DNA from: an uncultured Poribacteria bacterium
Lineage (GTDB): Bacteria > Poribacteria > WGA-4E > WGA-3G
Length of the DNA: 64,000 nucleotides
Direction: 5' to 3'
Assembly: GCA_951813565.1 (NCBI GenBank)
Contig: OX638351.1
Coordinates: 192,001-256,000, forward strand
Below, piece after piece: positions 1-64,000 of the stretch (position 1 is the stretch's first letter; each line of letters starts with the position of its first letter). The notes under the pieces are model-generated. The model was not told where the DNA came from. It did not search any database and was given only the letters and a program-made list of their open reading frames with translations. The position numbers and the translations under genes are program-made.

Positions 1-3
1 AAC

Positions 4-1611
4 TTGCAACAACATGGGGTTCCATTAAAAATAAGTAGGGACTTGCTTGTAAGCGCGCCGATCTACTTTAAGGAAATTCTGAATTTGAACAACGTCCATA
101 CACTTGCCAATAGCACGGAACTATTTATTGATGATGCCTTAATCGCCTCTAAGCAAGGTGTGAAGCGTACGCTACATCCATGTGTAAAGCATGAGACTCC
201 CGTTCTTGAACCTGATCCAGAGAATCCTTGGGAACATGGGGGACCAGATCAATCCAGACGTGTGCACCTCTACGGCACAACGATGTATGATGCAGCGTAC
301 GGCAAATATCGCATGTGGTATATGTGTCGCATGGGTCCGCATTGGCGGTTTGAAGCGAACGAGATTCCAGGACTCTACGTCCCGCGCCCAGATCGCAATC
401 CGTCAACATACAGAGGAAAAACACACGATGCGTACGGACGCAAGTTTGTGGAGAATGATCGCGGGGACCTCACCTGTTATGCGGAAAGCGATGATGGATT
501 GACGTGGACGAAACCGAATCTCGGTCTTTTTGAATTCAACGGAAATCCAAACAATAACATCGTATGGGACCTACACGGTGCCTGTGTATTTCGTGATGAC
601 GATGAAGCTGACCCGCAGAAGCGGTATAAGATGATCGGATTTTGCCGACGGTATCGTAATATATTCCTACTTACATCACCGGACGGTATTCGTTGGGACG
701 ACTCCGACTATTTAGAACCAGTTGCAGAGCGAAACAACGAAGGCGCATTCAATGTTATCTATGATAACAAAGCCTCTCTATTCCGAGCTTATGCGCTGAT
801 ACGTGGCAACGACAAAGATGCACGACGCATGATAGCATATACCGAAAGCCCTCACTTAGAAGGTCCGTGGAGACCGCTTGAACCGATGTTCGGTGCAACT
901 GATCATGATGATGAAGTTGGTGCAGAGAAGTATGGTGCGGATCGTGCCGAAATCCACAACATGTCAGGTTTCCTCTATCATAATATCTATATCGGTATTG
1001 CTGGCGTGTTATATGTGACAGGACCGGGTGCAGCGGAACATGAAATTCCTGTTGACGGACCGATTGATGCGCAATTGGTCTGCAGCCGAGACGGATTCAA
1101 TTGGGATTACCCTGACTCAGATCGCACGCCGATTATTCCACGTGGTGAAAGCGGTTCTTATGATACTGGTATGATTATGGGAACTACCACACAACCTATC
1201 ATCACTGACGATGAAATTCACTGGTATTATACTGGGACGGAGCATACTCACGGTGCGGTGATGAAGGATAGACATAAGGCAATTGGACTTGCCAAATGGC
1301 GGTTAGATGGTTTTGTTTCTCTTGATGCTGATGCAGAGGGTGGTGTCATTGAAACCGTCCCATTGCAGATACCAAACGGTGCACTTGAAATTAATGCAGA
1401 TGCAAGCAGGGGACAGATTGGCGTTGAGGTGTTGACTGCTGATGGACAGGTTCAATCCGGATTTTCGCTTGACGATTGCGTTCCGTTGACAGAGGATAAA
1501 ATACATCATACAGTGCAATGGAAATCTGCTGCATTAGCGAATGCTCAGCAACCGATGCGTCTCCGTTTCATCCTGAACCGTGCAAGACTCTATGCTTTTC
1601 GTGTAGGGTAA
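4..1611 (+). CDS. Glycoside hydrolase-like (GH32/GH43-type beta-propeller) hypothetical protein; true start may be the TTG near 85
   Basis: 535 aa ORF with Asp-box-like motifs (YAESDDGLTW, TSPDGIRW, CSRDGFNW) and a C-terminal 'RLDGFVSL...RLRF.L..A.LYAF' beta-sandwich tail. Confidence 0.6.
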   Translation: MQQHGVPLKISRDLLVSAPIYFKEILNLNNVHTLANSTELFIDDALIASKQGVKRTLHPCVKHETPVLEPDPENPWEHGGPDQSRRVHLYGTTMYDAAYGKYRMWYMCRMGPHWRFEANEIPGLYVPRPDRNPSTYRGKTHDAYGRKFVENDRGDLTCYAESDDGLTWTKPNLGLFEFNGNPNNNIVWDLHGACVFRDDDEADPQKRYKMIGFCRRYRNIFLLTSPDGIRWDDSDYLEPVAERNNEGAFNVIYDNKASLFRAYALIRGNDKDARRMIAYTESPHLEGPWRPLEPMFGATDHDDEVGAEKYGADRAEIHNMSGFLYHNIYIGIAGVLYVTGPGAAEHEIPVDGPIDAQLVCSRDGFNWDYPDSDRTPIIPRGESGSYDTGMIMGTTTQPIITDDEIHWYYTGTEHTHGAVMKDRHKAIGLAKWRLDGFVSLDADAEGGVIETVPLQIPNGALEINADASRGQIGVEVLTADGQVQSGFSLDDCVPLTEDKIHHTVQWKSAALANAQQPMRLRFILNRARLYAFRVG

Positions 1612-1635
1612 TGCTTTTAAGATTATGCACAGAGG

Positions 1636-2058
1636 TTGAAAAAGATGAGACACACTACGGAAATTGAACTCGAAAATCTATACGACTTGGTTGCTGTGAA
1701 GTTAGGCGTTATGGAACCTGAAGATGTGCGGCAACTCACGGTCACGGATGCCCTTGTTGATACAGGTGCAACGGGACTCTGCCTACCAACACCGCTCATT
1801 GAGCAACTTGGTCTCGCCCCTATTGAAACGAGGCGGGCACGTACCGCTACCGGCATCGTTGACCGCGTCCTTTATTCGGAAGTCCAATTTACGATATTGG
1901 AACGAATAGGGACGATGCAAATTACCGATCTGCCTGAGGGCTCTCCTGTCCTCGTCGGGCATATAGTATTAGAACACTTGGACCTCTGTGTTGACATAAA
2001 AGAAGGGTTAATCTATAATCCCGCCCATGATGGTGAGTGGATTACAGAAATTCTCTAA
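1636..2058 (+). CDS. Clan AA (retroviral-like) aspartyl protease
   Basis: ALVDTGAT catalytic motif and 'VLVGHIVLE' C-terminal motif in a 140 aa ORF. Confidence 0.8.
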   Translation: MKKMRHTTEIELENLYDLVAVKLGVMEPEDVRQLTVTDALVDTGATGLCLPTPLIEQLGLAPIETRRARTATGIVDRVLYSEVQFTILERIGTMQITDLPEGSPVLVGHIVLEHLDLCVDIKEGLIYNPAHDGEWITEIL

Positions 2059-2107
2059 CAGTTGGTCTGAGGCACTCAGATTTGTAATCAAAATTTATCT
2101 CTTGTTA

Positions 2108-3724
2108 TCACTGTCCTACATTTGGATCTAATTCCTTAGCCTTCTTAAAATCTGATTTTGCTGCTCTCTTTTGCCCAAGTGCCTCTTTTGCAAGTCCCCG
2201 CTCATAGTAGGTAATTGCCATCTTTGGATTTAACCGGATAGATTCGTCAAAATCTGCAATTGCACTTCTATAATAGCCGAGTGTCTTCTTCGCAAGCCCA
2301 CGTTGGTAGTGATAGTAGTCTTCTGATTTAGAACTGATGTGGAGAAGTATATCAAAATCAATTATCGCTGCTTCATATAACTTTCTGGCTTTCGCGCTAT
2401 TTCCTTCCGCAGATTCAAGTTCACCGAGGCTGTACTTCACCATCCCCCGACTCCCGTAAAAACTATGGGCCTCGGGCTTAATGTTAATAGCTTGCGTCAA
2501 ATCTTCAATTGCCGCTTCATATAAATACCGTGCTTTGACGGTCTTCCATTGCTTAGATTCAGATTGTCCAAAGCCAAATTTTACGACCGCTCGATAGTTG
2601 TACAGTTCTGCATCTTCAGGGTCAATCTTGATAGCGTTATCAAGGTCAACTATTGCGGCTTCATAATTACCAAGTTGGAACTTTGCCTTTGCCCGCGCAT
2701 GATAGGTATCAACAAATTTGGGGACATGTCTAATGACTTTATCAAAGTCAGCTATCGCGCCTTCATAGCTGCCACGATCAAGCTTTATAAGTCCCAGAGT
2801 AAGGTAAGCTTCAATAGATCCTCTATCTTGTGTATCTAATTTAAAACCTTTTTCAAAATCAACTATTGCGCCTTCATGGTTGCCAAGATTATACTTTGCG
2901 AATCCCCGTTTATAGTAAGAATCGGCAAAATTAGGATTTAGTTGGATAGCTTTATCAAATTTAGTTATTGCGTTATTATATTCCTTATTAATCAATTCCA
3001 TTTGTCCTTGACTTATATAGACATACGCTTGAATTAGTTTTCGTTTTTGCCACTGTGCCAAAGGTTCTGTTGCTTCTAACCTGGTAAGCAATGCTTTGAG
3101 GACGTTTGAAGGAATAGCATAACCATGATACTCGCTTCCGAGAGCACAAATCCCAACGACTTGCCCCTTACGGTTTATAATAGGTCCACCACTATATCCA
3201 GGACCCAAACTATTTCCAGGAAAAAGATCGGATTTAAGCCGGATCAACTTTTCGCCATTCTGATTGTTACCTACCACGGTCGCTATAGTATCTTTATATT
3301 TCTCATCAGGAAAACCCGCAGCCAAGAAAAATTCACCACTCTGAACAGTATCACTATTTGCAAGCGGAAGCGGGGTTCTTTTTTCTTTGACTTTTAAGAT
3401 GGCAAGGTCATTTTTCACATCATACGCTGCCACCCCTTCAACTGTCCATTTTGTTTTATTGTTGTCAGGTGATTTCACGAAAATACGTCCAGGACGTGCA
3501 ACAACGTGAATATTTGTCGCAATCTTATCGCGTTCCACGAAAAAGCCACTACCAATTCCTATTTCATTCTCAATCAGGACTACAGAATCTCTGATTTTTT
3601 CAGAACTTACATCGGTTGTTGGTGCATTAAGTTTTTTGGCAACTCCCTGCTGCGGCACACGCGCACAAAAGAGCAAAAATCCTAACGCTAAAAAGATCAG
3701 AAAAACCGTTCTATTTGTTTTCAT
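2108..3724 (-). CDS. Secreted trypsin-like serine protease with C-terminal TPR repeats
   Basis: Hydrophobic signal after MKTNRTV; catalytic triad ATNIHVV / DLAILKV / GYSGGP; multiple TPR units (AI.DFDKAI.L.P...Y..RG.AK). Start moved from 3811 to the ATG at 3724. Confidence 0.85.
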   Translation of the reverse strand: MKTNRTVFLIFLALGFLLFCARVPQQGVAKKLNAPTTDVSSEKIRDSVVLIENEIGIGSGFFVERDKIATNIHVVARPGRIFVKSPDNNKTKWTVEGVAAYDVKNDLAILKVKEKRTPLPLANSDTVQSGEFFLAAGFPDEKYKDTIATVVGNNQNGEKLIRLKSDLFPGNSLGPGYSGGPIINRKGQVVGICALGSEYHGYAIPSNVLKALLTRLEATEPLAQWQKRKLIQAYVYISQGQMELINKEYNNAITKFDKAIQLNPNFADSYYKRGFAKYNLGNHEGAIVDFEKGFKLDTQDRGSIEAYLTLGLIKLDRGSYEGAIADFDKVIRHVPKFVDTYHARAKAKFQLGNYEAAIVDLDNAIKIDPEDAELYNYRAVVKFGFGQSESKQWKTVKARYLYEAAIEDLTQAINIKPEAHSFYGSRGMVKYSLGELESAEGNSAKARKLYEAAIIDFDILLHISSKSEDYYHYQRGLAKKTLGYYRSAIADFDESIRLNPKMAITYYERGLAKEALGQKRAAKSDFKKAKELDPNVGQ

Positions 3725-3854
3725 ACTCGGATACCATATCTTGTTATTTTTATCGATTATACACGAGATATAAGACTGTGTCAAGTTTCTACGGACTAAA
3801 AACAGAACCATTCAATTCTCCTATAATTCTTTCTTCTTTAAAAAAACTCTTCTT

Positions 3855-3879
3855 GTAGGAGCGAGCTCTAGCTCGCGAC
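3855..3879 (+). repeat. REP palindrome of the family flanking the RAYT gene
   Basis: GTAGGAGCGAGCTCTAGCTCGCGAC; the same family occurs at 42864-42888 and 50502-50823. Confidence 0.8.
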
Positions 3880-4045
3880 CTTCCATTAAAAAGCGTAATA
3901 AGCCGACAATTGAACGCCTCTGGGACCAAAGGAGAAGCAAATATACTACAAAAATAGATTAAACACCCTACTGTTAGATTGCGTTATATACTAAATAGAC
4001 ACACTTACAGCAATTCTGGTATCCAATCGAAATAGAGACAAAAAA

Positions 4046-6202
4046 ATGCCTTACAGGACCTTTCTTTTTATACTTACTATGCTCTCTGTGATGAACTTTA
4101 ACGCCTTTGCGATAAAAGAAATTAAGGCGTTAAGAACGCAAGAGACAATCAAGATTGATGGATACCTCAACGAGGAAGATTGGTCGCGGGCACAAGTTAT
4201 TGACGATTTCACGCAACAATATCCCGATGAAGGACAACCGCTCTCTGAACGCACAGAGGTCCGTTTGTTGTATGATACCGAGAAACTTTATATTGGGTTT
4301 AAGTGTTACGACTCACAACCCGAAAAGATCGTAGCAAACGAAATGCGACGCGACGGAATGCTTTGGCAAAATGATAACATTTACATTATGCTTGACACTT
4401 ATGGTGATAAAAGACAGTGCTTCTTCTTTCGGATAAACCCTCTGGGAGCACAGTCAGACACCGCTGTCACTGATGGTGGCGAGAACCTCAACGGGAGCTG
4501 GGACTGTATTTGGGAATGTGCTGGACGACAGCACGAAAAAGGATGGACAGTAGAGATAGCGATTCCCTTTAACCAACTGCGTTTTAAGAAAAAAGATTCG
4601 ATGGTGTGGGGTGTAAATTTTGGACGCAATATTCCGCGCACAAACGAGACATCGCAATGGGTCCAAGTACCCAAAAGCCAGAGTTGGCCAGGCACTTATA
4701 ACCCGATATATCAAGGCAAACTGACTGGACTACAAGGTATTTCATCCCCATCATATTTTAATGTCAAACCGTATCTAATTGGCGGGTTAGCGGAGCATCT
4801 TGATGATGCAGATTGGCAGCGCAATACCGAACGCGATATCGGATTGGACATGAAATACGGTGTCACCTCAAACCTAACATTAGACTTGACGATGAATACC
4901 GATTTCGCACAGGTTGAAGCAGACCAGGAACAGGTTAATCTCAATCGATTCAGTCTCTATTTTCCTGAGCGGCGCGATTTTTTCCTTGAAGGCAGTGGGC
5001 TTTTCTCGTTTGGTGCTGGCGTCGGAGGCTGGGGTCCGCCGCCGTTGGCTGTTTTTTACAGTCGCCGCATCGGAATTGTGGATGATGATAAAGAAGTTCG
5101 ACTTCTTGGCGGTGGTAAACTGACAGGGAAAGTTGGGGCTTATAGCGTTGGAGCACTCAACATGACAACCGCCGCTTCCGAGCAAACCCCTATGACAAAC
5201 TTCTCTGTGTTAAGAATGCAACGCGATATCCTCAGTGATTCGAACGTTGGCTTTATTCTCACCAATCGGCAGAGCGATTTCGGCGGTAGTTATCATCGCA
5301 ATGGTGGCATAGATCTATTCTTAAGACCTCATGACCAGTGGCGAATGCGTGCAATGACCGTTGGAAGTTGGTCACCCAATCCTAACGAACGCGATTATGC
5401 ATGGTATCTTTCAAATAATTGGCGTAATAAATATTTCCGTGTTAACGCTTCTTATCTTGACATCGGTCCCGATTTTACAAGCGAAATGGGTTACATGTAT
5501 CGAAGGGATATAAGGTCATTCAATATGAATACTGGAGTTAACTCGCAAATCAACCGATACCTGATACGGGACCTTGGAGCAAGTGTTTCAGGTAATTATC
5601 TACTGGATCACGACAATAGACTAATTGGATGGGAAGCGTATTTTGGCGGAGATATATCCTTTCCTGCAGGTGACGGTATCAATATTGATTTTCAAAGGTA
5701 TTTTGACCGAGTTGATGAATCGTTTAGTATTGATGATGCTGAAATACTGGCTGGCGATTACGAAATGAATGAGTTTTCACTTAGTTTTTACTCTGATTCC
5801 AGCCGTCCGTTTTCAGTGTATGGAGGGGGAAATTACGGGGATTTCTTTCAAGGAGATAAGTTGGGTATTTATGTAGACAGCCAATGGCGCGTAACGCATC
5901 AACTTGCTATTGATACACGATTTAATCGAAATTTTATTTATTTGCCTGAGATAGAACGTTTGACGACAACCGTCATAGGTGGACGGGTTAGTTACGCTTT
6001 CAACACCCGCATCTTTACAAAAATGTTCACTCAATGGAACCATAGTGAAGAACGAGCAAGCACAAATTTTTTGCTCAATTACATCTATCGTCCCGGCAGC
6101 GATTTTTATCTCGTCTATAATCAAATTTGGCGGACATCGGATGGTTTCCACACCGACGAATGGACAATATTGAGTAAATTTACTTTTTTACTTAGCTTAT
6201 AG
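4046..6202 (+). CDS. CBM9-like / DUF5916-type outer-membrane protein
   Basis: Signal peptide, IKIDGYLNEEDW and GWTVEIAIPF (CBM9-like), NTDFAQVEAD...PERRDFFLEG, and a C-terminal beta-barrel pattern. Confidence 0.75.
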   Translation: MPYRTFLFILTMLSVMNFNAFAIKEIKALRTQETIKIDGYLNEEDWSRAQVIDDFTQQYPDEGQPLSERTEVRLLYDTEKLYIGFKCYDSQPEKIVANEMRRDGMLWQNDNIYIMLDTYGDKRQCFFFRINPLGAQSDTAVTDGGENLNGSWDCIWECAGRQHEKGWTVEIAIPFNQLRFKKKDSMVWGVNFGRNIPRTNETSQWVQVPKSQSWPGTYNPIYQGKLTGLQGISSPSYFNVKPYLIGGLAEHLDDADWQRNTERDIGLDMKYGVTSNLTLDLTMNTDFAQVEADQEQVNLNRFSLYFPERRDFFLEGSGLFSFGAGVGGWGPPPLAVFYSRRIGIVDDDKEVRLLGGGKLTGKVGAYSVGALNMTTAASEQTPMTNFSVLRMQRDILSDSNVGFILTNRQSDFGGSYHRNGGIDLFLRPHDQWRMRAMTVGSWSPNPNERDYAWYLSNNWRNKYFRVNASYLDIGPDFTSEMGYMYRRDIRSFNMNTGVNSQINRYLIRDLGASVSGNYLLDHDNRLIGWEAYFGGDISFPAGDGINIDFQRYFDRVDESFSIDDAEILAGDYEMNEFSLSFYSDSSRPFSVYGGGNYGDFFQGDKLGIYVDSQWRVTHQLAIDTRFNRNFIYLPEIERLTTTVIGGRVSYAFNTRIFTKMFTQWNHSEERASTNFLLNYIYRPGSDFYLVYNQIWRTSDGFHTDEWTILSKFTFLLSL

Positions 6203-6367
6203 AGCGGCATTTCTTTAGACTAATTGCTTCACGTTTTCTTCAAAAGTGCATCCGAAAATGTGTATATGTGAATCATTACTATTTTATTGAAAATGGCATC
6301 CTATTACGGTTGTCTTGCGAAAAGTAGGATGCCAACCAAACAACAATCTATAAAAGGAGTTTCACCT

Positions 6368-6853
6368 ATGCAAAAACAAAAAATTGCAGCGAGTTACCAA
6401 CAGTTCCACGTCATTACTCACAATTTGGACGAGACAGAAGATCTCAAAGCTGAGTGTAAGGTGCAATTGGGTGAAGGCGTTCGGCTCGCTGACTGGAACG
6501 ACATAGTGGCTTACGTCGAAGCGGGTGGTTCAATTGAGGATTTTATCGCTGCCCTTAAGATACCACTTGAGTATGTCAAGCCCGAGGATATGGAACCGAT
6601 ACCGAATACCTCCTATCGTATTTCAATGAACGGTGAACTGCACTGGAGCGGCGATCGCCACTATTTCTTTGCGCGACATGATCACAAATTACGTGGAGAT
6701 TTTTTGGCACACGGCAATCTTGATAATTACAGATTGTCATTGGGTTCATGGTTTGGCAAGGGTGGCTTTGCGCTCTGCTACGGAGACCCAGATAGCACGG
6801 AGGCACCCCCTGAGCCAGAAACCAGAGAACCGGTGCGGAAATCGGGTGGCTGA
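6368..6853 (+). CDS. Hypothetical protein
   Basis: ORF with AAGGAG RBS before the ATG at 6368; no recognisable motif. Confidence 0.6.
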   Translation: MQKQKIAASYQQFHVITHNLDETEDLKAECKVQLGEGVRLADWNDIVAYVEAGGSIEDFIAALKIPLEYVKPEDMEPIPNTSYRISMNGELHWSGDRHYFFARHDHKLRGDFLAHGNLDNYRLSLGSWFGKGGFALCYGDPDSTEAPPEPETREPVRKSGG

Positions 6854-6927
6854 GGCTGTGGCTGCTAACGCAGTGGCGGTGCCATTGCCTTGTTTTTTTA
6901 TCCGGTAGGCCGTTTACAAAGCGTACC

Positions 6928-7255
6928 ATAGGTATCAATTTAGTGCCTGATTTTCTTGTGGGAGTGAATCAACGCAGCATGCGCGCGTGGCATGCTGCGG
7001 GTTGAAAACCCCGATAAAACTTGTTTTGAACCTCACAAAATCGGGCTTAGAAAGCCCTCCCACAAGATATAATACCAAATTAACGGAATTCGTCTTGTTT
7101 TTCCAGTGTTTTTTCTACTCTTCCGCTCCAGCGGAGCGGTATGTTTATAGCACGTGGAGTTTTCTGTCTTCCGCTCCAGCGGAGCGGTATGTAAAGACAA
7201 TGAATCAAATGAATCTGGTATAATCTGGTAATTATGTGCTTAAATTGACGCCTAT
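6928..7255. mobile_element. MITE-like element containing REPs
   Basis: Terminal inverted repeats ATAGGTATCAATTTA / TAAATTGACGCCTAT; flanked on both sides by CGTTTACAAAGCGYACC; similar ends at 53665-53840 and ~42997. Confidence 0.6.
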
Positions 7256-7474
7256 AGCGCGTTTACAAAGCGCACCTATCAAGTAGGATTGTAATCATCG
7301 GCGTAACCAACCAGTGCTAACACCGAGTGGCTGTGGCTGCTAATGCCAATTACGCTTGAATTTACTATAAAATTCTATGTGAAATAAAAAATCCTTGTAG
7401 GCGCGGTTTCGAACCGCCTCTACAAGGATTTGTTCATTATTTTAAATTATAATTTCAACATAGATTTTGATTGA

Positions 7475-8491
7475 CTACGCCCAAGGTTCCAATACAACCT
7501 TACCGCACTCACCAGTCGCTTGTAATTCCCATGCTTTTTGCACTTCTTGCATCGGAAAACTGTGTGTGATATAGGTGTCTAATTTATCGGCAGATTCTTG
7601 GATAACCTTCATCAATTTTGGATAGAATCCAAGGTTGTAGTGCCAATTCCCGCGTAGAACCAGACCCTTACGAATCATATCTCGACTTGCAGCAAGTGGA
7701 AATTCGCCACCTTCCCCGACAAACGTAACCTGTCCTTTTCTTCGGGCTGCATCCACCATCAACCGATGTGCTGCGGATGCACCTGAGCAATCAACTGCCT
7801 TGTCAATCCCGATACCGTTTGTCAGTTCACGAATTTGATCGAGAATATCTTCATCATTTGGGTTTAGGACAACCTCTGCACCTAACTTCTTGGCAAGTTC
7901 TGCACGGTACGGATGGCTTTCTACCCCAAAAACACGCGCACCACGATAGCTGGCATTGATGATACCACCAAGCCCTACAGGACCTAAACCGGTTACCATC
8001 ACAGTATCCAATGCATCAACTTGCATCTGTTCCATTGCACCAAATGTCGGTCCGAGTCCACAGCATGCCATACCACCGTGTGCATAACTCATCCCATCAG
8101 GAATTGGGAATAACAGGTCCTCCATTTTGTGCATATACTGTGCATAAGTCGCTCCAGCAACATCAGTACCGACGATTTCTCGGATATTTCGCCCACCAGT
8201 ACAATGAATATGTTCACCGATAACGCACATATTACACTTACCACATGAATTCTGCGGTTGCACTACAACGCGATCTCCTACCTTGACGCGACCGGGTTGT
8301 GCGACTTCAACGACTTCACCCGCCGCTTCGTGACCGAAATGCTCACCCGTGCCACCACCTTTGAATCCCTTGTATTCAGTACACATTGGAACCGCATGGA
8401 TTTTTACGACTACGACATCTCCCGCTGCCTTGGGATCAGGTTTGTCAACTACGCCACCTTTGCCTTCACCAAACATTGCTGCTACTTTCAT
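7475..8491 (-). CDS. Zinc-binding alcohol dehydrogenase (MDR family)
   Basis: GHEAAGEVVEV, structural Zn site CGKCNMC...C, and GLGPVG nucleotide-binding motif. Confidence 0.9.
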   Translation of the reverse strand: MKVAAMFGEGKGGVVDKPDPKAAGDVVVVKIHAVPMCTEYKGFKGGGTGEHFGHEAAGEVVEVAQPGRVKVGDRVVVQPQNSCGKCNMCVIGEHIHCTGGRNIREIVGTDVAGATYAQYMHKMEDLLFPIPDGMSYAHGGMACCGLGPTFGAMEQMQVDALDTVMVTGLGPVGLGGIINASYRGARVFGVESHPYRAELAKKLGAEVVLNPNDEDILDQIRELTNGIGIDKAVDCSGASAAHRLMVDAARRKGQVTFVGEGGEFPLAASRDMIRKGLVLRGNWHYNLGFYPKLMKVIQESADKLDTYITHSFPMQEVQKAWELQATGECGKVVLEPWA

Positions 8492-8767
8492 ATAAATTTA
8501 ACCTCAATCTCTCAACACCTAATTAATCACGTTTTATGCAGAGAGAAAGAGCATTCCTCCTTCTAAGATGTGTTAATACCATAGCACATCCAATGAAATC
8601 TATCAAGGCATAATTCATATAGCGTTCGTAAAATTTTTAACGTTAAGCACTTCTCCATCTTGCGAGAGGATATGCTGATCGGAAGGTCTTTTTACAGTGA
8701 AGTGTCCTAATCAGAAAATTAACTTCGGAACAGATTCTTTAGTATCACACGAAATAGGATTTTGGTA

Positions 8768-9517
8768 TTATTTTCGTGCTAAGAGGTTGGCTAAAGACGA
8801 GTATTCACTGCTTTGAGGTAATTCTTTAATAACGGTGTTTCCGCTACGCTTAAAGAGTTTGTATGCCTTACTGTCAGAGGCAGAAGTAAGAATTCGGTAG
8901 TGCTCTCCAACGATCTCAATCGCGGCGTTATTGTCACAGGCGATTCCAATGCCACCTCGTTTTACTATCATCTCCGAAAGAGAGGTTTCGCGCTTCTCAA
9001 AGTGATAGTGCGGACAAAATACAGCATTGATGAATCCCAGTCCTCTCACGCGGATATAGTCCCAGTTCGGATTACTGGAGAAAGACCGAGAATCACTGTG
9101 TCCGTATCTAAACCAGCAGATCGCACCAGCACTCAGCCCAGACAGAATAATGCCGCGGGATGCAGCTTGTGCCAACACGTTATCTAATCCCAACCGTCGC
9201 CATAACTTCATCATTTTATAGGTATTTCCACCACCAACATAGATAAGGTCAGAATTCAGCACTATTGCAGCCATATCCGCAAATGCTGGTGGATTTTCAA
9301 CGAGCTTGAGAATGCGTGTTTGACATCCAAAATGTCTACCGTAATACGCCTCAAAAGTTTCAATGTATCCAAGGGCATCGCTGCTTGCGGTTGGAATAAA
9401 GAGAGCTTTAGGTTCAGTTTTCCCTGTCAATTCAATGATGCGTTCGTCAATCGCATCGGTTTCACGTTCACTAATTTCACCTCCACCTATCGCAACAATC
9501 TTAGGAACTGTTTTCAT
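8768..9517 (-). CDS. Peptidase E family (S51)
   Basis: IVAIGGG, FIPTAS, IYVGGGNT, GLSAGA and CPHY motifs; start at MKTVPK after an AGGAG RBS. Confidence 0.85.
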   Translation of the reverse strand: MKTVPKIVAIGGGEISERETDAIDERIIELTGKTEPKALFIPTASSDALGYIETFEAYYGRHFGCQTRILKLVENPPAFADMAAIVLNSDLIYVGGGNTYKMMKLWRRLGLDNVLAQAASRGIILSGLSAGAICWFRYGHSDSRSFSSNPNWDYIRVRGLGFINAVFCPHYHFEKRETSLSEMIVKRGGIGIACDNNAAIEIVGEHYRILTSASDSKAYKLFKRSGNTVIKELPQSSEYSSLANLLARK

Positions 9518-10293
9518 CAATCGTCTCCTTGTTTGCTTCTTCAACACATGATGGATTAGACGTTTTCTAAAAAAGACATATTGCGGCGGTGAATGAAAAC
9601 CTACCATCCGACTTTCATCTGAACTAATTGGAAGAATGATAACAGTTTTGATAATAACAGTCAAGAACACCCAAAATTCCGCTCAGTCTTTTATTGACAA
9701 CTTCCGCGTAGTATGGTATTATTCTAGCCCAAGTTGCTACCTATTGAAATCAGATCAATTTCCTTAGAGTTGGAGTTATTTCTCTTTCGCTCCAGCGGAG
9801 CGGTATGTATAGTAACTTTGAGGAGCAATCACTATGAGAAAATCTATCCGACAGGGCTATTTAGTTGACGGATGTGCATAAATAATTCCGATGTTAAATA
9901 TGCGCTTAAAGGTAATAGGCACACGCCGTGGGTTTCCGTCCACAAGTTCAAAGAGGCGCAGCATGCCACACGGGGAATGCCCGTTGGCATTCCCCGGCGT
10001 GTGCCTACTACTTTGCATTGCACATCTTTTTTCTAAGTTGAAGCTATGGATAGAATGATAGCGAAACTAAACTACAATGCTGCTATAAAACATTACCGTT
10101 TGTGATAAAATACGCCAGAAAAACCGAAAACTAAATAACCCAGTCTATCCGAAAACTTATCTGGCACAGAAAATTAAAAAATGGTATACTTGTTAATCAA
10201 AATTATCCGTATGCCACCACCCAAAATTGATCAAAAACACATTTATTGACAACGTAGCATACAGGTTGCTGCGATTAAATAAGGAGAAAGTTA

Positions 10294-12915
10294 ATGCAAC
10301 GTCTTTTCACTTTTTGGCTTTGTGTTATTTTTGTCAGCGGCTTTTGTCTTCCGATCTTCTCACAAGAAGAAAAAAAAGAGGCTAAACCTGCTACACAGGC
10401 AACACCAGCAAAACAAAAAAAGGAATATGAGGATTTTAATAAAGTAACGGAAGACAGTAAAAGTTTTCAAGGTTTTTTCAAACTATACCAGAAGAAAGAA
10501 AACCTCTATTGCGAAATACAACCTTCGCAATTAAATAAACCCTTTTTATGCATGATCAGTATTGCGCGCGGCTTAGGAACAGGATACCTTCTTTCAGGTA
10601 TGACCATGGATGAATGGTTGCTTGAATGGCGGCGTGTCGGTGACCGTGTGCATCTTGTGCGAAAAAATGTGCGTTTTCGTGCTAATAAGGGAACACCGAT
10701 AGCCGAAGCAGTAGACTTGGGATATCGCGACTCTGTACTTTTCGCTCTCAAACTTGAAAGTGTCCATCCACAACGAAAAAGTTTGTTAGTAAATATTTCA
10801 CCCGTATTTATATCTGACCTGCCACCTTTGTCGGGTCAAATAGGTGGTGGTGCCCGTTTTGATAAAACACGTAGCACATGGGGAGCAGTTAAAGCGTTTC
10901 CCAAAAACGTTGAGTTGAGAGTTGATGCGGTTTATTCTGCAAGTGGCAGTCGTGAAACAATTCCTGACAGTCGTGGTATCCAATTATCAGTCCACTACAG
11001 TCTCGCAGAACTACCATCAAACAACTATCAACCCCGCTTGGCTGATGATCGTATGGGACATTTCATGACGACAGTTAAAGATTTCTCACTTAACACCAGT
11101 GATGAACCGTTTGTGCGTTTTGTCAATCGTTGGCACTTGGAGAAGGCTGACAAGAAAGCAAAGTTTTCACCTCCAAAAGATCCAATTATATTTTATATAG
11201 AGAAAACCGTTCCACACCGTTTTCGTCCTTATGTGCGGCAGGGCATTCTGGAATGGAACAAGGCATTTGAAAAAGCAGGTTTCATAGATGCAATTGAAGC
11301 ACGGATTCAGCAGGATCATGAGGACTGGGACCCAGAAGATGCTCGGTATAATACAATTCGTTGGGTCGTAGGTGCATCCTTTGCAATTGGACCCTCTCGC
11401 GTGAATCCGCTGACAGGACAGATTCTGGACGCGGATATCCTTGTCGGTGAAAGTTGGATACGATCTTGGCAGCGTGAGTATACAACTTTCTTTGATGAAG
11501 TAGAACATGAACGCAACCATCCGATTGATCATTCATCACGACATAACTGTCAAATGGCTACTGGGCTTGCACGTGAAATGGGTTTCATGGCGAGCGTACT
11601 CCAAGCACGTGGGATGATTGATGATGGAGAACTTCCAGAAGAATTTATCGGACAAGCACTTAAAGCATTGATTATGCACGAAGTCGGTCACACATTAGGT
11701 ATACGACACAACTTTAAAGCGAGTACGATATATTCGCTTGATGAACTAAACAAGAAGACTGGTAAAGCACTCCACGGTTCCGTGATGGAATATGATGCTG
11801 TGAACATCGCACCGGAAGGCAAAAAACAGGGTGATTATTATACAACAACAATCGGCCCCTGGGACTACTGGGTGATTGAATACGCTTATAAACCAATTAG
11901 TGGTAGCAAGCCAGAAGCAGAATTACCGGAGTTGCAGAAAATCGCTTCGCGTGTGGCAGCCTCGGAACTTAGATATGCTACTGATGGTGATGCTTCAATG
12001 TATCAATATCGTGACCTTGATCCGTTAGTCAATCGGTGGGATCTTGGTGCGGATCCGCTTGAATTTGCTAAACAACGTCGAGAAATTGTGGCAGGACTAT
12101 GGGACGAGATTGCAGACAAAGTCACAACAGATGGAATGGGTTATCAACGAGTCCGACGTGCATTCAGATCACTGCTGGGGCAATATAGTCGTGGCATGTT
12201 CCTTGCAGCACGTTTCATCGGTGGACAATACCATCATCGGGACCATAAAGGGGATGAAAATGGGCGGTTACCTTATGTGCCTGTTCCTGCGAAAAAGCAG
12301 CGTGAAGCACTAAAATTTATCAAAGACTACGCGCTATCAGACGAAACTTTCGATTTTCCACCGAAGCTGCTGAACAGCATCGCAATTACTCGGTGGAGTG
12401 ATTGGGGAACAAGTAGTGGAAATTCTTCACGATTGGATTACCCGATTCACGACGTTATTCTGCGAAACCAAAGCCAAATTTTAGGACGGTTGCTTGATCC
12501 GAATGTTCTTGCACGTGTTCAAGATACAGAACTCAAGTTTTCTGACGATGAAGATGCGTTCACATTGCCAGAACTCTTCACGGGAATTACGGATGCTGTT
12601 TGGGTTGAACTTGATAAGAATGCTGATGCAAAACAGTGGACGAATTCAGATGCATTTATCTCCAGTTTCCGTCGCGGTTTGCAGCGTGAACATCTGAAGC
12701 AGCTTATCAAACTCGTGTTAGATGCAGACAGCGGCACCCCTGAAGATGCAAGGTCCCTTGCACGTCTCCATCTCAAACAAATCAATGAGCGTATCAAGAA
12801 TGTGCTGCAAAATTCCAAGGATAAGCTGGATGATTACAGTTTAGCACATTTTGAAGAATCGCAAGTTCGCGTTGAGAAAGCGTTGGATGCAAACTTCCAA
12901 GTTGAAAAACGTTAA
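10294..12915 (+). CDS. Secreted Met-zincin metalloprotease (DUF5117/DUF5118-type)
   Basis: Signal peptide; HEVGHTLGIRHNFKAS zinc motif; SVMEY Met-turn; PRLADDRMGHF. Confidence 0.85.
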   Translation: MQRLFTFWLCVIFVSGFCLPIFSQEEKKEAKPATQATPAKQKKEYEDFNKVTEDSKSFQGFFKLYQKKENLYCEIQPSQLNKPFLCMISIARGLGTGYLLSGMTMDEWLLEWRRVGDRVHLVRKNVRFRANKGTPIAEAVDLGYRDSVLFALKLESVHPQRKSLLVNISPVFISDLPPLSGQIGGGARFDKTRSTWGAVKAFPKNVELRVDAVYSASGSRETIPDSRGIQLSVHYSLAELPSNNYQPRLADDRMGHFMTTVKDFSLNTSDEPFVRFVNRWHLEKADKKAKFSPPKDPIIFYIEKTVPHRFRPYVRQGILEWNKAFEKAGFIDAIEARIQQDHEDWDPEDARYNTIRWVVGASFAIGPSRVNPLTGQILDADILVGESWIRSWQREYTTFFDEVEHERNHPIDHSSRHNCQMATGLAREMGFMASVLQARGMIDDGELPEEFIGQALKALIMHEVGHTLGIRHNFKASTIYSLDELNKKTGKALHGSVMEYDAVNIAPEGKKQGDYYTTTIGPWDYWVIEYAYKPISGSKPEAELPELQKIASRVAASELRYATDGDASMYQYRDLDPLVNRWDLGADPLEFAKQRREIVAGLWDEIADKVTTDGMGYQRVRRAFRSLLGQYSRGMFLAARFIGGQYHHRDHKGDENGRLPYVPVPAKKQREALKFIKDYALSDETFDFPPKLLNSIAITRWSDWGTSSGNSSRLDYPIHDVILRNQSQILGRLLDPNVLARVQDTELKFSDDEDAFTLPELFTGITDAVWVELDKNADAKQWTNSDAFISSFRRGLQREHLKQLIKLVLDADSGTPEDARSLARLHLKQINERIKNVLQNSKDKLDDYSLAHFEESQVRVEKALDANFQVEKR

Positions 12916-13124
12916 ATACTTGTCTTTCTCCGCGTAGGGCGGGGTCCCTGTGCCCCGCCAATGCTATCTGCACATTTGGCGTTGATATAAAATGTCAATT
13001 CCTATAGTAAGCGCGCCTATCCTTATATATAACGTGAGCTTGATAAATCCCGTAGGGAATCAACACCGAATGCGCCTACGGCATTCGGTGGGGTAGAACG
13101 GAAATGGACAATAAAAACAGACCC

Positions 13125-13303
13125 TAAAGAGAGGTTATTTTCTTCGTTCATTGCGTTTATAAATGCATAACCATAACAGAGCTCCTCTAATTCCTCGGGT
13201 TCATAATCAATACTTCCTGATTGATCATTGTCAGCAATAATAGAGCTTACAATAATGCAACTGACCATCACAAAAAGAAAACGGAAAAAAGTCGTTTTTT
13301 TAT
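13125..13303 (-). pseudogene. Remnant of secreted partner gene B7 of the cassette array
   Basis: Frame reads KKTTFFRFLFVMVSCIIVSSIIA-DND (signal-peptide-like); one G appears to be missing from the ATG (aaggaAT-aaaaaaacg); 3' part replaced by REP-derived DNA. Confidence 0.6.
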
Positions 13304-13308
13304 TCCTT

Positions 13309-14055
13309 CTAATGTAGGTTTAGGTACTGATATGGATCAATACCTGTAGTCTCAAAATCTAAAACTTGTATGTGGGGTGGTGGATTTAAAAGGTCAATAT
13401 CTGCAGGAGGCGGACTTCCACCTTTTATGCGTGTTATAAAAGGTTCCAGAGTCCCATCAGGTGCTTCACGCTCTTCCACGATGATATAATACGTGTTGAA
13501 GAAGTGAGGATACACTTTGTCGTTTTCAATAGAAGCTCCCTCAAAGTTCCTTATTCCTTCTGACCAGAGTTTGACCAAAACCCGCTCCATGAGTTCAAAA
13601 CGTCTTTGCTTATAGGATGGCAGACGTTCGTAGTATTCCATATCCCGCCAAGTAATACCGTAGGGATAATCAGCAGGGACTTTTGGAAACGGACCGAACC
13701 CGTGTGGTGATATAGGCACTTCCGCTGTCTCAGCGTTTTCTGATGGCTTTTCAGTTGATTGTGACTGTACCGCCACTTCGGGCCCTTCTGCCCCCCTATC
13801 AGGGGCTTCAGTTACAGGTTTCTCTGCGGTTTGCATATTGCTTTCCACAGGTGTCACATCGGCCGCCTGTTCTGCCTCGTTGTTTACCGCTTTTCGGGTT
13901 ATTTCCCGTTGACGGAGTAACTTAGCGGATTCCACTGCCTCTTGTCTATAAGGTGCTGTATCGTGTTGGTACCATAAATAACACGCACCTGCAATTATTA
14001 TCAGGAGGGCAATAGCACCAATAAACCATTTATTAGTGATGATGTCGCGAATCAT
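13309..14055 (-). CDS. Cassette protein A7: N-terminal membrane anchor, acidic linker, class-I C-terminal domain
   Basis: Shared N-terminus MIRDIITNKWFIGAIALLIIIAGACYLWYQHDTAPYRQEA; SPHGFGPFP, ELMERVLVKLW and GIDPY motifs. Confidence 0.9.
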   Translation of the reverse strand: MIRDIITNKWFIGAIALLIIIAGACYLWYQHDTAPYRQEAVESAKLLRQREITRKAVNNEAEQAADVTPVESNMQTAEKPVTEAPDRGAEGPEVAVQSQSTEKPSENAETAEVPISPHGFGPFPKVPADYPYGITWRDMEYYERLPSYKQRRFELMERVLVKLWSEGIRNFEGASIENDKVYPHFFNTYYIIVEEREAPDGTLEPFITRIKGGSPPPADIDLLNPPPHIQVLDFETTGIDPYQYLNLH

Positions 14056-14203
14056 CTATAACCTCCGATTGTTGTGTGACACACCACATTGACGTGTCTG
14101 TTATGAGAGTTTGCTCGATGCACCGTGGTTTTCCACTTGTCAGTGGAGGACGCGCACTATGCGCTTTGTGTATTCGGTGAGGTATCTTCAGTAATTAACA
14201 ACA

Positions 14204-14233
14204 ATTATACAAGAACTGAAACAAAATGCTCAA
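14204..14233 (-). promoter_or_regulatory. Sigma70-type promoter of cassette 7
   Basis: TTGAGC-18-TATAAT on the minus strand, flanked by two AATTAACAAYAATT boxes; same position in the other cassettes. Confidence 0.7.
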
Positions 14234-14374
14234 GCAATTAACAATAATTTATGTGAAACGGGTGATGGGATATTATGATCGACTCTGCTATTTTTCTCAT
14301 ATTGTGCGCAAGGTGAAAGCGTTTGTCAGTTTATAGCAAAATTTAGGAAAAGAGTGAAGTAAGTGAAAAAGTAA

Positions 14375-14402
14375 AGGCAGATACCCAATCGGATACCTAC
14401 CT
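14375..14402 (-). terminator. Terminator after B6
   Basis: Imperfect hairpin AGGCAGATACC...GGATACCTACCT followed by a T-rich run on the minus strand. Confidence 0.6.
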
Positions 14403-14432
14403 ATAGATTGTGAAGATATATAACGCCGCCGG

Positions 14433-15011
14433 TTACCAGGGTATATGAGAGTATGCGTCCAAAGCACCATTCCAATTCATGTCATAAGCATAACCGTTTA
14501 TTGAACCTGATGTAGAACAATCTGATGCTGTATTCGAAGGATGAGGATATTGACCTTGTAACGTCTTTGATTCGGAATGATATGCTTTGGCACGATCATT
14601 GTGCCTGCCTTCAAATTCTGGATAGCCGCCACTATAATCCCAAGGACCAAAGTCACTATCTTTGGTCTCACCGTCCACATATATTAACGCATCCACCCAA
14701 TAATAACCCCTGTAGAAATTGCTGTTGCACCTAATATTTGCCTCACAACTCCATGATGCGTAGGAGTATGCAGTGACAGGTACATTTGCAGTAGTCGTTT
14801 CAGTGCTGGTGTCGGCAGAAAAGGGCCATTCATAATCACTCGCGTTTTTATACCACTTGTCAGTATATCTTATACCAACTAAAGTATTGCTATTGTAGCT
14901 GTGTCCCCATTCACTATGTCCACCATTGTTTGAACCTTCGTTATGATCTGAGAAAACGATAGAAGTACCCAGACATAACAGCGTTATTGATAAGTACGAG
15001 AGTATTCTCAT
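14433..15011 (-). CDS. Cassette protein B6: secreted variable protein
   Basis: Sec signal peptide; S/Y/W/G-rich; GYYWVDA motif; ends AYSHIPW; starts 7 nt after the A6 stop. Confidence 0.85.
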   Translation of the reverse strand: MRILSYLSITLLCLGTSIVFSDHNEGSNNGGHSEWGHSYNSNTLVGIRYTDKWYKNASDYEWPFSADTSTETTTANVPVTAYSYASWSCEANIRCNSNFYRGYYWVDALIYVDGETKDSDFGPWDYSGGYPEFEGRHNDRAKAYHSESKTLQGQYPHPSNTASDCSTSGSINGYAYDMNWNGALDAYSHIPW

Positions 15012-15018
15012 GAGGTAT

Positions 15019-15753
15019 TTACTCCTTTTTGCTAAGTTCTAAGAAGGAATACGGATCGATTCCTGCTTCATTACGACTAAGAACTGTAATGCCTTCAGGA
15101 GGAGGTTGTCCTGCCTCCAATGCTGCTTCTATAGCATCAAAGTCATCATCGGGGTGCCCCGTAATCCTTCGAATGAATTCTCCATTTTCTGCCCATTGAA
15201 CGTAGACAGTGCCTAATATGTTTGGATAGACTTTACCGTTTTCAAAGGAAGCGCCATCCGATCGAATACCTTGATTCCATAACTTGATGCGAACCCGTGA
15301 CATTAATTCCCCCTTTACAGTTTTGCCCCAGAATTCCCATTCGAATTTGTCTGGTGGAATAGGATAATCTGCTGGCACTTCTGGATAGGGACCGAAACCG
15401 AAAGGCGACACAGGCACATCCTTTGCCTCAGTGGTTTGGGCAGAGGTTTCGGATTGTTGTTGTCCCGCCGCTTCGGTGTTATTTTCCACTTCAGCGGTTG
15501 ACCCGTTGATAGATTTCTCTGTGGTTAGCGTATTGCTTTCCGCAGGTGCTTTCTCTGCCGCCTGTACTGCTTCGTTGACTGTATCCACTTTTTTAGCGGC
15601 TTCTTGTTGACGGAGTAACTTAGCGGATTCCGCTGCTTCTTGTCTGTAAGGTGCCGTATCGTGTTGGTACCATAAATAACACGCACCTGCAATTATTATC
15701 AGGAGGGCTATCGCACCAATAAACCATTTATTAGTGATGATGTCTCGAGTCAT
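15019..15753 (-). CDS. Cassette protein A6 (class I)
   Basis: Shared N-terminus; VSPFGFGPYP, ELMSRVRIKLW and GIDPY motifs. Confidence 0.9.
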   Translation of the reverse strand: MTRDIITNKWFIGAIALLIIIAGACYLWYQHDTAPYRQEAAESAKLLRQQEAAKKVDTVNEAVQAAEKAPAESNTLTTEKSINGSTAEVENNTEAAGQQQSETSAQTTEAKDVPVSPFGFGPYPEVPADYPIPPDKFEWEFWGKTVKGELMSRVRIKLWNQGIRSDGASFENGKVYPNILGTVYVQWAENGEFIRRITGHPDDDFDAIEAALEAGQPPPEGITVLSRNEAGIDPYSFLELSKKE

Positions 15754-16125
15754 CTATAACCTCCGATTGTTGTGCAACACGCCACAACGGCATGTCTGGT
15801 ATGAGAGTTTGCTCGATGCACCGTGGTTTTCCACTCGTCAGTGGAGGACGCGCACTATGCGCTTTGTGTATTCGGTGAGATATCTTCAGTAATTAACAAC
15901 AATTATACAAGAACTGAAACAAAATGCTCAAGCAATTAACAATAATTTATGTGAAACGGGGGATGGGATATTATGCGAAGTTGTGCTATTTTTCTGATAT
16001 TGTGCGGCGGGCGAAATCGTTTATAAGTTTATAGCAAGGTGTAGGGAAACAAAAGCGTGGTAAAGGACTGAAGGTGGGTGAAAAGTAAAGGCAGATACCC
16101 ATAAAGGATATCTGCCTCTACTTTT
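15606..16125 (-). repeat. Conserved cassette block, copy 6
   Basis: Direct repeat of the copy 7 block. Confidence 0.9.
16081..16125 (-). terminator. Terminator after B5
   Basis: AAAAGTAAAGGCAGATACC...GGATATCTGCCTCTACTTTT hairpin. Confidence 0.75.
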
Positions 16126-16132
16126 ATTAACG

Positions 16133-16609
16133 TTAAAAACTGGCGTCAGCTTTGTCTGTACTGCTATCATCATCTGGAGAAACATCCGCGTCAGCCGAGA
16201 CAGTAATATTACGGGGACTTCGGAAGTAGAATTTCTCTGGATGATAAAGCGAATCACTGTCATGCCCCTCATAACGCTCTATTATTACAGGCTTACTCTG
16301 TACAAATAGGCGATAAGCTCCAGTATTCGTTTCGTTATTCGAATTGAGTCCGGTTGTCCAGAAACCGGCGAGTTCCGTGCCTTCTGTGTAGGGAATACCC
16401 CAATCTCTACCTGTAGATTTCGAAACGACTGCCTGTGCCCCCGCGGAGTGTACGACGTTTGATTCTGTACGCACTATCCAACCAGTGCCATCGGCGTTAA
16501 ATTGCTGAGCATTTGTATCAGCATGGTGAGCATCTATATGTGAAAGTGTTGTAATCGCAATAAGTGCGATAATTATCAAAAATGCTCTCACAAACTTTTT
16601 AATATACAT
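16133..16609 (-). CDS. Cassette protein B5: secreted variable protein
   Basis: Signal peptide; GAYRLFV motif; ends in F; AAGGAG RBS just after the A5 stop. Confidence 0.85.
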   Translation of the reverse strand: MYIKKFVRAFLIIIALIAITTLSHIDAHHADTNAQQFNADGTGWIVRTESNVVHSAGAQAVVSKSTGRDWGIPYTEGTELAGFWTTGLNSNNETNTGAYRLFVQSKPVIIERYEGHDSDSLYHPEKFYFRSPRNITVSADADVSPDDDSSTDKADASF

Positions 16610-16624
16610 TAGTAAATCTCCTTT

Positions 16625-17389
16625 TTAATTTTTTGTCTTGGAAATACCAAGATATGCATACGGATCAATGCCTTCCGTTTCACCATCTAACACACGCATA
16701 CCCGGAGGTGCAATACCAAGACGCATCTGCTCTGGAGACAGAGTCCTTCCTTTGACGCGTGTAAAATATCGGGTTATAGTGCCATCAACCTCTTCTCTTT
16801 CCCCATACCACACATAGATGGTATTGGGATAGTTAAAATAGATTTTGTCGTTGGCACCGCCTATGCCGATCCAGTTACGATGCAGTCCTTCTTGCCATGC
16901 TTTTATCGCCACACGAGACATCAGTTCTGCTTCCTCAGGTAGCATGATATTCGGAAACTTGGGATGATCCCAAATCGGTCTATAAGGATTTCCTACGCTA
17001 TCAAGCATACCTTCTGGTACTTCCGGATAGGGCCCGAACCCGAACGGAGACACGCGCACTTCTGATTCCGCTGCGTTTTCTGATAGCGTTTCCGATTGTT
17101 GTCCCGTCGCTTCGGTGTTGTTTTTCACTTCAGCGGTTGACCCGTTGATAGATTTCTCTGCGGTTGGCGTTGTGCTTTTCGCAGGTGTTACATCGGCTGC
17201 CTGTTCTGCCTCGTTGTTTTCCATTTTTTGGGTTGTTTCCCGTTGACGGAGTAACTTAGCGGATTCGGCTGCCTCTTGTCTATAAGGTGCCGTGTCATAT
17301 CGGTACCATAAATAACACGCACCAGCAAATATTATCAGGAGGGCAATAGCACCAATAAACCATTTATTAGTGATGATGTCTCGAGTCAT
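16625..17389 (-). CDS. Cassette protein A5 (class I)
   Basis: Shared N-terminus; VSPFGFGPYP, ELMSRVAIKAW and GIDPY motifs. Confidence 0.9.
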   Translation of the reverse strand: MTRDIITNKWFIGAIALLIIFAGACYLWYRYDTAPYRQEAAESAKLLRQRETTQKMENNEAEQAADVTPAKSTTPTAEKSINGSTAEVKNNTEATGQQSETLSENAAESEVRVSPFGFGPYPEVPEGMLDSVGNPYRPIWDHPKFPNIMLPEEAELMSRVAIKAWQEGLHRNWIGIGGANDKIYFNYPNTIYVWYGEREEVDGTITRYFTRVKGRTLSPEQMRLGIAPPGMRVLDGETEGIDPYAYLGISKTKN

Positions 17390-17730
17390 CTATAACCTCC
17401 GATTGTTGTGTGACATGCCACAACGGCATGTCTGTTTTGAGAGTATGCTTGATACACCAAAAGTTTTCCACTCTTTAGTGGTTGACGCGTTCTGATATAT
17501 GTTAGGTTTTCGAGATTGATGTTTCACCGTGATTAGCAATAATTATACAACATAAACATTGAAATGTCAGGTAATTAACGTAAAATAGCAGCTTTTGTGA
17601 ATAATAATACAAAAACTGGATGACTATAATGAGTCTGGAAGCTATGTGAAGTGGGTTTTGGGTATTATGACAGGCTGTGCTGCTTTTCTGATATTGTGCG
17701 GCGGGTGAAATCGTTTGTGAGTTAATAGCG
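17243..17730 (-). repeat. Conserved cassette block, copy 5 (most diverged upstream part)
   Basis: A N-terminus and RBS-proximal hairpin are conserved; promoter CTGACA-18-TATAAT; distal TTTTCTGATATTGTGCGGCGGG is retained. Confidence 0.8.
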
Positions 17731-17792
17731 AAGAACTAGGGTACTTGTGTGTGATTGACAACCAATCCCTAAAACGTCTTTCCGTGATCTAA

Positions 17793-18647
17793 TCAGCGTG
17801 GTGAGCGTGAGAAGTTGAGTCTCACTTTAGGATCGTAGTCGGATACTAAGACCTCGGGAAAATCAAGTATTGATTGGATAACCCAATCAATACGATTCGC
17901 TCCAGTATGAGGTTCCTTTTTATTAGGATCTGCATTGGCAGAATAGTACATTGCTGCTTCATGTAAGGGTCCTATTAATTTTATGCTAGCACGTTTGGGA
18001 TTATACTTTTCTTTTACCTCTTCTGCAATCGCCTTAATCTTGAGTAAATCTTCCTCGGAAACCTCTCTGATGTACTTCCCAATTAATTCCGGTGGACATT
18101 GTAAATGTTTTGGGACACCGTCTGCAAAGAATGGATTTATTGAGGTTTGGTAAGTTTTGCCTTCTTTTACTCTTTGTTCTCGTTTAAGTAAAATCCAGCG
18201 ATGGAAGTCCGCGAACCTTACATATTCGGGGAAATCAAGTATTGATTGGACAACCCAATCAATACGATTTGCTCCAAGTTGAAAATCCTCTCGTCCACGG
18301 TATCCTCTTTTCAGAGGATCTGAGTTGGCATGGTAATCCAATTGTTTCTTTGCATGAAGTTTCCATGTTTCTGTTACAGGACGTTTTGGGTTATAATTTG
18401 TAACTATCTCCTCCGCAATTGCTTGAATCTTAAGGATATCCTCTCTGGTGACTTCTGCGATATATTTTCCTATAAGTCGTTGCGGGCATTGTAGATGTTC
18501 TGGAACACCGTCTCCGAAAAGCGGATTTGATGAAGCTTGGAGGGTTATTTGATTTTGATTCCAAACCAGGATTCCCACAATGAAAAGAGCACAGACGAAA
18601 ACAAGCATTCCAAGAACGAAAAGGCTTGAAAAAAACTTGCGTAGCAT
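17793..18647 (-). CDS. Orphan membrane-anchored protein with two tandem copies of the A4 C-terminal domain
   Basis: N-terminal TM helix; twice S.NP.F.DGVP.HLQCP...YNP.R...ANRIDWV.QSILDFPE, a motif also present once in A4. Confidence 0.85.
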   Translation of the reverse strand: MLRKFFSSLFVLGMLVFVCALFIVGILVWNQNQITLQASSNPLFGDGVPEHLQCPQRLIGKYIAEVTREDILKIQAIAEEIVTNYNPKRPVTETWKLHAKKQLDYHANSDPLKRGYRGREDFQLGANRIDWVVQSILDFPEYVRFADFHRWILLKREQRVKEGKTYQTSINPFFADGVPKHLQCPPELIGKYIREVSEEDLLKIKAIAEEVKEKYNPKRASIKLIGPLHEAAMYYSANADPNKKEPHTGANRIDWVIQSILDFPEVLVSDYDPKVRLNFSRSPR

Positions 18648-18684
18648 TTGTTTTAATCTCCTTTGATATTGTCCAGAGTACCGT

Positions 18685-18738
18685 AAATATAATCAAGGCA
18701 CACCCATGAGCCTGTTCTTGTGTGCCTTGATTATATTT
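18685..18738 (-). terminator. Terminator after B4
   Basis: Long perfect stem AAATATAATCAAGGCACA / TGTGCCTTGATTATATTT. Confidence 0.75.
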
Positions 18739-18754
18739 TATCTAAAGATTCTAA

Positions 18755-19405
18755 CTACCCTTTAGGGGCAGCGATACTTGCGTTACCGAGTCCTATGTTT
18801 ACAAATTGGTTTGAATCGCCCGAAATTTCAGCTGCCATGTGCGGATCGGCTGTGAGATTCGTGGGAGTTGTAGGATGTGTATCACTATAGTAACAATAAA
18901 TAGACAAATCAAACGAGCGTGTTACTTGTTCTGCCCATGGCCAGAAGTGATCCCACCAATTTTGCACAGTACTTGCAACGGGATGTTTTTTGTAGGCAAC
19001 TTCAGACTCACCATTGCCGTGCGAATCATAAAAATAACTTCTACCTTCGCTGTCCCGCTCAGTACGATTTGTGTGAATGTTGCTTTTATCTGGAATTGAG
19101 GCATTGGCTGTATCTCCTGTTGCTTGAACCCACGCTGTAGCGTCGTAACTCGTGTTGTCACCAATAGGGGAAGCACTTGCCGAAGCATAGGTAGATGACC
19201 CGACATACCAATTTCCGTTTGGCTTATAGGTATGAGGCGGGGACCAGTCGACATGTGCGAAGGTGGACCCTGAAACATCAAGGAAGGTACTTGCGTCTGT
19301 AGCAGAATCAAACCAATCCTCTATGACTTGCGCGTCTGATAAATAAAATGAGAGGGTTAGTATAACCAGAATAATTGTAAGTGAAATCTGCAAACCTTTC
19401 TTCAT
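18755..19405 (-). CDS. Cassette protein B4: secreted variable protein
   Basis: Signal peptide ending SDA; ATGA overlap with the A4 stop; S/T/Y/W-rich. Confidence 0.85.
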   Translation of the reverse strand: MKKGLQISLTIILVILTLSFYLSDAQVIEDWFDSATDASTFLDVSGSTFAHVDWSPPHTYKPNGNWYVGSSTYASASASPIGDNTSYDATAWVQATGDTANASIPDKSNIHTNRTERDSEGRSYFYDSHGNGESEVAYKKHPVASTVQNWWDHFWPWAEQVTRSFDLSIYCYYSDTHPTTPTNLTADPHMAAEISGDSNQFVNIGLGNASIAAPKG

Positions 19406-20355
19406 TTGTTATCTCCTAATTTATAGATCCCTGTTGTATAGGGGTTAATATTGTAGTTCCAGCCTCCAAGGCGTTCAAGTTCTTCGTCAGTAGTTTCGTT
19501 TAAGTCAATGGTAATACGTTCAGCATCTGCACCTGAGTGCCCCAGACCGTAGATTGTTCCTGAGAATTTGTCATCATCACCAGAACTGTATATGAATTCA
19601 TAGTAGAATCCATTATCCGTGCGAAATTCTCTCCCATCCGGTAATTTGTGAAGATTCCAGTTGGGATCCCATCCTCCTTGTTCTACCATGATCATATCCG
19701 TTGCTCTAATTGAGTCTTCCCTAAGAAGTATAACAATTTCCGGAAAATCAAGAATTGATTGTATTCCCCAATCAAAACGATTTGCCGCTACACCGAGGCC
19801 CTTCTTGGTAGGATCTGCGTTAGCATGATAATATTTATCAGCCTCAATAAATTGTGGCCAGACTTCTGGTAGGGGACGGTTTGGGTTATATTTTTCAACA
19901 ACCTCGTTGGCAATTTCACCAATCTTACGAAGTGCCTCTATTGATACCTCTGTGGTGTAAATACCAACTAATTCTTCTGGACATTGTAGGTGTTTTGGAA
20001 CACCGTCCGCAAAAAGCGGGTTGGATGAAGTGAATCCACTAACATGAGACATATCAAAGACTGCTGCGTTTTTCTCTGTTTCCGACTCAGCGTCGGAAAC
20101 ATCAGAAATATCGGAAAGTTTTTCTTGTTTTCTTCCGAAAGATTCGCTTTGTGCAGTATCGGCCTGTTCCACTTCACTTTTATTGTCCGCTTTTTGGGTT
20201 GCTTCTTGTTGACGGAGTAACTTAGCGGATTCGGCTGCCTCTTGTCTATAAGGTGCCGTATCGTGTTGGTACCATAAATAACACGCACCAGCAAATATTA
20301 TCAGGAGGGCAATAGCACCAATAAACCATTTATTAGTGATGATGTCGCGAATCAT
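19402..20355 (-). CDS. Cassette protein A4 (class II C-terminal domain)
   Basis: Shared N-terminus but a different C-terminal domain (SSNPLFADGVPKHLQCP..., ends NINPY). Confidence 0.9.
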   Translation of the reverse strand: MIRDIITNKWFIGAIALLIIFAGACYLWYQHDTAPYRQEAAESAKLLRQQEATQKADNKSEVEQADTAQSESFGRKQEKLSDISDVSDAESETEKNAAVFDMSHVSGFTSSNPLFADGVPKHLQCPEELVGIYTTEVSIEALRKIGEIANEVVEKYNPNRPLPEVWPQFIEADKYYHANADPTKKGLGVAANRFDWGIQSILDFPEIVILLREDSIRATDMIMVEQGGWDPNWNLHKLPDGREFRTDNGFYYEFIYSSGDDDKFSGTIYGLGHSGADAERITIDLNETTDEELERLGGWNYNINPYTTGIYKLGDNK

Positions 20356-20720
20356 CTATAACCTCCGATTGTTGTGTGACACGCCACAACGGCATGTCTG
20401 TTATGAGAGATTTTTTGTGATGCACCGTGGTTTTCCACTTGTCAGTGGAGGACACGCACCATGCGCGTCTCTTTTTAGTGCGTTATCTCTCAGTGATTAA
20501 CAATAATTATACAAGAACTGAAACAAAATGCGCAAGCAATTAACAATAATTTATGTGAAACGGGTGATGGAGTATTATGAGAGGTTGTGCTATTTTTCTG
20601 ATATTGTGCGGCGGGTGAAATCGTTTGTGAGTTCATAGGAAAAACTTTGGGAACAAAAGCGGTGGAAAAGGGTGAGAGGTGGATGAAAAGTAGAGGCAGA
20701 TACCCATAGGATATCTGCCT
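20208..20720 (-). repeat. Conserved cassette block, copy 4
   Basis: Direct repeat; includes the terminator of B3 at 20694-20720. Confidence 0.9.
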
Positions 20721-20747
20721 GTATGAAATCAAAATTAGTAACAACAT

Positions 20748-21263
20748 TTACCAGGGGATATAAACGCTGGTACTCCATCTTTTCGAAGATTCTCTAACAT
20801 CTCTTGCAGTGGCGTAACCATCTGCAAGACAGTATTCTATAGTGTCGGTTGTATCATACATATTAAACCAGTCCATATCACTGGTATACGCACCTTTATT
20901 GAGATACCTACGCCATTCACCACTTCGACCATCCCACTTATTCATCTCTATTACCCAATCATGGTTTAGCGTGGCACTTACGGTATAAGTGCCTTTGAGA
21001 AATTGAGAAGTCATGGCTCTGACTCTCGTTGATGCCTTGACCTGATGTCCTATTCCCTGCCACGCTTTTGTTCCTGCAGAACTCCATACCTCAACATCAC
21101 CATCATAAGCAGTTCGGGTTACACTGGCAGGAATTGGTGGAGGATCTACTACCTCTTCAGTACCCCCTCTGTTTGTTCCAGGTGATGCTTTCAGAAGTGA
21201 AGTAAATGTTGCTATTGTACATAGAATTAGCATAAGGGTTAGAAAAATCGCCACATGTTTCAT
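20748..21263 (-). CDS. Cassette protein B3: secreted variable protein
   Basis: Signal peptide ending LKA; GTYTVSA motif; ends TSVYIPW. Confidence 0.85.
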   Translation of the reverse strand: MKHVAIFLTLMLILCTIATFTSLLKASPGTNRGGTEEVVDPPPIPASVTRTAYDGDVEVWSSAGTKAWQGIGHQVKASTRVRAMTSQFLKGTYTVSATLNHDWVIEMNKWDGRSGEWRRYLNKGAYTSDMDWFNMYDTTDTIEYCLADGYATARDVRESSKRWSTSVYIPW

Positions 21264-21276
21264 GATAAAAAACTCC

Positions 21277-22023
21277 TTAAGGTAAATCTAAAAATTCGTA
21301 CGGGTCTATGCCCGCATCTTTATATTCAATAACTGTAAAATGTTCCGGAATGTCACTTTCATAAATAGTACCTCGATGGGAATCTTGCCAGGATTCAGTT
21401 TCAGGGGATCCCTGTATCATACTGGCATATCTTCTCGTTCCAAAAGGGGTCCGTTGGGTTTTCCATTTAACAATCAGCGTATTGGGATACGTCGGATAAA
21501 CTAATCCATTTTCCATTGCTTCACCGTGAGTCTTTTTCCCTTGTTCCCATAGCTTAATGCTAACACGAATCATTAATTCATCGTTTTTATCCCAGTCGTA
21601 ACTCCAAAAATTCGGATCTTCTCCCCCAGGATACCCATCAGGTAATTTTGGATATGGACCGAAACCGTAAGGCGACACTTTTACTATTTCCGTCTTTTCA
21701 GTTTCCTGCATAGATGCAGTAACGGCTTCAGTTTGTTCATTGGAGCTTATTTCCGTTTCTGCACCAGTCGCATTGGTTAGCGGTTTCTCACCATGTTGCG
21801 TATTGCTTTCCGCAGGTGCTTTCTCTGCCGCCTGTACTGCTTCGTTGACTGTATCCACTTTTTTAGCGGCTTCTTGTTGACGGAGTAACTTAGCGGATTC
21901 GGCTGCCTCTTGTCTATAAGGTGCCGTGTCATATCGGTACCATAAATAACACGCACCAGCAAATATTATAAGGAAGGCTATCGCACCAATAATCCATTTA
22001 TTAGTGATGATGTCTCGAGTCAT
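21277..22023 (-). CDS. Cassette protein A3 (class I)
   Basis: Shared N-terminus; VSPYGFGPYP, ELMIRVSIKLW and GIDPY motifs. Confidence 0.9.
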   Translation of the reverse strand: MTRDIITNKWIIGAIAFLIIFAGACYLWYRYDTAPYRQEAAESAKLLRQQEAAKKVDTVNEAVQAAEKAPAESNTQHGEKPLTNATGAETEISSNEQTEAVTASMQETEKTEIVKVSPYGFGPYPKLPDGYPGGEDPNFWSYDWDKNDELMIRVSIKLWEQGKKTHGEAMENGLVYPTYPNTLIVKWKTQRTPFGTRRYASMIQGSPETESWQDSHRGTIYESDIPEHFTVIEYKDAGIDPYEFLDLP

Positions 22024-22389
22024 CTATAACCTCCGATTGTTGTGTGACACACCACATTGACGTGTCTGTTATGAGAGATTTTTTGTGATGCACCGTGGTT
22101 TTCCACTCGTCAGTGGAGGACGCGCACCATGCGCGTCTCTTTTTAGTGCGTTATCTCTCAGTGATTAACAATAATTATACAAGAACTGAAACAAAATGCT
22201 CAAGCAATTAACAATAATTTATGTGAAACGGGGGATGGGATATTATGCGAAGTTGTGCTATTTTTCTGATATTGTGCGGCGGGCGAAATCGCCACTAAAT
22301 TTATAGTGGGATTAGGGAGCAAAAGCGTGATAAAAACTGAAAGGTGTCTGAAAGAGTAGAGGCAGGTAACGTATTGGTTACCTGCCTCT
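21876..22389 (-). repeat. Conserved cassette block, copy 3
   Basis: Direct repeat; includes the terminator AGAGGCAGGTAAC...GTTACCTGCCTCT at 22358-22389. Confidence 0.9.
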
Positions 22390-22401
22390 GTTTGCTGTAG
22401 A

Positions 22402-22980
22402 TTAAAACGGCACATGTGCATAGGCACTATGCTGTACCGGTCCACCGCCATTGCCATCACCATCATCTCCTGAACCGCTGTCCCCACCCCCTCCTGGTAC
22501 CGGTGGAACTGGTGGTCTGAACCCAGTAATCCACGCCCACGAGGAAGCAAACGTAATATCGGGGAAGCCAGGAATAGGCCCAGCCCCTTTGGCAAAACTA
22601 GCAGATTGACTCTCGCTATCGTATGTACTTCCCTGAAAAGTACCAGGGTGCGCGCTTGGACCAAATCCTTGTATCCATACACTTGCAGAGACCCAATAAG
22701 TCCCTGTAAACATAGGGTCTACGGAATATGAGTACACAGCACTATTCGATCTGACTATATCTACATTATTATTGTTGTCTGTGTACGCTGCTCTATAAGC
22801 ATCTGCTTCAAGAGGGCCGTTAACATCATAGCCGCGTTCCCAGTTCCCCACCCAGCCTGTAGCAGGATCAAATTGTCCTGCGTCTTCCAAATCACGATTG
22901 GAAGTCTCACCTGTGAAACCTATAACGGCTACACCACAGAGTAAGGCTATTACCAGTAATCTGTAAATAATTCGTTTCAT
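22402..22980 (-). CDS. Cassette protein B2: secreted variable protein
   Basis: Signal peptide; GTYWVSA motif; Gly/Asp-rich loop; ends AYAHVPF. Confidence 0.85.
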   Translation of the reverse strand: MKRIIYRLLVIALLCGVAVIGFTGETSNRDLEDAGQFDPATGWVGNWERGYDVNGPLEADAYRAAYTDNNNNVDIVRSNSAVYSYSVDPMFTGTYWVSASVWIQGFGPSAHPGTFQGSTYDSESQSASFAKGAGPIPGFPDITFASSWAWITGFRPPVPPVPGGGGDSGSGDDGDGNGGGPVQHSAYAHVPF

Positions 22981-22993
22981 GAACTTATCTCCT

Positions 22994-23746
22994 TTATTTT
23001 AAGTTTAGAAAAACGTAGGGGTCAATGCCCCTCTCTCTCACTTCAATATCCTTCGGAATGTCACTCTCAACAAGTTTGCCTTTTCGTCGCATGATGTCAC
23101 TGAGAATTTTTCCCATGTAGGGGTCACCGCGCACACGGGATACACGTTTTTCTACAGTACCGTCTGGCAGTGCCTTATGATCCCATTCAATATAAACCAC
23201 CCCAGGAAGAGTAGGGTAAGCCAATCCGTTACTCATATTTCCACCGAGTGTTTGTATTCCTTGTGTCCAGAGCTTGATTTGGACGCGGATCAGCAGTTCA
23301 GCCTCTGCGCTGTAATCTTTGGAATAATCCCAAATATCTTGAGTCGGGTAATCCGGTGGGATATCCGGAAAAGGTCCAAAACCGTGAGGAGAAACGCGTA
23401 CTTCTTCAGCGTTTTCTGTTCCCTGCTTAGAGGCAGAAACATTCTCCGCTGCAGTATCGGTTTTCGCACCTGTTTCTAACACTTCATCAGTCATTTCGGT
23501 TATAGGTTTCTCTGCGGTTGGCGTTGTGCTTTCCGCAGGTGTCACATCGGCTGCCTGTTTTTCCGCGTTCTCAGTCTCCGCTTTTTGGGTTGCTTCCCGT
23601 TGACGGAGTAACTTAGCGGATTCCACTGCCTCTTGTCTGTAAGGTGCCGTATCGTGTTGGTACCATAAATAACACGCACCTGCAATTATTATCAGGAGGG
23701 CAATAGCACCAATAAACCATTTATTAGTGATGATGTCTCGAGTCAT
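22994..23746 (-). CDS. Cassette protein A2 (class I)
   Basis: Shared N-terminus; VSPHGFGPFP, ELLIRVQIKLW and GIDPY motifs. Confidence 0.9.
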   Translation of the reverse strand: MTRDIITNKWFIGAIALLIIIAGACYLWYQHDTAPYRQEAVESAKLLRQREATQKAETENAEKQAADVTPAESTTPTAEKPITEMTDEVLETGAKTDTAAENVSASKQGTENAEEVRVSPHGFGPFPDIPPDYPTQDIWDYSKDYSAEAELLIRVQIKLWTQGIQTLGGNMSNGLAYPTLPGVVYIEWDHKALPDGTVEKRVSRVRGDPYMGKILSDIMRRKGKLVESDIPKDIEVRERGIDPYVFLNLK

Positions 23747-24115
23747 CTATAACCTCCGATTGTTGTGCAACACGCCACAACGGCATGTCTGGTATGAGAG
23801 TTTGCTCGATGCACCGTGGTTTTCCACTCGTCAGTGGAGGACGCGCACCATGCGCGTGGTGTATTTAGTGCATCTATCTCTCAACAATTAACAATAATTA
23901 TACAAGAACTGAAACAAAATACTCAAGCAATTAACAATAATTTATGTGAAACGGGGATAGGATATTATGAAAGGTTGTGCTATTTTTCTGATATTGTGCG
24001 GCGGGCAAAATCGTTTATAAGTTTATAGCAGAGATTTAGGGAACAAAAGAGTGGTAAAGAGTGAAGGTAGGTAAAAAGAGTAAAGGCAGATACCCATAAG
24101 GATACCGGCCTGCCT
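23599..24115 (-). repeat. Conserved cassette block, copy 2
   Basis: Direct repeat; includes a degenerate terminator at 24084-24115. Confidence 0.9.
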
Positions 24116-24140
24116 GATTTATATCAGATCATGTTGTGCG

Positions 24141-24857
24141 CTAATGTGCACTTGCATTTGGACAATTCGGATTTGCGTCTGTACACTCATCACAGTTCGG
24201 GGTGAGATCCGAACTACTGGTGCTGCTACCACTATCATGTGTCCAGGTCCAGCTTGAATGTTCTACGGTCCAATGTCCATCACTATCCCCTGTAGTGGTA
24301 GCGGTGGCTCCGTTTTCCCATGTTCCAGATACCCCTAAGGGTAATCCAGCTCTGACCTTGTAATAATACGGAGTGTAGTGGACTACTCCGTCGCCTTCCC
24401 AGGGATATGTACCTTCTGCCTCGTTGAAAGTGCCTGTTTCTGTGGCACTAACTTCTACGTCATGGCCATAGGATCCGAACGGAACACCTGGAACATACCA
24501 TCCGATCTCTATAGCTCCAGTCAAGTTTTGTTCGTTACCAACGTCCTCACCATCTATCTTACCCCATAATTGTACTTGTGCAAAGCCAAGTCCATGTCCT
24601 TTACTTTCGAGTTTGATAACAGGATCCTTTGGATGGTTATTCCAGAGTTCCTCATCAAAAGAACCATCTGCGTTATAGTAAGAAACTTTGCGAAAGGTCC
24701 AGCCATCTATATTACAAGAAATTGTGGGACTTGTTACTTCTAAAAACTTATTAAAAGGGTTATGGTCAAGAGTGTTTATAACCGCATTGTGTGCATATAA
24801 ATTATAAACACAAACCAAAACGATGAGTGTAAGGATAATGTATCGTCGTTTTAACAT
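24141..24857 (-). CDS. Cassette protein B1: secreted variable protein with Cys-rich tail
   Basis: Signal peptide ending LYA; ATG abuts the A1 stop; ends TPNCDECTDANPNCPNASAH. Confidence 0.85.
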   Translation of the reverse strand: MLKRRYIILTLIVLVCVYNLYAHNAVINTLDHNPFNKFLEVTSPTISCNIDGWTFRKVSYYNADGSFDEELWNNHPKDPVIKLESKGHGLGFAQVQLWGKIDGEDVGNEQNLTGAIEIGWYVPGVPFGSYGHDVEVSATETGTFNEAEGTYPWEGDGVVHYTPYYYKVRAGLPLGVSGTWENGATATTTGDSDGHWTVEHSSWTWTHDSGSSTSSSDLTPNCDECTDANPNCPNASAH

Positions 24858-25634
24858 CTATAATTCTCCTTTCTCTTCTAAGATTGGAATTAAATAAGAG
24901 TAACCATGCTCTATGAGCGCAGCTCTCAGCTTTTCTTTCATAATACGTAGCGGTTTGTCAGGATCTGCTTCCTTTTCCTTTTTAGGTGCTACCCACAATG
25001 TACTGCCTTTCACAGGACGTTCCCTTTGTACTTCTTCGTACAATTGTCCCCATTCTGCCCAAAGTTGTTCTGCTTTCGCAGTGTTACCCTGCGCTTTTTG
25101 CCATCCTGCTTCTATTTTCAGTGCCCTGAGCATTTCATATTCCTCTAAAGTAGGGGTAAATCCTATGCCCATCTTGATTTCAACAATTGGCTCGCCTCTT
25201 TTATGTAAAATCGGTTTGCCGTTCTCGTCTAATAGTGGCACACCTGGAGACTTCCATCGATAGGTATACCCCCGCGGTGGAACTTTGAGTCCATGCTGCG
25301 TATAAAAGCTATCAAATATCTGCTGCTGTTGTTTTTCTGACAGTTTATGGAAATCGGAAGGAGTGAGTGTGTTCTCCGGATTTTCATCAGATGTTAGTTT
25401 CCCAGCAGCTGGCGTTTTGCTTTCCACAGAGGCATCGATTCCTTGTTCTCCTTCACTCTTATTGTCCACTTTTTTAGCGGCTTCTTGTTGACGGAGTAAC
25501 TTAGCGGATTCGGCTGCCTCTTGTCTATAAGGTGCCGTATCGTGTTGGTACCATAAATAACACGCACCAGCAATTATTATCAGGAGGGCAATAGCACCAA
25601 TAAACCATTTATTAGTGATGATGTCGCGAATCAT
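24858..25634 (-). CDS. Cassette protein A1 (class III C-terminal domain)
   Basis: Shared N-terminus; C-terminal domain lacks the GFGP and GIDPY motifs (VPPRGYTYRW...). Confidence 0.9.
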   Translation of the reverse strand: MIRDIITNKWFIGAIALLIIIAGACYLWYQHDTAPYRQEAAESAKLLRQQEAAKKVDNKSEGEQGIDASVESKTPAAGKLTSDENPENTLTPSDFHKLSEKQQQQIFDSFYTQHGLKVPPRGYTYRWKSPGVPLLDENGKPILHKRGEPIVEIKMGIGFTPTLEEYEMLRALKIEAGWQKAQGNTAKAEQLWAEWGQLYEEVQRERPVKGSTLWVAPKKEKEADPDKPLRIMKEKLRAALIEHGYSYLIPILEEKGEL

Positions 25635-25830
25635 CTATAACCTCCGATTGTTGTGCAACATGCCACAACGGCATGCCTGTTATGAGAGTTTGCTCGATGC
25701 ACCGTGGTTTTTCACTCGTCAGTGGAGGACACGCACCATGCGCGTCTCTTTTTAGTGCGTTATCTCTCAGTGATTAACAATAATTATACAATAGATGCAA
25801 TCAAATGTCAAGCAATTAACACTGAATTGT
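25487..25830 (-). repeat. Conserved cassette block, copy 1 (array head)
   Basis: A N-terminus, leader and promoter are conserved; the distal part differs from the internal copies. Confidence 0.85.
25783..25811 (-). promoter_or_regulatory. Consensus sigma70 promoter of cassette 1
   Basis: Perfect TTGACA-17-TATAAT on the minus strand; a second TTGACA...TATTAT lies ~64 bp upstream. Confidence 0.8.
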
Positions 25831-25928
25831 ATAATATTAACAATAATAATACACAAAAAATCATAAAATGTCAAGTAATTAACAATAAATTGTCGTTTTT
25901 TGACAATAATTATGCAAAATATGTTAAA

Positions 25929-27650
25929 ACCTACACTCCGCAGTTATGGATCTGGAAAATAAACATTTTTGACTTCTATTCCTAATATGTTGATAATCTT
26001 AGACTGTATTACATTTAGGTTTACGATAGTGCGTTGTATATGATCGTTTTGTTCTATCAATAATACGTCAATATTTTCAAACATTTGAAAGATGCGTCGG
26101 AGCGTTGGGGTTTGCGTGGGTTTACCGACTTGGTTGGGTATTGTTTGTTCCTGTTTTTCTAATTCCAACCGAACCCATTGTTCCGCAAGCGCATAAACAA
26201 GTAGCGAAAGTCCCATCACCATCAGTAATGCCATGATCCGTTGGGGTTTTTCTAAATATAGACTATTGGCAAAGAATAAAGGGTCTTTCAAAAACCGAAA
26301 ACCGCGTTCCACAGAGATGTTCTGTGCTTTATAGGCTTCAAGAATAGTGGCATCGTCAAGTAAAGTTGTATCTAACTCATTGGTAGCTAACACAAATCTG
26401 CCTTTGCTGCGTTTGAGTTTTTCAATCGCTTCTATATTCGCAACAGCTTCGCCCTCAATACGATAACGAAAGTGTGTGGGGTTATCTGTTTTTTTCGGTC
26501 GTCCCGATGTTGTGTAATGTGGAACAGAGATAATGGAGACGCATGGTTTATGATACTTCCAAGACTTGGATATTTCTGACACGGCAGCTTCAGCCGCTGA
26601 GTTGGTATCAAACGATTTATTTCGCAAGCGTTTGAGAGATGTTTCAGCAACAGTCTGTGCTTTGGCAATCTTTTTTTCTAAAGTCGCCACTTCACGATGA
26701 TACGCTGCTTCGGAATAAACAATTAGCCATCTTTGCGGGATATCTCCATAGCTGCTATCCACCGAAAGATAACGATACCCCTCAAGCGGTGCTGGCTGCA
26801 TATCTTCAGTAGAGATAGTTTGATAAAGTTCTTTGACAGCTTTGAGTGTTTCAGGAACACGCGTAATGAAACGCACATCACTGAGCACAGCAATGTTACG
26901 GGCAGTATAAAGCGCACTATCCGCTACAAAATAGGGCGCATCACTGCCACGCATTTGAGCCAGATACGCTCGGATCGTGTCAGGAAAACTTGTTTTATCA
27001 GCCTGATTTCCATCAAGTGCTTTGAACCATACAGGGAACTGAGACCGATAAGAACATAGAAGTTGAACAACCACTTGTTTGAGATCAGGGCGCTGATCAC
27101 GACTATACCCGTGAGTGATTTGGATCGCGTGTTCATCATCTGTTTCGGTATCATAGTTCCCATGAAAACTAAAAGTAGTGCTATCCAGATGAACAAAACG
27201 ATGGTCTATGTCAAATGTTGATAACGCCTTGGACGCAATCGTCGCAAAAAGTTCAGTGACCCCATTTTCATAAAGTGTATCTAAGGCACGCCCCAGACTA
27301 TCGTCCGTAAAATCGGCAGCACAGAGGTGAGGACGGATCAACAGGTCTACAGGTTTATTTTCAAAAAACTCTGGTGTCAAGTAGAGAGGGCGTGAAACAA
27401 AACCTAAAGCATTCAAGATCATTGCGGACACAGCTTCACCCACTGAAACTTTCCGTTTCGTTGGACCAATAAAAGTATCAATCGTGTCTATCAAGCCAAT
27501 ACGATCACACACACCGGCAACTATGCCGAGGTGATCTAAACGCTGAGTTGTAAAAGTAGGTTGAGTAATGATATTACCTCCTTATATGCAAGATATAAAG
27601 AGTATAACATAAATACTCAAAATCTGATTAAACAACTGCGGAGTGTAGGT
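25929..27650 (-). mobile_element. IS1634-family insertion sequence
   Basis: 17 bp perfect TIR ACCTACACTCCGCAGTT; apparent 5 bp TSD TTAAA (25924-25928 and 27651-27655). Confidence 0.9.
25944..27569 (-). CDS. IS1634-family DDE transposase
   Basis: LDHLGIVAGVC, HLDSTTFSFHG, GYSRDQRPDLKQ, FVADSALY and VERGFRFLKDP motifs; frame extends upstream to an ATT 7 nt after AAGGAGG. Confidence 0.9.
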   Translation of the reverse strand: MTQPTFTTQRLDHLGIVAGVCDRIGLIDTIDTFIGPTKRKVSVGEAVSAMILNALGFVSRPLYLTPEFFENKPVDLLIRPHLCAADFTDDSLGRALDTLYENGVTELFATIASKALSTFDIDHRFVHLDSTTFSFHGNYDTETDDEHAIQITHGYSRDQRPDLKQVVVQLLCSYRSQFPVWFKALDGNQADKTSFPDTIRAYLAQMRGSDAPYFVADSALYTARNIAVLSDVRFITRVPETLKAVKELYQTISTEDMQPAPLEGYRYLSVDSSYGDIPQRWLIVYSEAAYHREVATLEKKIAKAQTVAETSLKRLRNKSFDTNSAAEAAVSEISKSWKYHKPCVSIISVPHYTTSGRPKKTDNPTHFRYRIEGEAVANIEAIEKLKRSKGRFVLATNELDTTLLDDATILEAYKAQNISVERGFRFLKDPLFFANSLYLEKPQRIMALLMVMGLSLLVYALAEQWVRLELEKQEQTIPNQVGKPTQTPTLRRIFQMFENIDVLLIEQNDHIQRTIVNLNVIQSKIINILGIEVKNVYFPDP

Positions 27651-27855
27651 TTAAAATGAATATGAGCAAACGCTTTAGTAGGGACGATATGTTTATTCTT
27701 CTATGCCGTTCCTACGGAACTCAAGAGGCGTAGATAACATTTTTTCTATAAACATATCGTCCCTACGGGACTAAAGACACGGGCAAGATGGCAACACATA
27801 AAATTAACGGCATAGCAAAAAATCATCAAAATATTGAAAACTATATAACCCTGAG

Positions 27856-27902
27856 TACCAACAATTTTCCTTGCAAACAAAATCTCAATTGCGTATACTT
27901 TT
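27856..27902 (+). repeat. 47 bp direct repeat (copy of the pcrA promoter region)
   Basis: 3 mismatches to 30198-30244. Confidence 0.8.
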
Positions 27903-28015
27903 CCAAATGCCTCTGATACGTCTTACTTCCGTATCAACATCCTACGTGTTGCAGCAAAATCTCCAACTGTAGTGGAATAAATAGAATATTAATCCTGGAT
28001 CTGCGGTACGGGTGC

Positions 28016-29893
28016 CTACTCCCAGAGCAGCACCGTTCCGTCATCACCCCCCGATGCGATGGTGTTGCCATCCGGACTGAACGATACGCTCCTGACCGAA
28101 CTCGTATGTCCTGTTAGCGTTCGGAGGTGGTTTCCAGTGTGTGTGTCCCACAAACGGATGGTGTCGTCCGAACTCCCTGATGCGATAGCGTTGCCATCCG
28201 GACTGAACGATATGCTACTGACCGAACTCGTATGCCCTGTTAGCGTTCGGAGGTGGTTTCCAGTTTGTGCGTCCCACAAACGGATGGTTTTGTCTTCGCT
28301 CCCTGATGCGATGGTGTTGCCATCCGGACTGAACGATACGGAAGTGACCGAACTCGTATGTCCTGTTAGGGTTCGGAGGTGGTTTCCAGTGTGTGTGTCC
28401 CACAAACGGATGGTGCCGTCCGAACTCCCTGATGCGATGGTGTTGCCATCCGGACCGAACGATACGCTATTGACCTGCCTCGTATGTCCTGTTAGGGTTC
28501 GGAGGTAGTTTCCAGTTTGTGCGTCCCACAAACGGATGGTTTTCTCCAGACTCCCCGATGCGATGGTGTTGCCATCCGGACTGAACGATACGCTATTGAC
28601 CCGACTCGTATGTCTTGTTAGGATTCGCCTGACCGAACTCGTATGTCTTGTTAGGGTTCGGATATTGTTTCCAGTGTGTGTGTCCCACAAACGGATGGTT
28701 TTGTCCCAACTCCCCGATGCGATGGTGTTGCTATCCGGACTGAACGATATGCTATTGACCGGACTCGTATGTCCTGTTAGGGTTCGGATATTGTTTCCAG
28801 TTTGTGCGTCCCACAAACGGATGGTTTTGTCTTCGCTCCCTGATGCGATGGTGTTGCCATCCGGACTGAACGATACGCTACGGACCCAACTCATATGTCC
28901 TGTTAGGGTTCGGATATTGTTTCCAGTTTGTGCGTCCCACAAACGGATGGTGTCGTCCGAACTCCCTGATGCGATGGTGTTGCCATCCGGACTGAACGGT
29001 ATGCTATAGACCCGACTCGTATGTCCTGTTAGGGTTCGGAGGTGGTTTCCAGTGTGTGCGTCCCACAAACGGATGGTTTTGTCATCGCTCCCTGATGCGA
29101 TGGTGTTGCCATCCGGACTGAACGATACCCTACGGACCCAACTCGTATGTCCTGTTAGCGTTCGGAGGTGGTTTCCAGTTTGTGCGTCCCACAAACGGAT
29201 GGTTTCGTCCCGACTCCCCGATGCGATGGTGTTGCCATCCGGACTGAACAATACGGAAAAGACCGAACTCGTATGTCCTATTAGGGTTCGGAGGTGGTTT
29301 CCAGTTTGTGCGTCCCACAAACGGATGGTTTCGTCCCGACTCCCCGATGCGATGGTGTTGCCATCCGGACTGAACAATACGCTATAGACCGATCTCGTAT
29401 GTCCTATTAGGGTTCGGAGGTGGTTTCCAGTGTGTGCGTCCCACAAACGGATGGTTTCGTCCCAACTCCCTGATGCGATGGTGTTGCCATCCGGACTGAA
29501 CGATACGCTATTGACCGGACTCGTATGTCCTATGAGTGTCTGTATTTGTATTCCCGTTCTGGTATTCCACAGCCGAATGGTTTTGTCCAAACTCCCCGAT
29601 GCGATGGTGTTGCCATCCGGACTGAACGATACGCTACTGACCGAATTCGTATGTCCTGTTAGCAGGTCGAGTGTTTCACCTGTGTGTGCGTCATAAAGCC
29701 ATATACCGATACTACTCGCAACCGCAAGACGAGCACCATCCGGTGAATACGCGATTGCATGTATCGTTCCTTTGCCGAGGCGCATTTTGGCACCTTCAGG
29801 CAGATTTTGTTGTGAAAAATCTTGGGCAGATGTATTTAGTGCGCAAATTAATGTCACAAACCCAATCAGAATCGAAAAACATTTGTTTTTCAT
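28016..29893 (-). CDS. Secreted WD40-repeat protein (14 repeats)
   Basis: Signal peptide, LPEGAKMRLGKG cap, and 14 repeats of GHT..V.SVSFSPDGNTIASGS.D.TIRLWD as near-identical 126 bp DNA units. Confidence 0.95.
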   Translation of the reverse strand: MKNKCFSILIGFVTLICALNTSAQDFSQQNLPEGAKMRLGKGTIHAIAYSPDGARLAVASSIGIWLYDAHTGETLDLLTGHTNSVSSVSFSPDGNTIASGSLDKTIRLWNTRTGIQIQTLIGHTSPVNSVSFSPDGNTIASGSWDETIRLWDAHTGNHLRTLIGHTRSVYSVLFSPDGNTIASGSRDETIRLWDAQTGNHLRTLIGHTSSVFSVLFSPDGNTIASGSRDETIRLWDAQTGNHLRTLTGHTSWVRRVSFSPDGNTIASGSDDKTIRLWDAHTGNHLRTLTGHTSRVYSIPFSPDGNTIASGSSDDTIRLWDAQTGNNIRTLTGHMSWVRSVSFSPDGNTIASGSEDKTIRLWDAQTGNNIRTLTGHTSPVNSISFSPDSNTIASGSWDKTIRLWDTHTGNNIRTLTRHTSSVRRILTRHTSRVNSVSFSPDGNTIASGSLEKTIRLWDAQTGNYLRTLTGHTRQVNSVSFGPDGNTIASGSSDGTIRLWDTHTGNHLRTLTGHTSSVTSVSFSPDGNTIASGSEDKTIRLWDAQTGNHLRTLTGHTSSVSSISFSPDGNAIASGSSDDTIRLWDTHTGNHLRTLTGHTSSVRSVSFSPDGNTIASGGDDGTVLLWE

Positions 29894-30197
29894 AGTAAAA
29901 TCTTCCTTTTATTTGAAGGGTTACCTAAATAACGGTTTTTGCAAAGTGTGTGCTACCCTTCTAATTCACACAACTGGCTTCTCATTTTAGAATATGATAA
30001 CATTTTTTCCAAAAAAATCAAGATATATTTATCCTTCTGTTTTATGGTATACTCGACATATAATGACCTAAGTTGCTACCTACAAGATTTTAGACCTGCA
30101 GATACCGTATTATTCAAATATCGGGAAAGGTTTTGATTCTCTCTTAATCAATAGTATAAATCTGTGATGTTATATCATCATTGTCCAAAGAAAGCAA

Positions 30198-30244
30198 TAC
30201 CAACAATTTTTCTTGCAAACAAAACCTAAATTGCGTATACTTTT
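30198..30244 (+). promoter_or_regulatory. Putative pcrA promoter
   Basis: TTGCAA-17-TATACT about 45 bp upstream of the likely TTG start. Confidence 0.6.
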
Positions 30245-30284
30245 ATACATTACGACTACAAACCCACTTCAGCGGAGATATTCC

Positions 30285-32447
30285 TTGTCCGACAATCTAT
30301 TAAGCAACTTAAACAGTGTTCAACGAGAGGCTGTCCAACACACTGAAGGACCACTCCTCATCTTATCCGGTGCGGGTAGCGGCAAAACGCGCGTGATTAC
30401 GCATCGCGTCGCATATCTCATGAAACACCACCGTGTCTCTCCGTTCCGTATCCTTGCCGTGACGTTTACCAATAAAGCAGCGAACGAAATGAAGGAACGA
30501 CTTGATACTTTGGTAGGTGAGGGCATGAGCAAAAACCTGTGGGTTGCAACCTTCCACGCGACTTGTGCGCGTATCCTACGTCGAGACATTGAGCAATTAG
30601 ATGGGTTTACCAAAAACTTTACGATATACGATAAGGGTGAGCAAGTAACGGTTGTGAAAGATATTCTCAGACAGCACGGGTTGGACGACAAGATGTATAA
30701 TCCACGCACCATTCACGATCTGGTCTGTAAAGCAAAAAACAACTCCATAAAACCGGATACTTACGCAAACACAGCTGACGGTTATTATGAAAAGATTGTG
30801 GCGCAAGTATACCCCATGTATCAGGACACGCTTCGCAAAAACAATGCATTAGATTTTGATGATCTGCTCAACTTTACAGTAGAACTTTTTAAAAAATACC
30901 CAGATGTACTTGAATTCTATCAAGAGAAATTTGAACATGTGCTTGTAGATGAGTATCAGGATACAAACCGCTGTCAATACGAATTGGTGCGTTATTTGGC
31001 TGGGGAAAAAAAGAATGTGTGTGTCGTTGGAGATGATGACCAATCAATCTACGGTTTTCGTGGCGCTGACATTCATAATATACTCGATTTTGAAAAGAAT
31101 TATCCCAATACCCAAGTCCTCCGGTTAGAGCAGAATTACCGTTCAACGCAAAATATCTTGGATGCAGCGTGGAGTGTTGTTCAAAACAATAAGAAACGTA
31201 AAGAGAAAAAACTCTGGACAAAAAATGAGAAAGGCGAACTTGTCACCTGCTATGAAGCGATGGATGAACGTGATGAAGCAGGTTTCGTTGGGACAAAGAT
31301 AGAGGATTGGAATGCAGAAGGAGTCGATTATAAGGATTTTGCGATCTTTTATCGGACGAATGCGCAATCCCGTATTTTTGAAGAGGCGCTCCGTTCTGCG
31401 AATATCCCGTATCAGATTGTCGGTGGGTTGGGCTTTTATGACCGTATGGAAATTAAGGATCTGATTGCTTACCTCCGCGTCATGTGCAATCCGTTTGATT
31501 CAATAAGTCTCAGACGTATCATCAACGTGCCAACTCGCGGTATTGGTGCGACATCACTTGAGCGACTCATGAATTTTGCGGAGGGTGAAGAAATTCCACT
31601 GATTGAGGCAATTGACCGCGTTGACGAAATACCAAAGATTAACGCTGGTATCAAAGGAAAAGTCCGCCGTTTCGCTAAAATCCTTGACGAGTTTGACGGA
31701 GATGACCTGCCATCTGACGCTCTTGAACATGTTTTTGACACGACAGGTTATCTTGAAAACTTTAAAGGACAACGGACAATAGAGGCACAGAATCGGGTTG
31801 AAAATATTGAGGAACTAAGGAATGCTGTTTACGAATATGAGATGATCGCTGAGGAGCCAACCCTTTCGGACTATTTGGAAAATGTTGCGCTCATAGCGGA
31901 TATTGACACGATGCAAACAGATGATAGGACAGATGAAACAAATATCGTGACACTGATGACTTTGCACAGCGCAAAAGGGTTAGAATTTCCTTTCGTTTTT
32001 ATCGTTGGTATGGAGGAAGGTTTTCTACCACATAAAAATTCGGTGAATTCAGAAGCGGAATTAGAGGAGGAACGTAGAGTCTGTTATGTTGGAATTACGC
32101 GTGCGATGGAGCATCTTTACTTGGTGCATGCCCAGGCGCGTAGAACGTGGAGTGGTGCGGAATACAGAGTGCCCTCTCGTTTCATTGAAGAAATTTCGCC
32201 GCATCTTATTCAGCACGTTGACCGTTATAACTCCCCGTTTTCTCAACCAGAAATTAGTTACGTTGAAGAGGAACAAGTTGATTTATACGCAATTGGTCAG
32301 ATTGTCCACCACCCGAAATTTGGACGAGGAAAGGTAACGAAACTCAGCGAATCAGACTCGAGTACTTATGTAACAGTCCGATTTGACCGCCCTGGCGCTG
32401 GATCAAAGCAATTTGATGCTGCGTTGGCGCAGCTGCAAGCAGTTTAA
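30285..32447 (+). CDS. pcrA: UvrD/PcrA DNA helicase
   Basis: GAGSGKT, VDEYQDTN, VGDDDQSIYGFRGA, LEQNYRST, LMTLHSAKGLEF and EEERR motifs; TTG start after GGAG. Confidence 0.95.
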   Translation: MSDNLLSNLNSVQREAVQHTEGPLLILSGAGSGKTRVITHRVAYLMKHHRVSPFRILAVTFTNKAANEMKERLDTLVGEGMSKNLWVATFHATCARILRRDIEQLDGFTKNFTIYDKGEQVTVVKDILRQHGLDDKMYNPRTIHDLVCKAKNNSIKPDTYANTADGYYEKIVAQVYPMYQDTLRKNNALDFDDLLNFTVELFKKYPDVLEFYQEKFEHVLVDEYQDTNRCQYELVRYLAGEKKNVCVVGDDDQSIYGFRGADIHNILDFEKNYPNTQVLRLEQNYRSTQNILDAAWSVVQNNKKRKEKKLWTKNEKGELVTCYEAMDERDEAGFVGTKIEDWNAEGVDYKDFAIFYRTNAQSRIFEEALRSANIPYQIVGGLGFYDRMEIKDLIAYLRVMCNPFDSISLRRIINVPTRGIGATSLERLMNFAEGEEIPLIEAIDRVDEIPKINAGIKGKVRRFAKILDEFDGDDLPSDALEHVFDTTGYLENFKGQRTIEAQNRVENIEELRNAVYEYEMIAEEPTLSDYLENVALIADIDTMQTDDRTDETNIVTLMTLHSAKGLEFPFVFIVGMEEGFLPHKNSVNSEAELEEERRVCYVGITRAMEHLYLVHAQARRTWSGAEYRVPSRFIEEISPHLIQHVDRYNSPFSQPEISYVEEEQVDLYAIGQIVHHPKFGRGKVTKLSESDSSTYVTVRFDRPGAGSKQFDAALAQLQAV

Positions 32448-32506
32448 CAGTTTTAGTTTGAGGGCTTTATAAGCCCGATAGGAAAATAGAAAGGGTCTAA
32501 AACTAT

Positions 32507-32803
32507 ATGGCAACAATCACCACAGAAGGCGTTAGCCACGTCGCAAACTTGGCACGTCTTGAATTCAACGAGGAAGAAACAAAGAATTTCACTGAGCAAC
32601 TTGCCAGAATCTTGGACTATATCGGCAAGTTGAATGAGTTAGACACGGATGATGTTCCACCGACATCACATATCCATCCGTTGCACAACATAACCAAAGC
32701 AGATGTCGTCAAAACCTCGTTACCTCGCGATGCAGTTCTTGCAAACGCGCCGGAGCCTGAAGAAGGATATTTCGGCGTTCCCAGAGTAATTGATACGGCG
32801 TAA
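32507..32803 (+). CDS. gatC: Asp/Glu-tRNA amidotransferase subunit C
   Basis: HVANLARLE...LNELDTDDVPPT...NAPE..YFGVPRVI; directly upstream of gatA. Confidence 0.95.
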   Translation: MATITTEGVSHVANLARLEFNEEETKNFTEQLARILDYIGKLNELDTDDVPPTSHIHPLHNITKADVVKTSLPRDAVLANAPEPEEGYFGVPRVIDTA

Positions 32804-32817
32804 GGAGCAGAAACTGA

Positions 32818-34296
32818 ATGTCGCTTTACCAATTGACTGCACACGAACTACACGACAAACTCAAGGCGCGTGAAATTAGTGCTGTAGAATTAACCGAATC
32901 CGTTTATGAACGTATTGAGGCGGTTGAACCACAGGTCAAAGGTTATTTGACGTTGACCAAAGAGATTGCGTTGGAACAAGCGGGTGCTGCAGATACAGGA
33001 TTCCAAAATGGAAATGAGATGCCACCTCTCGCTGGAATTCCTATCGCGATTAAAGATGTGATATGCACCAAAGATGTGCGTACAACATGTGCCTCAAAAA
33101 TCCTAAGCAACTTTGTGCCACCTTACGATGCGACTGTCATGACAAAACTTCATCAGCAGGGTGCTGTAATGATCGGCAAAACAAACATGGACGAATTTGC
33201 GATGGGGTCGTCTACCGAAAATTCTGCATATCAGATTACACACAATCCGTGGGATTTGGAGACGATTCCCGGTGGGTCAAGTGGTGGATCAGCGGCGGTT
33301 GTGTCTGCGGGGGCGGCAATCTGCTCATTGGGTTCAGATACTGGTGGTTCTATTCGTCAACCTGCAGCGCTCTGTGGTGTGGTTGGTATGAAGCCGACTT
33401 ATGGACGTGTTTCTCGTTACGGTCTTGTGGCTTTTGCCTCATCGCTTGATCAAATCGGTCCATTTACGAAAGATGTGATGGATTGCGCGTTGGTTCTCAA
33501 CGCCATCTGTGGAAATGACGAAATGGATTCTACCTCCGTTGATGTTCCCGTGCCGGATTTTACACAGTGGCTCATCAACGATGTGAAGGGGTTGAAAATA
33601 GGTGTCCCAAAAGAGTATTTTGCTGAAGGTTTAGACACAGAGGTAGCGGATTGCGTGCATTCGGCTATTGATGCGTTGGAAAAACTTGGTGCATCTATTG
33701 AGGAAATTTCACTGCCGCATACCGAGTACGCCATCGCAACATATTATATTATCGCACCTGCGGAAGCAAGCGCAAACCTTGCGAGATACGACGGTGTCCG
33801 TTACGGATACCGCACTGAAGAACCCGCAGACTTGATCAATATGTATAAGAAAACCCGCAGCGAAGGTTTTGGGGAAGAGGTGAAACGGCGTATTATGCTC
33901 GGTACATTTGCACTGAGTGCCGGATATCAAGATGCGTATTATCGCAAGGCACAGAAGGCGCGGACATTGATAAAGTCCGATTTTGATGCTGCATTTGAAA
34001 AAGTTGATGTAATCGCGACGCCTACCTCACCGACACCCGCTTTTAAGATTGGTGAACGAACATCGGATCCGTTGCAGATGTACCTGTGTGATGTGATGAC
34101 AACACCAGCAAGTCATGCGGGATTACCGGGAATTTCTGTTCCGTGCGGTTTTGTCCAAAGCGGTCTCCCTGTCGGATTACAATTGCTGGCGGCACCTTTT
34201 GATGAGAAAACGCTTTTCCGTGTCAGTTACACTTTTGAACAGAACACCGATCACCATCTGCAAAAACCTGAATTATCAAATGCTAAAGGAAAATGA
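32818..34296 (+). CDS. gatA: Asp/Glu-tRNA amidotransferase subunit A
   Basis: [37 protein letters not shown] and EVKRRIMLG motifs. Confidence 0.97.
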
Positions 34297-34796
34297 TGAA
34301 GATCATAATTGCTCCTTTAGGTGGACTCATTGGGGCGATATTAGGTGGAGTCCTCTGGGCAAAATATATTCAGTGGACAGGTAATACTGCAGGATTCGTT
34401 GCTATTGGTATCGGTTTATTCAGCGGCGTTGGGATGCTTTTCACTTGTTCGGGCACCATTGAACCTAATGAAAAAAAGCATTCGTTGATGGTTTCCATTG
34501 GTGCTGCTCTGTTTGCTCTAATCGGAATTTTTATTGGAAAGTATCTTGATGTTCAATGGAACGCGGTTTCAGAAATTAAAAAAAATTTAATGGCAAATGA
34601 GCCAGACCTCTCGGATGAGGCAGCCACGTTTATTGCTGAAACTCAGTATTCAGGAAAAACAAAATGGGAACACATGCAAGACCGAATGGACTGGTTTGAC
34701 CTACTCTTTGGTTCGATAGCAGTTGTTGTTGCTTTTTATATTGTCTTAAACCCATGGGTTCGAAGTATATTTTTTAAATTAAAAAGAAGCACGTAA
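34293..34796 (+). CDS. Hypothetical membrane protein
   Basis: About four hydrophobic helices; overlaps the gatA stop. Confidence 0.7.
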
Positions 34797-34830
34797 ATTT
34801 GTCATGTTATTTATTAAAATGGAGCAAAAA

Positions 34831-36249
34831 ATGAAAAAAAATAGTATTAATATCATGATTTTAACAGTTCTCATATCCGTTTTTCTTCCTTTAAGTTGGA
34901 ATTTTGCTGAGACTGAAAACGCGGAAGCAGGGAATGAAAAGTTATTAGAGAATCTCGCACTTTTTTCTGAAATATTGGCTTTTATTAAACAGGAACATCT
35001 TGATGAACCGGATTCTAAGGAACTGATGGAGGGGGCAATCAGGGGGATGCTCCGTACTTTGGACCCGTATAGCCAATTCATTCCTGACCTTATTGCATTC
35101 AACACACCGAATCGAGGGAATTACGGTGGCCTCGGTATGTATGTTGAGATGCAGGAAGGTATGATCACAGTACTTAGACCGTTCAAGGATAACCCAGCTG
35201 CACGTGCTGGGGTGCTAAACGGCGATATTATCATTGAGGTTGATGGAGAATCTACTGCAGCCATGACCTTGAGCGAAGTTGTTGATCTGCTGAAAGGTGA
35301 ACCCGGAACCTCTGTATCAATTACGCTTAAGCGCCCAAACGTGCGCCTTCCAATAGAAGTCACCATCACGCGGGAAGTTATTCGTGTCCCAAGCGTCAAA
35401 AAAGAAGTAATTGGCGATAACATTGGGTATATCAAAATCAATCAATTCCTTGAGACAACAGCAAACGACGTTGATAACGCTTTGGCAGAATTCAATGAGA
35501 ATAACGTCAACGGTATCATCCTTGATTTGCGCTCAAACCCAGGTGGACTTCTCGGTTCTGCTGTTGATATTGCGAGTGATTTTTTGGAACCTGATCAACT
35601 CGTTGTTTACAGCCAAGGGATTGAAGAGCGTAAAAACTTCCCTGCACAAGGAGAAGCAAGAGAAAAGCTTCCGCTGGTCGTTTTGGTTGACGGCGGAAGT
35701 GCGAGTGCTTCCGAGATTGTAGCAGGCGCGATAAAAGACCATAAAAGAGGGCTTATCATGGGTAGTAATACCTTTGGAAAAGCATCAGTACAAAAGGTAT
35801 TTCCACTCAGCGATTCAAAAGCTGGGGTAAAATTAACAATTGCTCGCTATTATACACCAAAAGGTGTAGATATTGACAAAATTGGTATTATTCCCGATGT
35901 AGAAACGTCATGGTTTAGCCGTTCTGAACAGCAGATGCAGTTAAAACTCCGCGATCACCAAAAACTAAAATCATTTGTTGAAGAGCACGGTGATGATGTC
36001 TTAGAAAAGTTATCGGCAGCTGAACATGCCTCGAGCGATGATCGGCAAGCTTCCAAACTTCTGCAATCCTATAGACGATTAAGTGATGCGCTGACCGAGG
36101 AGGAGCAGATTGTTCTCAGCGATATTGGGGTAAAGTATGCTATCGCTCGGCTTACCGAAAACATTAAGGATGAAATTGAGCATGACCCACAGGTTGTCAC
36201 TGCAGTTGAACAACTGAAGGTAATTAGGTTATTAACTGAAGGCAATTAG
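34831..36249 (+). CDS. ctpA: S41 family C-terminal processing protease
   Basis: LDPYS, PDZ domain, LDLRSNPGGLL, SASASEIVAGA and TFGKASVQ motifs. Confidence 0.9.
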   Translation: MKKNSINIMILTVLISVFLPLSWNFAETENAEAGNEKLLENLALFSEILAFIKQEHLDEPDSKELMEGAIRGMLRTLDPYSQFIPDLIAFNTPNRGNYGGLGMYVEMQEGMITVLRPFKDNPAARAGVLNGDIIIEVDGESTAAMTLSEVVDLLKGEPGTSVSITLKRPNVRLPIEVTITREVIRVPSVKKEVIGDNIGYIKINQFLETTANDVDNALAEFNENNVNGIILDLRSNPGGLLGSAVDIASDFLEPDQLVVYSQGIEERKNFPAQGEAREKLPLVVLVDGGSASASEIVAGAIKDHKRGLIMGSNTFGKASVQKVFPLSDSKAGVKLTIARYYTPKGVDIDKIGIIPDVETSWFSRSEQQMQLKLRDHQKLKSFVEEHGDDVLEKLSAAEHASSDDRQASKLLQSYRRLSDALTEEEQIVLSDIGVKYAIARLTENIKDEIEHDPQVVTAVEQLKVIRLLTEGN

Positions 36250-36326
36250 GTTATTAGCACTCCCCGTCAAACCCCCTGCCTTTAGGTAGGGGATGTAGAC
36301 GGCTAAAAACTTGATAAAAAATATAT

Positions 36327-36355
36327 TTGACAATCTAATCAAAATATGGTATAAT
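36327..36355 (+). promoter_or_regulatory. Sigma70 promoter for tnpA-tnpB
   Basis: Perfect TTGACA-17-TATAAT. Confidence 0.8.
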
Positions 36356-36388
36356 ATATCATATACTGTAATGAAAAGGTAAGATATT

Positions 36389-36808
36389 ATGCCACTAAAA
36401 ATCGCTAATAAGAAACGTAATTACAAAACAAGCAACAGGACAGTCTATAGTTGCCAATATCACGTTATCTGGTGTACGAAGTATAGGCGTAAGGTTTTGG
36501 AGACACAAATACAAGGTAGACTGAAACAACTCATAGAAGAAAAACAAGACGAGTATGAGTATCAAATCCGTGAGGTTGAAACACAACCTGAACATGTCCA
36601 TTTGCTCATAGAAATCCCGCCAATGCATTCTATTGATAAAATCGTTGGAAAAATCAAAGGCTATACGGCTAAAGTTTTACGTGAAGAATACCCAAGTTTG
36701 AAAAGTCGTTTGCCCTCTCTTTGGACACGGAGCAAGTTTGTGAGTTCCTGTGGTGGTGTAACACTTCAAGTGATAAAAGACTATATTGAAGGTCAAAGTG
36801 GACAATGA
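36389..36808 (+). CDS. tnpA: IS200-type Y1 (HUH) transposase
   Basis: YHVIWCTKYRR, EHVHLL (HUH), LWTRSKFV and YIEGQ motifs. Confidence 0.95.
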   Translation: MPLKIANKKRNYKTSNRTVYSCQYHVIWCTKYRRKVLETQIQGRLKQLIEEKQDEYEYQIREVETQPEHVHLLIEIPPMHSIDKIVGKIKGYTAKVLREEYPSLKSRLPSLWTRSKFVSSCGGVTLQVIKDYIEGQSGQ

Positions 36809-37917
36809 GAAAAGCTCACAAGTTCAAACTTCAACACCAATCTAACACAATCAAACTTGGTAATATGCTTGATGATATGTGGCAAATCCATGTGCATATC
36901 ATGCGTTTGGCACGTAGGTATTATCGCATGTTCGGCAAAAATTTGTCTGCGTATCGTCTGAAGGCACATGTTGCGAAACTCAAAAAGCGGACAAAACCGC
37001 ATTGGGCAGACTTGCCGAGTCAAGTTGTGCAAGACGTTGTCCTACGTTATGGTAAATCACAAGACGCATTTTTCCAAAATATAGCAAGCCGCAAATCAGG
37101 TAAAACAACGCGTAAAGTGGGTAGACCGAAAATCAAACCGAGACACAAATACAACTCCATGACCTTCACACAAGCGGGCTACAAACTTGAAGGGAACCGT
37201 ATCAAAATCAACTGTATAGATACATGGTTTTCCTACCACAAACACCGTGATTTCAAAGGAACTATCAAGACAATCACAATCAAACGTGACAGGTGCGGTG
37301 ACTATTGGATATGCTTTTCGTGCGAGAATGTTGACGATCCCGAACCCAAACCCAAGACAGGTAAGAGCGCAGGATTTGATTACGGAAACAAAACATTCCT
37401 CACAAGCGACGAAGGGGACACAATAGAATCCCCGCAGTTTTTCAAACAATCACTCAACACGTTGCGATCTCTCAACAAAGCACTCAGTCGTAAAGTCAAA
37501 GGTTCTAACAACTATTATCGTGCGTGCCGTGCTTTAGCAAGACAACACAGAAAAGTTGCCAGACAAAGAGAAGATTGGCAGTGGAAACTGACTGACCAAC
37601 TTTGCACGGAGTTTGATACACTCTACTTTGAAACTTTGAACCTTGATGGTATGAAACGGCTTTGGGGACGTAAAGTTTCTGACCATTCTTTCTACCAGTT
37701 TCTTCAGATATTGGAACAGAAGTGTGCGAAGCACGGCAAAAAACTTGTGCAAATCTCGCAATGGATAGCAACAACAAAACCTTGTAGTGATTGTGGATAC
37801 CATAACAAAGAACTCTCTCTTTCTGATAGGCAGTGGACCTGTTCCGAATGTGGTTCACACCACGACAGAGACACCAACGCTGCTATCAATATCAAACGGG
37901 CAGGCTTGGCTGCCTAA
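36805..37917 (+). CDS. tnpB: RNA-guided nuclease TnpB
   Basis: RuvC D (GFDYG), E (FETL) and D (DRDTNAAINI); Zn finger CSDC...CSEC; ATGA overlap with tnpA. Confidence 0.95.
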   Translation: MRKAHKFKLQHQSNTIKLGNMLDDMWQIHVHIMRLARRYYRMFGKNLSAYRLKAHVAKLKKRTKPHWADLPSQVVQDVVLRYGKSQDAFFQNIASRKSGKTTRKVGRPKIKPRHKYNSMTFTQAGYKLEGNRIKINCIDTWFSYHKHRDFKGTIKTITIKRDRCGDYWICFSCENVDDPEPKPKTGKSAGFDYGNKTFLTSDEGDTIESPQFFKQSLNTLRSLNKALSRKVKGSNNYYRACRALARQHRKVARQREDWQWKLTDQLCTEFDTLYFETLNLDGMKRLWGRKVSDHSFYQFLQILEQKCAKHGKKLVQISQWIATTKPCSDCGYHNKELSLSDRQWTCSECGSHHDRDTNAAINIKRAGLAA

Positions 37918-38028
37918 AGTGGAGCGACAATAAGACGGTGGACGCTAAGCGAAAACCGCAGTCGCAAGGAAGCACAAGCCCCTACCTTTAGGTAGTGGGT
38001 ACCTATGACGTGGGCAGAACTAATCGAT
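37860..38028 (+). ncRNA. Predicted TnpB omega-RNA (reRNA) scaffold plus flanking guide
   Basis: Position overlapping the tnpB 3' end and right end follows known TnpB biology; 37894-38009 is conserved in the derivative at 55009-55124; 5' boundary is approximate. Confidence 0.7.
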
Positions 38029-38136
38029 TAACTAATGGTTAAGGAATGTATTTACTGACAAATTAAAATCGACAAGAGGATGACTCAAGACTGATAGATA
38101 TAGTTGCTGTCCTCTGGCTCCTAAATCGGGAATTTG

Positions 38137-39594
38137 ATGAACCAACAAAAGCCAATCCTGAATTATATTAACAATGCATGGCACGAATCTGCGGCAGTCA
38201 ATCTACTTGATGTTACAAATCCAGCTACTGGTGAGGTTTTGACACAAGTCCCGTTGTCACCAGCTGATGAAGTGCATCAAGCTGCAGCTGTTGCCGCATC
38301 TGCCCTTGACGACTGGCGCCGCACCCCACCTGTCCAGCGTATTCAATACCTATTTAAATTAAAAAACCTTTTAGAAGAAAACATAGACGACATCGCACAA
38401 ACTATTACGATGGAGTGTGGGAAGACACTTGCCGAAGCGAAAGGCGAAATGCGGCGCGCTATAGAAAACGTTGAGGTCGCATGCGGCATTCCTACGTTGA
38501 TGCAAGGCACAAATTTGGAAGACATCGCTACCGGTATTGATGAATTTATGGTCCGTCAACCTGTCGGTGTCTGTGCGGTAATTGCCCCGTTCAATTTTCC
38601 TGGAATGATAACTTTCTGGTTTCTTCCGTATGCCATCGCTTGTGGGAATACCTACATTGTCAAACCATCTGAAAAAGTGCCGCTTACCATGCAGAAGATA
38701 TTCCAACTCCTTGAACAGACAGGACTTCCGCAAGGTGTTGTCAATCTCGTTAACGGTGGGCAGGAGACTGTGAATGCAATCTTGGAACACCCTGAGATCC
38801 GTGCTATCAGTTTTGTTGGGTCGACTGCTACTGCGAAAGCGATCTATGCTAAAGCTGCCGCGAATGGAAAGCGTGTTCAGTGTCAAGGTGGCGCGAAAAA
38901 TCCGTTGATTGTCTTACCAGATGCTGATCCGCAGTTTACTGTCAATGCTACTGCTGATAGTGCGTTTGGATGTGCTGGGCAGCGATGCCTCGCAGCATCC
39001 CTTGCTTTTGCTGTTGGAGGCGCACGGGATTGGTTTCCAAAAGCTATTAGCGACATTGCCACGGACAGAGTTGTAGGAAACGGATTAGAAGAAGGTGTGC
39101 AGATGGGACCCGTTATTACAGATGAAAGCAGGAAGCGAATTGAAGGAGTAATTCAGACAGGCATAGATGCCGGAGCAAGGGTTCTCGTTGATGGCAGATA
39201 TCCTAATATCCATGGTGGTGAAAACGGCAATTTCATTCGCCCGACCGTTCTTGGTAATATTGACCCGGATGGTGAGATTGCACAGACCGAAATCTTCGGT
39301 CCTGTTTTGGGACTTATCCATGTTGAAACGATTGACGATGCGATTGCACTTATCAACAGTGGCAGTTATGGTAATATGGCGTGTCTTTTTACAAGCAGCG
39401 GTGCATCTGCGCGCAAGTTTCGTTATGAAGCACAGATAGGGAACATCGGTATTAACATCGGTGTCGCTGCACCAATGGCGTTCTTCCCATTTAGCGGTTG
39501 GAAAGACAGCTTCTTTGGAGATTTGCACGGGCAGAGCTGGGATGCTGTTGATTTCTTCACGCAGAAAAAGGTTGTTGTAGAGAGATGGAATTAG
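38137..39594 (+). CDS. mmsA: CoA-acylating methylmalonate-semialdehyde dehydrogenase
   Basis: [39 protein letters not shown] and [13 protein letters not shown] motifs. Confidence 0.92.
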
Positions 39595-39650
39595 CACACA
39601 ATAGAATGGTCAGCATTTACGTTTTGCATCATAACTTTGGAACCAACTAA

Positions 39651-39814
39651 TACCATTTCTGAATGATGACTTTTCATTAACAAAAACGTGTTTGTAGTCG
39701 CGCAATTCATTGCCAAATCAACGCCAAATACGCGTATGGTATTTGTCGCCTCGGACATTCAACATACGGCAAATTCAAATCTCTATAGTGCTATTTTATT
39801 TATCAGAATTGGTA
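39651..39814. mobile_element. MITE-like element containing a REP
   Basis: Ends TACCATTTCTGA / TCAGAATTGGTA; homologous copy at 62760-62872. Confidence 0.6.
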
Positions 39815-39819
39815 TAAAA

Positions 39820-40788
39820 ATGAAAGCAAGATCAAGCACATCACTACTCATCTCATTTGCTTTACATCTCATCGTTGGCGTAATTGGCTTCTTTTTTTGG
39901 TTTAACGTAGCGCCGAGTCGACATGCAGACAATATTGATGCGATTTTCACTACTGTGGAAGAACCGAAAACGAAGCGGATAACACCACCAAAACGCCAGC
40001 AAATTCGTAAACAAACAGAGCAGAGTACGAATCAACCGAACATGAAGATATTAACAAGCAACCAGCCTGTAACACACCGAGGTGTTGTGTCTGCTGCTGA
40101 ACCGACTGCGTTTGAACCTTTTGAAAAAGTCCATTTAGGTGAAGGTATCGCCCCTGGTCCCACTTCTATCAAACTCAAAGGTGTGCCCCGTATACAGAGA
40201 GGTGTTGAACGTCCTGTTAAGAAACAGCAGAAGGCTCCTGAACGTATTAAGAGTCGGTTGGTTAAGTTTATTGAGGCACAAGAGGGACCGCAACGAATTG
40301 TCTATTGTGTTGACCTGTCTGCCAGCATGCAGAACTTGGCAGATCGGAAACTTAAAAGGATTGTGGACACTATGCGAGATTCGCTGACGTTCCTTGAACC
40401 GCACGATAGTTTTAACATCGTTGCTTTTAGTACCGAATTAGTTGTCTATCAAGATAAGTTTGTGCCTGTGGCGGAAGATACAGTTGAAGTTTCCTCAGCG
40501 TATTTAGCAGACATTAAATCACATATTCGGACAAAAGGCACCGACCATGACATGCTTACAGTATTGACAGAGACTGCCAAATCAGCACCGACAATTGTTG
40601 TTCTTTTTAGCGATGGAATTCCGACGAGTATTACGACACCAGACCTTACGTTGGTAGGTGAACACGCAAAAGGTAACGGAAAGATTTTCGCGATGGGCAT
40701 CGGCATGGCACCAAATTTTCCCGGTGCGGTGATGCTAAAGCAGCTAAGTATTGTTAGTAAGGGAGATTTTTGGCTTGTTGATAGATAA
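39820..40788 (+). CDS. Membrane-anchored VWA-domain protein
   Basis: N-terminal TM (ISFALHL), MIDAS DLSASM, FNIVAFS and LFSDG motifs. Confidence 0.8.
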   Translation: MKARSSTSLLISFALHLIVGVIGFFFWFNVAPSRHADNIDAIFTTVEEPKTKRITPPKRQQIRKQTEQSTNQPNMKILTSNQPVTHRGVVSAAEPTAFEPFEKVHLGEGIAPGPTSIKLKGVPRIQRGVERPVKKQQKAPERIKSRLVKFIEAQEGPQRIVYCVDLSASMQNLADRKLKRIVDTMRDSLTFLEPHDSFNIVAFSTELVVYQDKFVPVAEDTVEVSSAYLADIKSHIRTKGTDHDMLTVLTETAKSAPTIVVLFSDGIPTSITTPDLTLVGEHAKGNGKIFAMGIGMAPNFPGAVMLKQLSIVSKGDFWLVDR

Positions 40789-40828
40789 AGTGTCAAGTTA
40801 GAAATGTTCAGCCAAAAAGGAAAACTGC

Positions 40829-42652
40829 ATGCAGGAAACCCGTTTTAAGCGTGCCGAAGAAATTTCTAAAGGTTTATTTCCACATCAAGTAGAAGGTATT
40901 GCATTTCTTTTGGGTCGCCGTCGTGCCCTTCTTGCCGATGATATGGGGTTAGGCAAAACTCGCCAGTCCATCATCGCAATGGTTGAGGCGGAACCGAAAG
41001 GCCCCTATCTTGTCATCTGTCCTGCCTCTATCAAACGTAATTGGGCACGCGAAATCGAAATCGTATTTCCAGATGCTGAACCAGCCATCGTTGGTCCTGC
41101 TCCACTCCCCTCCACAGATTATAGCGGTTGGGTTATCATCAATTATGAAATCCTCGGTAAAAATCTTGACAAACTGCTTGAATTTGACTGGAAGGGTGTT
41201 GTTTTTGACGAAGCTCACTACCTGAAAAATTATCAGAGTCAGCGGAGTCGTAACGGTGCTAAACTTGTTGAATCAATTGAGAATGATCCAGTAGTTCATG
41301 CCTTAACTGGCACCCCGATGACAAGTCGTCCCCGCGATCTTTTCCCCTTGTTGCAAATTCTGAACCATCCGCTTGGAAAGAGTTTTCTCAGTTTTGCTAA
41401 ACGTTATTGTGAAGCATATCAGGGAGATTTCGGGTTAGTGGCAGATGGTGCCAGTAATCTTGAGGAGTTAACCGTACAACTACACGGTGTTATGCTGCGC
41501 CGTACAAAAGATGAGGTGTTAGACCTTCCACCTAAAGTACGAACATGGATGGACGTTGAAATGCACCCTTTTGCAATCCAGCACTACAATCGATTAGTAC
41601 AAGAATTCTTATCTAAATTTGAGACTCCAGAAGCCATTGGTGGATTACCAGAATCTCTTGGTCTATCAGCAGAATCCCGCGAAGAATTAGATGAATCAAT
41701 AGATACTACGGATTTAGGAACTGGCATGGGTAGGATAACCCAAGTGCGCCGAGCAATCGCGTTTGTTAAGTGCCGCCACACTATTAAATTTGTGGAAAAT
41801 GCTTTGGAACAGGGTGAAAAGGTAATTATCTTCACATCGTTCCTCAATACGATGCAACGTTTCCGACAGCATTTCAAGGATAGAGCGGTTTATGTATCTG
41901 GTGAAGTGCCAGCGAACCAAAGACAGGACAGAGTTGATCGGTTTCAAAACGATGATAACATCAGATTATTTGTAGCCAACATGCACATCGCAGGAGTCGG
42001 TATAAATCTGACTGCTGCACGGCAGGTTGTGTTCAACGACTTGGATTGGGTTCCTGCTAACCATTGGCAAGCGGAGGATCGCGCTTACCGCATCGGGCAA
42101 ACCGGGACTGTCAACGTTACCTATATGATTGCGAATGGCACGGTAGATTCGTTTGTTAAGACAGTGTTAGAAACAAAAGCGGCATTGATGGACGCTATCG
42201 TTGAAGGCTCAATTATGGTGCCGGGTGGAGAGGCTGCGCTTCAGTTGGATGTTCTTAGTGAACTCAAACGAATGATGAATGCGTTGTCTGTTCAACCCAA
42301 TAAAATTGAGGAATCCAATATCCATGACGTGCTTCAAAAAGCAGGTGATGTATATCTTGAAGAGAACACCTCACATTTACAAGAAGCAACCCGTAAGCAA
42401 CTCCGTCCGTATTCTGAAGAAGCCATCCGTGTTTTAGCGCAAGTGCTCTCCGGTCCACAACGAACCGTATATCATGCCGAAAGTTCATCACAAAAGGGTA
42501 AGTTTTACACGTTGGAGGTAGTCGGAGCAGATATAACATGCGATTGTCCAGGATTTACCCATCGTGGTAGCTGCCGACATGTCCGCCCACTTAAATCTGC
42601 GCTTGTTGCTGGAAAACCTTTGCCTAAAGGTTATAAGGAAGTTTCATCTTAG
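40829..42652 (+). CDS. SNF2-family helicase with C-terminal SWIM zinc finger
   Basis: LADDMGLGKT, DEAH, LTGTP and QAEDRAYRIGQ motifs; C-terminal CDCPGF..RGSCRH. Confidence 0.9.
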   Translation: MQETRFKRAEEISKGLFPHQVEGIAFLLGRRRALLADDMGLGKTRQSIIAMVEAEPKGPYLVICPASIKRNWAREIEIVFPDAEPAIVGPAPLPSTDYSGWVIINYEILGKNLDKLLEFDWKGVVFDEAHYLKNYQSQRSRNGAKLVESIENDPVVHALTGTPMTSRPRDLFPLLQILNHPLGKSFLSFAKRYCEAYQGDFGLVADGASNLEELTVQLHGVMLRRTKDEVLDLPPKVRTWMDVEMHPFAIQHYNRLVQEFLSKFETPEAIGGLPESLGLSAESREELDESIDTTDLGTGMGRITQVRRAIAFVKCRHTIKFVENALEQGEKVIIFTSFLNTMQRFRQHFKDRAVYVSGEVPANQRQDRVDRFQNDDNIRLFVANMHIAGVGINLTAARQVVFNDLDWVPANHWQAEDRAYRIGQTGTVNVTYMIANGTVDSFVKTVLETKAALMDAIVEGSIMVPGGEAALQLDVLSELKRMMNALSVQPNKIEESNIHDVLQKAGDVYLEENTSHLQEATRKQLRPYSEEAIRVLAQVLSGPQRTVYHAESSSQKGKFYTLEVVGADITCDCPGFTHRGSCRHVRPLKSALVAGKPLPKGYKEVSS

Positions 42653-43346
42653 TGCCTCGTCAAGTGATAATTGATGGGTCTTGAAAGTAGTCGGGCATCG
42701 GAGTTCCCTCCTACCATAAGCGTTCCATCGGTAGGAACGATCTCCGAATCGTGACGGACAATAATATGTTGACAAAGCATTAGATGGATTTATGAATGTT
42801 TTTCAGTCGTTACGAGTTTTTGTCTGAATCTTGGATTTACATTGATAATGTGGATTAGGTAGTGTCGCGAGCTGGAGCTCGCTCCTACAGAATGTCCGAG
42901 GCGACAAATACCATAAGCGTATTTGGCAATGAATTGCGGGCCTACGAACATGTTTGTTCTTAGGAGTCAGTCTGGTGCGGTAATGAAACCGTACCATAGG
43001 CGTCAATTTAGGGGATAATTCCCGTCAAACCTTGTAGGGCCAAATCAACACCAAATGCGCTTTTTGGTATTTGGCGGGGTCTCTGTGTCCCGCCATTGCT
43101 GATGTATTCAAACAACAAGCGGGCACCAAATCAAGAAATCAACGGTATGAACGACATTTAGTCATTCACCGGGTCCGAATGCCTTTTGGCATTCCCCGGA
43201 CCCCGCCCTACAGTGGAAAACGCCGCGTAATCATTGCAAATTGAACCTTTGTAGCCAAATATTTACACACCCCTCATGTGAACACAATTTGTAATTTTGA
43301 TGTATTTATGCTACAATAGCATTATCATAAATCAAGGAGGCTAAAA

Positions 43347-43979
43347 ATGGCAAAGATTAATACACTTGTTTTTGCAGGTGGCGCAATTCATAATTGGAAA
43401 GGCTGCAGCGAAGAAATTGTGAAATCACTCTCACAGCGAGATGAATTTGAAATTACTACAGTTGAGGACGATCTCGACGCTCTGGTATCGCCGAACTTAG
43501 ATCCGTACGATCTCATCGTTTTCTATTATACGGTCGGTGAAATTTCGGATGCCCAGAAAAATGGGTTGCTAAACTATGTCGCTTCAGGAAAAGGTTATGT
43601 CGGCATACATTCAGCTGCCGATTCTTTCCGCGGATGCCCAGAATATCGTTCAATGGTCGGTGGATACTTTACAACACATCCACGTTATCGTGACTATCAG
43701 GTCAGTATTGTGGATAATGAACACGAAATCACGCAGGGTCTTGACGAATTCGTCGTGACAGATGAACAGTATATTCTCGATTATGACCCGCGTAATCATG
43801 TGCTTGCTTCAGCATTGTGGAAAGGCGAAGCGATGCCTGTTGCTTGGACTAAGAATTGGGGTGAAGGTAAAGTTTTCTATCTTGCACTCGGACACGACCC
43901 AGCAGCATGTCAGCATGAGAAGTTCAGTACTCTTCTTCAGCGTGGTGCGCTTTGGGCAGGTGCTAACGGTGGAGAATAA
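43347..43979 (+). CDS. ThuA-like domain protein
   Basis: GKGYVGIHSA, HP...DEQY and WGEGKVFYLALGH motifs. Confidence 0.85.
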   Translation: MAKINTLVFAGGAIHNWKGCSEEIVKSLSQRDEFEITTVEDDLDALVSPNLDPYDLIVFYYTVGEISDAQKNGLLNYVASGKGYVGIHSAADSFRGCPEYRSMVGGYFTTHPRYRDYQVSIVDNEHEITQGLDEFVVTDEQYILDYDPRNHVLASALWKGEAMPVAWTKNWGEGKVFYLALGHDPAACQHEKFSTLLQRGALWAGANGGE

Positions 43980-44349
43980 ATATTGTTATCTCCACAAGTC
44001 TCAGTCTATCTAATTAAAAACCTGTTAGCAAAATAGATGTATAGGCGGTTCATATCCGTCTATACATTATGCAAATACCAGCGAAAACTCAGCAGTGCTT
44101 CCTAATATGAACGTGAGTTTGATAATATAATTCAATAATCACTGTAGGTTGGGTAGAACGGGATATACAATAAAATCCGACATAAAAGCGTGATTTATTT
44201 TCCATTTAATGCCGAAATTCCAGAGAAGTGAGTGAAACCCAACTCTTAATTACTTCCAAGACGGTTGCCTTGTTGGGTTTCGCTTCGCTCTACCCAACGG
44301 ACATCTACACATAATATCACAAATACCCAGCAGTGCTTCCAAATACAAG

Positions 44350-44973
44350 ATGAAGCAGAAAATCACCGATATTCAGTCACATAGTCAATTTCCTTCACAC
44401 TACCAACTCTTTTTAGACAACAAACCTTTTGTCATAATACCCACTAATCTTGTTGAAAAATTAGGTCTGCGGATCGGTTTAGAAATTGAATCGCAGACTA
44501 TTGAAAAGCTTATCGCAGCAGACGAAGCGATGCGTGCTAAAAATTATGCACTCGGTTTACTACGTGAGAACATTTACAGCAAAACCCAAATGACGCAGCA
44601 GCTTGAACGAGAAGGGTTTAGAGAACAAACAATAAATATAATCATCACGGAATTGATTAATTCAGGGCATATTCGAGACCGGCTATTCGCTGAGAAATGG
44701 ATACAACGGCGGCAGAAGTCAAATCCCCGCGGACGAACGGTGCTAAAACAGGAACTCATTGACAAAGGGGTTGACCCACAGACAGCGGAACAGGTTTTAA
44801 CTGAAGTTAAGACTGAGGACGAGGCAAGGTCAGCACTGCAAATTGCCCAAAAACGTGTGAAACATTATAAACGTTTGCCAATTCATGTGGCAAAACGGAG
44901 ATTACACGGTTTTCTGGCACGCCGTGGGTTTGAATCAGAAATTATCTTACAAGTGATTGAAAATGTTTTATAA
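44350..44973 (+). CDS. recX: Regulatory protein RecX
   Basis: PRGRTVLKQELIDKGV and FLARRGF motifs; located upstream of alaS. Confidence 0.85.
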   Translation: MKQKITDIQSHSQFPSHYQLFLDNKPFVIIPTNLVEKLGLRIGLEIESQTIEKLIAADEAMRAKNYALGLLRENIYSKTQMTQQLEREGFREQTINIIITELINSGHIRDRLFAEKWIQRRQKSNPRGRTVLKQELIDKGVDPQTAEQVLTEVKTEDEARSALQIAQKRVKHYKRLPIHVAKRRLHGFLARRGFESEIILQVIENVL

Positions 44974-45062
44974 TTCGCAATTGAACAATATGCAATTATT
45001 TTGCCTTGACTTCTTGCGTAAAAATAAACTATAATTGGGTTTATACGGGAGCGGGTTAAAAT

Positions 45063-47723
45063 ATGACATCAGATGAAATCAGAGCAAGTTTTTTAGAATA
45101 TTTCCAAAAAAAAGGACACACAGTTGTCCCGAGTGCTTCGTTAATTCCTGTTGATGATCCAACGTTGTTGTTTACAAATGCGGGTATGAATCAATTCAAG
45201 GATGTCTTCCTTGGAATTGGACAACGGGAATATACAAGAGCGGTAGACACACAGAAATGTCTGCGAGTCAGTGGGAAACACAACGACCTGGAAGAGGTAG
45301 GACATTCACCGAGTCACCACACGTTCTTTGAGATGCTCGGAAATTGGTCATTCGGAGATTACTATAAACAGGAAGCTATTGCATTCGCATGGGAATTAGC
45401 AACGGAGTTGTGGAAAATTCCGGCAGAGCTGCTCTGGGCAACGGTGTACATTGAAGACGATGATGCAGAAAAACTTTGGCTTCAAGAGACTAACCTGCCG
45501 CTTGACCGTATTCGCCGTTGTGATAAAGACAACTTTTGGGAAATGGGTGAGACCGGTCCCTGTGGTCCGTGTAGTGAACTTTTTATTGATTTAGGGGTTG
45601 AAGCATTTCCTGAAACTGCAAACGACCCCGACGCTGGTCCTAACACAAGTGATAGATTCTTAGAATTTTGGAATCTGGTTTTTATTCAATACAATCGGGA
45701 CCAGGATGGGACACTTGAACCTCTTCCTGCTACTCACGTAGATACGGGCATGGGGTTTGAGAGAATCGCCTCAATACTACAAGGAGTTGATTCAAACTAC
45801 AAGACAGACTTGTTTACGCCGCTTCTGGATACGATTTCGGATATGACTGAGACTGCCTACTCACACGACATCAGTGGGCTACCACACCGCGTAATCGCTG
45901 ACCATATCCGATGTTTAACGTTCGCCATTGGAGATGGCGTAATGCCGTCTAACGATGGACGGGGATATGTCATCCGTCGAATTCTGCGGCGTGCTGTGTT
46001 ATATGGCAAAAAATTGGAGATGGACGAACCGTTCATTTATCGCCTTGTTGATAAAGTCGTTGCGTTGCTTGGTGATGTTTTTCCAGATGTTTTGCCACGA
46101 CAGGAGTTTATCACACGCACTATTCAGGCTGAGGAGAATCGTTTTCATCAAACACTTGCACGCGGGTTAGAGATGCTTGGACAGTCAATTGACACACTCA
46201 AAGCGGAAGGTGAAACCCAACTTGATGGCAAACGTGCATTTGAGTTATATGATACATTCGGATTTCCACTTGATCTAACACAACTTTTGACGCGCGAAGA
46301 AGGTTTCACTGTTGATGAAGTCGGTTTTGAAGGCAGCATGGCGGAACAACGCGCACGCGGGCGCGCTGCATGGCAAGCAACAGGTAGTGGTGCGAAAGAC
46401 GATGAAATCGCTGTTTACGCAGAAGTGCTTAAAGAGACTGGTAGCACAGGATTCGTTGGGTATACTGAACACACCGTTGATGCAGAAATTGTAGCACTGA
46501 TTGCAGGAACAGAATCTGTTGCAAGAGCAAAGCAAGATGATGAGGTATCAGTCTTACTCAATCGTACACCATTTTACGGCGAATCAGGGGGACAGATTGG
46601 CGATGTGGGGACACTTGAAAGCGATGGAGCGAAACTTGCTGTGCTTGACACGATAAAACCTTCTCCTGATCTGTTCGTGCATAAGTGCAAAGTCATTGAA
46701 GGTGAGATTACGCCTTTTACCAAAGTTAAGGCACAAATTGACAGCGCACGTCGTAGTTCTATAGCAGTGAGCCACACCGCAACCCATCTGCTTCATAGTG
46801 GATTGCGAAACATTCTCGGAACGCATGTTGCACAAGCAGGATCACTCGTTCAAGCAGGAAGATTACGATTTGATTTTAACCATTATGAAGCCGTTTCATC
46901 GGCGCAACTGCGTGAAATTGAAACATACATCAACGAGAAGATTCGTCAAAATGACACGCTTGACATTAGCGAAATGCCGTTGGATCAAGCAAAAGAAAAG
47001 GGTGCTTTAGCCTTCTTCGGTGATAAATATGGTGATATTGTGCGTGTAGTGAAAGCAGGTGAATATAGCGTAGAATTATGTGGCGGCACACACGTTGAAG
47101 CAACGGGAGAATTAGGTTACGTCAAATTGATGAGTGAAAGTAGTATCGCCGCAGGTGTGCGTCGTGTTGAAGCGCTCACTGGCAGTGCTGCTGTTACAAC
47201 TATTCAGGATGACGAGGAACTGCTTGCAGATGTTGCCAATTTGCTGAAAACGCCAAAAACCGGTTTGTCTGAAAGAATTGAACAACTGCTTCAGGAACAA
47301 CGAGAATTGGAACAGCAAATTCAAAAACTGAAAAGCCAGAACGCACTCTCGAACATTGATACATTAGTTGATGGTGCTACGCTTGTTGAAGGTGTGAAGG
47401 TTGTCGCTTCACGGATAGACAAAACTGAGAGAGATAGTTTGCGGCAGATGGTGGACGCGCTTAAAAATCAACTGAAATCTGGTGTTGTTGCCCTCGCTTC
47501 AGTTACAGGAAATGACGCAGCCTTTATTGTTGGTGTAACATCTGATCTTGTAACAGATAGCGGTTTGCATGCTGGCAAACTCATACAAGCGATAACCGAA
47601 ATTGCTGATGGGCGCGGCGGTGGTCGTCCGGAATTGGCACAAGGCGGCGGTCGAAACCTTGGTAAAGTAGACGCAGCGATTGCTGCGACTACTCAAATTA
47701 TTGAAAACCAACTACAACAGTAA
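45063..47723 (+). CDS. alaS: Alanine--tRNA ligase
   Basis: DPTLLFTNAGM, HHTFFEMLGN, DTGMGFER, HTATHLLH, ELCGGTHV and GGGRP motifs. Confidence 0.98.
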   Translation: MTSDEIRASFLEYFQKKGHTVVPSASLIPVDDPTLLFTNAGMNQFKDVFLGIGQREYTRAVDTQKCLRVSGKHNDLEEVGHSPSHHTFFEMLGNWSFGDYYKQEAIAFAWELATELWKIPAELLWATVYIEDDDAEKLWLQETNLPLDRIRRCDKDNFWEMGETGPCGPCSELFIDLGVEAFPETANDPDAGPNTSDRFLEFWNLVFIQYNRDQDGTLEPLPATHVDTGMGFERIASILQGVDSNYKTDLFTPLLDTISDMTETAYSHDISGLPHRVIADHIRCLTFAIGDGVMPSNDGRGYVIRRILRRAVLYGKKLEMDEPFIYRLVDKVVALLGDVFPDVLPRQEFITRTIQAEENRFHQTLARGLEMLGQSIDTLKAEGETQLDGKRAFELYDTFGFPLDLTQLLTREEGFTVDEVGFEGSMAEQRARGRAAWQATGSGAKDDEIAVYAEVLKETGSTGFVGYTEHTVDAEIVALIAGTESVARAKQDDEVSVLLNRTPFYGESGGQIGDVGTLESDGAKLAVLDTIKPSPDLFVHKCKVIEGEITPFTKVKAQIDSARRSSIAVSHTATHLLHSGLRNILGTHVAQAGSLVQAGRLRFDFNHYEAVSSAQLREIETYINEKIRQNDTLDISEMPLDQAKEKGALAFFGDKYGDIVRVVKAGEYSVELCGGTHVEATGELGYVKLMSESSIAAGVRRVEALTGSAAVTTIQDDEELLADVANLLKTPKTGLSERIEQLLQEQRELEQQIQKLKSQNALSNIDTLVDGATLVEGVKVVASRIDKTERDSLRQMVDALKNQLKSGVVALASVTGNDAAFIVGVTSDLVTDSGLHAGKLIQAITEIADGRGGGRPELAQGGGRNLGKVDAAIAATTQIIENQLQQ

Positions 47724-47798
47724 TATGAACTTGCGTTTGAAATTGGTTCATCTTTGTAACCATTTTGCGAACGCGTAAGAATAGGGAAGATAAAACAC

Positions 47799-48431
47799 AT
47801 GGAATGGAGTTTTATTGTTTCAATTTTTTGGAAATGCAGTCTTGGTGTAGCGCTAATTGCTTTAACTATTTTAATTGGCTATTTATGTGCAACACTCGGT
47901 AGTTTAAGAAATTCTCTAAGTAGTATTCAGAACACGCTTAATTCTACAGAAAACCTCGTCAATCAAGAAGTTGGAATACTCATAACAGACGTTAGTCAAA
48001 CTGTGAAAGAGATCAACAAAGAGTTGCCTCAACTGCTACAAAATATCAACGGTGTTACAGCATCAATACAGCAGATTAGCGAAAATGAGGTGCAACCTAC
48101 TTTACATAACGTGCAAGAATTGACGGAAACGTTGAATCAAAGTGTGCAGGAACTTGAGTTACTTGTAGAAAAAGTATCTACTTTTTCAGGTCAAACCATT
48201 GAACAAGCAGCGTATTTCCGTAATCAAGTCGCGGTCTCACTTGCAGATATTGTGAGCATGTGGCATGGGTTAAAAGCAGGCTGGGACAGACTTTATAAAT
48301 CATCTCATTCAAATGGCGCAACTCAACCTAATGCTGAAAACAATGAATCTCAACCGACTGTAGAATCTGTACAAAATGACGAAGCGGAAACGGAAACTCC
48401 GATGGATCAATCTGAAGTCGTTGTTGAGTAG
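47799..48431 (+). CDS. DUF948-like membrane/coiled-coil protein
   Basis: N-terminal TM helix followed by a helical coiled coil; precedes a YtxH-like gene. Confidence 0.55.
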   Translation: MEWSFIVSIFWKCSLGVALIALTILIGYLCATLGSLRNSLSSIQNTLNSTENLVNQEVGILITDVSQTVKEINKELPQLLQNINGVTASIQQISENEVQPTLHNVQELTETLNQSVQELELLVEKVSTFSGQTIEQAAYFRNQVAVSLADIVSMWHGLKAGWDRLYKSSHSNGATQPNAENNESQPTVESVQNDEAETETPMDQSEVVVE

Positions 48432-48647
48432 TAAATTTGGGGCACTTTTGGAAATTAACTGTTTCATTAGAATGTTGCTCAACATGCATGTCGGTAAAAA
48501 ATTGAAAAAAGATTGACGAATATCCACTTAATTGAAAAGAAATATCTGAAATAAACGTATATACTAAAGGAATGAACAATTTCATCCTAACGTGGTAAGT
48601 CAACATTATATTAACGACTTACACTTATATATAGAAAGGATAAACTC

Positions 48648-49058
48648 ATGAGTAACGATGGACGTAACAATGGATTGACAATGATTTTTGCTTTTTGCAC
48701 CGGTTTTTTGACAGGTGCGGTAATTAGTCTACTCTATGCGCCAGCACCTGGTAAAGAGACTCGACAGAAAATCCGAGATACTTCTGCTCAGGCAAAAGAT
48801 AAGACACTGGAATTCGCTCAACATGCTGGTGATGCAGCAAAAGAAAATGTGCAGCACATAGTGGATCAAGGGAAGGAAAGTGTACAAGGACTCGTTGAAG
48901 TCGGCAAAGAACGTGTTAAAGATGCAACGAGTCAGGTAAAATCCGCAGTTGAAACTGGAAAAAAAGTTTCTTCCGAAGTGCGAAGTAAAATCACTGATAC
49001 GATTCCTGGACTTAACAATGATAAGAAATCTGGTAAGAAATCAACTGAAGAAGCATAA
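48648..49058 (+). CDS. YtxH-domain protein
   Basis: GAVISLLYAPAPGKETRQKI motif. Confidence 0.85.
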   Translation: MSNDGRNNGLTMIFAFCTGFLTGAVISLLYAPAPGKETRQKIRDTSAQAKDKTLEFAQHAGDAAKENVQHIVDQGKESVQGLVEVGKERVKDATSQVKSAVETGKKVSSEVRSKITDTIPGLNNDKKSGKKSTEEA

Positions 49059-49142
49059 TATGCACATTTCTGAAGTTGTAGATACCACTTTTACTTGTCT
49101 GTAGCGGAATTTCTAACACACTATTACATTCATTTCAACGGT

Positions 49143-49889
49143 ATGGAAGTTGAAAAATTAAGAACTCTCCTTGAGAAGGTCAAAAGTGGGGAGATTGAGG
49201 TCAGTGATGCACTTCAATCTCTCCGCACCCTCCCTTTTGAAGACCTCGGTTTTTCTAAAATTGACCACCATAGACAACTTCGGACCGGTTTTCCTGAAGT
49301 CATCTTCTGCGAAGGGAAAACTGATGCCCAAGTTGCGAAAATCAGCGAACATATCCTCAATGCTGGACACCCACTTCTGGCAACGCGCGCTACACCCTCA
49401 ATGTCCGAAGCAGTCAAAGCACTCCATCCCGAAGCACGTTATAACGAACTCGGACGAACAATTTCAGTTTTGCAATCTGATGTAGAAGGTAAGACGGGAG
49501 TTTTGATTATTTCTGCTGGCACTTCTGATTTACCTGTAGCTGAAGAAGCTGCTGAAACCGCATATATGATGGGCAATTCACCTGAACGTCTTTATGACGT
49601 TGGGGTCGCCGGATTACATAGACTAATAAGTAATCACGAAAAACTTCTGAATGCGCGTGTTATTGTCGTAGTTGCAGGTATGGAAGGGGCATTACCGAGC
49701 GTTGTTGGTGGTTTAGTTAATTGTCCTGTCATCGCTGTGCCAACAAGCGTTGGATACGGTGCCAGTTTCGGCGGACTCGCGGCGCTGCTTGGTATGCTAA
49801 ACAGTTGTGCCTCTGGTGTTACTGTTGTCAACATTGATAACGGGTTTGGTGCTGGCTATAGTGCTGCGCTTATTAATCGGTTGTCATAA
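49143..49889 (+). CDS. larB: Nickel-pincer cofactor biosynthesis protein LarB (PurE-like)
   Basis: [40 protein letters not shown] and [10 protein letters not shown] motifs. Confidence 0.9.
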
Positions 49890-50022
49890 TCCAATGCTTT
49901 CTTCCTGTGAATCAACGCTGAATGCGCTTATGGCATTCAGCGGGAGCGAGCTCCAGCCCGCGACTTTTATTTATTAACGCACTGTACATGATGTTTCACA
50001 TCAATTAGTGAATGGGAACACA

Positions 50023-50496
50023 ATGAAACAAATCCCAAACAGAGGACATCGTCAATTACGAAAAGGCAGATACTCATTACCCGGGGCTTACTATTTCCTG
50101 ACTTTATCCATTATTAACAAAGAACCTATTCTTGCAAATGCCGAGATTGCGGATACTATTTTTGAATCTTTTGAATGGTTAGAATCTAATGAGCGTCTCA
50201 GATGTTTTTGTGTTATTGTGATGCCTAACCATATCCATGCTGTCATCCAATTAAGAAGCGAACAAACCTTATCCAGACTCATGCAATCGTTCAAAAGTTT
50301 CACAGCGAAGCAGATTAACACACAATTAGGACGAAGCGGATCTGTCTGGCAAGAGACTTATTATGAACATGGAATAAGACGAAATGGATCGTTGAATGAA
50401 ACCATTCGATATTGTTATGAAAATCCTGTGAGGAAGGGATTAGTAAAGGAAGCACAGGAGTATCCGTATTGGAGATGTAAGTTCAGGATGGAATGA
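50023..50496 (+). CDS. REP-associated tyrosine transposase (RAYT)
   Basis: LRKGRYS..GAYYFLT, VMPNHIH (HUH), WQETYYEH and Y..ENPVRKGL motifs; flanked by inverted REPs. Confidence 0.9.
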   Translation: MKQIPNRGHRQLRKGRYSLPGAYYFLTLSIINKEPILANAEIADTIFESFEWLESNERLRCFCVIVMPNHIHAVIQLRSEQTLSRLMQSFKSFTAKQINTQLGRSGSVWQETYYEHGIRRNGSLNETIRYCYENPVRKGLVKEAQEYPYWRCKFRME

Positions 50497-50501
50497 TGGG
50501 A

Positions 50502-50823
50502 GTCGCGAGCTGGAGCTCGCTCCTACAGGAAGACGGAAAGAGGTCGCGAGCTGGAGGTTGTTCTTACAAGAAAAAGACGGAAGAGGTCGCGAGCTGGAGG
50601 TTGTTCCTACAAGAAAAAGACGGAAGAGGTCGCGAGCTGGAGGTTGTTCCTACAAGAAAAAGACGGAAAGAGGTCGCGAGCTGGAGGTTGTTCTTACAAG
50701 AAAAAGACGGAAGAGTCGCGAGCTGGAGCTCGCTCCTACAGGAAGACGGAAAGAGGTCGCGAGCTGGAGGTTGTTCCTACAAGAAAAAGACGGAAGAGGT
50801 CGCGAGCTGGAGCTCGCTCCTAC
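50502..50823 (-). repeat. Tandem array of 8 REP units (41-44 bp period)
   Basis: GTCGCGAGCTGGAG(CTCGCTCC/GTTGTTCY)TAC starting at 50502, 50543, 50586, 50629, 50673, 50715, 50756 and 50799, with near-identical purine-rich linkers. Confidence 0.9.
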
Positions 50824-50906
50824 AGGAAGAGCATATAAACAAAACTTGACCAAAAACTGAATATTTGATATAATACACCTATAAGCAAAAACTCAGGAGA
50901 TAAGAA

Positions 50907-51584
50907 TTGAATCAGCAAGCACCTATTGAAGAACAGATAGATCTCCCATTTTTAGAATCGCTACGGATAAGTTTCCAAAGCCTAAAAATCCGTTTTGGTC
51001 GTTCTGTTATTACGACAGCCGGTATCACGCTTGGCATCGCTTTTCTCGTTTCCGTTTGGACAAATAACGAAATAGAATTTGCACTTCAGGAGAGCGGGCG
51101 AAGTTCAGCGATTACTAATCTGGATGAGGTATCTGACCAGGGGATTTCAACTAAAGATGTCTGGCTTATTATTATGTCTTTAATTGTCTGTGTAGTTGGA
51201 ATTGCCAACTCTATGCTGATGGCAGTGACAGAGCGGTTCCGTGAAATCGGCACGATGAAATGTCTCGGCGCGCTGGACGGGTTTGTCGTACGGCTATTTT
51301 TATTGGAGTCGGGTTTCCAAGGATTTGCTGGCGCACTCATTGGTGCACTGATTGGCATGCTGGGTGCTGTCATTTTAGGCTTGAAAAACTACGGGCTTGA
51401 TCTGTTCTTTTATTTCCCATTGTTGCCTGCGCGTCCAGAAAACGGACCATTCCAACTTGGCGTGTTGTTGCTGATTCTATTTGGATGTGTGCTTGGAATG
51501 ATTTTGGCTGTTATCGGGTCATCGTTTCCTGCATGGCGTGCAGCGAAATTGCCACCTGCTGAAGCAATGCGGACTGAGGTTTAA
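50907..51584 (+). CDS. FtsX-like ABC permease
   Basis: AVTERFREIGTMKCLGA and PAWRAAKLPPAEAMR motifs. Confidence 0.85.
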   Translation: MNQQAPIEEQIDLPFLESLRISFQSLKIRFGRSVITTAGITLGIAFLVSVWTNNEIEFALQESGRSSAITNLDEVSDQGISTKDVWLIIMSLIVCVVGIANSMLMAVTERFREIGTMKCLGALDGFVVRLFLLESGFQGFAGALIGALIGMLGAVILGLKNYGLDLFFYFPLLPARPENGPFQLGVLLLILFGCVLGMILAVIGSSFPAWRAAKLPPAEAMRTEV

Positions 51585-51766
51585 TCTCATCAAAAACATT
51601 CAGTATCGGGCTATAAAGCCCTCCTACAGGAAGAAGGAAGAGGAGCTGAATGTAAGAGGCGCAATGAATTGCGCGACTACAAACGCTGTAAATAGAAGAA
51701 ATATAGATATTCTAAATTTATTACATAATCGCAATTGTAGTTTGGGAACAGACAGAAGGAATTACT

Positions 51767-52498
51767 ATGCCGGATATTGTTGTAAAAACTGAGGATGTCG
51801 TAAAAGAATACCGAATGGGTTCAAATGTTCTTCGTGCTTTGGACGGTATCAATATTGAAATTCAACGCGGAGAATATATCTCATTGATGGGACCTTCTGG
51901 TTCCGGTAAATCAACCTTGTTTAACATGATCGGTGCGCTTGACCGACCAACTGAGGGACAAGTGTACATTGATGGACAGAATATGTCGCACCTTTCACAA
52001 CGGCAGATCGCAGCATTTCGGTGTCACCGTGTTGGCTATATCTTTCAGAGTTACAACTTATTGAACGTTCGCACCGCACACGGCAATGTAACGTTGCCAA
52101 TGATTTTTGCTGGTATCCCCGATAAACAACGGAATGAAAAAGCTGAAAAACTGTTAGATAAGGTTGGTTTAGGCGATAGGATGTATCACCTTCCCGATGA
52201 ACTCTCTGGCGGTCAGCGTCAACGTGTTGCCATTGCCAGAGCACTTGCAAATGACCCCAGCATTATCCTTGCTGACGAACCCACGGCAAACCTTGATACG
52301 ATTACGGGACGCGAGATTATTGACCTTATCAAGCAATTGAATACAGAACAGGGTGTGACCGTGATTTCAGCAACACACGACTTGAAAATGCTTGATGTCT
52401 CTGACCGCATTGTGGATATACGCGACGGACTTGTGGAACGGATTCGGAACCGTGATGAGATTGAAATTGAAGTTGGAGAAGTTGGTGGTCACGAATAA
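51767..52498 (+). CDS. ABC transporter ATP-binding protein (LolD/MacB-like)
   Basis: GPSGSGKS, LSGGQRQRVAIARAL and LADEPTANLD motifs. Confidence 0.92.
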   Translation: MPDIVVKTEDVVKEYRMGSNVLRALDGINIEIQRGEYISLMGPSGSGKSTLFNMIGALDRPTEGQVYIDGQNMSHLSQRQIAAFRCHRVGYIFQSYNLLNVRTAHGNVTLPMIFAGIPDKQRNEKAEKLLDKVGLGDRMYHLPDELSGGQRQRVAIARALANDPSIILADEPTANLDTITGREIIDLIKQLNTEQGVTVISATHDLKMLDVSDRIVDIRDGLVERIRNRDEIEIEVGEVGGHE

Positions 52499-52510
52499 AC
52501 CTTCTGTGTA

Positions 52511-53536
52511 TTACTTCAAAATTTCAGACAACTGAACAGGACGATTTTCACGGAGCGATTTTAAAGCGGCATAACCCATCACAATAGGGGCGCGACCATC
52601 AATACCTGTAACTGGTGGTTGTGTGTTTTCCTTAATACATCTTATAAACGCATGCAACTCCGATAGATACGCTTCCTTATAGCGTTCAACAAAAAAATAT
52701 AGTGGCGATGCAGCGCTACTCCCTTCACTCCCGCTGAAAGTTACTGTATTTGTCAGCGGATTTCCAGCTACAACCATTCCCTTTGAGCCGAAAACTTCTA
52801 CACGCTGGTCATAGCCATAGATAGCCTCTCTGCTGTTATCAATTGTCGCGAGCACTCCGTTTTGGAAGCGCAGCGTAATTACTGCGGTATCAATGTCTCC
52901 TGCCTCACCGATCTTTGGATCAACACGTACGTCTCCTACGGCATAAACTTCAACCACTTCGTCATCAATGAGATACCGCGCCATATCAAAATCGTGGATC
53001 GTCATGTCAAGGAAAATCCCACCCGAAAGCTTGACATATTCTATCGGCGGAGGGGCTGGGTCACGGCTTGTGATGCGCAAAATGTGCGGTTCACCTATCT
53101 CACCAGAGGTGACTGCCTCGCGCACCCGCATGAAGTTCGTATCAAACCTGCGATTAAAACCGACCTGAAATTTTACCTCTGCTTTTTCAACAATCGCTAA
53201 CGTTTCGTCAATCTGTTTCAAATCTAAGGCAATCGGTTTTTCGCAAAAGATATGTTTTCCTGCCTCGGCTGCAGCTTGGCATATTTCAACGTGTGTATCC
53301 GTTGAAGAGGCAACAATAACCGCATCAATCTGTGAATTGCTTAAAAGGGTTGGATAATCGGAAGTTATCTGAGGAATGTTGAACTGTTCAGTAAGGGTTT
53401 GTGCCGTTTCGGTGTCTAAACTGCAAATCGCTATGAGTTCTGCATCGGGTATATTTTGGGAGAGGTGTTGAATGTGGAGTTTGCCGATGCGTCCCGTGCC
53501 GATTACACCGACACCGATTTTTGGAGGTTTGTTCAT
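52511..53536 (-). CDS. iolG: Inositol 2-dehydrogenase
   Basis: GTGRIG, CEKP, GFNRRFD, SRDP, DMTIHDFD and YGYDQRVEV motifs. Confidence 0.9.
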   Translation of the reverse strand: MNKPPKIGVGVIGTGRIGKLHIQHLSQNIPDAELIAICSLDTETAQTLTEQFNIPQITSDYPTLLSNSQIDAVIVASSTDTHVEICQAAAEAGKHIFCEKPIALDLKQIDETLAIVEKAEVKFQVGFNRRFDTNFMRVREAVTSGEIGEPHILRITSRDPAPPPIEYVKLSGGIFLDMTIHDFDMARYLIDDEVVEVYAVGDVRVDPKIGEAGDIDTAVITLRFQNGVLATIDNSREAIYGYDQRVEVFGSKGMVVAGNPLTNTVTFSGSEGSSAASPLYFFVERYKEAYLSELHAFIRCIKENTQPPVTGIDGRAPIVMGYAALKSLRENRPVQLSEILK

Positions 53537-53664
53537 GGGAATTTGTCTGAACCAGGATTTACAGGATTACAAGATTTTCAGGATTAGAAATGTGAATCTT
53601 TATACCATTTCTATACGTTTTGATTGCATAATTTTGTAGGTCGGGTAGAGCGAACGCGAAACCC

Positions 53665-53840
53665 ATAAGCGTCAACTTAAGAAAAAAATGTTGGGTTTTC
53701 TCTTGTGGGAGGGCTTTCTAAGCCCGATTTTGTGAGACCCAAGCCGTTAAATCGGGGTTGAAAACCCGACAAATGCCAAAAAGCGCATTTGGCGTTGATT
53801 CACTCCCACAAGAAAGATTGGACGCTAAATTGACACCTAT
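53665..53840. mobile_element. MITE-like element containing a REP pair
   Basis: Ends ATAAGCGTCAACTTA / TAAATTGACACCTAT; flanked by the 22 bp direct repeat GGGTAGAGCGAACGCGAAACCC. Confidence 0.65.
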
Positions 53841-53923
53841 GGGTAGAGCGAACGCGAAACCCAACGGACAATACTATCTAAATCATTAACGCATGTGATA
53901 AAAAAACCAGAAAAACCGAAAAC

Positions 53924-54083
53924 TATAGTGAACTTTGAAATTATTGGGACACTTTGATAAACTTATCTTGGAAAGATAATGGACAATAGAAGTTGTAGCA
54001 CAACCTTTTAGTTTGTGCCTTATGAGACGCAAACTAAAAGGTTGCGCTACAGAAGTGTCCCATTAATTATAGGTTTTACTATA
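53924..54083. mobile_element. MITE-like element containing a REP pair
   Basis: Imperfect ~30 bp TIR TATAGT...AATTA.TGGGACACTT enclosing GTAGCACAACC...GGTTGCGCTAC. Confidence 0.55.
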
Positions 54084-54109
54084 AATTCTATTTCAATATC
54101 ATACTGAAC

Positions 54110-54928
54110 TTAACGCGTTGTTTTGAGATGACCCCATGTCGTTGTTGCTTTTCCAGCAGGTTCAACGGGGGTAGCTACATCAGTCTGTTGTGAGATAAAG
54201 TCAATCATCTCAATGAGTATTTGACCGCGAGGGAGGGTTCCGTTGTTTCCCTCCTGCATACAAATACCAACACGACCACTGCTATTGTTCAACTTGATGA
54301 TACCCGGGTCAAAGAATCCGGCACCGTTATCTCCAAAAGCGGCTTCAACGCTCCAGGGATCAACAATCTGATCACTTTTGAACGGTCGGTTAGAGGTATA
54401 ATCTACCAATGAAGGTGTGTATTTTTTTCCCACGTCAGTCGGTGTAATCTGCGTTCCATCACCCCACATATCAGCATTGATATTGATTATGGTCTTCAAC
54501 CCATTCTCGCCGTTTGCACCACCACCTTCAGTAACATAGAAGATGTAATCACAACAATTCAGAATGATATTGCCGCCGTAGAGGAACCTTTCAGCAATAG
54601 AATCGTCAACTTGCGAATTTCCTGGGGTGTAAAGCGTTGTTGGGAACCATCCAAAAATGATGAGAATGTCTGCCACACCATCGTCAATACGTTCTTCTGC
54701 ATACGGACCGATTTCAGCATCGGTTTTATAAACAACTTCGCCAACAGAAGGTACGTCATTTTTCAGGTTGTCAAAGACAATTTTGCGCTGAATATCACCA
54801 TTCTCTTGTGAAATCCATCCCACGCCTTCGCTAAAAATCGCAACATCACCGAGCGCTGCCCAACTTGATGCCGTAACAGTAAAGGCAAACAAGATAATAA
54901 ATAAGATTAACAATTGTCTCATTTTCAT
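54110..54928 (-). CDS. Secreted hypothetical protein with C-terminal PVEPAGKATTTWGHLK motif
   Basis: Signal peptide; paralog of 55418-56236. Confidence 0.85.
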   Translation of the reverse strand: MKMRQLLILFIILFAFTVTASSWAALGDVAIFSEGVGWISQENGDIQRKIVFDNLKNDVPSVGEVVYKTDAEIGPYAEERIDDGVADILIIFGWFPTTLYTPGNSQVDDSIAERFLYGGNIILNCCDYIFYVTEGGGANGENGLKTIININADMWGDGTQITPTDVGKKYTPSLVDYTSNRPFKSDQIVDPWSVEAAFGDNGAGFFDPGIIKLNNSSGRVGICMQEGNNGTLPRGQILIEMIDFISQQTDVATPVEPAGKATTTWGHLKTTR

Positions 54929-55008
54929 TTTTTTCTCCTTTTAGATTTGACTCAATTGATCAATGATCTGTAGGGATGTGCCGTTTGTTACGTCCCTACA
55001 GATACAAG

Positions 55009-55417
55009 GTCATAGGTACCCACTACCTAAAGGTAGGGGCTTGTGCTTCCTCGCGACTGCGGTTTTCGCTTAGCGTCCACCGTCTTAGTGTCGCTCCACT
55101 TTAGGCAGCCAAGCCTGCCCGTTTTATTTATTTTTCGCAATGTCGTGGGTTGGCTCTGTTTCCACCCATTTTATAGCTGCCCTTTCTACCAGGCACGCCA
55201 CGCGACAAGTCCTTAGACTTCGGGAGGGGTTGCCTCCGCTCACGCATTCCAGTCTGCAGTGCTGCAGTGGCTTGATATGGACGCTATCCACCAACTTTAT
55301 AGATTTCGTTATAGCGATGGGTTTTATTCCGCTTTCGCTGGACATTTTGTGATGTCCATCACATTGTTAGCCGTCTACATTCCACAAGCTAAAGCATGGG
55401 GATTTGACGGGGGAGTG
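55009..55417 (-). mobile_element. Non-autonomous IS605 derivative (left end, non-coding cargo, omega-RNA/right end)
   Basis: 55009-55124 is the reverse complement of 37894-38009 with 2 mismatches; 55367-55417 matches the IS left end (CACTCCCC.GTCAAA...ATGTAGACGGCTAA). Confidence 0.9.
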
Positions 55418-56236
55418 TTAAAAATCAGATTTGATATGTGCCCACGTGGTAGTAACTTTTTCATTGGGATCGACTGCTGCTGCACCGAGAGCGTCAGCCA
55501 AATAATTATCAATCATTTCGGCGAAGACCTCACCCCGTGGAAGTCCGTCATTACCAGATATTTGATAAGCGATGCCGATTCGCCCATCGGTTTTTGTGTC
55601 GTGAACAATGACTGGATCCAGGAGTCCGGCACCATTATCCCCGAAAACAACCTCAACTTCCCATGGATCAACAATCTGAGCTGCCTTGAATGTACGTGCT
55701 GAGGTAAAAGCAGCAAGACTGGGTGTATATTTCTTACCGTCGTCTGTTGGTTTGATGGCGGTACCATCTGCCCACATGTCGGCATTGATGTCCATCATAT
55801 TTTTCAAGCCTTGTTCGCCGTTGGTACCAGCACCATGCACCACGTAAAAGATATAATCCGCCGTGTTCAGGAAGATATTTCCGCCTTCAAGGAATGTCTC
55901 GGCCACAGAATCGTCAGGTTTCCCATTACCGGGTGGATAGAGTGTCGCTGGAAAGTCACCAAAGGTAACGATAATATCCGCTTGACCGTTGTCGGTGTGG
56001 TCTTCTGCCCATGACTCAATTTCTTTTTCGGTTAATGTGACAACCTTTTTGGGCTTCTTGAGAAGTTCAGCCAATTCTTCTCCTTCTCTTACTGCGGCGG
56101 GTTGTCCCATCCAGCCGGCTCGTTCAGTATAGATTGCAACTTCTCCGAGGGGCGCGGCTACGCTTATAGTCGGGGTTATGGCTATCGCAACAAAATACCC
56201 GACGGCGAATGCCGTAAAAATAATCAATTTTTTCAT
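55418..56236 (-). CDS. Secreted hypothetical protein with C-terminal AVDPNEKVTTTWAHIK motif
   Basis: Signal peptide; shares LY.PGN...DDS.AE.FL.GGNI.LN..DYIFYV and INADMW with 54110-54928. Confidence 0.85.
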   Translation of the reverse strand: MKKLIIFTAFAVGYFVAIAITPTISVAAPLGEVAIYTERAGWMGQPAAVREGEELAELLKKPKKVVTLTEKEIESWAEDHTDNGQADIIVTFGDFPATLYPPGNGKPDDSVAETFLEGGNIFLNTADYIFYVVHGAGTNGEQGLKNMMDINADMWADGTAIKPTDDGKKYTPSLAAFTSARTFKAAQIVDPWEVEVVFGDNGAGLLDPVIVHDTKTDGRIGIAYQISGNDGLPRGEVFAEMIDNYLADALGAAAVDPNEKVTTTWAHIKSDF

Positions 56237-57219
56237 GAAAATCTCCTTTATGAAAGTTTACGGTAAAGTTCCTAAAACTACATTAGGAATCCTCACGCGT
56301 TGTGTTACTAAATATTAGGTGAGAGTATCCCACCTTCTTCAAATAAAATAGCCCACACATTCTCCATGTTAGATGGAGAGCGTACGGGCGCGATGAAATA
56401 TTGAGGGTTACTACCGATTTTTACTTGTTCGTTAACCTGTATATTATTACAAGTGTTAATGTGTTGAGGGGGGGGGGGTACTAACTTAAAGTTAATAGGG
56501 CGCATAGTAGACGAGGACATAGAAAGGATAGAGACAAACCAACTGTAGAGTTGACTTATTCTAATTGAGGTCGGTTTTTCAACATTGGGGTTGATATTAG
56601 TATTTTGCATTTTTGTAATGTTTGAGAATCTGTCTTATAGTAAATTATACGACTTGTGCCAGTTAAGTGAAAGTTTTGTTGTTTTTCACAATTGTTCATG
56701 TTTTGGAATCAACGCCAAATACGCTTTTGGCATTTGGCCGGAGCGATCTCCGAATCGCGACACGTTTGCAGTCGGGAATCGGAGTTCCCTCCTACCTTGA
56801 GGACAGCAGCTATCGGAAAAGTTGCGAAACGCAAACCCAAACAAGGGGAACATGTGAAATATAAATATACCAAATGTTAACTGGCACAACGCGTAAATTA
56901 TGTAAATAAATTCACATATATTCTGTAGGAGCGATCTCCGAATCGCGACGAAACCACTAATAGTCGGGAATCGGAGTTCCTTCGGACAGCTCAGATGTCC
57001 AGTTAATTGTAGAATCCGCTATAATACCGATCAGACATCAATTACCCTTCTGGTTGCCTATAGTGAATAAAACCTTATTTAAAATTTCTCATCACGCTAA
57101 TTTCGTGAACTTGTTGCGATTATACAAAACTTTAAAAAAAATGTCAAGAAAATATTTGCCATCTTAAAAAAATTGGAAATTTTGCAAAAAAAAAAAGAGG
57201 ACATTCAGCAGAGGTGGAT

Positions 57220-58485
57220 TTAGGGCAGATCAGGTTTTCTTAACAGGTATTCAAGCGGTGATTGACCTGTCAGAGTCAGTAGAAATTCAACTAAATCATT
57301 TGCTTCTTGTTCAGTGAGGTTGAGCGGTTCAAGTGTGCCTTCACGCATGCCGACAAATCCTGATGGAACGCCACCTGCATTGTTAAAGTCAATGATAGAA
57401 TTTAATGTTGGAAACTCACCTGTATGGAAGTACGGGGCAGTGAGCGCGACATTTCGGAGTGTTGGTGTTTTAAACTGTCCTTGATGTTGTTGTGTCGGTT
57501 CCAAGAAATTCAGTATTCTTTGGGGAATTTCTGGCGCATCGCTATAGGGACCACCACCATTAAACGGGTTGTCTAAGAGTTGCTTAATGCCATCATACCT
57601 TCCCGTGTCTTCTGGAAGTTTGCCTTGTGGAACACCAAGATTATGAAATTCGTTGTCTGTGAAGTTAGGGTTATCGTGGCAGAGAATACAAACCCCTTTT
57701 CCGATAAAGATCTTTAAGCCACGTTTAGCTTCAATTCCGATCACATCCAAATCACCTGCTACATATTGATCGAACGGCGCATTACGACTAATCAAGAGTC
57801 GTTCGTAAGCCTCTATTGCCTTACCAATATTTGCAAAAACAGTATTAACTGCTATCTTGTCCTTTTCGGTCATATTGTCAAACTGAACATCACCCGGTTT
57901 GCCCTCAAGTGGAAAGCGGGTAGTATCTGCCAAATTAGGTAATGGATCAAATACCGCTTCATAATCGTCTTGATACAGACGTTTAATGAGGTGTGCATAC
58001 TGAAGACGCGTGCCTGCTTGTTCTGTCTCACCTTCAAGAGCAAATAGTGCTTGCGACCAAAGTGTATCCGCTCTGCCATCCCAAAACTGCCATTTGTTGT
58101 AGGCAACATTAAGCAGTGTTGGTGCGTTTCTCGTGCCTCTCCCGACCCCTAATGAAGTCGCTTCAACGTCTGCGAATCCGTAAAAAGGTGAGTGACAAGT
58201 TGCACATGCAACGGTGCCATCTTTTGAAAAACGTTCATCAAAGAAAAACATCTGTCCTAATCGTGCGGCATCAGGATTGTCGGCAACACGATTTGTAGGA
58301 TTTGGTGGAGGTGTGGCGGGTAGAGGAGATAAACGTTGAATTACTGCCCATTCACGTTCTGTAAAGATATCTACTTCTTTTTTAATATCTTCATTGATTG
58401 GCAGAGAACTTTCATCTCCGCAACCGATAAAGAATATTGTGATGCAGCAGATAATCCAAAGAGTGATTGAGCGGGTAAGTTTCAT
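57220..58485 (-). CDS. Di-heme cytochrome c peroxidase / MauG-family lipoprotein
   Basis: Lipobox FIGC; CATCH and CILCH heme motifs; QFWDGRA and FKTPTLRNVALTAPYFH. Confidence 0.9.
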   Translation of the reverse strand: MKLTRSITLWIICCITIFFIGCGDESSLPINEDIKKEVDIFTEREWAVIQRLSPLPATPPPNPTNRVADNPDAARLGQMFFFDERFSKDGTVACATCHSPFYGFADVEATSLGVGRGTRNAPTLLNVAYNKWQFWDGRADTLWSQALFALEGETEQAGTRLQYAHLIKRLYQDDYEAVFDPLPNLADTTRFPLEGKPGDVQFDNMTEKDKIAVNTVFANIGKAIEAYERLLISRNAPFDQYVAGDLDVIGIEAKRGLKIFIGKGVCILCHDNPNFTDNEFHNLGVPQGKLPEDTGRYDGIKQLLDNPFNGGGPYSDAPEIPQRILNFLEPTQQHQGQFKTPTLRNVALTAPYFHTGEFPTLNSIIDFNNAGGVPSGFVGMREGTLEPLNLTEQEANDLVEFLLTLTGQSPLEYLLRKPDLP

Positions 58486-58502
58486 TCTTTCTTACTTCAG
58501 AT

Positions 58503-58574
58503 GTAGGGCGAGGTCTCTGTGCCTCGCCCATTCTTGGTAGGCAAACAACGGACGGGCACAGAGACCCGCCCTAC
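58503..58574. repeat. REP doublet (REPIN/BIME-like)
   Basis: GTAGGGCGAGGTCTCTGTGCCTCGCCC ... GGGCACAGAGACCCGCCCTAC; the family also occurs at ~12934, 43034, 62917 and 63095. Confidence 0.8.
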
Positions 58575-58594
58575 GACTTTAAAGTGATTTGACA

Positions 58595-59500
58595 TTACTC
58601 CACTTTAGGAGCATCCATCGCACATCGAAATCCGATTATCTGTCCACTGGCGACAATATCGTCATATTCTCGAAAAGCGCACCGCATGTGATCTAAACCG
58701 GCAAACCAACTGGCGCCTCGCCAAGACTTTTTCCCCATTCCGCTTGTTTTTGGTCCTTTTGGGTTTTCCTTTGGACTCACCGAATAGTAATCCGTGTCAA
58801 ACCAGTCTGACACCCATTCTGCGACGTTTCCAACCATGTTGACAGCGCCGTAAGGGCTTGCACCTTGATGAAAACTATCCACAGGCGCGGCCATTGCAAA
58901 TCCATCCAGATGTCCATCAAACTTTCCTTCGTCATCAAAGTTGCATTTTGTTGGATCGAATTCATTACCCCAGGGCCAGATACGTCCGTCTGTGCCGCGT
59001 GCTGCCTTTTCCCATTCCGCTTCAGTCGGCAATCGTTTTCCAACCCATTCTGCATAGGCTGCAGCGTCGCCCCATGTTACACCGACAACCGGTTGATCTG
59101 GATGATTGAATTTTGGATTATCCCAAAATATAGAATTCCGATGACCTGTCGCTGCAACAAATTTGGAATAGTCAGCATTAGAGACTTCAAATTTATCAAT
59201 AAAAAAAGCATCTAAATATACCTTATGTTGCGGGAGTTCATCAAGCGGGTCTGCCATCGGGTCTTTATCTGGATCGCTTCCCATAAGAAAATCGCCAGCA
59301 GGGACAAACACCATTCCTTCGGGAATGTCTATTGTATTTTCCTCTTCTTTTGGAAGTTCCTCCAAAATTTCCATTTCATCGGTTGGTTCTAAAACTTCTT
59401 CTTCTACAGGGATTTTTTCGTCGCCGCCACAACCGGATAGCACAAACATCAATAGTATCAAGAGACATATCAATGATTTCAATTTATTTTGTATTTTCAT
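58595..59500 (-). CDS. FGE-sulfatase (SUMF1/EgtB/PvdO-like) domain lipoprotein
   Basis: Lipobox LSGC; RLPTEAEWEKAARG, NMVGNVAEW and GFRC motifs; ORF extension to 59599 lies within a MITE. Confidence 0.9.
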   Translation of the reverse strand: MKIQNKLKSLICLLILLMFVLSGCGGDEKIPVEEEVLEPTDEMEILEELPKEEENTIDIPEGMVFVPAGDFLMGSDPDKDPMADPLDELPQHKVYLDAFFIDKFEVSNADYSKFVAATGHRNSIFWDNPKFNHPDQPVVGVTWGDAAAYAEWVGKRLPTEAEWEKAARGTDGRIWPWGNEFDPTKCNFDDEGKFDGHLDGFAMAAPVDSFHQGASPYGAVNMVGNVAEWVSDWFDTDYYSVSPKENPKGPKTSGMGKKSWRGASWFAGLDHMRCAFREYDDIVASGQIIGFRCAMDAPKVE

Positions 59501-59515
59501 AGTTAGATGAGTTAA

Positions 59516-59708
59516 TTGAGAGGTGTGCATAAATAATTCCGATGTTAAATATGCGCTTAAAGGTAGTAGGCACGCTCCGCGTGCCGTAACCAAATTCAAA
59601 GAGGCGCAATGAATTGCGCGACTACAAACGCATTTCTATAAATCAAGCGGCACCTGGCGTTTGTCCCTGTCTGTGTTGATGCGCCAAATATTTATGCACA
59701 CCCCTCAG
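59516..59708. mobile_element. MITE-like element containing REPs
   Basis: TIR YTGAGRGGTGTGCATAAATA flanked by TTAA on both sides; left ~50 bp is repeated at ~9874-9921. Confidence 0.7.
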
Positions 59709-59756
59709 TTAATTAAGAGAAATTCTGAAAGAAACGCTTTTGTTGCTGAAGAAATA

Positions 59757-60608
59757 TTAAGGTGTTTTTGCACAACGAAATCCAACGGAACTACTGTGAT
59801 CGCTGCATTGGGCAGGATAGATATAAAAAACTGTAGCCCGTGTATCACCCGGACCATTTGTCCACGAACCACCGCGAATTGTGTAGACTTTTTCGTTAGT
59901 CAGATCGGATTTGCCGTTTACGAGGACCCCTTCTACTTGATTTTCAGCGAGCGTACTTGTTACCCATTCCCAAACATTACCTGACATGTCATGCAGCCCG
60001 TACGGGCTAATCCCTTTCCCGAAACTCCCTACCGGAGCAGTTTGCATTCCGTATCCATCCAAATTGCCGTTCATCTGTCCATTGTCATCAAAATTCCCCA
60101 GCGATGCTTCATAACCATTACCCCAAGGATAGAGGCGACCATCTATACTACGTGCTGCTTTTTCCCACTCAATATCAGTAGGTAATCTTTTTCCAGCCCA
60201 TTTGGCATAAATCTCTGCGTCTTCCCAATTAACACCAACAACGGGTTGGTCAGGTGCATTGAGCGATGGGTTACCCCAAAATTTCGGTTTCCGATGTCCT
60301 GTTTCCGACAAGAATTTTGCGTATTGTCCGTTTGTAACCTCATACTTATCAATGTAAAACGTTTCCACAAAAACAACATGCGAATCAACTTCATTACCAA
60401 AAGTTAGATCAGTTTTTTCATCTGTGCCGATGCTCACTTCGCCTGCAGGAATCAAAACCATCTCTTCAACATCAATAACCGCATGATTATCTTGTGCATC
60501 GGGTTGGATAAGATGCTCTGGTTTCTCTTCATTGCTGCAGGCTAATAAACCGATGTTCAATACGATAAAGAAAAATAAGAAGTGGTATAATTTCACATTA
60601 TTTTTCAT
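59757..60608 (-). CDS. FGE-sulfatase domain lipoprotein
   Basis: Lipobox LLAC; RLPTDIEWEKAAR, DMSGNVWEW, RGGSW and GFRC motifs. Confidence 0.9.
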   Translation of the reverse strand: MKNNVKLYHFLFFFIVLNIGLLACSNEEKPEHLIQPDAQDNHAVIDVEEMVLIPAGEVSIGTDEKTDLTFGNEVDSHVVFVETFYIDKYEVTNGQYAKFLSETGHRKPKFWGNPSLNAPDQPVVGVNWEDAEIYAKWAGKRLPTDIEWEKAARSIDGRLYPWGNGYEASLGNFDDNGQMNGNLDGYGMQTAPVGSFGKGISPYGLHDMSGNVWEWVTSTLAENQVEGVLVNGKSDLTNEKVYTIRGGSWTNGPGDTRATVFYIYPAQCSDHSSSVGFRCAKTP

Positions 60609-60648
60609 GTCAGGAACCAAAATAATGTTAGCGTCGTCTGGGGCTTTT

Positions 60649-61623
60649 CTATTCAGTAGTTTCGGAGGTTAAAGATAGGAACAATTCCTCTAAACTCATC
60701 TCATCGGTACGCATTTCAAGCAGATTCCATCCATTACTGACAATCGATTTTGATACCTCTGCACGGATATCGTCTGTGAAAGCATACTGAATGTGGAATG
60801 TTAACATATCATCCACCTCTATGTGAGACTGGTCCACAGAAATAACGTCAGTGATATTTTTGAGTGCTTCTATGATGTTATTCGGTTGTCCACCAGTCAC
60901 CGCAAGCGTGAGCGTCTTTGTAGCAGTTTCGTTTTCTGTTTTAATCGGGGTTTGGTTTGAAACAGCCCGACCGTTTGACAATTGAACATCACCTGTAATT
61001 TTGCCTTTACTGAGAATCAGCAGACGTTCACACGTTTGACTTGCTTCGGGGAGAATGTGGGTGCTAAAAAGAATAGTGCGTTCTTTGCCAAGTTTCTTGA
61101 TTAATTCTCGTATTTCAACGATTTGGCGAGGGTCTAAACCGGAGGTCGGTTCATCAAGAATTAGGACTTCGGGGTCATGAATCAAAGCTTGTGCTAAACC
61201 GACGCGTTGCCGAAAACCACGGGATAGTTGTCCAATAATTTGATTACGTCTTTCGGTTAATCCGCAAGATTCAATAGCAATATCTAACCGTTCTTTGATG
61301 TGTTTACGCGAAACACCTCGGATTTTTGCCATGTAGGAAAGATACTTTGTGACGGTCATTTCAGTATAAAGCGGTATGTTTTCGGGGAGATATCCGATTC
61401 GTTCGCGTACCTCACGCGATTCTTTGAACACATCGTATCCTGCAACAGTGACCTTTCCACTACTTGCAGGCATAAAGCAGGTCAGAATCCGCATCGTTGT
61501 TGTTTTACCGGCTCCGTTGGGTCCAAGAAAACCAACAATTTGCCCTTTGTCTACGCTAAAGGATATATCCTTGAGTGCCTGAAATGGACCGTAGTTTTTT
61601 GAAAGATTTTGAACTTCAATCAT
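60649..61623 (-). CDS. ABC-2 type transporter ATP-binding protein (GldA-like)
   Basis: GFLGPNGAGKTT, LSRGFRQRVGLAQAL and LDEPTSGLDP motifs. Confidence 0.9.
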   Translation of the reverse strand: MIEVQNLSKNYGPFQALKDISFSVDKGQIVGFLGPNGAGKTTTMRILTCFMPASSGKVTVAGYDVFKESREVRERIGYLPENIPLYTEMTVTKYLSYMAKIRGVSRKHIKERLDIAIESCGLTERRNQIIGQLSRGFRQRVGLAQALIHDPEVLILDEPTSGLDPRQIVEIRELIKKLGKERTILFSTHILPEASQTCERLLILSKGKITGDVQLSNGRAVSNQTPIKTENETATKTLTLAVTGGQPNNIIEALKNITDVISVDQSHIEVDDMLTFHIQYAFTDDIRAEVSKSIVSNGWNLLEMRTDEMSLEELFLSLTSETTE

Positions 61624-61916
61624 TTTTGGCTATTTCTTACTTTAATTTACCTGTTTGAGAGTTCTGCCAATATTCATCTTCTTACGGTAAGGTTGGCGGT
61701 TCAGGATTGTGAGTTTTTCTCCGTGTCGGACTTTTATTTTCTACGTTGTGTTTACATTTCATCAAAATTGTCGGAAAGTCAGTGCCTATTGGAATTTGCG
61801 TCTATAGATCGAATGAATCCTGCAGAACTATGAAAACCTTGCCAGGACTGGATCCGGAGCCAAAATGTAAACACTACCTACATATTTCTATAATTCACCA
61901 TAAATGTCAGTGTGTG

Positions 61917-62639
61917 TCAAAGTTCACCGATGCAGAACACGGTATTCTTTGCTTCTAAACTCCGAATTTCGGAATAGTGGTAAACTTGGGTAACTTCCAC
62001 CCCATTTTTAATGATGGCAGTGGGGCGTTCGATAACGAAGTCAGCGAAGTGCGATGCATTGAAAGCAACGTAGGCGAGGCTGAACGTCTCAATCTGCCGA
62101 TCATATCGCTTTGACAGATCTGGAAATAGAACAATTCCTGTATCAACTTGGTAGATGCCTACGTTTTCATCTATGTTCATCGTTTTAACCGGACACTCAA
62201 TAATTGCCCGCTGATGTGTATTGGTATCCCATATTTCTGTGTGCGTTACGATGGGTAGACATTTTTGTGTCGCCTCAAAAATAGCTGCGTTGCTATCAAG
62301 TACCCGGACCTGCGATGCCTCTTGAACATCAAACAGGGGACCACCCCAATAATCCTGCGCCGATCTATACTCAACGTAGTTATCGTTACAATAAGCATGC
62401 CTTCTGAATACCGCTATATGTTCTTCGCCAAAAACAGGGAGGAAGTCATAGTTTGGATTTGTGAAGAGATTTTTCTCCGCAAAGGTGTGTTCACTCTTAC
62501 ACGAACCACATTGGTAATAATCGCTGAAACTTCCATCTGTGTTATCTATGATGCGGCATCGAGATTCGACCCAAAAGCGAGGGGAATTTCCGTTGCCAAC
62601 AGAGTTGATAAAAGAAAGTCCGTAATCAAGGCAATTCAT
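61917..62639 (-). CDS. Hypothetical protein
   Basis: 240 aa ORF with an upstream RBS-like sequence; contains YYQCGSCKSEH. Confidence 0.7.
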   Translation of the reverse strand: MNCLDYGLSFINSVGNGNSPRFWVESRCRIIDNTDGSFSDYYQCGSCKSEHTFAEKNLFTNPNYDFLPVFGEEHIAVFRRHAYCNDNYVEYRSAQDYWGGPLFDVQEASQVRVLDSNAAIFEATQKCLPIVTHTEIWDTNTHQRAIIECPVKTMNIDENVGIYQVDTGIVLFPDLSKRYDRQIETFSLAYVAFNASHFADFVIERPTAIIKNGVEVTQVYHYSEIRSLEAKNTVFCIGEL

Positions 62640-63071
62640 TGATTTTCCCTTAGGTGTGGTATATGATTTATTAAACTCATTCTATCCCAACAGTGTTCAC
62701 CTGTCAATCGGCATCTCTTGTTTCATCTACCCCACTGTCCCTTTCTTTTTTATATCTTATACCATTTCTGAAAAATAACTTCTCATTAACAAAAACGTGT
62801 TCGTAGTCGCGCAATTCATTGCGCCTCTTACATATTTCTTTTCAAAAGAGAAAATAATTCATAGAATTGGTATTATACTAAATTAACGAGAATTGTATTG
62901 TTTTCACTGCCGATGGTAAGGGCGGGCACAGAGACCCGCCCCTACGATTTTGGGTAATTTGGTATTACACATTGCGGAAGCCTTATTGAATTGAAGCAAA
63001 TAGATTAATAAATTCCGATGCCTAAAACGAGCCAGATAGCACCTAACCTACATAAGATTCAGAAACAACTA

Positions 63072-63232
63072 GAGCGTATCTCATAAATCTTATGTAGGGC
63101 GAGGTCCCTGTGCCTCGCCATCTCTCAAAAGTGCAAACAACGGGCGGGCACAGGGACCCGCCCCTACAATAGAAGTGCGTGTTAGAAAAAACAGAGCGAA
63201 ATCTAACAAAATTATATTTATGAGATACGCTC
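63072..63232. mobile_element. MITE-like element enclosing a REP doublet
   Basis: Perfect 17 bp TIR GAGCGTATCTCATAAAT flanked by TA on both sides. Confidence 0.75.
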
Positions 63233-63261
63233 TACATAGATTTTCAATACATCAAAACATT

Positions 63262-64000
63262 TTAACCATTGACTCCATTACTTTTTCGATGGATAGTAAA
63301 TTCCTGATCTCTGGGTCGACCAGACAGATATAAATTGTTATCAGGATTGACTGCTTCGGATTCGGCAAGCACCTCTGGCAAGTCAACAGGCACAGAATTC
63401 ACTTCAACTCTATCTGGATAGACATGAACTTGTCGCCACATCATCGGATAGCATATAATACCGGATGTTACAATACATAATAAACCTTGTTCTCTAAAGA
63501 CACGGTTGAGGTGTTGGTGTCCACAAAAGAAACCTAAAATATGTTTTTCAAAAGGGGCGACGATTTCGAGTATTTCAGCCGAATTTGCAATTCTTGAACC
63601 AACTCCCTGAAATTCTACACTTGGAAAAGGTAGTTGGTGAGAAAAAATGAAGATTTCTTCACCGTAATCAACGGCTTTTTTCATTTCACGTTCAACCCAT
63701 GCGAGCTGATTTGTACTGACGTATCCGTGCGTTAGGTCTTCGGGAACTTCTTGTGCATCAAGCAGAATAAATCGGATGTTTTCTTTTACGAAACTGGTAG
63801 ACCCCATGCCGTTTATGCCGAACCGCTCTATATACGAGGTTTTAGAACCGGTCTCAGGGTCGAGATCGTGATTACCGGGGATATAGTAGCACGGTGCATT
63901 TAAAAGTTCCCCCAGCTGTTGAGCAGTATTTAAAGCAACAATATATTCCTCCGCGGACATATCAAAACTTTGTCCGCCGCAAACAATATCCCCGCCATGA
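63262..64000 (-). CDS. Metallophosphoesterase (calcineurin-like), 5' end outside the window
   Basis: HGGD, PGNHD, FSH and CGHQH motifs; frame is open to the window edge. Confidence 0.85.
   Translation of the reverse strand, partial: HGGDIVCGGQSFDMSAEEYIVALNTAQQLGELLNAPCYYIPGNHDLDPETGSKTSYIERFGINGMGSTSFVKENIRFILLDAQEVPEDLTHGYVSTNQLAWVEREMKKAVDYGEEIFIFSHQLPFPSVEFQGVGSRIANSAEILEIVAPFEKHILGFFCGHQHLNRVFREQGLLCIVTSGIICYPMMWRQVHVYPDRVEVNSVPVDLPEVLAESEAVNPDNNLYLSGRPRDQEFTIHRKSNGVNG

Follow-up and report, generated by a model that had tools for sequence, protein, structure and literature searches.

The MafB/MafI, CdiA-CT/CdiI and Rhs orphan cassette systems resemble the locus described here in that polymorphic pairs are arranged in tandem, constant regions act as recombination arms and orphan immunity genes occur. 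In their toxins the N-terminus is constant and the C-terminal tip variable, and spare cassettes are usually promoterless. Lipase-specific foldases (Lif) offer another comparison, with a single membrane helix, a low-complexity linker and an outward domain that is specific for a co-encoded secreted protein. In the type VII clusters of TelC-TipC and EsaD-EsaG (PMC6193138, PMC9484751), TipC has an N-terminal membrane segment, an outward-facing toxin-binding domain and extra paralogues, and tandem immunity paralogues recombine via conserved blocks, resulting in loss and expansion; the toxins have defined activities and type VII export, and the tandem copies are immunity genes only. The DUF4879/YolA/SvfA-SvfB proteins (PF16219) are small secreted proteins (PMC9007343).

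The window analysed in this work is a stretch of 64,000 nucleotides from an uncultured Poribacteria bacterium, and it contains an array (13125..25900) of seven genes for membrane-anchored proteins (A), paired in six intact cases (units 1-6) with a gene for an exported protein (B). Our searches of the Poribacteria literature turned up no report of A-B pairs of this kind. Compared with TelC-TipC and EsaD-EsaG, the array has a promoter per unit, the anchored gene first, a signal-peptide partner and no activity recognised from sequence, and no sequence or fold link to those proteins was found. In contrast to MafB, CDI and Rhs, its constant part comprises the promoter together with the anchored protein, B is variable over the whole of its first domain and the partner gene lies upstream; a constant N-terminal trafficking domain with a variable tip and a downstream immunity gene was not found in the array. 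A has the predicted anchor-linker-domain layout of Lif, but B carries no lipase domain, A has no foldase family match, the B3 model is all-beta, and orphan A genes are kept and duplicated. Neither A nor B gave a sequence-family or solved-fold match in our searches.

Organization of the array

The seven A genes all lie on the minus strand, in agreement with the same-strand units claimed in the first-pass annotation, and start at 25634, 23746, 22023, 20355, 17389, 15753 and 14055, with spacings of 1888, 1723, 1668, 2966, 1636 and 1698 nt. The two-gene units of about 1.7 kb that had been proposed thus describe the array well (1636-1888 nt) except for unit 4, which is about 3 kb long and has a third gene, and unit 7, in which only a relic of B is left. 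Coupling of A and B is as close as had been stated, the junctions of units 1-6 being 0, 13, 13, -4, 15 and 7 nt. Neither a recombinase nor a reverse transcriptase lies inside the array, also as stated; an IS1634-family element (25929..27651, minus strand, transposase 25944-27512) lies just upstream and abuts the promoter region of unit 1. Two further copies of this element occur elsewhere at 99.9%, one of them interrupting a B gene in a sister array.

All features of the seven units are on the minus strand. Unit 1 begins with a promoter-like site (25811-25783) and a hairpin-rich leader (25635..25811), followed by A1 (24858..25634, 258 aa), which joins the common anchor head to a type II body, and B1 (24141..24857, 238 aa), a predicted exported type II partner with a short Cys-rich tail. 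The constant block before A2 (23747..24111) contains a terminator-like hairpin (24075-24111), a promoter-like site (23926-23897) and the leader; A2 (22994..23746, 250 aa) has a type I body behind the head, and B2 (22402..22980, 192 aa) is an exported type I beta protein. The same arrangement precedes A3 (block 22024..22387, hairpin 22351-22387, promoter-like site 22203-22174, leader), which is of type I (21277..22023) and is followed by B3 (20748..21263, 171 aa). The block before A4 (20356..20720) has a terminator-like hairpin (20720-20694), a promoter region with a weaker -35 and the leader; A4 (19402..20355, 317 aa) combines the head with a type III body and overlaps by 4 nt with B4 (18755..19405, 216 aa), the exported type III partner. 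Behind a hairpin 3' of B4 (18688-18735) lies gene C (17793..18647), missed in the first-pass annotation; it encodes its own membrane anchor and, in duplicate, the first body domain of A4 (49% and 61% to A4). Unit 5 has a promoter-like site (17570-17542) with a more diverged leader (17390..17570), A5 (16625..17389, 254 aa, head and type I body) and B5 (16133..16609, 158 aa, exported). A further block (15754..16124, hairpin 16080-16124, promoter-like site 15931-15902, leader) precedes A6 (15019..15753, 244 aa, head and type I body) and B6 (14433..15011, 192 aa, exported type I beta protein). The last block (14056..14402, terminator-like hairpin 14402-14375, promoter-like site 14233-14204, leader) precedes A7 (13309..14055, 248 aa), an orphan with intact head and type I body. 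Its B7 relic (13125..13301), with 62% identity over 61 aa to the intact B of locus L030, is broken at the 5' end and cut off near 13136 by a multicopy repeat of about 110 bp (13023..13139, no strand assigned) with more than 20 near-full copies in the genome.

With respect to a possible chimeric assembly, the long unit bodies were also found in contigs from other runs, but no contig spans the whole array, and the order of the units therefore rests on one assembly. In run X5 there was no long piece over units 1-2 and in run X10 none over units 1, 4 and 5, and no contig bridges the gap with a long side; this fits strains with different unit sets, although the gap itself proves nothing.

Families of A and B proteins

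The predicted structure of A3 has a membrane helix (6-32) with only about 8 residues ahead of it, a second helix (34-58), a disordered linker (about 60-110) and a folded type I domain of alpha/beta structure (111-248), within which block pLDDT is 87-98. Over their full length, A2, A3, A5, A6 and A7 align at 44-53%, and they share this one conserved domain, and A1 (type II) and A4 (type III) are the only other bodies in the array. The earlier description of the unit bodies as divergent DNA thus needs correcting, five of the seven A bodies sharing a domain. Searches of Pfam, NCBIfam and PHROGs gave no curated family for any array protein, with only weak matches to the anchor helix, and a sequence search of solved structures gave nothing convincing. 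Fold searches with A3 gave no clear match, which does not make the fold new: one search was filled by the anchor helix, with the A domain alone barely covered, and an atlas search with the A domain reached scores only up to 0.84. Elsewhere, the type I domain was found behind a lipoprotein-like start and at the C-terminal end of an exported 633-aa protein without B.

B3 was modelled as an all-beta protein, a signal peptide followed by a nine-strand domain (mean pLDDT 94.3, pTM 0.87). B2, B3 and B6 form one hypervariable family (type I B), whose profile did not match B1, B4 or B5 (probability 0.3-0.6%); B5 has relatives behind other type I A genes but was not joined to the main profile. The first domain of B varies throughout (mean pairwise identity 0.19), and an alignment of 104 sequences had no column at 90% or above and no catalytic motif. 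The six B proteins of the window matched no Pfam, NCBIfam or PHROG family. Fold searches with B3 gave no clear match (best Z 5.3), which again does not make the fold new, and the weak rows included CsgH, adhesin domains and many pore-former caps; the similarity to beta pore-forming toxins and MspA porins (Z 3.5-5.3, rmsd 5.6-6.6 over 104-131 residues) is at background level. Adhesin-like tails were found: of 25 selected proteins, 7 carry FN3, and a single PKD match was weak. Other tails are Ig-like or Cys-rich.

The top-ranked language-model look-alike of B3 was DUF4879 (score 0.89, 189 shared features), whose members are similar to B in size. This lead came from the language model only, and the assignment was rejected, the PF16219 profile having 0 matches in this genome at E up to 10 and 0 among 104 B members. 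A lactococcin 972-like bacteriocin (PF09683) was likewise rejected, with only a sub-threshold match elsewhere in the genome. A literature search prompted by a Formosin D row of the fold search yielded nothing useful.

Pairing of A domains with B proteins

Of the 75 B-family reading frames in loci fetched by B, 63 immediately follow an A gene, and for 8 of the remaining 12 an A lies no more than 700 nt away. A coupled reading frame with a hydrophobic start follows 58 of 93 full type I A genes, compared with 53 of 291 for other membrane-start reading frames. B1-like genes were found behind type II bodies in 13 of 14 non-self loci and B4-like genes downstream of type III bodies in 5 of 14 loci, and the type I B profile matched nothing in these 28 loci. 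There are thus at least three unrelated A-domain families under interchangeable membrane anchors, each with its own exported B family.

When 75 pairs were compared, with pairs having a B below 150 aa or an A below 200 aa left out, B identity tracked the A domain (rho 0.21, against a maximum of 0.135 in 500 permutations) and did not track the head (rho 0.057, within permutations). The partner of the nearest B was in the top 3 for 65 of 75 pairs by A domain and for 33 of 75 by head. The A domain and B are thus inherited together, and the cognate pairs proposed earlier are recovered as pairing behaviour in three independent family pairs. Co-inheritance does not prove that A binds B, because adjacent sequence is co-inherited by linkage alone. 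An opposite net charge of the A domain and B (rho -0.39; same size limits) was considered as a sign of pairing, but lost significance after relatives were clustered (p 0.14-0.24).

Recombination in the constant block

The constant block claimed for the start of each unit is present in seven copies with 78-89% identity to the reference over 300 nt, and between about -36 and +143 relative to the A start, pairs of copies average 0.90-0.97 identity. The proposal that each unit has its own promoter agrees with the sigma70-like sites predicted in 6 of 7 units, unit 4 having the same -10 and a weaker -35. Putative terminators can likewise be assigned to units 1-6: one family of terminator-like hairpins lies 3' of B1, B2, B3, B5 and B6, and the hairpin behind B4 differs from it. 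An Rfam search of the leader gave no family, and with compensatory change in just 3 of the 32 pairs of the leader hairpins (9 close copies), a structured RNA cannot be claimed.

Recombination has made a mosaic of the promoter-leader-anchor block. Among 57 informative sites, 59% of the pairs are incompatible, and this share grows with distance, to a value that none of 2000 permutations attained. A contig of another run carries the A3 body behind an A6-like head, with 183 letters on the shorter side of the joint, and in P0002 an A3 body at 100% is combined with an A6-like linker at 88%. In arrays of other genomes, copies of this block lie between units that differ. The role of recombination arms given to the constant blocks is thus borne out as mosaicism, and gain and loss of modules would follow from it.

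Genomic distribution and loss of B

The system is not confined to the array. The unit is the dispersed pair of A domain and B, found in about 30 places in the genome; most of its 31 type I A domains are outside the array, in which such pairs are clustered locally and have been homogenised recently. Of 41 related genomes, which are Poribacteria, 35 carry A domains, and none of the 20 relatives examined has the array itself 3' of the same met-zincin gene, the flanks being short in two of them. This distribution would suit an ordinary lineage-specific paralog expansion of two-gene surface-protein operons, with the array as a by-product of duplication and gene conversion and no selected cassette function; homogenised 5' ends arise in any tandem array, and IS elements and repeats are abundant nearby. 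We nevertheless regard such an expansion as a very unlikely explanation, because one head is common to three unrelated pairs and to arrays of other genomes with different units between its copies, the loss of B is one-sided, and one orphan triplet has a large non-synonymous excess.

B is often destroyed while A is kept, duplicated and diversified. Of the 31 type I A domains of this genome, 16 are followed by an intact B and 7 by a visibly broken one, and 8 lack B; all 31 are stop-free, and no intact B lies behind a broken A. In other genomes, 34 of 37 intact B genes accompany an intact A, and intact B behind a broken or missing A was seen at least at loci L130, L155 and L180; the sampling of loci by A favours intact A, some of the relics called outside this genome are likely to be B genes that are short but intact, and assembly errors may account for some frameshifts. 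Extra A copies lie beside B at loci L056, L203 and L205, gene C occurs in 4 loci, and A4 and gene C are kept without B4 in 2 loci. The dN/dS of paired A domains was at most 0.35 in 58 of 59 comparisons and that of orphan-orphan A domains at most 0.26 in 12 of 13, a low value that may predate the loss of B. For B, the median was about 0.45, with values above 1 in 3 of 20. In the orphan A triplet mentioned above, which lies at 366686-370330 in the coordinates of this genome, 16-26 non-synonymous and 1-3 synonymous codon differences were counted.

Proposed function

Our preferred reading, to which we assign a probability of about one half, is that B is an exported polymorphic antagonist and A its anchored periplasmic immunity protein, with orphan A genes being kept. 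An effector with anchored immunity fits best of the three roles offered in the first-pass annotation, because A outlives B and is duplicated without it. Several features of polymorphic toxin-immunity systems are present here: the partner gene is adjacent to that of the exported protein and specific to its family, it is kept as an orphan or in extra copies where the exported gene has been lost (in a sample biased to intact A), and recombination runs via conserved blocks. The usual order in such systems is toxin then immunity, and we count the position of the anchored gene in front against this reading. The adhesin-like tails of B also speak against it, as does the result that our searches of B turned up no toxic activity, catalytic motif or known fold. 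Each unit would be a self-contained, separately promoted operon for one cognate pair. B would be exported by its signal peptide, with a hypervariable beta domain and sometimes an Ig-like, FN3, PKD or Cys-rich tail, and would most likely act on neighbouring cells, probably related Poribacteria in the sponge. A, predicted to consist of one inner-membrane helix, a flexible linker of about 50 residues and an outward domain, would bind and neutralise its own B with that domain. The occurrence of the domain behind a lipoprotein-like start and at the end of an exported protein agrees with this location, and Omp85 and secretin genes are present in the genome. The same promoter-leader-anchor head serves at least three unrelated A-domain/B family pairs and is mosaic, and homologous recombination in the head and in a conserved motif opening the A domain could allow the module of A domain and B to be gained, lost or re-headed whole. 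A retained orphan A may confer immunity against the B of other strains.

Alternatively, A could serve as a membrane-tethered chaperone or anchor dedicated to its own B, which it would fold, export or display. B would then be a variable adhesin or the subunit of a fibre, and its tails would make contact with the sponge matrix. The foldase-like layout of A, its first place in the operon, the separate B family of each A family, and the all-beta, secreted B with its FN3, PKD or Ig-like tails and weak CsgH and adhesin rows (Z up to 5.3) would all suit a chaperone. However, a helper should decay after loss of its client, yet 15 of the 31 type I A domains lack an intact B and are stop-free, orphan A genes have been duplicated and diversified, and extra A copies accumulate beside one B. 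The chaperone role offered earlier thus agrees with the architecture and not with the asymmetry in favour of A, and we consider it rather unlikely. Less probable still is a non-lethal receptor-ligand pairing of A and B that serves the recognition of self or kin, or a role of A as a decoy that binds foreign ligands (phage, host or the B of other strains), B being the signal. Strict cognate pairing, the faster change of B and orphan A, the reuse of the A domain in an exported protein without B and the lack of a toxin signature in B point in this direction, whereas the few residues before the membrane helix of A are too few to signal alone, and the gene neighbourhoods listed contain no conserved transducer gene.

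Poribacteria are abundant, uncultured sponge symbionts. More tentatively than the antagonist-immunity reading itself, we suggest that the pairs may constitute a strain-level antagonism or self-recognition system, in which a recombining "socket" takes at least three unrelated families of binder and exported protein, the type I pair having folds for which no solved match was found, with export by signal peptide, and in which modules and orphan binders decide which strains share a sponge. Should B prove to be an antagonist with A as its antidote, the pairs would represent a new class of toxin and a new immunity domain and would give strain compatibility within the sponge a genetic basis; if A is a chaperone, they would represent a new private-chaperone route of surface display. 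Under either reading, several unannotated protein families are defined here, two of them with confident models. A search for TssB/VipA, one type VI marker family, gave no match in this 95% complete genome, which does not place the pairs among type VI effector-immunity systems.

Array organization and distribution

The array is a real polymorphic pair system of Poribacteria that has apparently not been described before. It contains seven A genes on the minus strand (13309-25634 of the window, from the ORF listing) whose first 50 codons are near-identical, and for six of the seven a gene with a signal-peptide-like start lies directly 3'. The constant block, present in seven copies, begins at a terminator-like hairpin, includes a sigma70-like promoter and a ~145-nt leader, and extends into the A anchor; its mean identity is 0.90-0.97 over -36 to +143 and ~0.4 past +250. 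The seven A genes and the repeated block agree with the constant-head, two-gene cassettes described in the first-pass annotation, except that unit 4 includes an additional gene, C, which encodes an anchor of its own and a duplicated A4 domain, and that B7 is a relic (62% identity across 61 residues with the intact B from locus L030) cut by a multicopy repeat. The bodies, which had been called divergent, are unrelated under the common head only for A1 (type II) and A4 (type III), whereas A2, A3, A5, A6, and A7 show full-length homology (44-53% identity) and have a common C-terminal domain (type I). Contigs of one sequencing run (X2, possibly that of the source study) covered all seven unit bodies with zero differences, and several units were present in three runs of other studies, indicating that the units are real; array-spanning contigs were absent among the run contigs, and the order of the units is therefore that of the single 5.43-Mb contig.

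Several minor features were also observed. The genome has more than 20 near-full copies of the repeat that cuts B7 (13023-13139). A short hairpin lies within this repeat (13065-13089), and other B relics are broken by similar repeats. An 11-nt AT-rich motif, in two copies ~45 nt apart, flanks each promoter (22165-22220 and equivalents per unit; ahead of unit 1, at 25774-25934, the spacing is 63 nt) and is a possible operator. A helix-turn-helix gene (G000:3722743-3723153, in the genome holding the window) is located upstream of a sister array, and another is upstream of locus L220. An exported WD40 protein with 13 repeats of 68-89% DNA identity is encoded at 28016-29893 of the window.

All named homologs are from Candidatus Poribacteria. 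Searching Poribacteria genomes for arrays with an A profile, as proposed earlier, was productive: dispersed homologs were found in 35 of 41 related genomes, including 24 of 24 other genomes of the genus (3-27 matches each versus 37 in G000) and none of 5 genomes of one family. In all, the A profile found 719 clusters at 50% identity. Matches to the type I B profile occurred in 41 of 121 phylum genomes, every one within the host's family. In all 20 relatives compared (flanks were short in two), the region 3' of the corresponding met-zincin gene had no counterpart of the array. Downstream of this gene, relatives (L104-L123) mostly have WD40 genes and runs of ~300-aa paralogues, varying in number, which are another expanding family. 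At other loci, the promoter-leader block likewise divides differing A-B units of small arrays, such as the two-unit sister array (G000:3723250-3726354). An IS1634 element adjoins unit 1; at the sister locus (L013, G000:C1:3723250-3728075), the upstream region shares 95% identity with that of unit 1, and the second B is interrupted by an IS1634 copy 99.9% identical to the one beside unit 1.

Pairing and recombination

The A and B genes, which had been proposed to be cognate, are paired in three family pairs. When loci were retrieved with B as the query, an A gene immediately preceded 63 of the 75 B ORFs and lay within 700 nt of 8 more; of the others, 2 were at the margin of the retrieved sequence and 2 had no A. 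A B1-like gene followed type II bodies in 13 of 14 non-self loci, and a B4-like gene was downstream of type III bodies in 5 of 14, with no type I B in these 28 loci and with heads varying freely across them. In the 75 type I pairs, B similarity tracked the A domain (rho 0.21) and not the head (rho 0.057). Linkage alone could yield such co-variation, which thus shows that the two travel together rather than that they bind.

The proposal that the constant blocks serve as homology arms is consistent with the mosaic structure of the block, in nine copies of which 59% of site pairs were incompatible, more so with distance, and with the A3 domain found in other strains behind an A6-like linker or head (run-contig joints; sequence P0002). 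Crossing over takes place in the head and at the conserved motif opening the A domain, so that domain and B stay together. The agent is probably host homologous recombination, for which a dedicated recombinase would be unneeded.

Asymmetric loss of B and possible functions

The main clue to function is an asymmetry in which B is lost and A is kept. None of the 31 type I domains in G000 contains a stop (one had its 5' end removed by an IS). By our count, an intact B accompanies 16 of them, 7 are followed by a visible B relic, and 8 lack B altogether; no intact B was found behind a broken A in this genome. Elsewhere, intact A lay beside 34 of 37 intact B genes (exceptions L155 and L180, additionally L130). 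Loci fetched by A bias the broken-A versus broken-B counts toward intact A, relic calls beyond G000 are approximate, and part of the frameshifts may be assembly errors. Spare A copies adjoin single B genes, and two loci kept A4 and C with B4 absent. A domains are under purifying selection, both paired and orphan (lacking an intact B), and B evolves faster. Orphan triplet L003 (G000:C1:366686-370330) has 16-26 non-synonymous versus 1-3 synonymous codon differences, and most of the replaced residues lie in the outer domain.

We give a probability of about one half to a toxin-immunity logic, in which A would bind B, B would harm other cells, and orphan A would protect from foreign B. Alternatively, A could be a chaperone or an anchor displaying B. 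However, a private chaperone would be expected to decay with its client, whereas an antidote would still be useful against neighbours, and therefore the persistence of A without B favours an antidote; we consider the chaperone or display role unlikely. Non-lethal recognition is less likely still, and an expansion without selection seems improbable. With regard to the antidote reading, the weak fold-search rows included many pore-former caps and MspA at background level (Z 3.5-5.3), and membrane attack by B is therefore a guess.

Other arrangements were noted near A genes. Locus L005 (G000:C1:1275434-1280792) has three head-like genes that have neither a type I body nor a B; one is intact and carries another, probably helical body, and the remaining two are short. 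At G000:C1:1644312 and 3026014, similar genes for large membrane proteins (or relics of such genes), oligosaccharyl transferase-like by eye, lie downstream of an orphan A.

The logic of the system is known and its parts are new. Judged from the available parts of the published accounts, the systems closest in working are TelC-TipC and the esaG/tipC clusters, which recombine (PMC6193138, PMC9484751); A-B has no family in common with them, uses another export route, and has the reversed gene order, and is therefore not a member. MafB, CDI, Rhs, and lipase foldases gave no family matches here. DUF4879 (PMC9007343) was a lead for B that profile searches did not support. Judged by their listing, none of the Poribacteria papers covered, mostly from outside subscription journals, deals with such pairs.

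Protein architecture

Family searches gave no curated-family match and fold searches no clear match for A or B. A3 is predicted to consist of a membrane helix, a helix, a ~50-residue disordered linker, and a confident alpha/beta domain. A type I domain lies behind a lipoprotein-like start at G000:1643210 and another is C-terminal in an exported 633-aa protein (G000:C1:2418169-2420070), an architecture suggesting that A domains face outward. The 633-aa protein also has an apparent lectin-like domain by eye. Residue 25 of A, where the anchor helix ends, is a nearly invariant cysteine and a possible lipidation site, although hydrophobic residues come after it and many heads have no such cysteine. 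An iterative profile started from B3 brought together 35 of the 68 B proteins, B2 and B6 among them; mature B3 is predicted to have nine beta strands (mean pLDDT 94.3), and longer B proteins have extra Ig-like, FN3, PKD, or Cys-rich tails. The genome had no TssB match and encodes Omp85 and secretin genes. Three tandem secretin genes of ~1000 aa each are located at G000:C1:3373080-3380259.
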